Source of the DNA: Anthoceros angustus | Lineage: Eukaryota; Plantae; Anthocerotophyta | Length of the DNA: 64,000 nucleotides | Direction: 5' to 3' | Assembly: GCA_010909165.1 (NCBI GenBank) | Contig: VJWM01000254.1 | Span: 1-64,000 of the forward strand | Part shown: piece by piece, positions 1 through 64,000 of the stretch | Position numbering within the stretch: position 1 is the stretch's first letter | Layout: each line of letters starts with the position of its first letter | The notes under the pieces: generated by a model | What the model saw: only the letters and a program-made list of their open reading frames with translations | What the model was told of the DNA's origin: nothing | Databases searched by the model: none | Translations under genes and position numbers: made by a program

Positions 1-72
1 AGTTTGTGGTGTGTGGTATGTGTGTACGTAGCTCCCTTCCTAATTCAGACGTAGATACAATGCTACTCTCTA

Positions 73-560
73 CCTTGCGTGAAATTTCATCCCTCTTCTC
101 TCTCTCGAGAACCCACGACAAATGTATGCACAGGCCTGCTCCTTTACATCAATGCCAGACTGTACAGCAAGTTTCTTGTTAGCTCCAGCTAACTCTTTGA
201 GCCTTGCAATCCTGCCTACTCCTGTGCACCTGCCTGTAGCGGCATCCACATTTGCCACGAGGATGCATGGAGACGCCTGCTGCTGGACCTGGCTCACAAG
301 ACTGTCAAAGCATTCCGCTAGGACAAAAACGAGACTGTCAAAGCACCGTGTTACGCTTCCTACATCCCCATGAGTTTTGGCAAGGTACCTGGAATCCAAC
401 CGGCCTTGAGAAGCAAGCAAGAGTAACATTGAGAACTAAAATCAGCCCTTGTTGCTCCAATCTTCCATACAGAGCAATCGCCTCCTGACCCAGCCCGTGC
501 CCTGCATTCCCAGCCATCAGCATACTCAAGCCTGACACTGAGCCCAGGTCATGGACTGGT
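73..560 (-). pseudogene. Degenerate PPR-like coding fragment, possibly an exon of a gene continuing left of the window
   Basis: Frameshifted minus-strand peptides SMLMAGNAGHGLGQEAIALYGRLEQQGL and LAKTHGDVGSVTRCFDSL resemble PLS-class PPR motifs; possible GT donor near 73. Confidence 0.3.
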
Positions 561-837
561 CGCCCCACAAGGTTTTTTCAGCCACACATCTCTTGAGAAC
601 ACTGTACAACAGAGAAGATGACACAGTAGATCTCGATTGTGTCCGAGTCGAGAGGGTCAAGCACCATCAGCATGTCACCACATACAAGTTCGTGGTGTGC
701 GTGAAGCATATATGATCTAATCCACATCTCAACAGCGAAAACTCTCTTTAGTTTCACACTTATGTAATTAGAAAACATGGAGATGAGTGATCAACATGGG
801 AGATGAGTGATCTTCAGTTTAAAATCAGAGATGGGAC

Positions 838-1495
838 TGTTAAATACTTTGTTTCCTTGAGGTAGCAGCCCACCCCAAGAGGGAGATCCCTACCCTTCTA
901 CTTGTAACCGGTCTCGCACATTCTGAGATGCTCCTGTGGACTTTCCTATTGAACGACAGACTGGTGACGAATGACCTCTTCTGTATGTCAGGACGGGACT
1001 GGACGTGTTAGTCTGACTATGGGGAAGTTGTGGCTTGCCGCTACAGTGTCACCGTGTGGCCGGGGGGGAAGAGCGTCCACAGCTTGATGTGGCCTAGTCT
1101 TTGCGCTCACCGAGTCTGCACCATACATACATACAGATGGAATTGCACGACCGATCACGAATCAAGTCCCTCGAGAACACAAAGCATATGACTCGAACAC
1201 ACAAAGAACTACCAAGCTAGAATCTTTGGTAGGGTCAAGGCACAAGAGCTTAGAAGCTCGCGATGAGCAAGGGGACTCGTCCGTCCATTCTTGAATGCCC
1301 TTCCAGCTTACAATGGCCGCTATTTGTAGCGGAGTCCTTTTCTAAAGTTGGCCCTACTTTAAACTCGGGATGCCTCGGAATCCTATGCACCGTTGGCTCC
1401 AAGAGGCGTTGTTGCGAGGTCCCTTGCTATCGAATAAAGCTTCATTCACACCACACAAAACATCCCCCTTGTTATTTCGTTCTTATCCTTGCACA
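838..1495 (-). repeat. 3' LTR
   Basis: TGTTAAATACTTTG...TTATCCTTGCACA, near-identical to 10551-11196 apart from many small indels. Confidence 0.95.
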
Positions 1496-1510
1496 TTGGC
1501 TCCCCCCGGC
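1496..1510 (-). other. Polypurine tract
   Basis: Minus strand GCCGGGGGGAGCCAA immediately precedes the 3' LTR. Confidence 0.8.
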
Positions 1511-1778
1511 TGGCGCCTGGGCTCGCTCCCCTGATAAGAAGGGCAAGGATGTAGTTACGCACACACACGACTCCATGATCCCTGTTACACTTCACACTGA
1601 ATTGCACACCACACCCTACATCGTATTGTTCACCCAGCTAAGAGCCACCGGGAAAGTTCTTCCATCTTCATGCCTGATGGTTGGTCATTAAGGCCTGCTT
1701 TATCCTGCATTACCTTTCAACTTTGATATAAATCCCGCATCAATCCGCAAGCGGTCTATCAAGTCTTTCGACTCCTCT

Positions 1779-2410
1779 TCAATCGACTCGATTAGGCTCC
1801 AAGGCATGCAGTGTTGGTCGAAAATCTACCACTCGGATAAGTGTTGGCTCGGGCGTGGGGCATTGGGCAGCCTTAAGGCGTCGGGAAGCATCATGAGCAG
1901 ATGACCATTCCCAAAAGCTAAGTCTTTCTTCAAGATCCGAGCCAAAGGATATACCAAGTAATACCAATCATTGAACTCGGTGACCTTGGGTGACACGCAA
2001 ATCGACTAACCAAGCTTGAAGTTCCCCATGGTTGGATGGTTTTCCGTGAAACATTGACCCGTCCACTGCAAGCTTCTACCCGGCACACACGATGCGACCA
2101 CAAGTGCATCCAAGATCCTCCCAACATTCATGACACCTCGGGTCCATATACGCATTGGACCTACCCATCGACTCAAGTCAAGGCGCCTCTCATCAAAACC
2201 TTCTATCGGGCACCACTCATGGTGCACCGATATGTGACAGGATGACTTCCTTCCTACTACGAGGCCTCTGCGGTGAGGGTCATAAGTAGGCGGAAGGAGT
2301 CCATTCACATCATGGTGCAATACACCTCCCATCAACTCGCTAGCTTTAAGTAGTTCTCTTGGCCACCATTGGCCACTCGTTGAGCTACCAACAATCACAT
2401 TCTCAGCCAT
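1779..2410 (-). CDS. Extra ORF between integrase and 3' LTR, frameshifted, unknown function
   Basis: ATG-initiated ORF 2006-2410 with probable continuation in 1930-2127 and 1779-1967, same orientation as pol. Confidence 0.4.
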
Positions 2411-2529
2411 TCACCCATCATACCCTATCCAAGTCTAATCCCACCTAAAAATAGTCTGTGGCTTAGGTTAGATGCCTTCAATCATGGTATGAGGCATCCT
2501 AATCGGGACCGCAGCTACTCATGGCGATG

Positions 2530-3650
2530 TTATCGACAATAGAATTTCTTGAGGTGAGACCCACTTACCGTCTCCGCAGCTTCCAGATCAGACGGTTTCA
2601 CCACATCTACTGACCCATTCTCATGTATCTTTTTGACAAGCCATGGGCCTTCCCAACGCGGCTTCAGCTTCGCCCCCGACTCCCTTTTGAGATACCTGCG
2701 GACGTTTAGCCTGAGGACCCATTCTCCCACAGAGAAACCGAACTCCTTCTTGTCCTCATCATACTTTTCTTTCTGCTTGAGTTTCTCTTCTTCGATGGTG
2801 AGGTAGGCTGCTCTTCTAACCTCATCCAATTCATGCAACTGTACAATCCTTGCATCTTCTTCCATAGACATAGCCTCCAGGATGCCGAATCCTCTTGTTG
2901 CCGTAGTGACCTGAGAGGGTACCCTAGCAGGTACTCCGTATACTAACTCGAAAGGGGAAACTCCCACAGCTGTTTTAACACGGGTTCGCATGGCCCAGAG
3001 GGCACCATACAGGTGTTGATCCCAGCGTTGTGGCTCATCCTGGCAAAGTTTAGACAACACTTTAATGGCTACCTTGTTTGAGCTTTCAGCTTGACCATTA
3101 TCCATAGGATGATAGGCCGTTGTTAACCTATGCTTGACAAAGAACATGGACATGACTTTCTCAACCACCTCGTTGACAAACTCTCGACCTCGATCTGACA
3201 CTATCTCTACTGGACATCCAAACCTTGTGATCACATGATGGTACAGGAAGTTCCCTACCATTTCTCGATAGTGCCGACACTTCTTCAACCCACTTGGTAG
3301 CATAGTCGATTCACATTATGTAGCGATTGCCATGAAATGACAGGGCTGATCGGACCTATACAATCAATACCCCACTTGACAAAGGGACCGCTAGGAAACC
3401 TTTGGACACAACAAACCACGCCGGTGACACTTGAGCAAATTTTGGCGAGACTACACTGCAATACTCACGAACATCCTTGAACAAGGTGGGCCAAGAAAAC
3501 CAGCCCTCGAATCTTTTGACCGATTGCGGTTGCATCAAAATGACCACCACACACGAGTCATGCATCTCAAAAGGATCCGAGTATCTGTCGCCCATACACA
3601 CAAGCGTAGGACCCTATCGGGACCGATTCTAAACAACTTCCCTTCTATCA
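2530..3650 (-). CDS. Retrotransposon integrase (frameshifted)
   Basis: ITRFGCPVEIVSDRGREF, TTAYHPMDNGQAESSN, SPFELVYG and the GPY/F motif KLKPRWEGPW. Confidence 0.95.
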
Positions 3651-3829
3651 TGGTGTATGCTTTCGACCAAGATTGTAACTTCCTCTTCATGCTTGGATCA
3701 GCTCCTTCCGGCATTTTCCTTTCCTTGAGATAATCTGCGATTTGTCCATACAAGGTTGCAGGGTTTTCAATCTTTACAGCTATCGCTCGGAATGTCGTAC
3801 CTGTGTTCGTCCTTGCATTCCTGCAGAGA

Positions 3830-4180
3830 CCTGCATCAGCCAACTTATGTGCCTTAATATTCTGAGCTTCGTCGATGTGTAGAAAACCCACTCCATCCAT
3901 TGTCGCCACAAATCTTGCGATCTGTATCAAGACTGGGGTTGCCACTGTACTAGCTTGGCTCAGAAATTGGACCTCAAGCAACATTCACGAGTCATGGCTC
4001 TTGATCATTACCGCTTTGCTCCACACTTGGCTGCTTCCACTAACCTGCCAGATCGCCATTGCCGGCCCTCCTTGTGGTTACGCGGCCACGGTCCTAGATA
4101 TCGAGCGGATCCGCACTCACGGGGAGATCTCACTATTGCGCCAATCCTGCGTTGCCAAATAACACGCTACGCGCTCGTTC
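3830..4180 (-). CDS. Second, degenerate RNase H1 (aRH)-like domain in pol
   Basis: Frameshift-joined NAG-IGAIVRSP ... AMAIWQ-LVEAAKCG-KAVMIKSHDS*MLL ... FLHIDEAQNIKAHKLADAG repeats the aRH motif order. Confidence 0.55.
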
Positions 4181-4235
4181 ACACTCCGGATGTCCGTCGG
4201 CTTCTTCCTCATACTCATCCAGACGCGAAGAACTC

Positions 4236-7200
4236 GACATACTTACGCGCAATTCTTAGAGACATGGCTTGTGAACCCGCGATGGTTTGTTCCTCCTTCA
4301 AAGCTAATTTGGCGGTCCAAGAAGCTCGTTCCTTTGTCGTGGCACATGTGTCAAGGACACGCTTCAAACTTCGCATTAGCTCCAGCTGTGGTGAAGAGCT
4401 CTCAAATTCCTCGCACGCACTTCATATGTTCCATGCAAGCTTGACAAGTAGTTGGCTATCCAGAAAGCATTGAATCGCACTCTATCATCGCTAGCTTTAA
4501 ACCATGTAGGAAAGCTTGGTACTCCGCCTCGTTGTTAGTAGCTAAAGGAATCGCAAAGCTTTCCTTCACAGTTTCCTTTGCATCAGGGGCCACCAGTACC
4601 ACACCTACTCCAGCGCGACCATGCGCCACAGCTCCATCGGTCCACAATTTCCATGTGTCAGCATCACTCAATGCGGATGGGTCAGCCCAAAGTGCAGCCA
4701 AGGTTGGGTTACCTTTTGTTTCCTCTTCATCGGCTTCTTTCTTTCTCCTATGGCTTGGCACAGTGAGAGTCAGGGCTTCCTCCATTTGCTCAGACTGACC
4801 TTGAAGACTGGAATCGATGCCCTTGCATGCATATCCACACAGGCCTGCCTCCAACTGTCTAAATTTTAGTGACTTGATCTGGACTTCAAAGTCATATCCT
4901 GAGAGTAGACATACCCATTTTGCAAATCGTCCGGTAGGATTGGGTATCATCATCGTATCGTGCCGCATGTAGGCTAACCGGAAAAAAATTTGCACGATGC
5001 CGTAATGGTGGAACTTCTTCGTTCGCAACCATTCTGCCGTCACTTGCTCAAACGCATTGTACCTAGTCTCACATCCGGTCATAAGCCTACCTGCAAAGTA
5101 TATTGGCAGGTACAGCTTAGTCTCATCATCCTGCTGGAATAAGCTGTATTCCAGAGATGCCCTTGTTACTTCCACACTCACATAGAATGTCCTTGACCAA
5201 TCTGGTGGTTTCATGACCTGGGGTGACACCATTAAATTTTGTAACCGCTCGTAGGATTCCATCATTGGTTCATCCCATACCGCCTCGATTCTTCCGTGGA
5301 TTTATGCGGAGGTCTGCTACCTGTGAAATTGGGTATTAACCTCCTGTAGTAACTTGCTGTACAAATGATCTTACTTCCTCTATGCTAACCGGAAAAATTT
5401 GCACGATGCCGTAATGGTGGAACTTCTTCGTTCGCAACCATTCCTGCCGTCACTTGCTCAAACGCATTGTACCTAGTCTCACATCCGGTCATAAGCCTAC
5501 ACGCAAAGTATATTGGCGGTAGTCTCATCATCCTGCTGGAATAAGTTGTATTCCAGAGACGCTCCTGTTACTTCCACACTCACATAGAATGTCCTTGACC
5601 AGTCTGGTGGTTTCATGACCTTGGGTGACACCATTAAATTTTGTAACGCTCGTAGGATTCCATCATTGGTTCATCCCATACCAGTTCACGATTCTTCGCG
5701 TGGATTTATGCGGAGGTCTGCTACCTGTGAAATTGGGTATTAACCTCCGTAGTAACTTGCCTGTACAAATGATCTTACTTCCTCTATGCTAACGGGCCTT
5801 GGCGAAACTTCTTGATCTTCCCAGTTCGCATGTACACCTTTGGAATCAATCATGAACCCCAAAGTTCCCCTTGATGACAAATATGCACTTCAAGGATTTA
5901 ACCCGATATTTGCTAGGGTCGACAGAACACTTCCTCCAAGTTTCTGGATGATCGACTCTTCTCCCATACACGGCAAAGTCATCTAAGAAGACACGTAGGA
6001 ACTTCCTCTTGTGGTGCCGAGCCTCCATCATGACTTCACGAAAACAAGATGGCGCATTGCAAAGGCCGAAGGCATTACCTTGTACATGAACACACCCCAT
6101 GGTGTCACAAAAGCGATCTTGGTGATCTTCTTCACAGATAGCGACTGATGAAATCACGAATAACCATCGCAGAAAGAGTATGTCTCGTGACGAAACCTCA
6201 TCCGACGGCAGCCCGACATACTTACGCGCGCACAGAGACATGGCTTGTGAACACCTCGGCGATGGTTTTGTTCCTCCTTCAAAGCTAATTTGGCGGTCCA
6301 GTGAAGCTCGTTCCTTTGTCGTGGCACATGTGTCAAGGACCTTTTGCTTCAAACTTCGCATTAGCTCCGAGCCTGTGGTGAAGAGCTCTCAAATTCCTCG
6401 CACTTCATATGTTCCATGCGCTTGACAAGTAGTTGGCTATCCGCAAGCATTGAATCGCACTCTATCGCTAGCTTTAAACCATGTAGGAAAGCGGTACTCC
6501 GCCTCGTTGTTAGTAGCTAAAGGAATCGCAAAGCTTTCCTTCACGTTTCCTTTGCATCGGGGCCATCGGCACCACACCTACTCCGGCGGCCATGCGCTGA
6601 CTCCATCGGTCCACAATTTCCATGTGTCGGCATCACTCAATGCGGATGGGTCAGCCCAAAAGTGCGGGGTTGGGTTACCTTTTGCTTCCTCTTCATCGCT
6701 TCTTTCTTTCTCCTACGACTTGGCACGGTGAGAGTCGGGCTTCCTCCATTTTGCTCAGGTGTGAAGGCGGAATCGATGCCCTTGCATGCATATCCACAGC
6801 TGCCTCCAACTGTCTAAATTTTAGTGACTTGATCTGGACTTCAAAGTCATATCCTGAGAGTATACATACCCATTTTGCAAATCGTCCGGTAGGATTGGGT
6901 ATCATCATCAGGTATCGTGCCGCATGTAGGCTAACCGGAAAAAATTTGCCTGATGCCAGGTAATGGTGGAACTTCTTCGTTGCTGCAACCATTCCTGCCG
7001 TCACTTGCTCAAACGCATTGTACCTAGTCTCACATCCGGTCATAAGCCTACCTGCAAAGTATATTGGCGGTGACAGTCTCATCATCCTATTTGGAATAAG
7101 CTGTATTCCAGAGATGCCCTTGTTACTTCCACACTCACATAGAATGTCCTTGACCAATCTGGTGGTTTCATGACCTGGGGTGACACCATTAAATTTTGTA

Positions 7201-7770
7201 ACCGCTCGTAGGATTCCATCATTGGTTCATCCCATACCAGTTCATGATTCTTCCGCGTGGATTTGTACAGAGGTGCTGCTACCTCTGTGAAATTGGGTAT
7301 TAACCTCCTGTAACTTGCCTGTACAAATGATCTTACTTCCTCTATGCTAACGGGCCTTGGCGAAACTTCTTGATCTTCCCAGCTCGCATGTACACCTTTG
7401 GAATCAATCATGAACCCCAAAGTTCCCCTTGATGACAAATATGCACTTCAAGGATTTAACCCGATATTTGCTAGGGTCGACAGAACACTTCCTCCAAGTT
7501 TCTGGATGATCGACTCTTCTCCCATACACGGCAAAGTCATCTAAGAAGACACGTAGGAACTTCCCTCTTGTGGTGCCGAGCCTCCATCATGACTTCACGA
7601 AAACAAGATGGCGCATTGCAAAGGCCGAAAGGCATTACCTTGTACATGAACACACCCCATGGTGTCACAAAAGCAGTCTTGGGCTGATCTTCTTCACAGA
7701 TAGCGACCTGATGAAATCCTGAATAACCATCGCAGAAAGAGTATGTCTCGTGACCAGAAACCTCATCCAG
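4236..7770. repeat. Internal tandem duplication of the RT C-terminus/RH/aRH region (about 4236-6203 vs 6214-7770), with a nested ~415 bp duplication near 4972-5790
   Basis: The same sequence blocks recur, e.g. CTTGACAAGTAGTTGGCTATC at ~4440 and ~6421, and GGAAAAAATTTGCACGATGCCG at ~4980 and ~5391. Confidence 0.85.
4290..5265 (-). CDS. Gypsy RNase H plus additional archaeal-type RNase H (aRH), copy A
   Basis: PPDWSRTFYVSV, PIYFAGRLMTGCETRY and RFAKW (RH); WKLWTDGA, AGVGVVL, TNNEAEYQAFLHG, DSQLLV and HVPRQRNE (aRH). Confidence 0.9.
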
Positions 7771-8010
7771 TATCTCATCCACATGAGGAAGGGGAAACCT
7801 GTCCTTCCTCGTAGCTTTGTTTAACTCCCGAAAGTCGACACACATCCTAATTTTCCCATTCTTCTTCATCGAAATTACTATCGGGGATACCCACTCCGGA
7901 TATTGCACCGCTTCTATGCATCCAGCAGCTTTCAACCTCATTACTTCTTCCGTACCTCCTGCATGCGTCGGTGACAACTCTCAGTTCACACCCTTGGTTT
8001 TGTGCTGCGG
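6214..8010 (-). CDS. Reverse transcriptase, RNase H and aRH, copy B (frameshifted)
   Basis: WVSPIVISMKKNGKIRMCVDFRELNKAT, FPLP, DGYSGFHQV, KTAFVTPWG, MPFGLCNAP, VFLDD. Confidence 0.95.
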
Positions 8011-8479
8011 ATATCGATTTTGAACTTGCGTAGGTTCGTAGTTGGCATTTCTTCGTGCCCGATGATGAACAAATGTTCATATCGGAGAAAAGATTCTGTA
8101 ACGCTCAAGTTCCTCTCCTTCTATGTCCGTACCAACTTTGGCAACCTTCGACACCGTTGGCTCCAAAAACTTCAATTCCTTCAAGTCGGGATGTTGGATC
8201 ATGCGAGTTTGAGCTTATCTTGGGCCAATCGAATGGATAGGATGTGGAGTGTCTCGTTCATCGTTGAATGCCTCTGGTGAAATCCACCTCTGGTCCGAAC
8301 CACTTGTCACCATACAGAGGCTTGGATCCTGCTTTGAGGTGCTACTTGTCATGTTGAACTCTCAGTGCCATGCCTTGATCGAACCGGTCTGTTGGCGGGC
8401 CAATTTCCGTGATTCCAGATCCCGTGGTGATCGGCTTTCACTAACTCTAACCATGGTTGGCCTAGGATGACACCATATG

Positions 8480-8760
8480 CCCGGCTCGGGAAGTTCCACA
8501 ACGGTGAAACCTATCCATACTCTTACTCCGTGAACAACAACCTTGATGTTTTCCGGGACCCCACCACAGGAGCTTTGTATTGACGATCTCAAGACTTGCT
8601 TACATGCTAGTTTGCGGGTGGTACCTAGACCAAGATCTTGAGCCAAGCGGCATTGATCAAGTTCGTAGATGACCCTCCATCCACGACGGCCGGGACCTCG
8701 ACCTCATTGATCCAAGCCCGTTCGCGGTGAGTCGTTTTGCGGAGCCATCCAATCGGTCGG
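8480..8760 (-). CDS. Retroviral-type aspartic protease (frameshifted)
   Basis: AWINEVEVPAVVDGGSSTNLI (D[T/S/G]G catalytic motif). Confidence 0.85.
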
Positions 8761-9137
8761 TTTGATGAGTCAGGATTGCCAGTTATCGTCAATGTTGTGG
8801 CAACTTCCCCTTTTAGCTTAGCCTTTCCCTTCTTGTGCTTCAACTCCCGAGTACTTAAGGCAGCGGTGATCTCTTGTCGTGCTGCAGGGAGGATTCCGAA
8901 CAGCTGCCTGAATGTCATTTTTACTTCCCTATCTGCAAGATCTTCCACAAGTGAGTATGGCGGTGCACTGCTGGCAATTGGAGGAACAACGCTCCTTACG
9001 TCTTCGCCTCTTAGGCTTCTCGAGCGCCGATGTCTTCCATCTCTATTTCGGCCCACACTTCCTTCTTTCCTTTGTTGTTTCGCCTCTTTTGTATAGTCAT
9101 CTTGACGTCGGATTCGGAGGCGTTTTCTTACCCGCGG

Positions 9138-10195
9138 CTAGCAGAAGCGCACGATGGTTGCCTTTGTTGGCATGCAAGCTTCGGTGAAGACTCCTCGGAC
9201 GACAATCTCCTCTTCTGGCAGCGGTGGGCGACGGGTTTCCCCAGTTGTCTGGCCTATAGGTTTGAGCGGTACCCGACCACGACCTCGTGGTGCACCTCCT
9301 CGACCTCGGCTGCTGCTGCTTGACGAGTTCTTAGGACATCTCCACTCTATGTGGCCATGCTCCCCAGCTAACACATGGTGTGTTCATGCACAACTCAGTG
9401 TGTTGAGATCCACACTTCTTGCATGGTTCACGGGGCTTCATTGTTGTCGGCTCATGTGTCTTCCCGACCGCCATCCTCGTGATCATGGCCTCCAACTCGT
9501 TCACTCTCTTTGACATCATAGCCAGGGGTCCTCCTTCGATTTCTTCATCTTGTGCAGTTTTTCTGTTTCGAGATGGCGCTCGAATGGGGCTCTCGGACGA
9601 TGAAGGATCTGAGTCCGGCGAATGGCTCCTGCTACGATGGCGTTCTCGGTGGCGAGGCTTACTTGGCTTGGTACGTGAGGAAACTTTGTTTTTTTTCATG
9701 GCTAGCTCAATGACATCATCCAAGGTCCTCTCTTCATCTTCCATCCGGCGGGTGTAAAACTCATTTCTTAAGCCATGTATGAACTTCCGCTTCACCTTCT
9801 TGAGTTTTCCGCCTTCCTTTGTGTAGCCTAGCTTCTTCACTGTCCTCGTCCGCTCCACATATGTTGCGATGGATTCACGACTTTCCGACTGTAATCAAGT
9901 CGATCTTCAATCCTTGTGGAAAGACTCACTTGAACTTGGTTAAGAAGGCAACACAGCACTCAGTCAACACGAAGCTCATCCTCCAATGTCTCATACCATA
10001 CTGGACTCCCTTGCGAGATCGGAAATACTTCAAGTACTTTTTTTCTGTTCCCATCAAACGAGCTTTTAAAACCTTCTTGAACAACCACAGATGTTCGTCA
10101 GGATCTTCATTTGGGGACCCATAGTACTGTGGCAAGGTATTGGGGTCAAGACCGGGCTTCATAGACAGGTCAGATCCTGAGTACCCCATGTCCAC
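9138..10195 (-). CDS. Gag with zinc knuckle(s) (frameshifted)
   Basis: LPQYYGSPNEDPDEHL, KFIHGLR, CKKCGSQHTELC and the CCHC remnant GEHGHIEWRCP. Confidence 0.85.
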
Positions 10196-10533
10196 AAGCT
10201 ACTTTCTGTCGGACAGGCTGGTTTCTAACAACCCACACTTTCGGCGGACTCTTTGACTATCCTAAGAAAGAGGAACTGATATGATAGAGGGAGTTGGGGA
10301 AAACCAAAAGGAAGACGGGTATCTTCTGGCAGCAAAGCAATCATTTCTTTTATGGTCAGCCTTTTACTACCTCCTGCTCTATTCCTATTTGTCAGTTTTG
10401 AAACATTCCTCATACTAGGACTAAGCAATGCTGGAAACGCTGGTTCAGACGTGTATGATACCCAAGGGATGTGGTAGTCGTGGTGTATGCAGAACGCAAA
10501 ATCTGATCTTCACACCGCTTGCTATCGAGGACA

Positions 10534-10548
10534 CGCGTCCGGGTGCCA
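10534..10548 (-). other. Primer binding site
   Basis: TGGCACCCGGACGCG two bases downstream of the 5' LTR on the minus strand; cognate tRNA not assigned. Confidence 0.75.
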
Positions 10549-10550
10549 AA

Positions 10551-11196
10551 TGTTAAATACTTTGTTTCCTTGAGGTAGCAGCCCACCCCAAGAGGAGATC
10601 CCTACCCTTCTACTTGTAACCGGTCTCGCACATTCGAGATGCTCCATGGACTTTCCTATTGAGCAGCGGTGACGAATGACCTCTTCCGTATGTCGTGACG
10701 GACCGACGTGTTAGTCGACTATGGGGAAGTTGTGGCTTGCCGCCTGTCACCGTGTGGCCGGGGAAGAGCGTCCACGGCTTGATGTGGCCTAGTCTTTGCG
10801 CTCACCGAGTCCCGCACCATACATACATACAGATGGAATTGCAGCACGGCGATCACAATCAAGTCCTCAGAGAACACAAAGCATATGACTCGAACACACA
10901 AAGAACTACCAAGCTAGAATCTTTGGTAGGGTCAAGGCACAAGAGCTTAGAAGCTCCATGATGAGCAAGGGACTCCGTCCGTCCATTCTTGAATGCCCTT
11001 CCATTACAATGGCCGCTATTTGTAGCGGAGTCCTTTTCTAAAGTTGGCCCTACTTTAAACTCGGGATGCCCTCGGAATCCTATGCACCGTTGGCTCCAAG
11101 AGGCGTTGTTGCAGAGGTCCCTTGCTATCAGAATAGAAAGCTTCATTCACACCACACAAAACATCTCCCTTGTTATTTCGTTCTTATCCTTGCACA
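10551..11196 (-). repeat. 5' LTR
   Basis: TG...CA-bounded copy of 838-1495. Confidence 0.95.
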
Positions 11197-11740
11197 GGAC
11201 AATGGCACGTCCTAAATGAGAGACATCTCTCCCAGCCTGGGCTGATGAGGAAGGTAGAACAACGCATGCCTCGCATGTGAGAGATTTAGAAGTCATTCCA
11301 CCAGCGGCACGCTCTGCACTTTCAAGAAAGAGGAACGCGAATCTGCACTTGCCTTGTGAAATCAAAGCTACAGTTACAGCTCTACAACTGGCTCGTTCTT
11401 TCCTTCCTACCCTCTATGAGCTAGCACCTGTTCACTAGTGAACACAAGGAGGCTGTGGGATGTTTCTCCTGCATGCAGCATGCGCACCTGAACTTGCGAA
11501 ATGACCAGGAAAGGACAGATGAGAATGCACCAACCGTGCCTAGCCTAGCACCACTACTCTTTTTTGTCAATTGCAGGCGAGCCTGAACGTTCGAAATGAG
11601 TAGGAAACGACAAACGAGAACGCATTGGAACAAATGAGAAGGCGTTGGAATGCACCAACAGTGTCTCCCTCGAGACCATACCTGACAGCGGATTGAAGCT
11701 GTCATCGCCACACCCAACTCCTGCTGGCCAGGCAAGTGAG

Positions 11741-12574
11741 CTATGGTGAAGACCAGTACAGTCCTCTTGTGAGGGTGGAGTAAAACTGGGGACACTGGAA
11801 GTTCTTCTCGCCTCCCCATTTGACCTCCATATCCGTGACCTTGCGAATCACGCTTGTTAAGATGCTCAACACATCTGCCGTTTTAGAGCCCTCAATGATG
11901 GCGTCCATAAAAGCTGTGATAAAGTTTGTGCCTTTCCCGGTATCTCTGAAGGATTGTTGTCCATGACTGGTGGAGTAAACAATGAGACAATCGCAAAGAT
12001 TCCGGGGCTCGGACTTCTCCGGCTCTCTTGCTCACCACTTGGCTCTCCTCAACTTCAGAGTCCTCGGCTTTCTTGATTTTGTAAGGCTGTCAATTTGTCG
12101 ACAAGCATTGATCACAAAGACCTTAGGCTTGTTTGCAAGATACCTGGATTCAGAGATGGGCTTCACGATATCATCATCAACATATAGCTTCTCCCCACTT
12201 GCTTCACTTATGAGGATGTAATCTCGTCCATTTTCATCGATCCCCCCATGGGCATTAATGCAACACAGAAAGCAATCGTCATTAGCCATGGTAGGGAGCT
12301 TGGCAATTCTCCTAAGATAAGATTTGACGTCCTCAGATTGGTTCACCACTATATCCGTATCGAACGCCAAATTCTTGAGAAGAGCTTCAAGTCGCCCTCT
12401 GTCGACAGCTCCACCAGGTCTGTCCTTTTCTATGCTCACAATCACTGCCAAACCTCTTCGTTTGCCTGCTGCCACACGGTCATTAGGATAACTCTGCAAA
12501 ATGTTGTACTCACTGCCTGCACTTGCGGGATAGCTGTAGGAGTTCCCCGACATACGCTGTTTTTGATTTCGATC
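11741..12574 (-). CDS. Caspase-like peptidase (clan CD, family C14A-like), p20 + p10
   Basis: p20: RRGLAVIV, DRPGGAVD, DCFLCCINAHGG (His 12248-12250), LANKPKVFVINACR (Cys 12101-12103). In the same frame after TGA 12032: p10 DCLIVYSTSHGQQSFRDTGKGTNFITAF...DVLSILTSVIRKV...QCPQFYSTLTRGLYWSSP*, stop at 11741-11743. Confidence 0.9.
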
Positions 12575-12703
12575 CTACAACAAGTGCAACCTCAGAGCAT
12601 GCAAGGAACAATGTATACTACAAATTTGGCAGTCATCCTACTAGAAACTACTTCTCGAAAACCAGGACATTCAAACGCATTCAGATGGTTCAGAAATCCT
12701 AAC

Positions 12704-14260
12704 CTTCAGACTCTAGTTCGGCTCTGGCCAGATCCCTTTTCGCCCCAAGATGACGTGCCCATCTACCACGGTTGCATACTCCTTGTTGGCCTTTAAAATA
12801 GGTGGCTGGGCTTGTGTACTGGTGGAGATAGGTCCCCAAAACTGCGTGTAGTGTGCATAGCCCTTTTCTTTTGTAGTAGCCACCTCCTTGACAAGCTTAT
12901 CTGTTAGAATGCACTGATGTTTTCTGTGTCTACATGGCGTGAGGGCCACTACACATTCACGCCTCAGGACACCTTCAACTAAGGTAACCCTGCAACCTCA
13001 TGAAGCACAAAATGAGCAATTTGAGATACAATATGCTCTTGCAAGAACGATAAGGACCTCAAAATAACCTTGATGGATCGAGCTAATATATCTATGTAAC
13101 AACCTATTTCGCATTAAATTCTACAAAGATATCAAGAAACTCTGCGGATATGAGAAATGTGCAATCTTGATCATCACATTGTAAACGCAAACCGATAAAG
13201 ATGTAATCAATCAATCTAACATCCTCATCAACCCAACGTTTCTTCAAACAATAATTGTACAATAAAACCTATCACACATACAGACAAAAACAATGTAGAC
13301 GTGGTCAATAACAGAAAACATTCAAAAACCAGTGTTGCAAGTAGGACTAAGGAAAGATTCATCTTTGAAAGAGTTACATACTTGCAACCGAGGGAAAAAT
13401 CCTGGTGTGAGAAATGTGCAATCTTGATCATCACATTGTAAACGCAAACCGATAAAGATGTAATCAATAGAATCATCCTCTGCATCCTCTGCAGGCCATT
13501 CTAGTTGTCGATTTGCTCCTGCTATATCTTCTTCTCCATACATACATGTTGGTATAAAGTAACGAACTTGATCTTCTCCATCTCTACTTTCCAAACAAAG
13601 GTGTAACTCAAGAAGGAGTTGGATAAATTGTTCTTCGCTCACAATGGTCTCTTCAAGCCCAACCTTGTTCAAAGACATCTTTAGAAGCTTGCTCAACCCA
13701 CACTTGCTTATAAACCCATTTTGAAGCCAATCTCGTCCATCACCAGTTCGCCAAATATTCCAATCAATTGACCAAAAACCCCCATTCCCAGCCATTGGAG
13801 GTTAAGCACCACAAGCCCTGATATCTCAAAATATATGATCTCCCCGGAATCCTTAAGGTACGATGCAACCACTTTCCAACTATCCTCCTTTACCATGAAA
13901 TCCAAAAGAAATCTTTTATAATCCTCCGAGATGTGTGGATGCTCTAATGCCACCTTACATGTGTTATGGAATAACTCACTAAACTTGTCAATAGAAATGA
14001 TTGGGGTACCTTGTTGGTCTTCAGCCCACCTTTGTACATGTATCCTTGTTTGCTCACAAATATTGGGAACTGGGGCCAAGTTACTAACAACTTGATGCAA
14101 CTTCTTCTCCATACTAGTGCGCAATGCATACACATCTTCCCAACTTTGTCCATTGATAAAAGTAGGTTCATACGATAACTCCACCAAATTTTTAAACTTT
14201 TTCTTCACCAATAACATCTCTTCACATATTGCAACAGAATGCTTATCCCCTTGAAGCTTG
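12704..14260 (-). CDS. COR domain and TORNADO1-like C-terminal region (frameshifted)
   Basis: YLKDSGEIIYF, LVVLNLQWL, YFIPT, IGLRLQCDDQDCTFLTPGFFPRLQV, YIDILARS and GVTLVEGVLRRECV match TORNADO1-family motifs; intron 13269-13381. Confidence 0.85.
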
Positions 14261-14795
14261 TCACCAAATGTTACGATTACATGTACATAAGGTTTCACCT
14301 GTTGACCCAATCGCATTGGAAGCAATAAATTTTAACCAATAAATAAATTCTTCCCTGAAATCTTTTCTATCCTTCATATCCATGGTTGAGAAATTCCCAC
14401 CGAACTTGAATGGATTGTAAACAAATAAGAAGACAGAAGAATTATTAACATTAGGAAAAACAAAATCATGAAGCGCGTGATACTCTCTATGGCCTGCAAG
14501 GTCCCAAATTGTAATCCTTAATTCGGGAACATCTTTTATCACCTCCACTTCAAATCCAAGTGTTCGAGGTATCTCTTTCGAAATTGTTTCGCGTTCCATT
14601 TCAGCATAGTCTTCATGTGTCTCCATCTTCATCAAAGTGTTTCTTATGGTCGTTTTGCCTGCGACAAAATCATTTTAGTGATCATTCCTAACCGGTAAAT
14701 ATGAGCAATATGAATACACGTCACTCGCTCTACATTCAACATGCCCTATGCCGCTTACCTGCGTATGGAAATCCACAAAGTACAAGGCGACATGA
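14261..14795 (-). CDS. Roc (Ras of complex proteins) GTPase domain
   Basis: P-loop SCRLVLCGFPYAG|KTT split by intron 14659-14758; switch I PRTLGFEV; G3 ITIWDLAGHREY; G4 IVTFGDK after a frameshift. Confidence 0.9.
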
Positions 14796-16180
14796 TTAGA
14801 TTGGCATTGTGGGAATTCCTGCCAGAGCTCTTCTATATTCCTTGTTTTGCCGCAGCACTTCATCCACTGCAGCACCTTTCCCCTGCCTTTTCCACGCAGT
14901 GTTTTCGAAAGACATACGCTCCAGATTGGTGTTCACCTGCAGAGTCTGCATGAGCTCTCGAAACATATCGTCATCCAACCCCTTCCAGTCATCCAATACC
15001 AACGTCTTGAGGTAGCGATTGGTCTGCAACGACCTGAAAAACATCTTCGAGAGGTTGCACGATCCCGCACGCTCCTGAACCAGGTGCAAACGTTTCACGA
15101 ACTGGCACCTCTGCAGGATTGGCATCAGTTTGCAGTAGTCGTCGTTATGGCTAGAGTAATTCTGTCGGACTGTCACACGAGTGATGCTGCTGTTGTCACA
15201 CAGTCCCTCCAATCCCTGGCTTATGAGACAGCTAGATAGCTCTAAATGCGTTAAAGTGGTGTTGGCGCGCAGCATGCGGGCCACAGCTTCTCCCAATGAA
15301 GCGTCGATAGGCTCGTGGCCAGATCCAAATATGTCTAGCCGGAGTTGTCTGACAGACTCGTTGGCAGAAAGAGGCTTGGGAGCAACACTCCCAGCCTCCT
15401 GCTCTGCGTCCTGCATACCAGGGGTCAATGATCGGGCCAACAGCATGGCCGTTATCCCTGCCTGCTTTGGCTTACTTCGGTTAAATCCTATGTGCAGGTG
15501 GTCAAGCGTGGTGTTTTGTGCCAGAGCATTCCCTATCTTCAACGCTCCCGCCTCATCCATGCCTATATCGGAAATCCCCAGGTCGCGAAGGGCAGGAGAG
15601 CTAGTCAGGATGTCAGCCAGGTGGTCTGCTCCACCACCTTCCACTAGAGTGTCTCCAGAAACATACAAGCTGCGGGCACTTTCTCCTATGGTCGGGTTCC
15701 CAGAAAGAAACAAGCTGCGGAGCACCGAGCTGCGATTCTCTCGCAGGGCTGCAGCTATGCGACCCAGTCCATCGGCAGTCATGCCAGTGCATCCCATATT
15801 AAGACATTGCAAGGTGCGGCTCGATCGCAAGGTAGCTGCCAGTGCAATGCAGGCTCCACCTGTTCCAAACCCACGGTACCCACTCAAATCCAGCAATTCC
15901 ACTACTGCATTCGAGTTAAGACCTTCCAAGAACGCCGTCGCCTCTGCCACCGTCACTGTGCAATTTTGACGCCCTAGAGGGTCGAGCTCGATTGATCTGA
16001 GCGTGGGACATTTACCCATAGCTGTCATAAGGCGCAAGCGCAGTTCCTGTTCCGCCTTTGGATGTTCAACGTCCATCTCGAACAAGTACCCATAGGCGTC
16101 CACACGAGGAAGCCGACTGAGAGTAGGCGAAGGTGACTCGAGCTCCGCAAGCAGGGCAAGCAGCTCCTCAGACACAGGAA
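14796..16180 (-). CDS. Ribonuclease-inhibitor-like LRR block B
   Basis: Repeats such as LRSSRTLQCLNMG, LRSLFLSGNPTIG, NTTLDHLHIGFN, NTTLTHLELS and NRYLKTLVLDD. Confidence 0.9.
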
Positions 16181-16480
16181 CTGGAATGGTGACAACAAAG
16201 ACAGGGAATCGAGTCAAAACGGCAGACTTGCATTCATGATTCAAACGTCTACATAGTTTCAACAAAAACAACCGCAGCTTGGAAGTTGGAATGTAAGTTG
16301 TTCCATACCTGCGTCGCCTGAGGAGCTGGCCATAGTGGCCATCGCCGGTAGTGGCACCTGTTCCGAACCTGCAGAAGTGACAGAAGTCAGATCCCTGTCA
16401 TGTCTACCTAGTTTTTGGGTTCTAACTTGTGAGACATACAGATGAAGGACAAGGGTAGCTAGCTAGCTTGGGGCACCTAC

Positions 16481-17853
16481 CCTGCCGTCCAGCGCTTCTT
16501 CTCTGTATGTTCTTTGTGAGAGCATTCTGGATGCGTATCACTTTGCCTTCACTGTCCCAGGATGTGTTCTTGATGGAAATGTTCTCCAGAACGTTTTTGC
16601 AGTTGGGTCGCAGAGACCACATCAAGTCCCGGAACATGTAGTCATCCAACCCATCCCAGTCATCCAACACAAGCGTCTTGAGGCTGGGGTTGTTGTGCAA
16701 CCCTCGGAAGAACTCCTTGGTGAACCTGCTGGCCCCGTAAGGTTTCACAAATATGAGCCGCAGCTCCTTCAGAGTCTTGCACTTCTGCAGGATCTCCATC
16801 ACAAAGGGATCCAGCTCCTCGTCCTCCACGGAATGGTAGTGGTGCAAAAACAGTGTCGTGATGCTGCTGTTGTGAGCCAGTCCCGACAACCCGCGGGTCA
16901 CAAAAAAGCTGGTTACGAGCAGGAACTTCAAAGTGGTGTTCGATCGAAGCATGGCAGCCACAGCTTGTGCGAGCCCGGCCTCCGCAACCACACCCTTCCC
17001 CCCTGCCAGCCCCAGTACCTCAAGGCAGAGCTCGGTGATGGACTGGTTAAACGGAGGAGCAGCACTTGGACCGTCAGACTCCTCCTCCGACGAGGACACA
17101 TCGCAGCTTAGGGCTCTCAAAACAGGGATCAACATTGCTGCCTGCTCAGGGTCCTTCTGCACGTTATATCCGATATCAATCCTGTTCAGAGTTCTGCTGC
17201 GAGCCACAGCGTCTGCAATCACCACGGCGCCCGCACCATCCATCCCTATCCCGAATATCCCGAACACTTTCAGAGCACGACAGTTGGACAGGATGCCGGC
17301 AACCTGTTGCGCCCCGGCAGCATTTCCTATCTCATTCCCATCGAGATACAACACGCGGAGGACAGATCCGCTGTTGTCTCGCAAGGCTGCGGAGATATGC
17401 CCCAGGCCTTCCACACTCAGCTCGAGCCCCGCAAGTCCAGAGTCCCCAAGCTGCGACTGTGTCGCAGGACGGCATCAGCGAGTGCAGCGCACGCTTCCGT
17501 CGTCCCGAATCCTTCGATGCTGCACAAGAGCCTTTCCAACACCGGATTGCGCTTCAACCCGTTCAGCAATGCCAATGCCTCCACGTCCCTCACGCTGTAC
17601 AACCCGAGCTCCCCAAGGGATTCAGATGGATCGTCTTGAGGCTCCGGCAGTTGCCGATGGCGGACATTATCCGCAAGCGCAGCTCCCGCCTGGACGCGTC
17701 TGAATCACGCTCCCCGGCCAGGAAGTAGCTGCCCCAGGAATCCGCAGGAGGAGGGAGAGCTGGCAGGCTCGGGGAGTCGGACTCGAGGCTGACGAGCAGG
17801 GAAACCAGCGCGGCGGGAAGAGGTGGAGGCGGAGGCGGAGGCGGTTCCGCCAT
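16481..17853 (-). CDS. Ribonuclease-inhibitor-like LRR block A (two frameshifts), Pro-rich N-terminus
   Basis: MAEPPPPPPPPLP..., LRVLYLDGNEIG, NTTLKFLLV and NPSLKTLVLDDWDGLDD; collinear paralog of block B. Confidence 0.88.
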
Positions 17854-18826
17854 AGCGGAAACTTGAGCAGAACGTGCGAGCAGGACAACCAGGTCGGCAG
17901 GAAGAGTCGGTTCCGCCGTAGCCCAAACTTCACAACAACGTCACAGCTTCTCCGACCGGGCTCGGAAGAGGCAAGCGCAGGACAACAGAACCGAGGGCTA
18001 GGACATAAAATGCCTGCACATGCCTCTGCCTTCTGGCAAGTAGGAAGGAAAGGCGTGATTTTGATTCGTCACTGCTGGCCGGCGCGGAGCAGCACGCAAT
18101 GGAGCAAGTTGGGCAACGTGCATGCCAGCGAGGGGCGTCGACTTCTTTACAATCACTCTACATTACATTACTTGCGTCACATGGCTGCCAGCCCTACAGT
18201 CAACATTTTTCATTCCTGTTCGATGTCTGCCGAATGTTGTCGGCTTTCACCACTTTCTCTTGTGGACGACGACGGCCTTCCAGCCTCCAGGAAATCCTGA
18301 CGTCAGGATGAAGTGCTCTACCCAGGTGGCGGATGGTACATGGACAAAAAAAATTTATGTTGGCGGTGAATAGTGGCAAGCGGAGCGTAAGTGGTAAGTG
18401 GAGAACCAAATCATATACCTGGGTTAACTTATACTGGAAATACATCTTTTGAAAGTTTGAAGAGCTATGATGTTTCTTTGCCTTAATATTGACCTCCATA
18501 TGTGGAGATCTTAATCTAACACTCTAGAGGGCCTTTTTAGATTAATCATAGTTTCGTGAGGTAAATCGAGGATCTTAAGAGAACCCTTGTACCTCAATTT
18601 TGCAAAATGCCTAATCTCTTGCTATGGTTCATGTGCATGCAGAATCCATATGCAAGTCTAGCTTTGAATTCACCTTATTATTAAATTTGAGTCAGGGATC
18701 TTTTCCTTCAAAATTGCACACATTGCCTATGATATTGCTACTATTAGGCAGCATACCTCTTATGACTAGAATGGATATTTTTTAGTTGATGATCTTACGT
18801 TGAATCTTTACCTTATGATAAATGCA

Positions 18827-21800
18827 TCACAAATCCTTGAATAAGTCTTGTTCTTCTGGACTTAAGATGAAGTCATCTTTAGGAGCGTCAAGTTTTGAAT
18901 AATCATCAAAGTTGCTTGCATCTTCAGGACCCTGTATGATTTAAGGGTGTGCATTATTCCCGCGTTAGATATTGTTTCATCTATAAACATTTTACTAATG
19001 TGAGAGGAAAGGAAGCATTGTAAAACATGAAATAGGGTGGTGGCTACCGAGACTTTGGGCCTTATAGGAGGCATATCTCGTTTTCTTAATACATTATCCC
19101 AATCCAAATTTCCAAACCATGCATGTGTCTTAATATCTTTTACACCACCTTTAAGACAACCAATCCTACAAACCCACATAGTCCACGGTGAGTTCAAATA
19201 TATTTTTGAATCAACAGGGGTTACCAAAGGATTTGTCAAACAATTGTATGAAACGCAAATTGTACAATGACTTGTCAAAACTTGACGCTCCTAAAGATCT
19301 CTAACTAAGCAACTTTGATGCTTAGATGTCTCATCAAAGATGTCCTAAAGATGTCATTCATACAACGTTGTATGAATGATACTAGTTAGGAAAAGTACCT
19401 TTTTGTCAAATCAGCTTGTAACAGCCTTCTCACCAAATCCTTAGCACTGCTTAAAATGAAGATGAAAACCATCATATACATATCTGATGTTTTTAATTAT
19501 ATAATATTAAATTAAATATTATTTCATATAAAATCTTACTTCCTAGAAAAGTGCCCAGGAAATTGTAGTTTCCCACTTAAAATCTTTTGATAAGTTCCCA
19601 TGGGATCTGCAAAATAATATTAATTTGAGTCCGATTATCCAGCGCAACTTTTAGTGTACTTGGACTTGAATTTTGTGATGTCTAAATATGTCAAGTTGCA
19701 GGGGCTCAAGTCATATGCCTTCATCGTAGAATGGGGGATATCCAGCTAACATTTCATAAATTAGGACGCCAAATGCCCACCTGTATTTTTACATTATGAA
19801 ATACATGTCACATCTAACTAATTACTTTAATCAATTTACATTTGAAGAATATGCTCATTGAAAATCTTATGACTTATTATTCTTTGTGATATTGCATATC
19901 ATGTTTCATATATTTTCTAACTTATATGAAAACATATACAAGTTTCACATGTAGGATAAATATCTTTATGATTATGCATATTTACTTATACAGGTTTCAC
20001 ATCTAGTATGACTATCTATATCATTACATAAGTAAATATGCATATGCATATTTACTTATACAGGTTTTACATGTAGTATGACTATCTATATCATTATGCA
20101 TACTTACTTATATAGGTGTCACATGTAGTATGATTATCTATATCATTATGCGTATTTATAAAGGACAAAAATTCTTACCAATCAACAGGTTTCCCATGAC
20201 CTTTGTTCAAAATGATTTCGGGTGCAAGATAATCGGGCGTACCTAGAGAGTTTTGACAAGTATTATAGCATGAATATAAGCATTTTTTAAACAACTCTTC
20301 ACCATTTCACTAGAAGGGCAATAAAAAAAATATTTTTTTGACAAGTATTTTAGCATGAATTACAACATTTCTTGAAACAACTCTTCACCATTTTACTAGA
20401 AAGACCGATAAACAAAATATCTTATTAGAAGCAACTAATACCACAAAGTGTGTACGTTCTATGATCAATCTGCTTGGCAAACCCGAAGTCCGTGATTTTA
20501 ATGTTCCCAATCTCGTCCAGCAAAAGATTTTCAGGCTGGAGTAGTGAAATAATTAGTTTTCAATTTTATTTTATATCCTTCCGCATTCTTCATCACATTC
20601 ATTATAATTCACCTTAAGATCTCGATATATAATGTCCATGTTGTGAATATGTTCAAAAGCAAGGAGAACTTGGGATGCATAAAATCTCTGGAAAACAAGG
20701 TCACTTGTCATTATATATTTTCAAGTTTGTCTTCAATGTTCCAAGAAATAGACTTGGTCATCATTGTTTTTTTGCTCTTTGGTGAAAAGCATATCGAATT
20801 AGAGCTTATCATAGTGAACTTAGGAGATTGTTACTCTTTCTCCAACAAAGTATACCAATATTTCGGAAGTGTGGAAGAAAGAACACAAAACATACAAACA
20901 TTTAACCATTATAAGAATACCATACTAACCGTAGTATTTTCATCGAACCGTCCAGTTGTGCGAAGATATGTGAAAAATTCTCCGCTGAACCACATGCAGC
21001 TCTGTTCAATAGTCTAACAATACAAATCACTAGTTCACTTTTTAATTGGCTATGTTGCTTTTAAAAATGCAAAGAACTGAGTGGATTCATTGGGGTAGGT
21101 ATCGTTTAGAAAGTTCAACAAGAGCAAGCTGATGAATAAGAATCATAAAGAGCAATAGACACTTACCCACAAACATATTCTAGGACAAGGTGTACATTTT
21201 TTTCATCTTGACAATAACCAAGGAGATTTACAATAAATGGGAAATCAAGTCTGTGAAGGATGCCTTTTTCTTGCTTTACATGAGAAACCTAAAAGTGTCA
21301 AAGGTACCCCATTAAACCATATCCATATATGCAAAATATAAAAGTTTGAAGATTTTTTCAATCTCAACAAACTATGCCATCAACTTATTGTATGTACCTG
21401 TTTAGTCTTGACAATTTGCGATTTTGATAATGATTTTACTGCACACACTTGATTGGTTGCAATATGGTGAGCATATGACACTCTGCCAAAACTACCAGTT
21501 CCCAAAATTTTACCAAGTTTGAAGTCTTGAATTTTGCATCCCTCAAACCATGGCTGTCACATCACAAGCCTACGTCATTTTCAATCTTCTGACCAAGAAA
21601 CTAGGATTTACTTGTAGGACAAGGATAAAGCTATAAGGTCTTATGGGTCATTATTCTAGATGTGTTATGACTTAGTCTTCTAAATCTATAGTTGAGCAAA
21701 ATAGCTGAGCGTCGGTTATTTGTGAGCGTCAAGGAATGAACTCATTTAGTACAATGTTGTAATAGTCAAATCAATTTGGGTGTCAGTCATTGAACTGAAG

Positions 21801-21912
21801 TCTCTATTCTAATAGAAGCAGAAAAGAGGAACACCTTTCCAGGTTCGTCTCCATCAATTCCTTCTCCTAACTTTGAGTTCTTCTTGAAGAAACGCGACAG
21901 AATCACTGACAT
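18827..21912 (-). CDS. cAMP-dependent protein kinase (PKA) catalytic subunit-like AGC kinase, about 12 exons
   Basis: Spliced exons give [89 protein letters not shown] and C-terminal QDLFKDL* (TGA 18827-18829). Putative ATG at 21912. Confidence 0.92.
19945..20160. repeat. Intronic ~50-60 bp tandem repeat (3-4 copies)
   Basis: Recurrent CAGGTTTCACATGTAGTATGACTATCTATATCATTATGCATATTTACTTATA-like unit. Confidence 0.75.
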
Positions 21913-23390
21913 TTTGGGATTTCTGCTTTCTGCTAATGAGCTTCACAGCATCCAGTCTTTCATAGAGCTAATTTTATGGATGAACGTACCATACTTCTAA
22001 AAACATCGATCCTTCTTAAAACGTTCACTCCAGAGTCACAGCAACAAGCATATAGTGAGCATGTTCGGCAAAGTCGTAAAAGTGAGCACAATGGCGAGGA
22101 GGGATCAAGCCTTTTGTACTCCCTTCTTTCCCGTAGTTTTGTTTTCCCTACTATCTTCTTTCCTTTCTTTCTCACCATATATGATATCTTCTACATAAGC
22201 TTGAAGAATGAAAATTGTTGACAATATTAGTCAATATAACTACTTTCCTCTCATACGTGAGCTTGTGTAGTCTAAGCTATATTTGACCTACTCTCCAAAG
22301 GAGTGTCTAATGCTCTTGGAAGATATAAGACTACAATAATATCCATTTGCCTATATGTATTCCAAGTCACATTTAGCATCATGAAGAAAGTTGCTTGGAG
22401 ACTCCCATCTGTGCAAACTTCATATCATCCATGTGCTCTTCAACTACTAAGAGGTCTTCAGGTTTTTCATCACGATTTGTAAATTAGTACAAGTTGATAA
22501 TTAGATGCCAATGTGAAATGGAAGCAACCACTATCTTCCTTTACTTTAATACTAGCTCAAGTCAGTTTGCAGAAGTTAGGTACTGTGGGTTAATATTGAA
22601 AACTTCTATGTGTTATTACCATAAACTGTTATACTATTTCATATCTTTTAAATATTTTTATTGAATAAATTATACATCTTAAATGACCTTGTGAAAATAT
22701 AAATTAGAGCTATTCCTGGACTTCATGAAGTAGACCTGATCTTCTCCATCTGTTGGGCTTCTGGGTGAATTTAACTAGTCGGACTAATAGGAATTGGAGA
22801 GGGATCACACCTCCAAATGCACAACTTCATCCATAATCATTGACAATTAAACTGAAGAAAGGAGCCTTTTGCGTGTTAAAGTAACTTATTGGCTAAAACT
22901 ACAGGATAGCATTGTAAGAGACCTTCTCCAAGCTGCAAACATAATTGATAAAGATATGTTTCTCTTGAAAAACATTCCTTCCTTTAGCTTTGGGCTTTCT
23001 AAAACAATCATACGGACATAACTCTTTGCAATAAATAGAAAAAGGCAAGCATGAAGTCGAAAATGACCTTACCTGAAATCACTAATTTTAAAATAAAATT
23101 TGATTAACAAATGACATGCCCCAAATTTAAATTGTGATATTACATGAGGAAGTTCAAAACTAAATAAACATGGTAGTATGCCTGCATTTCTACGTTTACT
23201 TAATTTGATATTCTAAAATCAAATTGTAATATTCTTATGATTTGAGTACTAGATATCATATCATTTTTATTGTATATCTCTCAATTGTCTCATGTATGAG
23301 AGATCAATACAGCATAGAATAATGAGAAATTGACTAATCCAGAATAACGGGAACGTTGAGCCCCAAAATAACGAAAAATTAACGAGAAAA

Positions 23391-24226
23391 CGACAAGTGC
23401 CAAAACAATAGAAGAAGAAGAAGAAGAATTTTATTTAAGTCCACTAAGGACGGATTTCCGTCATGGGACTTGGTACTTAACAACTTGTACCATGGTTGCC
23501 TAAGCTACTTGCACCAAGGGCATCCATTCCCTTTAGGCACCCCATCTAAGTACCGATCCAAGCTCAGGATGCTTAATCACGGCGTTCTTATAAATGTGTG
23601 TCCATTTGGCCTAGGCCATTTGGACACACATAGGATAACCTCATGCCCCAAAACAATAGGATAACAACATGTCCCTAAACAATAGGATAACCACAAACCC
23701 CAAAAGAATAGGGAAACGACGAGCATTGGTAAAACGGCGAGTTGCTAAATAACGGGAAAACTACGAACCCCAAAGTCATGGAAAAACTACGAACCCCAAA
23801 ATAATGGAAAAGCGACAAGTGCCAAAACAATAGAAGAAGAAGAAGAATTTTATTTAAGTCCACTAAGGACGGATTTAGTCATGGGACTTGGTACTTAACA
23901 ACTTGTACCATGGTTGCCTAAGCTACTTGCACCAAGGGCATCCATTCCTTTAGGCACCCATCTAAGTACCGATCCAAGCTCGGGATGCTTAATCACGGCG
24001 TTCTTATAAATGTGTGTCCATTTGGCCTAGGCCATTTGGACACACATAGGATAACCTCATGCCCCAAAACAATAGGATAACAACATGTCCCTAAACAATA
24101 GGATAACCACAAACCCCAAAAGAATAGGGAAACGACGAGCATTGGTAAAACGGCGAGTTGCTAAATAACGGGAAAACTACGAACCCCAAAGTCATGGAAA
24201 AACTACGAACCCCAAAATAATGGAAA
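23391..24226. repeat. ~420 bp direct tandem duplication
   Basis: CGACAAGTGCCAAAACAATAGAAGAAG... starts at 23391 and 23813; copies near-identical. Confidence 0.9.
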
Positions 24227-24296
24227 AAGAAAACGATGACCCCAGGGAAAAATGCGAGTCACATAATAATCGGAAAACTATGAGTCCTAAAATAAT

Positions 24297-24825
24297 GGCT
24301 AGGCCTAAATATCGGTTCGCGGTACGGCTGGCGAACATGCCATGCCATGAGCATGGCCTTCCTCTCCCTGCCCCTCTCTCTCGTATCCGGCAACCCAGCG
24401 GCCGACCCACCGAGTGGGAACTAATTCAAGTTCCGTCGTCACGAATCAGTAGCTACACTCAGCACGATACAAAGTCGAACTTCGTCAAGACGCATTGAAA
24501 GAAAATTTCCCTCCACCAGCCTCAGGCGCAAAATGACAATGCGCTACAACCTCATCCATCACGGGCACGATCAATATCGTGCATCCTCCCGACCGGTCTT
24601 TCAACTCTTACGCGTGCCTTGAGCAGAGCTCTCTCCGCTCTCGTTCTCAAGCGAGCGAAGGCGGCGATTATGAGCGGCGGAACTTGAATTAATTTCCCAT
24701 TGCTCCCGGTGGCTCGGTCACGGGTTGGCATAGATAAGAGAGAGAGGAGTAGGGAGAGGAAGGCCATGCTCATGGCATGGGGTTCGCCAGGCCGTACCCT
24801 GGCGAACCGATATTTAGGCATAGCC
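24297..24825. mobile_element. Non-autonomous Mutator-like element (MULE/MITE)
   Basis: ~150 bp TIRs starting GGCTA(G/T)GCCTAAATATCGGTTCGC; perfect 9 bp TSD TAAAATAAT at 24288-24296 and 24826-24834. Confidence 0.88.
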
Positions 24826-24834
24826 TAAAATAAT

Positions 24835-25247
24835 AAGAAACTGGCCATCCCTAGAACAACGGGAAACGGCGAGCTCTAGAACAAAAGAAAACCGACGAGC
24901 TCTAGAGTAAGAAAAACTGACCAGCTCTATCCTAAGAGAAGACCGGCGAGCCCCAGAATAATGGTAAATCAGCGAGCCCCAAAATAATGGGAAATGAGCG
25001 AGCCCAAAATAACGGGAGATCGACGAGCCCCAGAATAACGGGAAATCGACGAGCCCCAAAATAACGGGAAATCAGCAAGCCCAGAATAACGGAGATCGAG
25101 CCCCAAAATAATGGAAATCGTGAGCCCCGAATAACGAAATCGAGCCCCAAAATAGCAGAAATCAGCAAGCCGAATAACGGAGATCGTGAGCCCCAAAATA
25201 ATGGGAAATCGGCGAGCCCCAGAATAATGGGAAATCAGCGAGCCCCA
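24835..25247 (+). repeat. Minisatellite, ~25 bp unit GAGCCCCA(A/G)AATAA(C/T)GGGAAATC..
   Basis: About 16 degenerate head-to-tail units; related units recur at about 27475-27720. Confidence 0.9.
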
Positions 25248-25612
25248 GTTTGGAGTTTTCCTGTTATTCAGCAACTCACCGTTTTACCAATGGTCATCGT
25301 TTCCCTATTCTTTTGGAGCTTGTGGTTATCCTATTGTTTTGGGACTTGTGGTTATCCTATTGTTTTGGGGCATGTGGTTATCCTATTGTTTTGGGGCATG
25401 TGGTTATCCTATTGTTTTGGGGCATGTGGTTATCCTATTGTTTTGGCACTTGTCGTTTTCTCGTTAATTTGGTGCTCGTCGTTTTTCCCATATTTTTGGG
25501 CTCATCGTTTTCCGGTTAATTTGAGGCTCGTCATTTTTCAGTTATTTTGGGGCTCAACCCTAGCGCAAACTAGTGGCGCTCACAAGACTTTGCAACACTA
25601 CAAGATATTCTC

Positions 25613-25846
25613 AAACTTGTCTCAATATTCATGAAAATGGTGCATCATGATGTCTTTATATAGGTTTTCGTAATCAAATAAAAAGTGATCAGCATGAAGT
25701 AGAAGAGAGAAAGTGACAATGCCCAAAACTATGTCTCAATATTCATGAAAATGGTGCATCATGATGTCTTTATATAGGTTGTCGTAATCAAATAAAAAGT
25801 GATCAGCATGAAGTAGAAGAGAGAAAGTGACAATGCCCAAAACTAT
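25613..25846. repeat. ~115 bp tandem duplication
   Basis: TGTCTCAATATTCATGAAAATGGTGCATC...GCCCAAAACTA occurs twice. Confidence 0.9.
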
Positions 25847-25999
25847 TAATTTAAGATCAATGAGGTTTCATCCCATTTGATTGACAAACGACATATCCTA
25901 TATTTAAATTGTGATATTACAAGAGGAAGTACAAAACAAAATAAGCTTGATATGTATCTGTTTTTTATTCTAGTCCATTATAAACTATTTACTAGATAT

Positions 26000-27420
26000 G
26001 CATATGTACAATGAGACATATTGAGGACCTCCCTTTGCTGGAGGATGCTCAGGTGGCCTTTGGAATCCTTTCCTTCTGTTTCGCTAGGCGCCCTGGGTAC
26101 CTCATCCGTCTGTTGCCTCGTCTCGGTCCTTTTGTCCGGCTCGGGGTTTGATCTGAAGATTATGGATACTCTTGGGGACATCTTGGGCTCGGGGCTTTTG
26201 AGTGCCACAGGGGCGACTGGCCCAGCAAGCATCCACTGCAATTTGGGCGTGGGGCTCTCATCGGAGGTCTCTTCCCCGGCGGCTTTCTTGGGGAGTTGGG
26301 CCCTCTGCCTGCCTTGGCTTCCGTTTCATCCTCCATGACAAGCCCTTTCTCGAGGATCTCGTATCAAGTGTGGAGGAGGAACCTTCTCTCTCCAGTCGTC
26401 CTTGAGGCAGGCGAGACATGTTATCGGCGGATGCTCGGAAGGACTTCCCTCCTTTCTCTACATTTATCACTGATGGCTTTAGGGGATTGCAGGCATCTCT
26501 ACTCGAGAAGCAGCTCGGCCAGGCTTTTAAGTCATCCTCCGGGACCCCTCCATCTCCAGTCCACTAGGCGGCTCGCTCTTGTTGCAGGAAGGAGGCGGTG
26601 CCAGCTCTTGGCCCGCCCATGCATACGGGATTTCACATCGCACCAACCACCTTCACTCTGCGATGCGATTCCGTCTCGGCCTACTCCGGCTGTGGCTTCT
26701 TCGCTCCTCACTTGTGAGTGCGGCTCTGCCCTTAGCGTCTCGGTGTCCACCTTGCTCGTTGTCCCCAGTCATCGCATTGCCACTCACGATGCCATCCGTG
26801 GCGTCATGTTTGCCATTGCTCGCGAAAGTGGCTATATGGCTGGAGGCGGGAGTATACTCTTCTTCTGGTCGTTCAATCGAGGCGGACTTATACCTTGTCG
26901 TGGCGACGGTTGTGGTGGCGGATGTAGTGGTTCTGACCACGCGTGGCGCCACCTCCGCCCAGTCATCCTGCCGTCAGTGGGCTGCCGTCTGGCTCTCAAG
27001 GTCCATAAGTATAGCGAGGATGCAAGCGGGCCACCTCTTTATCCGCTTGCTCTAAAGCGTATGGGGCAATGGTGAGGACTTTGACAAATTCATCAAGTCT
27101 TGTGCCAAAGCTTACCATCTTGTGAGCATAGTCTTGTCCCCTCTCGTACTTCACATACTTCCGGCGGGTTTCTATTGCTCTTCAGCGCTCTCAGCGATTC
27201 TCCATAAGGCGGCGGTGGGTGATGCCTTTTCCTCTTCCTCCGTGGTTTGCGGGCCGTTTATTCTACACGCATATGACATTGTGGGTGCGATTGGTCACTT
27301 TAGGTAGGAAGCTCAGTTGCTCCTCTTCACTCCGACCCCCGGGTCCCCATTTGTTGTCCCCTCCTAGATGGTCTCTTTCCATCGTTCTTTCACCTCAATA
27401 AATCATCTTTTTTTTTTTTA
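26000..27420 (+). mobile_element. 5'-truncated non-LTR retrotransposon with restriction-like endonuclease (CRE/R2-like), degenerate
   Basis: CECG...HLARC zinc knuckle, HRIATHDAIR, ADL/ADVVV, KVHKY and LYPLAL motifs in RLE order; ends AATAAA followed by poly(T) at ~27408-27419. Confidence 0.75.
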
Positions 27421-28479
27421 ACAATGAGAGGGCGAGATGCGTAGAATGATTTCATGTGTGGGAGATTAGCATGTCACGAGATAACGGGGAAATGACGAAC
27501 TCAAGAATAATGAAAAATGGTAAACCCCAAAATAACTATAAAACGGTGTGCCCTAAAATAACTAAAAACTGGCGAGCCCTAGAATAGTGGAAACCGGCGG
27601 GCCCTAAAATAACGGGAAACTAACTCAGGATAATGCGCAACCGAAGAGCCCTAGAATAATTGGAGCCAACCTTTGAAGATTTTTCTAAGAATAACGAGAA
27701 GTCAGCGAGCCCCATAACGATGAGATTGACCCTTGCTGATTTTTCTTGTTAGCCAAACAGGAAAAGTAAAATGAGCAAGTAAGACCGCTCCTAGTATCTC
27801 TCTTGAAATTGAATTAAATTCAATTGGAAACGGTATTATAGCGTATACATTTAACATTAGTAGGGGTAACTATGAAGAATTTATTTTTCTACCATCCGAA
27901 AAATGAATAAATATATTATTTATAGAAATTTATGTTAAATAAATTGAATAATAATCTACTAGACCGTATATTAAATTTTATGAATAAAATGCTACTTCCC
28001 TCTATTGTACCTTCAATCCTAAGTTTCAATTTCAATTCTAAAGATCTTGTTGGATCATGAACTCAAATAAAAACCATGGTGAGTTTCAATTCCGAAGATC
28101 ATGTTGGATTCTGTTGCTTCAAGTTAATCCAATCTGAATTCCAATTTTGGAGATCTTGTTTAGGGTTTAAGAATAAGGTCCCTAAGGATTCCAATTCTGA
28201 TGTCTTGTTAGATTGAAAACCGAAATGAAACAGCTATAAGTATCATTTTTAGCAGGTCTCAAATTTTGTTAGATCAAAAGCTCAATCGAAAAACTCTAAG
28301 TAGATCAAAAGCTTAAATGAAACCACTCTAAGAGTAAGGAGACATGCAACCTTGTGCTACTTTGAGGCCTAATGTTGGTGTGTTGTGATGTTGTTGCTTC
28401 TAACTGTGTGTCTGCCCCAAAGGTGTTGACTGCAAGTCATCCTACGCAAGGATAGCTGCCCTAGAGGTGTTGACTAGGG

Positions 28480-28955
28480 GTCATGTCGTGGAAAGATAGC
28501 AGGCTACTGGGAGGTCTAGTGGGCTACTTGGAGATATAGTGGGTCTAAGTGGAGGTCTAGTGGGCTACTTGGAGGTCTAGAGGTCTAGTGTCTTGTGGTG
28601 TTTTTCCTTCTAATTGCGGGCTACTTGGAAGTCTAGTGTTGTGTCTTGTGGTGTTGTTTGCTTGTGGTGTTTTTGCTTCTAACTACGGGTTACTTATTGC
28701 TTCTCCCTGCGTGCCTGCCCCACCTCCCCATTCAGCAGGTCTCTAAAATTCGTTTGCAACAGCCCTAAAATTCATTTTTAACAAGTCTTTAAGTAAAATA
28801 AACAGTAAAAGTAAACCCTCGAGGCCTACCCACGACCACCCAAACAGGAACAGGAGACCCAAACACGAACAGGAGAAGACTACCCAAACACGAACAGGAA
28901 AAGACTACTCAAACACGAACAGGCGAAAACAATCCACGACTACCCAAACACGACA
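28480..28955. repeat. Short degenerate tandem repeats (GGTCTAGTGGGCTACTTGGA; CCCAAACACGAACAGGA)
   Basis: Repeated units visible at 28505-28640 and 28838-28953. Confidence 0.7.
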
Positions 28956-29773
28956 GTAAGGGGTGTATGCAGTACCCCAGAAGGAGAAGGGAAGGGGTCT
29001 ATGCAGACCCACTTATACACTAGGCAGGTTTCACTCACTCTACAGAATCATCCACCGAGAGAGCATTCCTGGTGGCGTGTATCCGACTTCGTGCCACGAG
29101 AGCATTCCTGGTGGCGTGTATCCGACTTCGTGTGGCACGGAATAGCTGAGAGCCCTTGAATGCAACATGTGCGACTCAAATCACACCTACATTACAAACA
29201 GAATGTGAACATCCACCTGTCACACAGGCTGCGCTACAACAAAAGATGCACGAGACACGCGGCACATCGACACCTTCCCACCTGCCAAACTGCGTAAACT
29301 ACAAGTTCTATCTTATGACAGTCAAGATTCACAGTAGCTGTTCAGAAAACATGCATTAACCAGCACCGCTACCACCATGCTACGAGAAATACAAGGATAT
29401 ATCCAATGCAAGAATTTTTTTATATACATCCACTGTAGTAGATCATAGATCCTAGCTAGTAGCAAATCAGTGACAAAGTCCTTACACAGTGCCTGAACAA
29501 CCACCTGCAATCCGCCTAGCAATTTTGCATTGCAGGTTTCCGTAACCTAGTCTCATCCTCTATGTCACACTCGTGGGACAGCAGCAGGATAGCAAGATGG
29601 CGATAAGCTCCGGACAATATACCACGCAAGCGGTGGAACTGCACAGACAATGCCGAGAGTGCTCCCACACCCAGCACTCAGTTGCCTTCCTGCATTGAAA
29701 TTTGCATATCCCCAGCTACAACTACGCCACTCGATAACCTGGCTCAGAAACGGACCAACTTGATTGGGGGCCC

Positions 29774-31622
29774 TTATTCACAGGCTAGCTTTGTGTCAAA
29801 GCTACTCAGACATATGGCAAATGCTTGAAATGCTGAAAGCGGGTAGCGATAATCCATGGTGAACATATCCTTCCCAATTTTGCCAAACTGTAGCAACACC
29901 TTGTCATGGTCACTTTGGGAGACAGTTTGCGCAGGCTCCGTGGCTGCCACCAGCTGAAAGTTCTTCACAGAAGCAACTGTAACTCGTCCACGGAAATTTA
30001 AGCACCAGCACTGGAGCTGTTCATGCCACCTAGGAGCCTTATTCTTCAACACCAGAGGTCCATCCTTGCTGGGACCTGCAGGCATACACTCGTCAACAGC
30101 ACTGCAATCAGCCACAGCTGACTTATTCTTTGGAGACGACAATGTAGGTAGAGGCTCATCCACAGCAGGGGTAAACTCCGTAGGAGTGGGTGCACTTCCT
30201 CCTGATTCCATAGCGGAACATGGTATAGTATGCAGGGTACATTGCATACGCCTGGGCCCACGAGTCCCAAGAACATTTAACTCGTACGAAATATGAGCCA
30301 CGTTGTAACTTCCAGCCGGAACTCGAGGTGCAACTCTTTTAGACCCAATGCGTCGAACTCCACGATTTGCTGAGGCAATAGCTCCACTATGAGGAGGCTG
30401 GCTATCATAAATCGTAAATTTGGTGCCTAGGAAGTTTGACCTGCCATGCCACTGTCATCAGCTCTAGTCTTCCAAGCATTCACTGCACCACATCAACTAA
30501 CTCAGGGTAGCTCACAAAAAACACAATAGTTGGCAAGGAACACATGAGGAGGCCTCACCTCAGTTTACCAACATAAGTATTGCTTCCTCGTGACATGTCG
30601 TCCGCATCAAGTGAGATTATGTAGTCGGTGCTGGTAGCCCTCCTCACCTTGCGTGCCGCCAAGAGAAACTTCCCAGAATCCAGCAGAGCTAGTTGATGGA
30701 AAGAATATGCACAGTGAGTGGCGTGGTCATGACAAGGTAACGAAAAACTGAGAAACAGACTGCTGCGCTGTCCAGAGATTCCGCAGTCAAGAAGGAATCC
30801 AAGTTGTGTTTTTCCCACAACAGATTGGAAATCAAATAAAGGACCTCCTCGGGAGATGAAACAAAATGGTGAATTTCAGGAGAACTAGCTACGACTCGGC
30901 AAAACAAGGACCAGAACCAGACCAGCAGTTAGAGATAACTCACTAGGTGGCAAGCCCAGATACAGGTGATAAGTTGATGTGGTCCTGTCCCGTCGTATGA
31001 AGCACTGCACAGACTCTTTCCGAGGTCCAGGCTGCAGAAAACCATCCCCAAACGGCATCAGGGGAGCGTTGGCGGGAGAACGGTATGCACAACCAAAGTT
31101 CTAGAGACCCCCAAAACCAGCTTGCCGCACAACAAAAACATGCTTTCACGAGTGCGAAAAAAGTGCACAAGTGCAACCTCCACTGACGGCAAAGCGCCGC
31201 GCCACACAAACAATAGCCCCACTCACTTGCTTCAGAGATATAGGGAACGTCAATTTCCCAGACTGCTCCGGAGTCTTGACAAGCTCCTTGGTGATCTCCC
31301 GCCAGCTGCTGCAGACGGCGGCACATGCCACGACATGCTTCCTGCAGGGCCACGTGCCCTCGCTCAACTCCACCCGCTGAATGACATCCCTAAGCAGCTC
31401 CGGCGGCATGTTCGCCCAGCAGCTCTGTTGCGGCGGCCTCATGTCATACTTCACCGAACTGCTATCGTCCAGCACCACGCTACACGACCGAGCCCTGCTG
31501 TGGCCAGAAAGCGCTTTCACGTCGAAGCTCCGCCTCGACATGCTCCCTATTCCCCCCTTAATCTCCTGAAACTCCCGGATAAGGCTCTTGAGCGGAGTCA
31601 TGGACACCTTTTGGTTCGACAT
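29774..31622 (-). CDS. Tubby-like F-box protein (TLP), 4 exons
   Basis: F-box [13 protein letters not shown]...[11 protein letters not shown]; LTFPISLKQ|PGPR; GKFLLAARK; Tub domain [31 protein letters not shown]...FDTKLACE*. Exons about 31622(or 31601)-31227, 31031-30944, 30688-30558 and 30440-29774. Confidence 0.97.
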
Positions 31623-32884
31623 TATTTGGAATTCCACCCGACCCCTGCTAAACGCGCGCCATCCTCCCCCAACCCCAAACCCCAACTCCTACTCCCCGTT
31701 CCGTTCACGTTCCGTTCCTGCCGCACCACACCAAGACCCTACCCCTCACCCAGCCGCCACCCCGCTCCCTCCCGCCCGGCTCCATCCCCCGCCCAGTCAA
31801 ACCAAACCCGGCCCCGCCTCCGCGGCCCCTCCTAGGCCATGCTCCGCTGCATCATGCAACACAAAACCACACAACCGCGACCTTTGAGCAAGAACAAGCA
31901 CCCTAGCTCCTCCTCACACTCCTCCCGCCCGGAATGCACCAGATCCAGGCGGCTCCCACGCCCGAGCTCAGGCGCCTCCTACCGCATCAAAAACCTCACA
32001 ACGCAGCAGCGCCGGCACGGGCAGCGGCAACCTCACCTCGCGCAATGCGGCCGCCACAGCGCCGAGCTCTCCGTGCGATTGCAAGCCCTAGGCTAGGCCG
32101 GCCCCAGCTCTCCCGCACCTTCCGCGCAGCTTCCCCGGCAGACGGGGGGCGCATTCGGCGGCTCCTCTGCTGCAGCAACTCGTGCAGCTGGTGCTGGTAC
32201 TGCGGGTGCTGCGCTCTGCTCCCGGCGCGGGCTCGTCCCGATGCTCGCGGGCTCGCTGGGCTGGGCTTGTTCGGGGTTCGGGGCACTGCTGGCCTTGGCC
32301 TGCCTGCGGCCGTCGTCGTCCTCGGTGTCCTCTCCGCTCCTCTCCTCTCCTCTCTCCCCTTCCCGTCCCGGGCCTGCCTCTGCGGAGCGACAGGGCTACA
32401 CGCGGCCCCGCACGCGCGTCTGGCACCGCGGGCCAGGCGCCCGGCTAGGCCTGCTGCTCGCCCCCGCGTGCTGCTGCGTGGAAAGCCTCGTGGTCTCTGC
32501 ACGCTGCCCCTTAACCCGTGGTGGAGTCGAGTTACCTCCAGTTGGCACCGCTCCCCGTAAACGCACTACCCGATGCCTTTTCTCCTACAGGGGAAGGGGA
32601 AGAGGATGGGATCCCCTCCAAGGTCCAGGATGAGGAGATATTTCGCTTTGGATTGGTATATGCCCACGCCTCGGGCTCATCCCGCTTCTTCCTCCTCGCC
32701 CGCGTTTACGTACTAGGGGGCCTGTTCCACTATTTCGTGTTAGCTACTCTAACTTGCACTGATTAAATCAACCATCTACGGTGTTTCCAAGCTACATACC
32801 ACCCCTGGCTACATGTTCTAGTGGGGAAGAGTGAAGAGTATGTGAATTCATAATTGCGTGTGAATTCTTGCCTGTGCCGGTGTC

Positions 32885-33028
32885 ACCTTTTGGTTGCTGG
32901 TCTTACTTTGGCACCTCTTTCCTCCATCCTTATGCTGGTATGGGATGCCTTCATGACATTTGGTTGCTGGTCTTACTTTGGCACCTCTTTCCTCCATCCT
33001 TATGCTGGTATGGGATGCCTTCATGACA
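32885..33028. repeat. ~70 bp tandem duplication; a further ~50 bp duplication at 33247-33345
   Basis: TTTGGTTGCTGGTCTTACTTTGGCACCTCTTTCCTCCATCCTTATGCTGGTATGGGATGCCTTCATGACA occurs twice. Confidence 0.85.
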
Positions 33029-35191
33029 AGCTTTGGACTGGAATTTCGTAGTTTGTATAAAATCTTGGTAAAATATGGCATATGAGCCTTGGCCCAAGGA
33101 ATCGCAAATGTGTGGTGGTGTAGAATCTTGAAGGATTTGTAAGGGCTAGGCTAGCTCTTGTAGCTTAGTGGTCACTGTGTATGATAGTGTGAGAGTGGTG
33201 TGTGTGGGAGGTTTGCCTTAGAATGTAAGTGCTGGGACTGAAGGATATTGATGCTCATACTATATAAAGTATTTCAAGGAGATCCTCTGTAAGTTTGTTG
33301 ATGCTCATACTATGTAAAGTATTTCAAGGAGATCCTCTATAAGTTACGAGAGTTCTTGGAGATGTCTTATGAAAGCTTGTTATGTGAGATTGCCTAGTTG
33401 GTTGGGCTTAACATGTATCTTAGTATAAGCTTGAGTACAATAAGATTGAGTTTACAAACCTTGTTTATCAAGACAAGCAAATTTAAGTGTTATATAAGAG
33501 AGAAGAGTAGACGTTATTAATAGGCAAGATGGGGAATCCCATCTACCCCTGAAGACCGAGGAGGAACAACCCAAAAAGGGCTAATAGTAAAAGGGGAAGT
33601 CCTAGTCCCCTCGAATGCCTTTCCCCATAAGTGTTATATTGTTAGATGGGGATTTGGCCTCAAAAGTGTTCTTCTATGAGACATGACGTTTTAAAAACTT
33701 TTCTACATTATAGCTACCAAGCACAGGGCTTACATATTTAGATGGGGATGATGACTGTGAGATTATGATTGTGAGAAATATTATCATTGCTTTGTGTTCA
33801 TATATCAGCCATCCCTACCTTGTTTTTTTCTTTATGTATCTTATGATATCATTATGGATAATTAAGGAGTGGAAGAATAAAATAAATAAGCAAAAGTCCA
33901 TGCCAAATAAAAACAGGAAAAAGTGTAAAATATGTACGGAACTTGGAACTAGGTGTGTCCAGAATGCATAGGCTATCAGGAATGAATGGTTATCAAGTGC
34001 TAGAGATTGAATACAAGGCGAATAAGACCCAGTCATGTTCTCGTATCCAATTTGATGGACACAAGTGTTTGGACTGGTTCCACACATCGAAACAGGCATC
34101 AAAGCCCATGGATTGGGTTGTTGTTCGGATGTGGTTGGTTGGGTAGGGGCGTCGGAGGGTGACTTGACACGACGGGATCGTGTCCATTTTATGTAGTATT
34201 AAATTGCGAATCTGATGTCAGGGTTGCAGGCCGTCTCCCAGTCGCCAAGCCGGTTATCGACTCGACTCCGCACCAACACGCGTGACGACTGTGACTGTCC
34301 TCTGCCGCGCACTAACACTTTGTTTGTACCACAGTACACTTTCTTTCTGCGAATGCATTCCTCCCCCTTTTTTTATTTTTGAATCTCGTACGTCGTTTCC
34401 CAGCCACCCCACGCGGTCCTGCTGCTTCCATTCCCTCCACTGGTGCAGCTGTGATTGCTGCTCCTCTCTGCACTCGCGCTGCTCCGGCGGAGGGGTTTGC
34501 TGGAACGCTTCCGATCTGCTGCCGTTTACGCTCAGCTTGGCCCCAGACGCAGCCTGCTCAGCTTGTCGTGGCCTGTGTCTTGTGGAGTGTTGCGGACATC
34601 CTGCTTGATCAGAGGTCGGAAGAGCTGGCCGCGCTGCCGGAGGACGTCGCGGCGTGAAGCTTGGAGGTGGCGGCTGCTGTCGGAAGGGAGATCTGCTTGG
34701 AGATGCGGTCGTCGCTTCTGCCAAGACCAGGATCTGGTTTTCCACGATTCACTGGCAGGTGACGGTATCTCGCTTCTGTCCGTACGTCGTGCTTGCGAGT
34801 GAAGTAGCAGGAGTGTGACGGAGAGGCGTCAGTGGAGGGGATGTTCATCTGGAGACGAGTGTGGGAGCAAGAGCTTCGGTGATTGTTTGGATCGGTGAAC
34901 TGGATGGTTACTTGGGAGCGGGAGTTGCTCCTGGACTGTCGATCCGACATTTCCAACCCTAACCCTGTCCTGGCCGGGAAGACGGTACCTTTTTAGAGGC
35001 TTAGAGCCAGTGATTCCTTTCTCAGATTTGAGCTATTTGTGTCTCGTAAATTGCGGCGATTGTTACAGTTGTTTGGGAGAATAGACTTCCTACTTGATCG
35101 AAGACCTCTGCGCACTCTGCAGACTGAATTAGTGGATTGCAACTCATTTAAGCTGGACAATTCAGGTTCAGACTCGAACAAGTTGCCTACC

Positions 35192-36568
35192 ATGGCATTG
35201 TCAAAGCGATTCTCAGCTTTCATTGCTTTAGTGGCGATTGTGCCTTTCTTGTTCGCTGCAGATGGGCTCTACTCTGCCTTATTTCCCAATGACCGGCCAC
35301 CGTCCGACCCTCCAGATGCTTTTGTGTTTCCACCGTATGCACTGCCAACCAACTCTGGCTACCTTGTTGTGGACGAGCATTCTCGAGCCAGAATGTTTTA
35401 TGCCTTCTATGAGGCCATATCACCCGCGCAAGCTCTGTCTGACACCCCTATCATCCTGTGGTTGCAAGGGGGCCCAGGTTGCTCGAGTATGACAGGGAAT
35501 TTTTATGAGTTCGGCCCTTGGAAGCTGTCTCAAGATCTTGTGCTGTACAAGAATGAAGCTCCTTGGAATTCTCGCTTTGGTGTCCTGTTTATTGACAATC
35601 CGGTGGGATCAGGGTTTAGTATTGCGGAGAAGGATGAAGATATTCCTACTGATCAGGAGCAAGTTGCAACACACTTGTACACTGCCTTGCAATTGTTTTT
35701 CCACTCGCTGCCTTTTTTCCGGTTTCGGCCGTTCTTCATTGCCGGTGAAAGTTATGCAGGGAAGTACGTCCCTGCCCTGGGATACTACATCATGAAAGCT
35801 AAGGAGAATGTGCAGCAGGAGGGGCCTAACCCCCTTCGACTTGATGGCTTATTGATAGGAAATGGTCTTACGGATCCAATTGTCCAAGTGCAGGCACATG
35901 CCGACACAGCTTACAACTTTGGTCTACTAGATCACATCCAGAAAGCTCAAGTGGAGAAGCTGGCCTCAGAAGTCGTGGAGCTAATCGAGCGGGAGGACTG
36001 GGCCAGAGCTTCTTCATCACGGTCAGCTTTGATGGATTACATACAGGAGGAAAGCGGAATTGCCACGGTGTTAGATATCAGGAGGTCTGTACCTTACCAT
36101 TGCGGTCCCGACGGTAAAGATTTCCTTGCTCCTTTCCTGAACCGCCCGGCCGTGAAGGCAGCACTGAGAGCTGAAGAATCTGCTCAGTGGGTTTCATGTA
36201 ACTCGAGGGTTCGCCAGATCCTAGCTCCCGACGTCATGAAGAGCGTAAAGTGGCAGGTGGAGGCGCTGTTGCAGAAGTATCCGATATTGCTCTACCAGGG
36301 CCAATACGACGCAAAGGATGGCGTCGCATGTTCTGAAGAGTGGATGAAAACTATCACTTGGGGTGGTTTGAAGAGTTTCTTCTCGTCTGAAAGAAAGTTG
36401 TGGCGGGTGCAGGGAGCTTTAGCTGGGTATTGGCGGAGCTTCGGAACTCTGACCCACGTTGTCATTTTGGGAGCAGGGCATCAAGTCCCTGCAGACCAAG
36501 GGCTCGCTTCACAACAAATGGTCGAAACGTGGATTGTTCAGCAGCTCGACGGTCCTGGCACAGCGTAA
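35192..36568 (+). CDS. Serine carboxypeptidase-like protein (family S10, SCPL50-like), intronless
   Basis: Signal/anchor peptide, ILWLQGGPGCSS, FIDNPVGSGFS, AGESYAGKYVP (catalytic Ser), GAGHQVP (catalytic His). Confidence 0.96.
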   Translation: MALSKRFSAFIALVAIVPFLFAADGLYSALFPNDRPPSDPPDAFVFPPYALPTNSGYLVVDEHSRARMFYAFYEAISPAQALSDTPIILWLQGGPGCSSMTGNFYEFGPWKLSQDLVLYKNEAPWNSRFGVLFIDNPVGSGFSIAEKDEDIPTDQEQVATHLYTALQLFFHSLPFFRFRPFFIAGESYAGKYVPALGYYIMKAKENVQQEGPNPLRLDGLLIGNGLTDPIVQVQAHADTAYNFGLLDHIQKAQVEKLASEVVELIEREDWARASSSRSALMDYIQEESGIATVLDIRRSVPYHCGPDGKDFLAPFLNRPAVKAALRAEESAQWVSCNSRVRQILAPDVMKSVKWQVEALLQKYPILLYQGQYDAKDGVACSEEWMKTITWGGLKSFFSSERKLWRVQGALAGYWRSFGTLTHVVILGAGHQVPADQGLASQQMVETWIVQQLDGPGTA

Positions 36569-36669
36569 CAGAAGCTCCGCCAGCTTTTGGGGGCATGTCA
36601 TCTGCGTCATCCGTCACGATTCACAAGGAAAAGCAAGTGCACCACGTACATGTATGTATCACCTACATT

Positions 36670-36878
36670 TTGGCTTTCGGCTAATTTATACCTAGATAAA
36701 TGTAGATTTGCCGGTCTCTCTCCGGCGGTTTCGGCTAATTTACACCTAAATAAAATTAGATTTGCCGGTCTCTCTCCGGCGCTTTCGGCTAATGTACACC
36801 TAAATAAAATGAGATTTGCCGACGGTTTCCGCTAATGTACACCTAAATGAAATTAGATTTGCCGGTCTCTCTCCGGCT
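36670..36878. repeat. ~55 bp tandem repeat (about 4 copies) between SCPL and CCZ1
   Basis: TTCGGCTAATTTACACCTAAATAAAATTAGATTTGCCGGTCTCTCTCCGGC-like units. Confidence 0.85.
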
Positions 36879-37180
36879 TATTGGGTTAAAACATGGAATA
36901 CATACTGCACCAACCTGTTCAGCCCTGCTGTAAAGCAGACTTTGTAGGGAGTGATAAGTGTCGGCCATTGCTGTGTAAGGAAGGGTGCGGAGCCAACGGC
37001 GAAGCTGCAGCATGGGTGCCAATTGGCGAGCAGATTGAGCGCTGGTGCCTCATATGTGCGATCACAGGCGGCGCTTGCGGTTCGATTCCCAGGCTCGCGG
37101 CCGAGCGCAAGCAATGTTATAGGAGCCGGATTTGTTGCCTGCAGCGCAGCCTGTGGTGGGAGGCACTCAGATCCGCCGCG

Positions 37181-39597
37181 ATGGGGGCCTGGGCGGACGC
37201 TTTCCAGGTCTGCGTCTTCGATATGCGGCGAGGCCAGCAGGAGGGCCACGAACTGGACAAGATCCTCTTTTTCTCCCCCGCCGACTGGCCGCTTCCCTCG
37301 CAGCTTTCCGTGGTCGGCCTCAGTGAAGGCCTCATCACCTTCACCAGGTAAGCAGTAGCACCTCGCTGCCTCTCCTTGGATCTTGCTCTGCTACTGTAGC
37401 TTGCCGGTCGTGACGGCCTAGCCTTGCCTTGCCTCGCGCAGGATTTTCTCCCCCGACGCCCCTTGCGAGGTCATGGACGCGGAGAGGCATGTCCATGTCT
37501 TCCTTCAATGCGAGCCTCATATCTGGATGGTCATGGTTCGTGTCTGCCTCCCGTTTCCAGCTGTGACCGCTCTCATGCTGCTGCCGTTGTGAGTGCTGTT
37601 TGAAAATTCTGCAGTCGATCTTGCTTTCGGAACCGCAGCACCATTTCTAGCGACCTCGGTGCTCAGAGTGCACGGACCTGTGAACCTGTAGGTGATTGAG
37701 AAGGGAAGGGACACGCATGAGCCTACCAGATACGTTGCGTTAAAAACGGTGTTGGAAGAAGCGCATCATCTTTTCCAATTGTTTTTCGGTCCTCTCAGAG
37801 CGTTGCTGGACAAGCATCCGGCTGGGGATGTCGCTCGCTGCTGTTTACACTCTTTGCTGCCGGACTATTTCTCAGGTAACGCAGCTCCAGCTCAAGTTCA
37901 GTCCTTGCCGTTTGTCACAAACCCCTATCATGCATCAACTTATCCAGGCATTGGTTAGGTGATGTAGAATAATGACCATGGCTGACATGTGTTCAGATTT
38001 TCAGCTTGGAAAAAAACTCCGTCTTCCATCAAGTGCCGACTGTTTAGCTGAGAGAGGCATGGTTGACAGATTTCCATTGCTCCCAGACGCCCTGTTGGAG
38101 TCACAGGTGCCCTCCACATGCTTGCTCTCTCGTTTTGCAGGCTGTGTATGTGTAGCTTTGCCAGATTTTTGACTGTTTTTTTGCGGGGGCTGCAGGCCCT
38201 TGTAGGCATGATGCAATCCTGGGGTGAAGGTGACTCTATTGTGCATGCCCTAATAGTGTCTCACGATCAACTGGTAGCAAGCACTCTCTCCCCTGTAAGT
38301 TTTGCTATCCCTCGCCTTTACTGTACGTGTTTTGTATGCACTCCAGACGTCACTCGAAAGAGCTGCTTAAGCATTCGTTAATCGAGGTGTGCATATCCTA
38401 AAGGCTTACGTAAATCTCGAATCTGTTGGCAATCCAGGGCGACACTTCAGCACTTTTCTCATATGCTAGCCTCCGAATGAGGCCAGCAGCAGTTTATCGT
38501 GCCACTAGCAACATCAAGAACAACACTCTTCCCTCATTGTACAGATCAGCTAGCGTTGCCCAAATGAGGAGCAAGTCCCAAAGCGATTCTTCAGGGGTTC
38601 GCAAGTCAGAAGGCAAGAGTGATGTGTCCCGGAATGCATCCTCTCTTGCGGATCGAAGCAGCATTCCGAAGCCATTTCAGCGTGATGCATGGTGGAAAGG
38701 TTCTGGAGAATTTTTGTGTACGAGTGCATGGGGAGCGGATTCCGTTGGAGAGCAAAATCTTCCTATCATTTGGCTCCAAGAATCTGGTGAAAGGATGCGC
38801 CTATTTGCGCATCAGTACAAGTCACTCACTTTTTTACTGCTTTTACCAGCTGACTCCTCCCTTGATGGCGTCAATTACATGAAGAAACAGTTCGTTGAGC
38901 AGGTAAGCAACATTCGTGCCAGTTCGCATGGAAGATGTGTCAGGCTCTTTGGTTCTGCTTCAGTTTTCGTCACACAGTGGCTGGCTATGTGTTTGTGTAG
39001 GCGTCCCAAAAGATTCATAGATTGGAAGATAGGCTGGCAAAGGAATGGGGTGGCCCCAATGCTTCTCATATTCCCAGTTACCGGTATCTGTATTTCAATG
39101 TGAATCTCAAAGTGGCTCAGTCTTCGCCTGCTGGCAAGGTTACGACTCTGGCAAAGGTAGTTTGTTCATTTCTAGATATTTGAGTTACTGGGTCACTACT
39201 TGCTGTGAAGTAGAGGTCCCTTGGACTGATGGACTTTTGCTAATGGGGTCGCTTGTGGTGCTGTAGGACACATTAACTGCACTCAGTCGCATTCGAGCAG
39301 AAGTTGATACTGAGAAAGCAAGATTGGCAAGAAGGGATCCAGACTGCGAGCTTGAGTTTGAGATTTCGATGAGGACCAGAAACAACGCTTGGGTAGTGGC
39401 AAGGACCAGGAATGGTCATGAACTCTACACCGCCCTTGAGAAAACTGGGGACACACTTCTCTTAGCTTCAGATGCCATGGAGCAACTGAGTGAACGGTAC
39501 CTTATTACTGTATGGGCTTGTTACCTCGTTCCTCAAACGGTGCTGACCATTTTTTCTGTGCTCCAGGTATTTTGACGGGAGGTTTGCTTCAGGATGA
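37181..39597 (+). CDS. CCZ1: Vacuolar fusion protein CCZ1 homolog (Mon1-Ccz1 Rab7 GEF subunit), multi-exon
   Basis: CVFDMRRGQQEGHELDKILFF...QLSVVGLSEGLITFTR; later exons SQSSPAGKVTTL and RTRNNAWVVAR; stop TGA 39595-39597. Confidence 0.92.
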
Positions 39598-40212
39598 TCC
39601 GATGATCCGGCACTTTGACAATCCAGGGTGCCTTGGCTGGAACTCTTATGTTAGAAGTCAGTGTACTTACTAAAGCTCTTGTCGAACAGCACTGCGCGGG
39701 AGCGGGTGTAAGGTCTAACACCAGGTCACGTTCACCACATTTTGCATCTTGCATCTACTTTCATGTTGCGGGCTCTGCGGCTCCACTTACCAACTTGCAA
39801 CGATGTTGCAGGGTTCACGTACTTCGCCGAACTCCTGCAAAATGCATGACGTTGATCCGAAGAGGAGTCCATACATTGATTTGTCTATCACCTCATGTAG
39901 ATATATTTGTGCATAACTTTCCGACTTAATACAAAGGATCTTGGGGCGTCTCGATGCCTGTACTCAACGTTTTAGCCCACTTAGCACGAAAAAAAAATAT
40001 TTCCATGACAGTCTCTTCTTGGTTTCCGACGAAATCAAGGTTCCTTGCAATATCCCGCCAAAATGCACACTTGAACGATGCTTCGGCTAGTGCCGCTGAA
40101 ATTTTATGCTGGAGGTGTGTCATCTTCGTCCGACGCACTAGCCAGATGTCCGGCGAAGCGGCACTCTGTAAGCCATTCGAGCAGCTGAGGACGGAAGGAA
40201 GGAGGTGACAAG

Positions 40213-43200
40213 ATGGAGACCGACGATGACAAATGCAAGCTCCTTCTCGACGAACTCGGGTCTCTTCAGGCAAAGCCGAATCTCCTTACCTCATCAGCTT
40301 GGTGTGCTTTCTCATGTTGAACTACCAAAATTGAGACAGCTCAAGTGGAACAGGCAGGCCAGCCGCTAGCAGTCCAAAGAGAAGCGAAGCTGTTGGAGAG
40401 AGGAAGATCGGGCCTGTTGCCCGATCTTCAACAGCTTCTCACAGGCTTGGGGAGCTGTTTTAACACCTGTCTGTGTTCGCCAGGATTTTGATCAGCGCAT
40501 CGACCGCGTGCGTCTACTGCAGCACCTTTCAGCTGCTAGTGCGGTCGGAAGAATTGAAATCGCCAAGAGCTTGGCAGTATCCTTAACTTTGGGAGCTCTG
40601 CGAGCACCGATTCACTGCCTGGTTTGTTGTCAACTGCCTTCGGCTATCGAGGCTCTCGCTTTGTCTGCTGTTGAGTTCTCTCCTTGACTGCGTCATGGGG
40701 CCTGTGGGAAGAGAGCACCAGCTCCAGCATCAGCACTCTTCAGTGGTGGAACAGCCTCATTCAAGCTGCACGCTGTCAGATATCCCATGTTTCTGGGGGC
40801 GACAGCATTCCGGTTCCACTTCTGGATCTTGCCACTCAGGTGCTCATTCGTCTTTCTATCCAGGAAGAATGGCGATTTTCTGGTGAGCCTGAGTTGCTGC
40901 TCGGGTTGTGGAATACCGCATTTCCCTCTTACCGTATTCCCGTGTTTTGCAGGCCTGTGAATGGGGCGAAAAAACTGTGCAAACTTGGGATCGAGAGGGA
41001 GTTTCTCCGAATCAACAGTGTGATGCTGCCATTGATGTATGGCTCCTCTTCATGGTCACCTATTCTTGGTTGGTCAATTATGTGGCAAAGGATCAATCAG
41101 TCTTGCTTTTGAGGGATAATCTTCTGCAATCACGTTCTGCAGGCGCTCAGGAGCGTTGCTTCGTTGGCTACTTCCGTATTTACCTCTTCAACTCTCCAAA
41201 TAAACTGGGCAGACGACATGGCTGTCCGTTCTGTTGAGGCCTTTATCAAAACATCGTTCACCTACATAGAAATCATGTCCATGAGAAAGGTATCATAAAA
41301 TGGAACCCCAGTTCCCGTGCGCTATTGTAAAGGTTCCATTGTTCCTGAATATTGTAGAGCAGGTGAGTCCGACGTATGACAGTCCTTGTTTCTCTGGACA
41401 GAATTATGTCAAACATCTTGAGGAGGACCTGCGCCCACTTGCCAGTGACTTGATTGATAGTGCCCAGTCTTGGCTGTCAAATATCAAACTAAGTCTCTCA
41501 CCCTTAGGAGCTGCCTTATCTGCAAGCGATGGACATGCCAACACCACGGGGGTGAAAAGGTTGAGCGTCCTGAGGGTGGCAGTGGACAGCATGGTACTGA
41601 CTGCCAATGCCTGTGCTGAAAGCGGGCATCCTCACATTTTGAATGCCCTATGGAAATCTGTGGTGCTTTTGGTTCAGCCACAGGAAGGGATTGATCCCTT
41701 TGGGGAAGTCTTGGACGTAAGTACCATAGTCATGCAGCTTATTCTTCAAGGAGTGCAGAAGCTGAAGGCAGCAGTGAAATCAAGCCTGATACTCATTTCC
41801 AAGCCTCTTAATCTGCCTGATACAGACAGCAAGGAAGCTCGTCTTATACGATTTTTTATCACTCATGCCGTGCGGATTGCTAGATGGTATCCAAAGGAAG
41901 CTGGGAAGGCACACCATACTATTGCTCGCTTTGCAACAAAGCTCTTCTCCATTCTATCAGTGCCAGATGAGTATCTCAATAATACGAAACTTAAACAGAT
42001 ACTCTGTGAAACTGTGTGGCCTGCAACTTGTGCACTTCTGCAATTCCTGCTGAATACAGAAGATGTGGATATTGATCAGAAGTGCCAGTTTCTGCAGTGC
42101 ATCGTGGATGGATATTCACCAACGGAGCCTGAGTGTGACTCTGAGAAAGCGATCACTGTTCTGAATCAGTTGTTTCCTGACGATGACAACAGAATGTCCG
42201 GAGTCCATGGGAGGGTTGGATGCACCGCTCTCTTTCTTAATCTGCTGTCCGTATCACATGGGTACAAAACAGAGGTACTGCTTGAAGTGTGCAGGCACCT
42301 TGACTGGCTTTTGGATACAGTGTCAGAAGAGGGGGCTTATGGTTACATGCTTCAGCGTCAGACTTTTCCAAAGCATGTCAAGGAAACCACCTATGCTTCG
42401 AGTTTACAGCTGACTTTTGTGTGGACACTGCAAGCACTCGAGACATTCATAACAGTGGCTGCATCATCTGGAGCAATGGTTCCTGTTGAGCAGTTCTTTT
42501 TCCGGAATGCCATACACCCAAGTGCACTCTGTGCTGAGCTCATTAGAAACCTCTGGTGCTTTGTTGTGCGAAATGGGGACAAAGCATTAGTATCCGAGCA
42601 TGTCTCGGCATTGTTTAGCATTCTGCAGGCTATGTGTGGTTCCGAAGCTGGCAAAGACTCTGAAATACCGCTGCAGAGGATGGCGAGGTTGATCTGTTCA
42701 CTCTTGGCAATGGCACCGTCATCAGAGGCAGATAGGATTTTCTCGGTAGCTTATCCCAAGAATGCCTTCAAAACACCCTGCTCTGCTAGTTTGGCCCACA
42801 TTCTCTTGCAGGAAGGATGGTCGTTTGGTCTTCTGCCAGAAAGTCGGAGGAAAGGTGCTGTGGTGCAACTGATAGACACTTGCCTGAGTACCTTGAGCGA
42901 TCCTGCTTGGGATGTCGGAGACGAAGGAGCTCATACACGAACCATGCTGCAAATTAAAGCTGCTGCCAGCTTGTTTGATGTTGTGCGTCTATGGTAAGCT
43001 GACATGCACGCCAATTTGCAGTGAGCCATCTACTTGTCATTTTCATTTTGCCTTTCCGCTCATGCCTGACATTTTTTGTTGAATGGTTTGTTCATCTTGC
43101 TTGACGAGCAGCACAGAGATTGGGGAGCAAGTAGATGCCAAAAAGAAAGAAATTGCTGAAGTATGTCTGAAAGTAGTCAAAACGAGCTGTGGACAAGGAG

Positions 43201-44015
43201 GGAATGGATACTGTACGGAAAATATTGCTCTTATAAGCCAGATCCTCAAAATATTCCAGTACGTGCAGCAAGCACTGAGTGTGGGTGAGATCACGGATCT
43301 GCTCAAGTCAGTTGACCAGAGCATTGGCTGTGTTGCTAATCAGGATGTGGGAACCAAGCTGGATCTGATGTTATCTGTTGCTGAATTTTTATCCAGTCTC
43401 TGGGACGTTCCCTTCCCAGAAGATACCGAGGACCCCGCTACGCAGGCATTGTTGAAGCTTTATCATGTAGTTCTTAAGGAGCAGCACTGGGCTCTACTTC
43501 ACTCGGGCCTTGCTTCATTTTCAACATTTGCAGCAAACACACCTATGCCAGAGTTATGGCGCTTTATTCCATCTGATGCATCGCAACCAGATGCTGAGGA
43601 TGTTTTCATGAAGGGTGTACAGACTTTCTTAGAGAAGCAGCTCGGACGACCCCACTTGGATGCAGATTTGGAGGCCAGGGACATCTTGAGGCTGGAGTGC
43701 AAGAGGCAGAGAACGTCTTGTTATACTAGAGCGTATGCATACAAGGGGAGGACTTGCCAGTTGGATGACACCGGTATAGTAGGAATGCAGGGAATGCAGC
43801 TTGACCAGAATGGGTCAAAACCCGACAAGAACGGCGACCTTCCCGGTGAGATATTCAAAGCGCTTGTGATGCTGCAGGAAGGAACAAAGTTACTGGAGAA
43901 AACGCTACCCATGTGGCTCAACACGAAGTCAGTCAGACATTCTGATCAGCACGAATGGTTTGTCTCGCAGCTTGTGGAGGTCCAAAATCGGGTTGGATCA
44001 CTTCCCAGGTTGTAG
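40213..44015 (+). CDS. FLIP: FIDGETIN-like-1 interacting protein (FLIP/FIRRM, DUF4487) homolog, multi-exon
   Basis: FFFRNAIHPSALCAELIRNLWCFVVR and EQHWALLHSGLASFSTFAANTPMPELWRFIPSDA resemble plant FLIP motifs. Start codon (METDDDKCKLLLDEL, followed by a GC donor) is tentative. Confidence 0.78.
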
Positions 44016-44593
44016 TTGTCACAAACACATATATTGTACAGCAATTATTTCAGACGACAAGGCTTCCAGATGCCCTGACGTCTGCGGGTGGAGGTCACGA
44101 AAACCTTTTACCGAAAAGTGTTCAGGTGTGCTAGCATCAATGCAGAGGATCATTTCAACTATGCTAAAAACAATTCAAGTCTAGTAAAAAGAGGCAGCCA
44201 ACTGAAGAGTATAGGTTTTAGCAGTAACTTCCAAGTCACACCTAATAAGTTCATATACACGCACTGCCCCAATCCCATATCCCAACCACTGGCATGAAGA
44301 ATTGACAAGTTGACTACTACACTGGGGAAGGCCTGCCGATTCGGTTCTCTTCACAGTGCACAGAGCCTGCCTCGGACTCAAAATCCGCTCCCAGGAAGCA
44401 CTGTAGCAAGCAGCCATGCGGCAGGAAACCTGAAAAGTCGAATTAGGTTCAACTTGACGCTCAGCCAGAGTAAAGGCAGGATCTGTGAGAGTGATCCATC
44501 AGTGAGTAGCATCAGAAGCCTTCGAATGCCGTTGTGACGATACGAGCTTTTTCCATCCCGAAGAAGTCACTAGCACATCACTGGTAGAAGAGA

Positions 44594-46321
44594 TCACGAA
44601 GTTCTGCTGAAGATGCTGCGCAGCTTGCCACGCTCCAGGCGCTCAAGCAATCGCTTGGCTCCGGCTATGTCTCTCTGAGCAAGCATGCCCAGATGGTAGC
44701 AAGCTCCTGCTGAAACCATCTGCTTCCTGCATCGGCTGTTTTGCACCAGAGTAGAAAGTGCGGAGATGGGGTACTGTTTTGAAATGCTCATGTTACGGGA
44801 ATCCAGCAGAGCCACGAGACCAGATATTCCCTTCTCCTCCTGCAGAAATTCCTTCCGATTGCTGTCCACAAGCAGAAGACTCGCCAATGCCTGCGCTGCA
44901 CACTCCTGAGCAGTGCTGGTCTTAGCGTCCAGCATCTTCACCAGTGCTGGGATGACACCAGCTTCACCCAGAGCTCTCCTGCTTTCCAGCGAAAACGCAA
45001 GGTGGCAGACTGCTGCTGCAGCCGTTTGTTGAGCAGTCAAACCTCCGTGTCGCAAAACCGCTACAAGCCGGGGCAGAAACCCAGCAGTTATCAAGTACTC
45101 CATGTTGGAAGGAGATGCTGCAATGTTTCTCAAAGCACCCATAGCGATCTCCTGTGCCTTGGGAGTTGTGGCGCCATCCAGGTATCTCAACAAAGGCTGA
45201 ATGCCCCCTTCTGCAGCAATGGCTTGCCTCATCTGGTCATCGTTGAGGGCAATATTTTGCAGGGCGGCAGCAGCATGTTCCTGCGCAAGTGGAGTGCCAG
45301 ACTCCACCAAGTTGATGAGGATGGGAATAGCACCTTCTTCCGCAATGCTACTCCGGATCTCCGAAATCCCTGCAAGATTTCTCAAAGAGCCAGCTGCAGC
45401 TGCCTGGGCTCCTGGAGTACCACTCCGGCAGATCTCTATCAGGGCTGGCGCACCACCGTGGGCAGCCACTGCTCGGGCGTTCTCGGCACTAAATGCCAGG
45501 CCTTGCAGAGCAGCGGCAGCCTTCTCTTTAGCAAGAGAACTCCCAGACTCCAGGAGCCTTACAAGGGGAGCAATTGCCCCCTCGGAGACGATTAGATGCT
45601 CACAGCTATCAGCCAGAGCAAGGCTGCAAATGGCTGCAGCAGCTTTCTCCCGGATGGCAGGCAAGCTGGAGTCCAGCAAGTGCACCAGAGCAGGGATGCC
45701 ACCTTGACCTGCAACCACCAAGACGTTCTTATCATCTTCGTCCATAAGCTCCACCAGGCTGTTGAGAGCCTTCTGCTTGGAATCGGTGTTCCCAATTTGC
45801 AGGCGCGCAATGAGGTCGATAATGTTCCACCTCACTGCCTCCCTGCTAGTCCCTGGGGTTGTACGGCACACGGCCAGGGGTGCTTCTCCGAGCACACCAC
45901 TCTTGATAACAAGCTCGCAGTCGTGAATGTGCAAGTCAAGCTTGGTGGCAAGTGAGTCCAAGTCGCTCTGCATCTGCAGCTTGCCTCCATACTTGAGGTC
46001 CGTGCAGCTTTTGGCTAGAACTTTAGCCTGCTCCAGACTACCCACAATGCTCTGAAGGAGCTCACAACACAAGGGATTGTACAGAAAGCAAGGGGACTCA
46101 GCGAGATCAGTGAGGTGGGCAGGAAGCTGCTGCAGCCTGCTCTTGATAATCTTCCACCTGCCCAAAAACGCCTTAACCTTGAAGGATTCGGCGTCGACGA
46201 GCGGGGCAAGCTGCTGAGCCCGGTGAAGCAGACTATCCGCGCTCAAATCCGTGCTGCCACCTTCCGGGCTGTTCTCAAATCTGTGCTGAACATCCCCGCC
46301 TTTAGCCCCGAACACCCCCAT
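44594..46321 (-). CDS. Armadillo-repeat protein (VAC8-like, no U-box)
   Basis: 575 aa ORF with about 8 ARM repeats (EGAIAPLVRLLESG, GGIQPLL, AGVIPALVKML) and the plant N-terminal motif GKLQMQSDLD. Confidence 0.95.
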   Translation of the reverse strand: MGVFGAKGGDVQHRFENSPEGGSTDLSADSLLHRAQQLAPLVDAESFKVKAFLGRWKIIKSRLQQLPAHLTDLAESPCFLYNPLCCELLQSIVGSLEQAKVLAKSCTDLKYGGKLQMQSDLDSLATKLDLHIHDCELVIKSGVLGEAPLAVCRTTPGTSREAVRWNIIDLIARLQIGNTDSKQKALNSLVELMDEDDKNVLVVAGQGGIPALVHLLDSSLPAIREKAAAAICSLALADSCEHLIVSEGAIAPLVRLLESGSSLAKEKAAAALQGLAFSAENARAVAAHGGAPALIEICRSGTPGAQAAAAGSLRNLAGISEIRSSIAEEGAIPILINLVESGTPLAQEHAAAALQNIALNDDQMRQAIAAEGGIQPLLRYLDGATTPKAQEIAMGALRNIAASPSNMEYLITAGFLPRLVAVLRHGGLTAQQTAAAAVCHLAFSLESRRALGEAGVIPALVKMLDAKTSTAQECAAQALASLLLVDSNRKEFLQEEKGISGLVALLDSRNMSISKQYPISALSTLVQNSRCRKQMVSAGACYHLGMLAQRDIAGAKRLLERLERGKLRSIFSRTS

Positions 46322-49300
46322 AGTTTACTGATTTCAAGCACCACACCTGATTCCTGCAAGACAGGCAACCAACTCATAACTCTCCTGGGCTTCGTTTCAA
46401 ACAAAGCAAGCTCGCTGGCGAGGAAGGAGGGAGGACATGCATTAACGACCAAGACAGGTACCGGCAAGCGGCCCTAGCGGCAGAGGGAGGGGAGTGCGGC
46501 CATGATGCTGGCATGCAACAAAGAAACACGAAGCAGCAGGCAAGAGAGGCGAGGCGAGGCGAGGCGAGGCTAGGCTAGGCGGCTAACCTCAGAAGAGCCT
46601 TGTCGCTTCTACAAATTGACAGAAGATGCATGACTCCTCCACATCCTCATCTCCCGCACTCGGCTGGTCCACTCCAGACAGCGTCAAAGGAACACACAGC
46701 CGGCAAAGCAAGGAGAGTGTGCCACATTGTTCCCCGGACGCAGGCGGACATGTCCCATCTCCGAAGCTCACATTTACCACATGGGACGGGCCGGTTGTGC
46801 CCACGGAGACTGCTCACCTGCAAGCCTGCTTTCCACCCAGAATTCTAGGACCAAGTCATTATCCGGGGAGCGAATAAGGAATCCCAGCAGCTCCACTCCA
46901 CTCCACTCCACCTGGTGGGCACCTTGTGCTTGCCTCGCCTTCCTTCCCTTCAGTCCAAGTCAGGCAGGACAGCGGCAGGCAGGCGAAGTGAAAGCTGATA
47001 GCTCCGGGAGCGTGGGCGGTACTTGCGGGAATTGGTAGTCAGGCACGCGCAACGCAGCGCCGGGGCCCGGGTCCGGGCGTGGTAAAGGCGATGCGATGCT
47101 ATGCTGCAGCCAGCCTGCAACAATGCGCGGCAGCTCGGTCCCGGTGTCAGCCCCGGAGCATGTGCGCAGCAACAGGAGGCAGCATGGGAGCAGCAGCCTG
47201 TTTCAGCAACGTCCTCGATCGAGAATCCCCAAGCGAGTGCGATGCTGCCGGCAGGCGCAGCCTGGAGGAGACAACGAAAAGAGAGCCCTCCCCGCGCCTG
47301 CTCCAGCACAACCTGCCACCGGCCTGCTGGCTGGCCTTCCCAGAAAGCCGCACCCAGGGGGCCCTACCTCGGCCGCACTGCCCCAGAAGCCGTGCTTTTC
47401 TCCAAGTGGAGGAGGAGCAAGGCAGAGGCACTGGCAGGAGCAGCAGCACGCATCATCATCCTCCTCCTCCTCCTCCCCTCCCAACCCCACCCCTACTGAG
47501 TGCGCATCCACATCCGCACCCAGGTCTGATATCTCGAACCCACCTTCCCTTCCCCCTATCTACCCATCTCCTCTCCCTTCCCTTCCCACCCGCTCGTGAC
47601 AAGCAGCAGCAGCCAGCGGACCAGCAAGCAATGCCACACTTCTCTAACGCACTCTCATGATCCAGGCAGTCAGGCAAGCAGCAGGGCCAGGCCGCCGCAC
47701 TCATGAGCTCCAGTCCAGCACGCGGCAGCGAGCCAGCAGGATTGATTCCCTCCCCTCCCGTCCTCGGAGCCAGCCATCTCTCAATCAGCGTGACGCGGCT
47801 GTCTCATCAGTCGTGCGCTGCGGGGCCCGGATCGCCTGCCGCCTGCAAGGCTGCAACGCGCGTGAGGCCGAGAGAGACCGGCATAGGCGCAGGCCCCGGC
47901 CACCACCATAGCCGGAGCTCCGGACACGAGCCGTCTCTTTGCCCGAGGGCGACAAGCGCCCGGGCTACCCCTTCCCAGCCCGCCCACACCAATCCCCGGG
48001 GGAGCCAGCCGCGTATAGCCCCTGGTGCGGCGAAAGCGGCGAAACGTGGGACGCCCCCAGCCTGTGGCCAGCCTCCAGCCCCCCTTCCCTTTGTCCTTGC
48101 GTTACTGTCTGGACGTGGGCCCGGCCCGAGAATTCCTCGATCTCTTGAACCCATCGTCCGCGTTAAACTACCTCCCGTACGCTAACTTGCGCGGATACTC
48201 GTATGTAGGCATGTAAATATTTCACTCCTACCGCCTACCGCCCATCGCGTATCGCCGGCGGTCGCGGACCCGCAGTCAACAAGGCAGGTGGACCGCGTCC
48301 ACAGCGGGCGACCGGGCCCCGGGCTCCCCATGTGCGACGGGGTCGGCCCCTCTCGACCCCGCGCACAAACTACGCGTCTCGCATTTGCACAGCGGAGTAT
48401 TTAATACCCTGCTCGCACAGCAGCATTGAATGCCAAATGCCAAGCGCTCAGAATTCCCCCACCCAACCACGCTCCGCTGCCTGCAGCCTGCGCCCGTCTT
48501 TAACACACCAACATTCTGATAAAAAGCAAAATTCCGTGTGTGAAGACAGAGCGAGATATTTGGCAGTGGCAGTGTGGCAGGTTCGGGTGAAATTCTGTCC
48601 TCACTGCATTTCACCCCGCGCCACGGCCAGCGCAGGACCCTGACACCAGACACACGACCGTTACCTTGGCAGGGACCAGGGTGGCGCGCGGGAGAGAGAC
48701 GGGCGCGGCCTGCTCCCCCTCCTATTAAATAAAAGGCCGCGCCGCGGCTGTGACCGTGGTGAGGTTAAAACCAACCCGTAACTAACCGCGCCCCGGGTTT
48801 CCGCTTTACGGTTTACGGCGTTCACGCGGGGGACGCGCGGCCCGGTCGGTTTGGTGGGCGACTGCAGAATGTGGTGGGCGCCGGCCGACGCTTGCTGCAG
48901 TAGATTGGCACAGACGCGACGGCCAACACGTGTGCCCTGGGCTGGCGAGCATCGTCGATGTTCTGCCCGGCAATGCATGTTGTCCGCATGTGTGGACTGG
49001 ACTGGCGTAGGCACTAGGCAGGTTGCGTGACGGCAATCGCATGCGATGGCGCCATGGCGGGTGGTTGGTTCCCCGACAGGCCCGACAGGGATCCCGCGCC
49101 ACTTGTAGCGATGGCAGGACGCTATTTTGGGGCCGGCTCCGGCTGCCCGGACCCGGCTGGGATGAGAAGAGAAGAGAAGAGACGAGAAAGGAAGGGAAGG
49201 GAAGGGAACTTGGACGAGGGGGAAAGAGCCGCGGCGGGCACAGGGGTCAAAGTAGACTGCAACTTGCTTATTCTGCGCTCGGTTGCGTCCAGACGCTGCA

Positions 49301-49604
49301 ACAGGATCTCGTGCGGGAGAAAAAGCGACCTGCAACTTGGACAAGCGCGTGGCTACGCTACTGCTTCTGGATAAGCTTCTTGACGGACTTCTTTGGTCCA
49401 CCGAGTTCGTGAAATCGTTCTGGATGTGGCCCCATGGGTATGTTGAGATTGCCCGCCTGTACCAGTCGCAGCCTAAAAACAAAGATCGCACCGCACGGAT
49501 TCCATGAAATAATAAAATTATATATCCTGTGTCGCTAAAGTAAGACTAGGTACTATCTATCTTGAGATTTTATTTTTGTTATACCGACCAATGAGAGTGG
49601 AAAG

Positions 49605-50430
49605 CTGAGAGATTTTATTGAGGTGAAAAAACGATGGGAAAAGCCCATCTAGGAGGGGACAACCAAAGGGGACCAGGGGCAGGGTGTCATTTTGACCCCG
49701 TCCCAAGCTCGGTCCCGGTCCCGGCATGTGTTAAAAAAAACATGGGACCGGAGGTTCTTCAAGAGTCCGGTCCCCACCCTTGGTCCCCTATTACCCTCGG
49801 GGACCGAGGTTTCATAAAAGGTTCGGTTTAAAATTAATAAATTACTTAATTTTATATCTAAGGATTTATATTTATTATAGACACATGGACATCTTATCAT
49901 GGACGCAGTTTGCAGTCTGCCGGTTGGGCTGCAGTCTGCGGACTCCGTAGTCTGCAGTCTTTTATATTATTATTTATAAATTATCTATTTAATATTTATT
50001 ATATTTAATGACCAAGGGTCGCAAAGGCACGGTCCACCGCCGTCCGGGACCGGCGTATAACTAGGCGTCCGGGGGGAGCTAGTACTCGGTCAAAATGACA
50101 CCACGACCGGGGGTCGAGGTGAAGAGGAGCAACTAAGCTCCTACCTAAAGTCACCCTCGCACCCACAATGTCATATGCGGGAAGAATAAGCGGCCTACAA
50201 ACCAGAGGTAGAGGAAGATCGTCACCTCACGCCGCCTTGTGGAAGATCGCCATTGAGGCGCGTTGAAGGCAATTGAAACCCGTTGTCGGAGTATCTTTAC
50301 GAGAGGGATAGCCCGCACGGTGTCTGGCATGGTAAGCTTTGGCACAGGACTTGACAAATTTGTCAAAGTCCTCAGCCATTGCCCCATACGTTTCTAGTGC
50401 AAGCAGAATAAAGAGGTGGCCCGCTTGCAC
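49605..50430 (-). mobile_element. Second RLE-type non-LTR fragment (3' end), interrupted by a hAT MITE; a further ~70 bp 3'-end copy at 50441-50516
   Basis: LALETYGAMAEDFDKFVKSCAKAYH and the 3' UTR are homologous to 27030-27405. Confidence 0.8.
49680..50105. mobile_element. hAT-type MITE
   Basis: TIR CAGGGTGTCATTTTGACC / GGTCAAAATGACACCACG; 8 bp TSD ACCAGGGG (49672-49679) vs ACCGGGGG (50106-50113). Confidence 0.8.
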
Positions 50431-53400
50431 TAGAAACGTAATGAGAGTGGAACATTTTTTAAGAGTTGAGAATTTTATTGAGGTAAAAAAACGATGGGAA
50501 AAGCCCATCTAGGAGGGTTTAGGGTGAAAATGAAAACACTTTCATTTGCACTACTTGTTTTATCACTATCTCACTAAAAATGGTCAAGGTTGTTTCCATA
50601 TTTATCCGAAAATTGAATCATTATCATCTTTATAATTTGCTGAATTTCGATGGTTGCCTCATAATCCATGAGCTTGAAATTGAATGAAAGCCCTTGTTGA
50701 GGGGCTCACCCTTGTCGAGTCCCCTTAGTAAGAGGACTTGGATAGAGGCGACCATCGGCTCCCATTCTTTCAGCACGTTTCTTTAGGCGGTGGAAATTTT
50801 GGTCAGCTTTGCTTGCAATTCTCACTCGTACCAAGTATCTAACCATACAATCAATGAGGCAAACTGTGGGGAACCTATAAACCAAAACCATGCCTTTTCG
50901 GTCTTCATGCCTCACCGCATTCCAATTACAAATTAAAATCAGCCTCATTAAAGCTTGTCAGAAGAAAACAATCTCGCAATTTGGCTCCTCGCCTCTCCCT
51001 TGGCTTACAAAGGGAAGCCACGGTTGGTCCTCACTACTACCCTGAACACACTGCAGCCATTGGCTCTCCTCTGTATGCCTATCACAAGGGCAAGTACCTT
51101 TTCGTGGAAGGTGCTTCCAGCTAGAGGCATGGAAACTACTAAATGAGGTGAGGCACTTTGAAGACTGACATGCACATGCTGGATGCCGGGAAAATCACCT
51201 CCATCATGGTCATAGAGATGAGGAGGCCCTTTAGCGAAGAGAGTGGGACGTGCTCATGAAGTAGCGGGGCTCAACATAATGAGTGTCATGTTGAGCTGAG
51301 ATAGGACGGTCGCTTCTATCACTTGAGCATCAGATTCTTGAGGTGTTTTAGACGAATTGAGAATGCTTCCACACAACAACCTATCGAACGGAGCCTTGCA
51401 AACATTTGCACAAATGATCCCGAAAAATTTTCAGCATGTCATTGTATTGAAAATGAAGAAGTAAATAAATGTGGAGACTTTATTAAAAAAGAAGAGATGG
51501 GAAATCCCATCTCATTCTTCTTGCTCCTCTTATTTGTTAGATCATGACGTTCTTGTTTATATGGATGATTTTTTGATGTACAGTACCACCACACATACAC
51601 AGATACACCTAGGGTTTTAGAAGAGTTAAGGTTTTTACTATCACACAACAACTACTCGGACATTCATGTCTTTGCAAACGGTTTTCAGTTTGGTAGCACT
51701 CAGTTTATAACATAGCTTGCACATGGTCTAAAGTAAAGCTTGAAATCGGACAAGAGGCCCCGTGGAGTAGACAAAGCTGAAGAATGGATTATCTCCTTTT
51801 GCTTAACCATGCAACCGAGAGCATTTGGGATAATCCCAGATATAAGGGCCACTAATACTCCTTGCTCCAATAAGTCCACTACACATATGTTTGTTTGCTC
51901 TTTAGGTAAATTGCCATATAGTTGGTGTGCCATGGCAAAATCAGCAGCAAACTACCCATCAAGTCATCTTCGTCCCTGCATCAATCATGGTCTTCATATT
52001 CATAAGACCCTCAATCGCGGGTTCATATCCATTTGCTGAAAGCTTGCAAATATATGATTATTCATCTTACTTTCCCCACTACTATTATTAATTCCCACTA
52101 TTGATGCAAGCAGGAAAGCAACATAGCAAGCTGCAAGGCGTAGCAAAATCACTAATACTGATTCCTCTGATTTTTCCTACTACTAGTATTAATTTCCACT
52201 ATTGGCAACGCAGCAAGCTGCAAAGTGCTGCAAAAACAGCGCTCTTTTAGTGCTGCAATCAGTGCTCCTCAGCTCAAACAACTTTTAGTGCATTCGTTGA
52301 CGTATTAGTTGATGCAAAACAAAGGACGTTATTTTGTTAGATATCTTATGGCCTTTTTTATTTTTCTAATTCTATAGCACGTCCATTTGTTACCCAAGTG
52401 CATGTCCTAATATTTTGTCAAGAATCAAGTTTTTGTTTAATCCAATATGCATGTTCTAATATTTTATCAAGGACCTTTTTAATAGTTGAAAGGCAAATGC
52501 TATTTGACGAGAAGAGCCTTAAACCTCGGAGCCATTCGAACTCTCGGGGAAAATTAAAAAGACCCTAAAACACGACCACGCCTAATTTGCAGGCTTCCGA
52601 TCAAGGTCATCAATTATACACTAGTGGGTATTCTTGTGTAGGCTGAAGGCTTAAATAAACTGGTCTTCCAAACCATCAATATGAGAAATATACACTTGTA
52701 TCATGCATGGCATTTCTTCTTAGCAATTTGTTAAGATATCCAAGCCCAAATACTAAGACACCTCAACATAGGTAAACATTAAAAAGTACCATAACAAAGT
52801 CGCGTTTTTGCATAGCCTTGAAGTAAAATAACAGAGTAATTATTCCACATAGCAGTATATTATTGGAACTAAAATATCGACCGGCCGTTTAAGGTAGATG
52901 GAAAGTGACTTGGTATTTTCAGGTGCATGGTGTGAAACTAACGAAATGCTATGAGTTGTATGGTCTGTGTGGAGTCGTAATGTTGTTCTCAACTGTGAGA
53001 GGAGTTAAGGAGTTTGTCTAGTAGCGTGAGGACATGACCTACACATATGCTTTGAGTGGGTCAAGTGCGTGGATTCACTATAACTTTAGGTTTCTTGCCT
53101 GGTGCATATGACCCACAGTTCTGATTAGAGCCTAAGTCCAGACGCAAGGTGGAGTTATGGCTAGAATACTTTGAACATCACCATGCTTAGCATCCTATGA
53201 AGATTTTGAGGTGCTTAGGAGGTCACTTGCAATGACATTAGGTCTAATGTTTTCAAGGGGTATGTGTCTTGCCAATCAAGTTAGCTTTGCTTCCATACAC
53301 ACATATGGCTACATTAAATCTCTGCGATTTAGAGGGCTTAGGAGTGGACGGACATAAGTTTGATACAATTAGCCCAAGCAATTTCGATGACTTAGTCGTT

Positions 53401-54959
53401 TGGTTGATAACTCTTAGGGCTAATGGAAGGTCTCGTGAATATAGTAATTTTCTACTGCATTTCACTCTCTATTATCCTCTTACTTTTCCAAATGGTCCTC
53501 TTTCCTTTCCACTTTGCTTTCATCTTTACTTTCCTCTTTCCTTTTCCAATGTTTCTCTATCACACTTCTCTAAAGGCTGAGAATTGCTCCCTTGGTTTCC
53601 TTGTGGTTTTCATTTTTGTTTTTGGGGGGATACAATATCTATATTTACAAAAGCAACTTCAACTCCAACACTTTACACTCCACTGGTTGAGGACATCACA
53701 TAGAAAACAAAGGGGACAGGCTCACCTTGAGGGCCTGCATCTTAGTAGGCATGATACATCACAAGCAAAGACATAATGAAAACAAGATTGTGAGCAAGAT
53801 TGCACAGCTAGCAAGCAAGATTGCACCACTGGCACAACTACACAATGCGCAAGAAGCAGGGATGAGAGCATGAATGAGGATCAATGCGTGTGGCACTACA
53901 TTTCTGGGCGGGTTAGATGCTCTGCAAGCGCAATCAACATTAGGGTTGGAAGTTGAAGTTGCTTATGTAGATGCGTCAAGCATATTGGACACATTTACCT
54001 TTGCAAGCCCAAGCTTGTTTCATGTCGTGCTAACGGTTATGTCCAAAACACTATGATGGTAATTTATCATTGTGTTGGTCTCATATCAGATATCAGAATT
54101 AAATACGAATAGAATATCCTTTTGGTTCAGTAGCTTCGTCGTATGCCTATAGTTGACCATGTACATGTGTGGCCAAAGTCTTTCAAGAATTTTTGCAAAT
54201 TTTTGCAAAATTATCCAAATCCCAAATTCGCAGTAAGAGAATTTATTCAACCGAGTTGCCGGAAGAACTGCCCGTATCTTTGAGACCTGCCTATGTATGT
54301 TAAAAAACGAATTACCCAGAGCCTCTAGACGAGTTAGGGGAAGGGCGGGGATGACTCTCACAACGGGTTGCCAAGCTCCAGAACTTCTCTGGTACAATTA
54401 CGTATAGAATACATATGACCCACCAATACCCGGGTTTAGAGAAGATATCAACTCTAGCGGATATTTCTAGCCAACAAAGGCAAAGGGCCTAGAGCAGAGT
54501 ACAAATAAGAATGTCCAAAGGCCACAGTATCTGGCATAAGGTGGAGATACTCCGCCTCTTCGAAAAAGCACCTCCCGTGTAGAAAGCTCATCCCTTTGAA
54601 GATCGTGTGGGAGATGACCAGGGACGGCCTGGGCTGAGAAACGATGGACCATTTGTCCTATTTGTCAAGCTACGAAGCCACAGGCATGGTATTTCGAAGC
54701 CGTCAGCATCATAAGTTGGACAATCTGGGCTGTTCCAGACCACTGTTCCCAACAGGAAATTCCAGTGTCCTCCCCCACACAATAGGGACGAGCACCCATC
54801 TACCTTCCCACAGACCAACTTTACAGGTCAAATCCTAAGCAGGCTAAAGTGAAAGCATACATCTATTACGTTAGCAGTAAGTCAAAAGGTATCCTAAAAA
54901 ACAAGATAAGTCCTAGCTGCAAAATTTGGCGACCACAATATCCTGGTGTTCCGCTCCTT

Positions 54960-56690
54960 CTAGGATCCTTGCCCATCCTGTTCCCCGTCACCTTTCTCTT
55001 TCTTTGACTTTTTCTTGCTTACACTCTCCGGTGTAGCACCATCTTTTTTGCGCTTACGTTCTACTCCTGTAGCTTCCTCTATTTCTTCCTTCACTTGCTG
55101 CAACTCTGATTCAGCTTTCTTCTTTTTCTTTGTCTTGGGTGTCTCCCCGTTGGCAGCTTCCTCCCCAATAACCCCTTCCTGCTTATCCTTCTTCTTCTTC
55201 TTCTTCTTGCCCTCCTCCTCTACCTTTTGCTTCCCTGCCTCCTTGTCTGCATGACCACCTGGGGTGGCATCACCTTGAGGAGGTTGGACAGCAAGTTGCT
55301 CACTGTCAGCCTTCTCCTTCTCCTTCTCCTTCTTCTCTTTCTTTTTCTTTTTCTTCCCTTCTTCCTCAACCTTGGGTGTCCCCTCAGCCCCCTCAGCTGC
55401 AGGGGCATCTCCCATAGCTGCAAGCCTTGCAATCTCTGCATCATCCAATGGGACATTCCTGAGCCATTGCTGAGGTGTCTTGTCATTGGGCTTGCCATAT
55501 TTGTCCAAAAGTCCTAGACCTACCATTTTCTTCTTCATGGACGCCCTGGGGCCCAAACCCCACTTCCTGGGGTAAGTGTCCCGCTCCATGACCACCCTTT
55601 TGATCTTAGCAACCACTCCGTGGTCGCAGGTTGCCATCACTGCTGTAGTCATCTGGGCAACCCCGATGGCGATTGCCTCTCCTTTGGTGGACATAAGGAC
55701 CACCTCCTCCCCGACCTCGATGCTATTCTCGAACCTCAGAAGCCCGGGAACCATCAACCTCGCCCCATAACATATAGCATTGACAGTGCTGTCCTTCACC
55801 ACGAGCCTCTTGTAGCTCGTGAGCAACACCTCCAACGGCATGACAACGCGCCTGAGGTAGGACTCATCTTGGTGATTGTCAAAGTGCCACTGAGCATCCA
55901 GCACATCATGCATCGTCACAAGATTATCCTTCTCCCCTAAAATCCCTGACCTGACGCGCCGCAGCTCCTGCATGTGCGCTCCGACCCCCAGCAGCAGTCC
56001 AAGATGCACACATAGAGTCCGAATATACGTTCCCGCCTCACAAGAAACCCAAAACACCACAAAATGTCGCTCACTGTCGTACTCCAGCAGCTTGCTCTCG
56101 TAGATGGTCCTTATCCTCAGCTGCCGCTTCACCGCCGAAATCAGCGGAGGCCGCTGGAAAAGAGCTCCAGTGAGGGTCTCAATAGCCCTCCCTACTTTGG
56201 TGACATCATCTACTGCGGCGTGCAACCGCGCCACACACACGTACTCCTTCCCAGCGCCCTGCTGCGCCTTCACAAGCCTCGTAGCTCGGTCCACGCACAC
56301 AATGAGGGATCCCGTGACCTTGGGATCCAGCGTCCCGCTGTGCCCTGTTTTGTCTACCCTCAATATCCTGCGAATCCAAGCAACAACTTCGTGCGAGCTG
56401 GGATTCGCCGGCTTGTCCAAGTTGATCACTCCATACCTGATGTAATCAAACAGAGGACGCTTGAGAGGCGAGAATCCAGTGGGAATAGGAGTGTAATGCC
56501 CCGTCCTCACGTTCAGCTTGTCGTAATGCTTGAGCAGCAGCGGCCACTTGGAGGTCTCCAGAGGTGGCGTGCTGGACTCTGGCTTGATCAGGTAATCCGT
56601 TCGGGCCTGCTGCTCGCCCCCTTCGTCGCCCACCACCATGTCAGTCGCTCCCTTGTCTCTTTTCTTCTTCTTCTTCTCGGCCGACGCCAT
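54960..56690 (-). CDS. CBF5: H/ACA snoRNP pseudouridine synthase (dyskerin/NAP57/Cbf5), intronless
   Basis: [27 protein letters not shown] (catalytic Asp), PUA domain and KKE/D-rich tail. Confidence 0.98.
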
Positions 56691-57251
56691 CTCCGCTGGC
56701 TCAGGTCAGGTCCGATCAGTTTGCCTCTCGACGTAGTGGCTGGCCGACCTTCAGAAACCCCTACACAAGCCCTAGCCTAGGTTTAAGAACATTTGCCTTT
56801 CGACCTATATACGTATAGGGTACGTACCTCATGAAGGATTTTGTAAAATTATTTATCCGATTTCGGATGCGACACTTTTTGACAGTACCAATTCAGGCGA
56901 ACAAAAGCTCCAATGAGACGCTCAGGACTACAATGCGAAGCTCCAAGGGGACTCCGCGCACAGCGGCCCACCTTAGACGGTCGATAGTAATAGAATACAA
57001 AGGCATCATGATGCAGGAGTAGCAAGACTTGGCGGCGCGGTGCCTACCGACCTGACTGGCAACGGGATGGTCCTGCGATGAGGATGAGAACCCGAGAGTT
57101 GGCCAAGGACACGGATGCTACATGCTGCCTACATACATACTTCTTTTTTTGCTGCTCAAAATGTTCCGCTGATGAGGTCGTGTATGGTCAGCCAAGACGA
57201 TCTACTACTCCTTAGCAGCGATGAGGACGAAGTTGCAAACTGTACAGGACA

Positions 57252-60200
57252 TTATTTGAGAACTTCCGCTTGGTCCTGCTGAATCACGGAGAGCTGTCGG
57301 CTGAGCATCTCATACACAGAATCTCGCCTTTCCTTGTCAAGCCTGTCGACAAGGAGCCACAGTGTTTCAAGCTCCGATTTTCGTGATGCATCATCAGGCT
57401 GCAGCACCCCGAAGGCATCTTCTTCGGACATGTGGAGCTCACTCCTTTCCTTCGCATAACTTGCGAGAAGATCCTCCTTTAGATGTTGCATCAGGGCGCC
57501 GTTCTCCCACCTGCCTTCTTTTGCGTACGTCTCCAGGCAACCAACTAGCAGGCCCTGCATTGTGTCATCTCTGTTTATGGCTTCACCTCCTCTGCTTCTT
57601 CTCCATTCGCTGGAGACGTTAACAGCCAGCTGAGCTGCCAGGCTCTCCAGGTTCTGGCTCAGAGATCTTGAATCCAGCTCACTCAGTTCAACAGCAATTG
57701 GCTGGCTGTCGGAGCTCCTGAAAGGGTGGCCGCTGGTCTGCTCAGTAGCCCGTTTCACACAGCCTGAGTCCCGGGGGCTGATGCCAAACAGTGTCTTTGT
57801 GGCAATTTTCGGTAGCTGTTTCCTTTCCATCTCTAAGGCGTCGAGATCCTTCAGCAGATCGGAATACTTCTTCAGAGCAGGGCTGCTTTCCAGCTGTGAA
57901 CGCAATTGCGTGACCACTGGCTTCAGGTCACTGCGAGTAGCCCGAGCTGTTGGAGGAGGAGAGAAAAGCACAGTCGGAGTCCTGAACTCCTGCTCAGTAG
58001 AGAAGTCAGATGGTGTCCTCAAGCATTCCTCTTGTGATCCCCTGCTCTCAGGCTTTGTAGAGGGCGTCTGAAGGATTTGAGCTTTCCTTGACGACTGTGC
58101 AGGAGACCGCAGCGCACATGGAGCCGCAGGCGCAACAGATACTGTGACCGATCCTCTGGAGTGCTTGGTTAGCCTCTGCCGCACATTGCTATCCGTCTTC
58201 GCCTTTGAGCAGATGTCCGTCTTCTCCTTTGAGTTGAATTCCGTTTTCTCCTTCGAGCTGTCCTTATTGAGCTTCCTGACAGCAAGCTGCTCAAACCTGC
58301 TAGAAAGATCACAGGTCGGGATTGGTGAGTTCAGCAGGACATCCCCGTTCCCGGCCTTTGACCCGTGTCTCGAAGACCCGCCATCTGTTGTCACAGCCTG
58401 GGACCTGTACTTCAGAGTGAGCTGACTACTCGGTCCTAGATTCAACTTGGATAAGGCCGCCTTCCCAGCTGAGAAAGGGGGCTTCTTCGAGGACGCACCC
58501 GTCTGAGCCAACCCAGCAGCAGCATCTTGCAGAGTAGACGAGTTGCCTTTCGGTGTCACCTTGAGGGCCAGAGACGCCGCATCCATCAATGCAGCCCGGG
58601 ACTTGGTATTCTCATTCTTCAATGGCTTAGCAGCAGGACTGCTAGCTGGTGGAGTGGGATACCCACTTCGGACTGTGGGTTTCCTGCCAGCGTCGGAACG
58701 GCTTCCCTCCTTCTTGCCCCTGTTGTCTGGTGTTCGTCCATTATCAGTGCTCTTCTCCTTCGTCACCACAGCAGCCAGGACAGGAGAAGTGCCGTACCGG
58801 CTGGCAACTACACGACTGCCAGCAGATCGCGGTGCCTGTAAGTCATTCCTCTCGGGGATGCTGCACATTCCAGGCGAGGCCTTTACAGCATGAAGTCGTG
58901 ATTTCACCTCGCCATCATCCGTGCCATTCGGGGTTTGAGCATCCTCCTGCACCTTTCCAGACTTGCCCTGGGCGCCGGATCTCAACGTCTTTATCCAGTC
59001 AAACCTCTTGCTTATCGCAAGAGCTTGCCAGGCACTGGTCACACCACCCTGCGATGGAAGGTTGCCGGTGATGTCACTAACTGGCAGTTCTGCTTCACCC
59101 TTCCCCTGCTTCGCCGCTCCTGCGGTTGTAGCTGTTCTGTGGCTCAAGCTTGGCATCTTCACCCCTCCCACGTTATCTTCCACATGAGCTCTGGTTTGCT
59201 CTTGACCACCCCGCTTGAGTGGAGATGGGACTACTTGAGCACCCACGGAGGGAAGAAAAATCCTCGGTTCCAATTTCCTGGACGGTTGGGGGTGGGGGGT
59301 ATGAGCGCTTGCTTCCCTCCTCTTGGTGATGAGAGTTGCTCCTCCCAAGCTAAGACCCCTTCGACCAGGTTGTGGGCTGGAACCAAAAGGTCCCGGGGTG
59401 CACGTCCTTTTGGTGGCTGCCTTCTTCTCTCCAGACTTGCAAATGCCTGCCTCCTTGGTGGTCCAGTCCAGAAACTTTGCTGACACTATTCTGCCCTTCC
59501 TGCTTTTACCACTGCTGGTTTCTCCTGCTTGAGAAATGGGCCCTCCTCCAACTGATGGAGATGCTTCGATGATGCTTGACTTTGATGGACTCTGAGCAAT
59601 TGGACTTGCACCACTTGCACTTGCTTCTGTAGAAGAATCTTCGAAGAAGTGTACCTTCCCTGCTGTCCGATCCTTCACACCAGACAGAATCGGAGTCTGA
59701 GGACAACTAAGTGCAACAGCTGGGCACTGCTCCCGGTCGGTGTAAGACACTCCTTGTCGTGCATGCAACTCAGCCAGCTTTTCACTCAAGACCCTGATCT
59801 CATTTGCTATTTCCTCCTCAATGTTGCGACAAATGTCAGCCTCCAAGTCGGCCTCCACAAAAGCCACGTCGATATCCTGCTGCGTGTCTGCGTAGTCTCG
59901 GACACCTTCAGCAGATTCCAGTGGTCCAGTTGCAAGATCCTCTGCAGACAGAATAATGGAGCTCCTGTCTCCTTCTGAGGCTGAAACTGAGGAGGCTCCC
60001 AGGCTTCCTCGACGAGCTACATGTGAGAGTCCGGCTGCCATGGACATAGTTTCATCAACAGCGAGTGAAGACTTGCTGATTGCCTTCGCTTGGAAAGATC
60101 TGAGCTGACGGAATGCATCTAATGAGAGAAACGCCCCCTCCTCCTCCGTGCCGCCAACCACTTCAGGAATGTTCATATTAGCAGCACCTGATTCATCATA

Positions 60201-61097
60201 GGGAGATTGTACGTAAGCGTCCTTGTTTTCCCACTGGCCCTCAGCACAGAAAGTAGGGTTGCTCCAAACAACACGCTTCTGGCCGCCATCCTCTTCAGCA
60301 AAGTCTGCACACAGTAGAAAACATACCCAAATCATTTTCCATGGCCAACACTCTGACGGAGAAACGGCTCTGATCATTTGACTACCAACACTGACCTTTA
60401 TCTGCTTGAAACAGCTCTTTAGCTTTCACGGCCTTAGTCCTCGATCCAAACTGCACCCTCCGTCCTGTATGTCATCAGCTCCACAACAATGTATTAGCAA
60501 CTTCGAAAAGAGCTCTCCACAAGGGCCCCACTGACTTCCTCAGCTGTTAAGAGTCTTGAACAACTGATCCCACGACTAGGCCTACAGTGCGAGCGAGCTA
60601 GGTGGAGAAGTTCGCCAACCTGATGCGCTCAATGACGGAACGAGGTCATCAGCCTGAGAAACCGCTCTATCAGCAGGAGTGCTCGCACAAACATCACCTA
60701 CAACATTCCCGTGCCTCCCGTCCTTGCCAGCCACACTCCCATTCACATTGATAGGCGACAAAGCCACGGACGCTGTTCTCGGCCAAACCTCCTCTCGGTA
60801 GTGCCTGGGAGGAGTAAACAAAGACTGTGGCTTCAGCTTCGTCCTCGTCTGTGACGTCTGCAGATTCTCGCTACCATTGTCCCGCTCAGCCACCTTCCTC
60901 CTTGGTGTAGTCCAACACTTCTCCAGCTGCGTCAGCCTGTTAGGATCCTCCCCGACCCGCCTAGCAGATCTTGCAGTCTGCGGCGTCCTCCTCTCAGCCA
61001 CGAGCCTGTCATAATCCTCCCTCCCTGTCGTCCTCACAGGAGTCCCCTTGAAGCTCGGGGGCGGCTTCTCAGCCTTAGCAGAACCCGGCTTCATCAT
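57252..61097 (-). CDS. Large uncharacterised plant protein (coiled coil plus basic S/T/P-rich disordered regions), at least 3 coding exons
   Basis: ~1000 aa terminal exon (acceptor ~60304), small exon ~60397-60464 and upstream exon from ATG 61097. Conserved-looking motifs VWSNPTF, EIRVLSEKLAEL, GRIVSAKF, RRGLSLG, VVASRY and SPRDSGCVKR. Confidence 0.75.
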
Positions 61098-62515
61098 CTT
61101 CGCAGCGTTCTTGATCCGGAAAGCCAGGAATTGCGAAGCACCGCCACTCGCTGCCTGCAAATAACCTTCGTGTCAGCCTGTCCAACCTACATCCTCATTC
61201 ACAACAACTCCAACACCTCCGCAATGCATGCCAAACACTCCAAAATACCAAACCAGCCAAACAAAACACAAAATGCATCAGCGGTCAAACGCCGATCCGC
61301 TCCAACAACCTCTGCCGCACACAGCAACGAAGCGCCACTGTTCTCCCCCGGCAGCAACAAGAAAAAACGCAAAACTGCAAAGTGAAGACCGCCGGTTGCC
61401 TCAGTCCATCCCAGCTCCCGCACACCGAGAACGAGCTGAAAAACTAGCCACAGTTCCAATTCCGTCAGAAACCCGACCCCGGCTCCTCACCTGTGTGTGG
61501 TAGCTAGCTAGCTAGCTGCAGCTTGCGGCTGCGTCCGGCATGGCAGGCTTGCTTCTTCAGATCAGCTCAGCTGAGGCGCTCCGGCACCGGCACCGACTCC
61601 GGCGACAGGGACGACCCTAGCAGCAGGCGCTGCCAGGGCTGCCTTCGAATTGAGCTCCGCCGCCAATGCCGGTGCGGGAGGAGCACAAATGGCAGTCGCG
61701 ATGGCGGAGGTGGAAAGGCGAGGCAGCCGCGACATGCAAGCGGGTGGTGCGGAGCAATTGTGGATCCGAGAAGGAGGCGGCGAGAGAGGAGGGGAGCGTG
61801 CAGCCCGGAGGCTTGGGGGCGATGCAAGGAATGCGTGGCAGAGGCGGCCGTTGAAGGCGGGATCCCGGGCGAGGCGCGAGCCCAGGCCGACTGCGCAAGG
61901 TGACCGTTAGCCTTGAACCTCGCTCCCCGCCTTTGCTAAATCCCTCCGTTAGCCCACCGCTTTTGAATGTGGCCCATTATCACACCACCTCCTCGCTGCG
62001 CTTTTTTGTGTGTGCATTGCCCACAGTTCCGGTGCGGGCCCCATGGCCCCATTGGACCGTTGCCTTGCCCGCTGCCAACGGTCCTCCTGCTTTTCCAACC
62101 TCCGTCTTTCCCTTCACTAGCAAAACAAGTGCCAACAGTCCCTGCAGCGGCGCAGTGCCCACGGTCGATACTAATACATGCAACGTAGGTATGTACAACT
62201 AATGATTCGAACTTAATAGTGTAATTCAATATTGCAATCATAATTTTCACTATAATTAATTATAATTAATGTAATAATCTAATTTACTTTACGTTAATAT
62301 AATCAATAGAAAAATGCATACTTTTGGCATGCTCTAGCCGCTTTGGCTTGCAACCAACATACATGTACGACCTGGAATAGGCCCTAAATCAGATACCTAA
62401 GCAAGACATTCATGTATATTGTCTACTAAATCTCAGTACATATAGAAATTATTTGAAAATATAGCTATTACCAGCGTCCCGAATATCTGCCTCCTAACAT
62501 CACCTTCATATATTC

Positions 62516-64000
62516 TCACACATTATCCTCCCTTGCGACACGAGGTAGAGTTTTTTCACTCTTTTCGGTCGTCACTTGTGGTACTCGTTGTTGATAGCAA
62601 GCATGAAGCACAAGCTGTACGATACCAGAAATAACACCTAATGCATTTGGGATCTACAATAAAATGAAGAACGAAGGTAAGTGCATTAATTTACTTTGTA
62701 GAAGAATATAGTAGGTGTTAATTCTTACCAACACGTAGACATCTTTTATGGCCACCGCAAAGGCTGTCCAGACCACTCCGCCCATGAACATGACAAGGGA
62801 TATCCAAAAGGGCATAGGTTTCACATCGCGTGTTTGGATTACCTTTTTCTGCCAATGTCATCACAATAAATTCATCAAGCTTATCAAGTTTGTTACTTGA
62901 AGAAAAAATGTTGTAAGAACATTATACAAGATATTCTAAGTTTGATGTAACATAATAAGTCGATTGATAAGATTACCACCACAACGAAAGGCGAGATGAA
63001 CATGGTACAATTGAACACCATAGCCACGAGTCCAATACTTATGGCCCTTTTGGTAGGGGGAATGTAAAATATCGTAACTAAGACCAAGCTTGCATATAGG
63101 ATTATGATTGCCAAAAAAGAAAGAAACAATTTAACCTGTAAATTTAGAGTAGAGTGTCAAAAAAATAAAATTAAATATTAATTCTAAATATGGATTTTTT
63201 TTGTTTCAAATGAGATGCCGAATCTTACTTTTAAAGGCCGCGTAGCGTAATATAAAAATAGAGAAAGCCATAATATTTCAAACCCGCAACCAATTGCATT
63301 CACGACTATAATAAACAATCCGTTAGGCTTGACTAGGGGTAGTCCGTATAAGCACCATAACAAGCAATTGAGTAGGGTAGCGATAAAAACTATTGATGAG
63401 AACTCGCCAGTAGACTGTTTCTCAACTATTTTTCGGAATGTTGGACTGCATTTATCAATTTTAACTGAATTAGGTCTTTAAAATCATGATCGTTCATTAT
63501 GAATTAAGTCTTTAAAATCATTGTCCTTGACTACAACCAAACTCAGAGGTAGTGATAACACATGCTGAAGCAAATTGGCAAAGCATTTCTAACTATCAAT
63601 AGCAAATCGTGTGAAGATGATCTATGTTAAATTTTAACACAATCAATCAAAAGAGAAGTTTTTTATGTGTACACTTACAAAGGTGAAGCGTACATAAGGA
63701 TGGCTGTTACGTTACCTGTTTGGTGCCAATGCCACACATGAGTATGATCAGATTGTATGATTGTTAAAACCTAATAGATTACCGCAAAATTCCACCTAAC
63801 AATTAACCTAATGGACAACCCTAGAATTCCATGCAACATTAACCAAATACATGATCCTAGAATTCCATCCAACAACAAACCTAAGAGATGACTCTCAAAG
63901 TCCACCCAACAATAAACCTAATAAATGACCCTAGAATCCCACTTAACAATTTTAAAGAAGGACGACTCACCCAAAATTCCAAGAATTGTGCCGGCAATCA
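62516..64000 (-). CDS. SWEET (MtN3/saliva) sugar transporter, 5' end at or beyond the window edge
   Basis: Exons IAGTILGILG|NVTAILMYASPL|PTFRKIVEKQSTGEFS...LWCLYGLP...|...MFISPF|KVIQTRDVKPMPFWIS|IPNALG...; stop TGA 62516-62518. Confidence 0.93.

Follow-up and report, generated by a model that had tools for sequence, protein, structure and literature searches.

The stretch of DNA analysed here, called the window, comprises 64,000 nucleotides of the hornwort Anthoceros angustus (contig VJWM01000254.1, positions 1 to 64,000). On its minus strand, positions 12574-11741 encode a domain with the large (p20) and small (p10) subunits of a caspase, which is very probably the last exon of a TORNADO1-like gene encoding leucine-rich repeats (LRRs), a Roc GTPase and a COR domain. 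An LTR retrotransposon (838-11196) lies on one side, with terminal repeats at 838-1495 and 10551-11196 that are 92% identical, fragmented reverse transcriptase, RNase H and integrase on the minus strand, and internal duplications (4214-6203/6197-7768); its flanks, GGGAC and GGACA, may be a target duplication of 5 bp that has lost one letter.

On the other side are genes for an F-box-Tubby protein (29774-31685), a serine carboxypeptidase S10 (35039-36568), a CCZ1/INTU longin protein (36893 onward), a DUF4487 protein (41300-44015), an ARM protein matching plant profiles (44594-46321) and dyskerin (54960-56690). The long open reading frames (ORFs) of the plant genes in 29774-63000 are unbroken, unlike those of the Roco-caspase gene. 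Beside dyskerin, an unbroken ORF of 1041 amino acids (57252-60377, minus strand) is of low complexity and has no Pfam or ESM Atlas match. Tandem repeats with units of 25-26 bp, in both direct and inverted orientation, are clustered in 23376-28923 together with a 416-bp duplication (23386-24227), and related sequence occurs near 49600-50500; these are possibly remnants of non-autonomous transposons. A Pfam search of 50 window ORFs found no substrate gene.

Residues and class of the caspase-type domain

Motifs, matches to PF00656 and the PDB, and residue alignment define a p20 region (12083-12499) and a p10 region (11741-11991), the latter including the C-terminal strand of the caspase dimer interface. 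The p20 region contains RRGLAVIV. Alignment with caspase-8 places the Arg179 equivalent in DRPGG (codon 12421-12419), the catalytic His in NAHGG (12250-12248) and the catalytic Cys in INACR (12103-12101), where Asn (12109-12107) occupies the Gln283 site, while the Arg341 equivalent (11947-11945) lies in SFR, aligned to SWR of caspase-7. The final strand is followed by a TAG stop (11743-11741), and the gene ends directly after p10. The S1 trio of the window domain is Arg, Asn, Arg; the His-Cys dyad and both S1 arginines are intact, and Thr occupies the Ser347 site. A preliminary description of this DNA, made from the letters alone, had reported the p20 motifs, and both S1 arginines with Gln replaced by Asn, and all were recovered in the domain.

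The pieces before and after an in-frame TGA were searched apart from each other. Each exceeded the gathering score of PF00656 (p20 half, positions 1-129, E 4e-15; p10 half, positions 151-233, E 3.8e-13), and the second match confirms the p10 that had been read in the same frame beyond the TGA. Among the best 60 PDB matches listed per half, all are animal caspases, led by caspase-8 for the p20 half (3.8e-6) and an ancestral caspase-3/6/7 for the p10 half (4.5e-7). Because both halves match PF00656 and caspases in the PDB, the domain is not a chance resemblance, and a caspase-type fold is virtually certain.

The S1 residues are Arg179, Gln283 and Arg341 in caspases, and Leu, Asp and Asp/Glu in metacaspases and paracaspases (PMC2064784). 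The acidic set is present in three of five bacterial C14 controls and absent from the window domain, and the basic S1 site, together with the end of the gene directly after p10, separates the domain from the paracaspase MALT1. The QACxG motif is also absent, as the window reads NACRQ. S1 residues, fold scores and profile matches point to a caspase-type domain that is C14A-like, has a basic S1 pocket and is neither a metacaspase nor a paracaspase, in agreement with the earlier assignment. We class it as caspase-type, not as an animal caspase, because it lacks Gln283 and does not nest among animal caspases; it probably belongs to a caspase-type lineage that works like a caspase without being a canonical animal one. 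From its residues, we predict with good confidence a preference for acidic P1 residues.

The host gene and the state of the window copy

Although the preliminary description had treated the domain on its own, it forms the C-terminal exon of a gene of LRR-Roc-COR type. Position 12574 follows an AG splice acceptor, so it is not the gene start, and translation probably does not begin at the ATG at 12553 either. A GT..AG intron (12575-12703) separates the caspase exon from the exon for the C-terminal part of COR; contigs of sequencing run X1 show a 12559/12703 joint, with 18 letters matching the caspase exon start, which is absent from run X2, and the donor at 12704 was predicted independently from relative P0009. 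The exon at 12704-13269 encodes the C-terminal COR and the linker to the caspase, and contains several single-letter frame breaks. It also holds an exact 61-bp duplicate of COR coding sequence (13151-13211, a copy of the upstream sequence at 13408-13468), at which the X1 contigs are strongly different, which suggests local mis-polishing or gene conversion.

Roc and COR-A are encoded at 13384-14659, with frame breaks near 14300 and 13710 as assembled. Roc followed by COR is recognizable here with weak profile scores, both below gathering (Roc, PF08477, E 9.7e-6 and 26.3 bits against a cut-off of 27; COR-A, E 0.042), and the exon matches the Roc-COR ORF of contig L004 at E 1e-17. The Roc P-loop is completed by splicing of an intron at 14660-14758: X1 skips 14758-14657 and so joins the two halves of the loop, a joint absent from X2, and L004 has an intron at the same position. 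Two tandem ribonuclease-inhibitor-type LRR modules, about 40% identical to each other, occupy 14759-17853 together with the start of Roc (5' end approximate); as assembled, this region has an in-frame TAA (14797-14795) and frame breaks near 17596 and 17425. L004, from another sample (SRR33208241), has ORFs for LRRs, for Roc-COR and for the end of COR plus the caspase, arranged as in the window and with introns at both of these positions, and contig L005 likewise has COR followed by the caspase.

The TGA (12034-12032) falls in the intersubunit linker (11992-12082), within roughly 88 nt that the assembly probably shifts out of frame. Contigs of runs X1 and X2, which come from one sample of the same species, were aligned to 11650-17600; X1 is RNA-like, its nature as RNA being a guess. 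One extra letter behind 12080 is carried by the whole contig depth (86.3/86.3 in X2, 731.2/731.2 in X1), and two extra letters behind 11992 by most of it (114.7/151.5 in X2, 731/871 in X1), both gaps falling in short C runs of the coding strand. Because the two gaps sum to three, p20 and p10 lie in one frame. The TGA that had been taken as an in-frame stop to be read past is therefore present in the assembly but probably an assembly error rather than a true stop. Stop-codon readthrough, RNA editing and a naturally split p20/p10 gene are rejected on account of the compensating gaps in the contigs, and a tiny intron around the TGA because the nearest GT..AG spans only about 13 nt.

The contigs support a frame that gives an open, acidic linker in which Asp-Ser (12062-12057) comes 14 residues past the catalytic Cys. 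It is a candidate self-cleavage site, and its spacing is that of Asp374 in caspase-8; in the part of the comparison covered, the Asp position is not conserved and one relative has no linker Asp.

Two independent sources, the X1 contigs and an alignment to P0009 that allows for frameshifts, indicate a third gap near 12736-12741. The contig rows listed give no correction of the in-frame TAA at 14797-14795 or of the shifts near 17596, 17425, 14300, 13108 and 13010. Sequence differences of about 0.3-3.5% separate the X1 and X2 contigs from the window, and these contigs may represent close paralogues or another accession. It is possible, if doubtful, that the family is real and the window copy a decaying pseudogene, with the gap-filling contigs derived from intact close paralogues: the gene as assembled has at least eight breaks, including the TAA at 14797, only about 545 bp separate the caspase stop from the LTR retroelement, and at the caspase exon the contigs mismatch the window at 5 of 354 letters in X1 and 11 of 312 in X2. 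However, all X1 and X2 depth carries the extra letter at 12080, as does most X2 depth at 11992, the gaps sit in short single-base runs, and the catalytic and S1 residues of this copy are all intact. Moreover, X2 contigs show a difference of just one letter over 12559-12876 and 13843-14191, which means that the sample matches the window locus very closely. On balance, most of the breaks are best explained as errors of long-read assembly within short runs of a base, and we lean towards a window copy that is intact in the plant.

Plant relatives, fold and origin

A word-based homologue search with the p20 half gave no match, and a full HMMER scan gave 142. The top group includes Marchantia polymorpha Mp6g00900, Mp6g00860 and MARPO_0108s0037, M. 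paleacea Mapa_003498, Riccia sorocarpa, R. fluitans and the hornwort Nothoceros aenigmaticus. The domain is already visible in databases, since UniRef automatically labels the Marchantia and Riccia proteins "Caspase family p20 domain-containing protein". In these Marchantiales the caspase domain follows an alpha/beta-hydrolase. In contigs L001, L002, L003 and L006 a caspase ORF precedes NB-ARC-LRR ORFs, in some contigs with a hydrolase-like ORF between them (recognized by eye; no Pfam match). In L002 and L006 a donor-like GT closes the caspase ORF upstream of the NB-ARC-LRR ORFs, from which we infer caspase-NLR fusions in these two; candidate loci are L002 1855-12643 (tandem), L006 591-6749 and L001 10001-18614. 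The domain is thus joined to three receptor types, Roco, hydrolase and, putatively, NB-ARC-LRR, and the window gene is one member of a multi-copy family in the host genome.

Among the other plant rows covering each site, 16 of 17 keep Arg179 and 17 of 20 keep Arg341, and the Gln283 site is occupied by Asn in 18 of 20. His or Cys is lost in P0010, P0012, P0017 and the second caspase of L002, which lacks the catalytic His and both S1 arginines; inactive copies are thus common. A caspase fold that does not cut after Asp, acting as a scaffold or decoy like c-FLIP or having its specificity shifted by the Gln-to-Asn and Ser-to-Thr changes, is nevertheless rather improbable. Such a reading could draw on these inactive relatives, on the unconserved linker Asp and on the replacement, across the plant group, of one of the three S1 residues named in PMC2064784. 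On the other hand, the dyad and both arginines are kept in the window copy and most relatives despite 30-45% mutual identity, and Asn at 283 also occurs in the animal-like rows P0052 and P0057. Drosophila Dronc lacks this Gln as well, and still cuts after acidic residues.

The fold comparison, for which the preliminary description had proposed a model of the S1 pocket, rests on the intact relative P0003 (46% identical over p20), modelled from an 18-row alignment (pLDDT 87.1, pTM 0.88), as the window p20 alone gave a single-sequence model with pLDDT 39. Against 48,161 PDB representatives, the predicted P0003 model sides with animal caspases (Z about 27 to caspase-3, -8 and -9; best three matches 27.3, 27.3 and 27.2, rmsd 2.2-2.8 over 215-222 residues) over MALT1 (22.1), AtMC4 (18.7), AtMC9 (17.7) and Yca1 (15.2), and has p20 and p10 without metacaspase additions. 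The top structural neighbours in the ESM Atlas are animal caspase clusters, and the plant-group profile matches animal caspases with E down to about 6e-37, the S1 positions being in register.

The tree comprised 63 rows, with five bacterial C14 proteins as outgroup, after 50 long-branch or redundant rows had been dropped from a 113-row set; the window row was p20, X and p10, with the linker left out. The rows contained no eukaryotic metacaspase, MALT1 or Reticulomyxa sequences, and most animal-like rows are unnamed. Within this sampling, a single branch sets the 32 animal-like rows apart (98/98 with bacteria; also 99/97), five Picozoa-like rows, one of them named Picozoa sp., group together (99/96), and the window row falls among the plant rows. 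With the bacteria, plant monophyly is weak (80/43), the long bacterial branch attaching nearby; without them, the bryophyte group (Marchantia, Riccia, Nothoceros and other contigs) forms one side at 100/99. The AU test rejects a tree constrained to hold the window row together with the animal-like rows (p-AU 0.022). The phylogeny that had been suggested, run with bacterial C14 sequences, therefore sets the plant group apart from the animal-like rows, and on this sequence evidence the bryophyte caspases appear to stand outside the sampled animal caspases, beside the Picozoa-like group.

The Picozoa-like group (P0016, P0015, P0039 from L014, P0051, and P0021 from L015) includes a Picozoa protein and a Tara Oceans contig and keeps Arg179; at their ends, P0016 seems by eye to have ankyrin-like repeats and P0039 to have a ubiquitin-like domain (a faint match).

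The top PDB matches and ESM Atlas neighbours, all animal caspases, could be taken to mean that the segment stems from contamination with animal DNA or was recently acquired from an animal by horizontal transfer. That reading is largely refuted and very improbable. The closest sequences are those of Marchantia, Riccia, Nothoceros and contigs that look plant-like, the animal set as sampled does not include the plant group, a DNA contig spans the COR exon, the intron and the start of the caspase exon, and the neighbours, such as the ARM and F-box-Tubby genes, are of plant type. The preliminary description had itself named contamination as a refuting outcome, and the segment proved to be spliced to a plant Roco exon and to have liverwort and hornwort relatives. 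It had also proposed a horizontal or ancient origin; recent transfer from animals is now unlikely, and the origin is retention from an old lineage or an old transfer, two routes that cannot be separated because the tree root is unreliable. One motif pattern found no relative in prokaryotic genomes and viral contigs, and disfavours a prokaryotic or viral donor only weakly for that reason; a plasmid scan gave weak matches only (E 0.03 or worse), and a metagenome scan low-GC loci with animal-like caspases only. Caspases in Reticulomyxa have been used to argue for an early origin (PMC5982838), which agrees with the present results.

Proposed function and comparison with known systems

The best explanation, which we favour with moderate confidence, is that the domain serves as the C-terminal effector of a plant Roco receptor, acid-specific, activated by dimerisation and acting in immunity or cell death. 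The LRR modules would sense a ligand, and Roc-COR would change nucleotide state and dimerise, as is established for Roco proteins (PMC4104024 for the dimerisation of Roc-COR). Initiator caspases are activated by dimerisation. Two caspase domains might likewise pair through the p10 end strand by induced proximity, after which the caspase might cleave itself in the acidic linker and go on to cut substrates following Asp, and possibly Glu, by means of the predicted two-arginine S1 pocket, the output being immune signalling or cell death. An immune or cell-death role seems reasonably likely, because the same domain is putatively joined to NLR-type receptors. The wider proposal of an old, active, Asp-directed bryophyte caspase lineage, separate from that of animals and serving as a swappable effector of Roco, hydrolase and NB-ARC-LRR receptors, is about evenly balanced.

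Caspases are described as restricted to animals (PMC10896300) and plants as lacking them (PMC12521494). Such statements are contradicted by the occurrence, in hornworts and liverworts, of a caspase-type protease that has the Asp-binding arginines. In the literature covered, which includes few subscription papers, there is no account of bryophyte caspases, Roco-caspases or caspase-NLR fusions, and no paper naming Mp6g00900, Mp6g00860 or MARPO_0108s0037; in the text and the available part of the supplements of a survey of NLR N-terminal domains (PMC11218826), caspase fusions are unmentioned. The old question of whether a real caspase underlies caspase-like activities in any plant becomes testable, as the tractable model Marchantia polymorpha has apparently intact copies in Mp6g00900 and Mp6g00860. 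That the plant and Picozoa-like groups are separate is relevant to the time at which caspases originated, and the fusions would represent a new effector class for plant Roco and NLR receptors. If the lineage is indeed old and active, it would amount to a plant inflammasome-like system that is absent from flowering plants.

The domain shares with animal caspases (MEROPS C14A; caspase-3/6/7/8/9) the p20 and p10 subunits, the His-Cys dyad, Arg179, Arg341, the C-terminal dimer strand and the fold (Z about 27), but differs in having NACR for QACxG and Thr at Ser347, and in that the plant domain has no CARD or DED prodomain and is fused to Roc-COR, a hydrolase or NB-ARC-LRR. Plant metacaspases (C14B; AtMC4, AtMC9) share the clan CD fold and the dyad, whereas their S1 is acidic (Leu, Asp, Asp/Glu; PMC2064784), their specificity is for Arg/Lys and their fold is more distant (Z 17.7-18.7). 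MALT1 has a similar caspase-like dimeric fold (Z 22.1), but an acidic, Arg-specific S1 and Ig and death domains that the window gene lacks. Reticulomyxa (PMC5982838) and Picozoa P0016 also have the caspase type outside animals, with Asn or Asp at 283 in the Picozoa-like group; unlike the present case, they are not land plants and have other partner domains. The Marchantia and Riccia proteins belong to the same plant caspase lineage, with the same S1 signature and 38-39% identity over p20, although their domain follows an alpha/beta-hydrolase and not Roc-COR. Finally, TORNADO1 and other Roco proteins share the ribonuclease-inhibitor-type LRRs followed by Roc-COR, units that dimerise; TORNADO1 is described as ending with ROC-COR (PMC4104024), whereas the window gene carries a caspase-type domain after it.

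What the first reader, a model, noticed from the sequence alone, without database searches (positions are those of the whole stretch)
11741..17853. LRR-Roc-COR-caspase fusion: candidate single-chain sensor/switch/protease for immunity or cell death
Seen: LRR, Roc (CGFPYAGKTT, WDLAG) and TORNADO1-type COR exons are followed by a 129 nt GT..AG intron (12575-12703) whose acceptor opens in the caspase frame (DRNQKQR-MSGN...), so the caspase replaces the normal TORNADO1 C-terminus. Established: Roco proteins such as LRRK2 dimerise through COR under nucleotide control, initiator caspases are activated by induced dimerisation, and LRRs are ligand sensors. Inference: the protein could couple ligand or GTP sensing to caspase dimerisation, an NLR/inflammasome-like logic built on a Roco GTPase rather than a STAND ATPase. 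I know of no described plant protein with this architecture.
Basis: partly seen in the sequence, partly recalled or inferred. Interest (0 to 1): 0.93.

Follow-up and report, generated by a model that had tools for sequence, protein, structure and literature searches.

The report
Plant sensor-GTPase gene ending in caspase
A non-flowering plant has a transcribed gene family that joins leucine-rich sensor repeats and a GTPase switch to an animal-type caspase protease, an enzyme class plants are said to lack; it is probably an immune or cell-death receptor, but this copy is broken as assembled and no activity has been tested.

Summary
The fusion is real at family level. The minus-strand gene has six exons: LRR, linker, LRR, Roc-COR, COR-B, caspase. 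RNA-type contigs splice all five introns, including 12703-12575. Relatives carry COR-B and caspase in one unbroken frame (L001, L002, L009, Nothoceros transcripts). This copy has about 12 breaks, some absent from reads and some shared with the DNA run; I put it at about 30% functional.

The protease is caspase-type, not a metacaspase. It has the His/Cys dyad and both S1 arginines, hits only animal caspases in PDB, and a relative's model matches caspase-9 (Z 30) better than plant metacaspase (Z 19). It belongs to a supported clade with bryophyte members, which also sits before NB-ARC-LRR exons (in-phase splice sites) and after liverwort hydrolases. That points to a mobile immune effector.

The same architecture is already predicted in bacteria (Kaur 2021), so this is a probably convergent plant variant. 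I found no paper on it in plants. The scan noted this family many times on other pieces of this genome.

The parts
16481..17853 (-). Exon 1: ATG 17853, LRR module A; frame breaks near 17610 and 17420
   Evidence: about 41% identical to module B; X2 reads +1 nt at 17610
16369..16480 (-). Intron 1, 112 nt, GT..AG, phase 1
   Evidence: spliced in X2
16309..16368 (-). Exon 2: 60-nt symmetric phase-1 linker exon
   Evidence: both flanking joints in X2
16181..16308 (-). Intron 2, 128 nt, GT..AG, phase 1
   Evidence: spliced in X2
14759..16180 (-). Exon 3: LRR module B plus first half of the P-loop; in-frame TAA at 14798-14796
   Evidence: LRR_6 E 4e-5; X1 and X2 both read a sense codon at 14798
14659..14758 (-). 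Intron 3, 100 nt, phase 1, inside the P-loop; same position in relative L001
13382..14658 (-). Exon 4: Roc GTPase (GKTT, PRT, WDLAG; G4 degenerate) and COR; frameshifts near 14310 and 13745
   Evidence: Pfam Roc E 1.5e-7, COR-A E 0.042; Atlas COR-A 0.96; profile with relatives hits Roco 3dpu E 6.7e-5
13269..13381 (-). Intron 4, 113 nt, phase 0 after PRLQ; same donor position in L001 and L002
   Evidence: spliced in X2
12704..13268 (-). Exon 5: C-terminal part of COR (COR-B-like); several frameshifts and a 60-nt duplicate of 13408-13470 at 13150-13212
   Evidence: matches the N-termini of P0004, P0011 and P0012
12575..12703 (-). Intron 5, 129 nt, GT..AG, joins COR to caspase; probably phase 1; absent in L001 and L002
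   Evidence: spliced in X2, unspliced in X1
11741..12574 (-). Exon 6: linker plus caspase domain. Arg179-equivalent 12421-12419, His 12250-12248, Cys 12103-12101, Arg341-equivalent 11947-11945, stop 11743-11741; frame breaks near 12560-12490, 12080 and 11992
   Evidence: Peptidase_C14 in both halves; PDB hits only animal caspases; residues; X1 and X2 carry +1 at 12080 and +2 at 11992

Best explanation
This is one copy, broken as assembled, of a multi-copy transcribed plant gene family (probably in a hornwort; inferred) encoding LRR-LRR-Roc-COR-caspase. SHOWN: architecture, splicing of the COR-caspase intron, caspase-type fold and S1 arginines, and a clade with bryophyte members that is also placed before NLRs and after hydrolases. 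INFERRED mechanism: the LRRs sense an invader-derived or damage cue. This shifts the Roc-COR unit between monomer and COR-mediated dimer, or relieves LRR autoinhibition of a dimer. The two C-terminal caspase domains are brought together, dimerise along beta-6 like initiator caspases, and cut after Asp to trigger defence or cell death. The GTPase may be a modulator or only a scaffold, because it is degenerate in at least one relative. This copy is more likely a decaying pseudogene, overlaid with some assembly errors, than a working allele (about 30% functional).
For: RNA-type joints at all five introns. COR-B and caspase in one frame in P0004/L001, P0011/L002, P0012/L009 and Nothoceros P0010/P0141, with conserved intron positions. 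Dyad and Arg179/Arg341 equivalents kept. Model of P0004 (pLDDT 89) has six core strands and matches caspase-9 at Z 30.2, MALT1 at 23.3 and plant metacaspase 4 at 19.3. Clade support 100/99. The same caspase lies before NB-ARC-LRR in five distinct proteins, with phase-1/phase-1 splice sites checked in L004 and L007. Caspases activate by dimerisation (PMC4357240). Roco proteins cycle between monomer and dimer through COR (PMC5714945). Bacterial and brown-algal Rocos are proposed immune receptors (PMC8195603, PMC11378527).
Against: No activity, substrate, ligand or phenotype is shown. About 12 breaks in this copy; DNA run X1 lacks the frame-restoring base at 12736, 13017, 13745 and 17610. The runs hold only 39% of the window's words, so the spliced contigs may come from paralogs or another strain. 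Gln283 is Asn throughout the clade, and some members have lost His or Cys. No full-length Roco-caspase protein was among the 132 hits from 1.84 billion proteins. The Roc is degenerate in L001.
Confidence: 0.6

Rival explanations
1. The fusion family is real but acts in development or patterning, like TORNADO1, or in other non-immune proteolytic signalling, not in defence.
For: The only studied plant Roco, TRN1, is a patterning gene (PMC4104024). The top Atlas fold hit for the relative's Roc-COR is a Tornado 1 cluster (weak). No immune data for this gene.
Against: The same caspase clade sits before NLRs. Tandem LRR duplication, many paralogs and decay fit birth-and-death immune families.
Confidence: 0.15
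2. The caspase domain is a non-catalytic or weakly active scaffold or decoy (c-FLIP-like), or a bait for pathogen effectors, in a Roco receptor.
For: Several clade members lack His or Cys (P0009, P0011, P0016). Asn replaces Gln283.
Against: This copy and most members keep His, Cys and both S1 arginines across hornwort, liverwort and NLR-linked sequences at only 30-47% identity.
Confidence: 0.15
3. The caspase is a separate gene starting at ATG 12553, and the fusion is only apparent adjacency or rare read-through.
For: An ATG-led ORF 12553-12032 exists. The junction contig has lower depth (109) than the flanking exons (about 1700) and only about 43 nt on the caspase side.
Against: The intron is spliced in RNA. 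Two relatives have COR-B and caspase in one exon, and a hornwort transcript has both in one frame.
Confidence: 0.05
4. The caspase is contamination or a recent transfer from an animal or bacterium.
For: All PDB hits are animal caspases.
Against: It is embedded in a spliced plant gene among ordinary plant genes. Its nearest kin are Marchantia, Riccia and Nothoceros proteins, which form their own side of the tree. No kin in bacterial or viral scans, though these are of low sensitivity.
Confidence: 0.05

Closest known systems
Bacterial LRR+AP-GTPase(Roc)+COR+CASPASE counter-invader proteins (Kaur et al. 2021, PMC8195603; e.g. OQX07365.1)
   Same: Identical domain order and the same proposed logic: variable LRR sensor, Roco switch, C-terminal caspase-like effector.
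   Different: The plant gene is spliced, about 1,840 codons long with two LRR modules, and its caspase's closest kin are eukaryotic. Probably convergent; the bacterial sequences could not be fetched for a direct tree. The bacterial system is itself only predicted.
TORNADO1 (plant LRR-Roc-COR)
   Same: LRR_6-type repeats, Roc and COR in a land plant; weak top structural hit.
   Different: Ends in a caspase instead of the TRN1 tail, is multi-copy with decayed members, and has a duplicated LRR module. Orthology was not shown.
Animal initiator caspases (caspase-8, -9, -2; MEROPS C14A)
   Same: Six-stranded fold, His/Cys dyad, Arg179 and Arg341 equivalents, p20-linker-p10 layout; best PDB sequence and fold matches.
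   Different: No CARD or DED: the activation platform is fused in cis. The motif is NACR instead of QACRG. It falls on a separate side of the tree from the sampled animal-like set.
Brown algal / SAR ROCO candidate immune receptors (PMC11378527, PMC3341825)
   Same: Expanded LRR-Roc-COR families with pseudogenes; group 3 carries a C-terminal peptidase.
   Different: Their peptidase is IPR009003 (trypsin-like fold, from my own knowledge), and the paper never mentions caspase.
Plant metacaspases (C14B) and MALT1 paracaspase
   Same: Same clan and Pfam family (PF00656).
   Different: Lower fold scores (Z 19 and 23 vs 30) and no PDB sequence hits. The S1 pocket is basic here, whereas they cut after Arg/Lys. 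No beta7/beta8 insert, no Ig domains.

Membership tests
Roco GTPases | Roc domain | tested here: met
   Pfam Roc 32.1 bits vs cut-off 27
Roco GTPases | COR directly after Roc | tested here: met
   COR-A weak in Pfam (E 0.042); Atlas 0.96; profile with relatives hits solved Roc-COR 3dpu E 6.7e-5
Roco GTPases | Intact G1-G5 motifs / GTP binding | tested here: inconclusive
   G1 and G3 present, G4 reads TFGD; relative L001 has P-loop K->Q and no DxxG; binding not testable
TORNADO1 | Roc-COR groups with TRN1 | tested here: inconclusive
   No TRN1 sequence retrieved. Top Atlas fold hit is 'Tornado 1' but TM 0.33 with a pLDDT 45 model of a relative. Motif resemblance otherwise from memory.
TORNADO1 | Protein ends with LRR-Roc-COR and no protease domain | tested here: not met
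   Caspase follows COR; TRN1 described as LRR plus C-terminal ROC-COR
Caspases (C14A) | His-Cys dyad | tested here: met
   NAHG and NACR in the window
Caspases (C14A) | Six-stranded sheet without the metacaspase beta7/beta8 insert | tested here: met
   Model of intact relative P0004; Z 30.2 caspase-9 vs 19.3 metacaspase 4. The alignment used held many animal-like caspases, so this is not fully independent.
Caspases (C14A) | Basic S1 pocket: Arg179 and Arg341 equivalents | tested here: met
   Both present in the window and most clade members
Caspases (C14A) | Gln283 / QACxG pentapeptide | tested here: not met
   NACRQ in the window; Asn throughout the clade. A conservative change, also seen in some non-plant rows.
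Caspases (C14A) | Cleavage after Asp, activation by dimerisation | not testable with these tools
   Needs enzyme assays
Caspases (C14A) | Nested within metazoan caspases | tested here: inconclusive
   Plant set is its own side (100/99), next to three unnamed NxCR sequences (98/99); tree unrooted, no metacaspase outgroup, most other rows lack taxonomy
Metacaspases / paracaspases (C14B) | Acidic S1 pocket, eight-stranded monomer or Ig-flanked domain | tested here: not met
   Basic S1, six strands, no Ig, no PDB sequence hits to C14B
Bacterial LRR+AP-GTPase+COR+caspase systems | Domain order | tested here: met
Bacterial LRR+AP-GTPase+COR+caspase systems | Common descent of the whole fusion | tested here: inconclusive
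   Nearest caspase kin are eukaryotic; genome scan blank but insensitive; bacterial examples not fetched

The most novel reading that the evidence does not exclude
Bryophytes possess an undescribed clade of true Asp-specific caspases that serves as a plug-in immune executioner. It is fused behind Roco GTPase sensors in hornworts, in front of NB-ARC-LRR receptors (with or without a hydrolase) in other plant-like DNA, and behind hydrolases in liverworts. This gene family would be a one-chain inflammasome equivalent built on a Roco GTPase.
Probability: 0.5. Interest if true: 0.93.

Novelty: new variant of a known kind. Interest (0 to 1): 0.8.

Why it matters
Recent papers state that caspases are restricted to animals and that plants lack them (PMC10896300, PMC12521494). 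A spliced, transcribed, caspase-type domain in bryophytes challenges that. It is directly testable in Marchantia, where homologs are annotated but unstudied (Mp6g00900, Mp6g00860). Its pairing with two different sensor-switch scaffolds (Roco and NB-ARC) suggests a lost or overlooked branch of plant immunity that converges on bacterial and animal designs. It also gives a natural read-out for the open question of what the Roco monomer-dimer cycle controls.

Tried and rejected
Word-based protein searches with the p20 half, a COR piece and a Roc-COR alignment found nothing but self; these are length-limited and say nothing about full-length kin. Pattern scans of metagenome, bacterial genome and viral contigs were blank and are insensitive. 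The Roc-COR model of L001 was poor (pLDDT 45), so its fold search is a lead only. Paper searches and supplement searches found no plant caspase-Roco or caspase-NLR description; the supplements of PMC12513842, which define ten NBS subclasses, were not available. Pure long-read error is not enough to explain the breaks: 10 of 11 listed indel sites are bases missing from the window (p 0.012), but only 2 lie beside homopolymer runs of four, and the DNA run shares several breaks. Exons were searched separately by reference; I did not build, search or fold a joined model. The tree used only the p20 half of the window caspase.
Full report
SETTING. The window is land-plant DNA: Tubby, plus dyskerin-like, serine carboxypeptidase-like and ARM-repeat ORFs recognised by eye, several with long intact frames of 500-1,000 codons. 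The finding lies between a decayed LTR-retroelement-like region (about 2500-10200) and a kinase-like fragment (about 18900-19300). The species is not given. The nearest named homologs are from the hornwort Nothoceros and the liverworts Marchantia and Riccia, and only the hornwort ones share the COR-caspase join, so a hornwort is my inference.

OBSERVATION. On the minus strand there are six exons, about 5.5 kb or 1,840 codons: LRR module A (17853-16481), a 60-nt phase-1 linker exon, LRR module B with the start of the P-loop (16180-14759), Roc-COR (14658-13382), COR-B (13268-12704) and linker plus caspase (12574-11741). All five introns are GT..AG and 100-129 nt long. Pfam gives Roc (E 1.5e-7), weak COR-A, LRR_6 and Peptidase_C14 in two halves (E 4e-15, 4e-13). 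The two LRR modules are about 41% identical.

SPLICING. Run X2 behaves as RNA: it has joints at all five introns, with low or no depth inside introns 3 and 5, while DNA run X1 reads through intron 5. The COR-caspase joint has depth 109; its 18 intervening letters match the first bases of the acceptor exon, with four extra. The runs hold only 39% of the window's words, and many contigs are 90-99% alike. The splicing evidence therefore belongs to the family or a close allele, not surely to this copy.

JUNCTION FRAME. In that frame a TAG stands three codons before the donor. RNA contigs add one base at 12736, and homolog P0012 aligns to the other frame. The junction is therefore probably phase 1, like introns 1-3. 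The fusion stands; the quoted peptide probably does not.

STATE OF THIS COPY. About 12 breaks lie near 17610, 17420, 14798 (stop), 14310, 13745, 13110, 13017, 12736, 12560-12490, 12080 and 11992. Both X1 and X2 read a sense codon at 14798 and carry +1 at 12080 and +2 at 11992, which keeps the caspase linker open. X1 does not show the restoring base at 17610, 13745, 13017 or 12736, and its contig over 12559-12876 differs from the window by only one letter and one gap. Indels are biased to bases missing from the window (10 of 11 sites, p 0.012) but are rarely in homopolymers. My reading is real decay plus some assembly error or strain difference, with about a 30% chance that this copy works.

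RELATIVES WITH THE SAME JOIN. phmmer of the p20 half against 1.84 billion proteins gave 132 hits. P0004 lies in L001 (SRR33208241): end of LRRs, an intron at the same P-loop position and phase, Roc-COR ending in RLQ at the same donor, then COR-B and caspase in one exon. P0011/L002 is similar, P0012/L009 has the join in frame, and Nothoceros transcripts P0010/P0141 carry COR-B-like sequence before the caspase. L001's Roc has lost the P-loop Lys and DxxG while its caspase dyad is intact.

WHAT KIND OF PROTEASE. Both halves hit only animal caspases in PDB (caspase-8/-2 E 3e-6; ancestral caspase-3/6/7 E 3e-6). The window keeps His, Cys and the Arg179 and Arg341 equivalents, with Asn at Gln283. A model of the intact relative (pLDDT 89) has six core strands and matches caspase-9 (Z 30.2, rmsd 1.9 over 219 residues), caspase-8 (29.6), MALT1 (23.3), Arabidopsis metacaspase 4 (19.3) and bacterial GSU0716 (18.4). 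By the criteria in PMC4357240 this is caspase-type and able in principle to form the beta-6 dimer. Asp specificity is predicted, not shown. In an unrooted tree the 16 plant-set rows form one side (100/99), next to three unnamed NxCR sequences; a Picozoa protein also has NACR. The origin is open.

CONTEXT OF THE CASPASE CLADE. In five distinct proteins from other plant-like contigs the caspase exon precedes NB-ARC(-LRR) exons. In L004 a phase-1 donor meets a phase-1 acceptor into NB-ARC; in L007 it meets a hydrolase-like exon that precedes NB-ARC. These joins are predicted, not seen in RNA, and the species are unknown. In Marchantia the caspase follows alpha/beta-hydrolase domains, a fold known as a bryophyte NLR N-terminal domain (PMC11218826). 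That survey lists no caspase N-terminal domain. This mobility among sensor scaffolds is the best argument for an immune role.

MECHANISM. Shown: parts, order, splicing, catalytic residues. From literature: initiator caspases are activated by dimerisation; a bacterial Roco is dimeric when empty or GDP-bound and monomeric with GTP (PMC5714945). Inferred: LRR engagement changes the Roc-COR oligomer state or releases autoinhibition, the COR dimer juxtaposes two caspases, and cleavage of an unknown substrate triggers defence or death. The sign of the GTP effect is unknown, and the GTPase may be dispensable. I put this model at 0.6.

COMPARISON AND NOVELTY. Kaur et al. 2021 (PMC8195603) describe bacterial LRR+AP-GTPase+COR proteins with at least 24 C-terminal effectors including caspase, listed in their source data. 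Brown algal and SAR ROCOs include a peptidase-bearing group (PMC11378527). So the design is known by prediction; the plant version with an animal-type caspase is, as far as my searches reach, undescribed. It works like those systems and like an inflammasome, but membership by descent is not shown. It is not TORNADO1 itself.

EARLIER SCAN NOTES. This scan has already noted the family on many other pieces of this genome (94 notes fit the look-up), including one copy reported as intact and copies near gasdermin-like genes. I did not test those claims and noticed no gasdermin-like or paralogous ORF in this window (no dedicated gasdermin search).

VERDICT. Real and surprising at family level, broken in this copy, function untested. 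Interest 0.8; new variant of a known kind.

Noticed in passing
window 16309 -> 12867 (minus strand): RNA-type run X2 has a GT..AG joint from the linker exon into the middle of the COR-B exon (depth 290 vs 315 for the normal joint; absent from DNA run X1). It is in frame and would give LRR-caspase without Roc: an alternative splice form or a deleted paralog. Letters between are 'not known'.
   Followed up: partly
L004:1849-5561, L007:540-6746, L011:645-5838, L013:139-5984, L003:9953-18611: The same caspase clade lies just upstream of NB-ARC-LRR exons, in several cases with a hydrolase-like exon between: candidate caspase-NLRs, not listed among known plant NLR N-terminal domains. In L004 the arrangement is repeated in tandem.
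   Followed up: partly
P0005, P0006, P0014, P0038 (Marchantia Mp6g00900/Mp6g00860/Mp5g08650, M. paleacea, Riccia): Liverwort caspase-type proteins with the dyad intact where covered; P0005 and P0006 carry alpha/beta-hydrolase repeats before the caspase. A tractable model for testing plant caspase activity.
   Followed up: partly
L001:490-800: In this Roco-caspase relative the P-loop Lys is Gln and DxxG is lost while the caspase dyad is intact: a probable pseudo-GTPase scaffold.
   Followed up: partly
window 13150-13212: Near-exact 60-nt duplicate of 13408-13470 inside exon 5, interrupting COR-B; a real insertion or a local misassembly.
   Followed up: no
P0018, P0015, P0046, P0049: Caspase-type sequences with NxCR motifs from Picozoa (P0018) and unnamed marine-type assemblies; the last three are the nearest neighbours of the plant set in the tree, which suggests non-metazoan caspases are wider spread.
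   Followed up: partly
window 2500-10200 and 18860-19290: Decayed LTR-retroelement-like pieces downstream and an AGC-kinase-like C-terminal fragment upstream of the gene (recognised by eye; no Pfam hit for the latter).
   Followed up: no
window 24900-25650: Short repeated peptide motifs in several frames suggest a tandem-repeat stretch.
   Followed up: no
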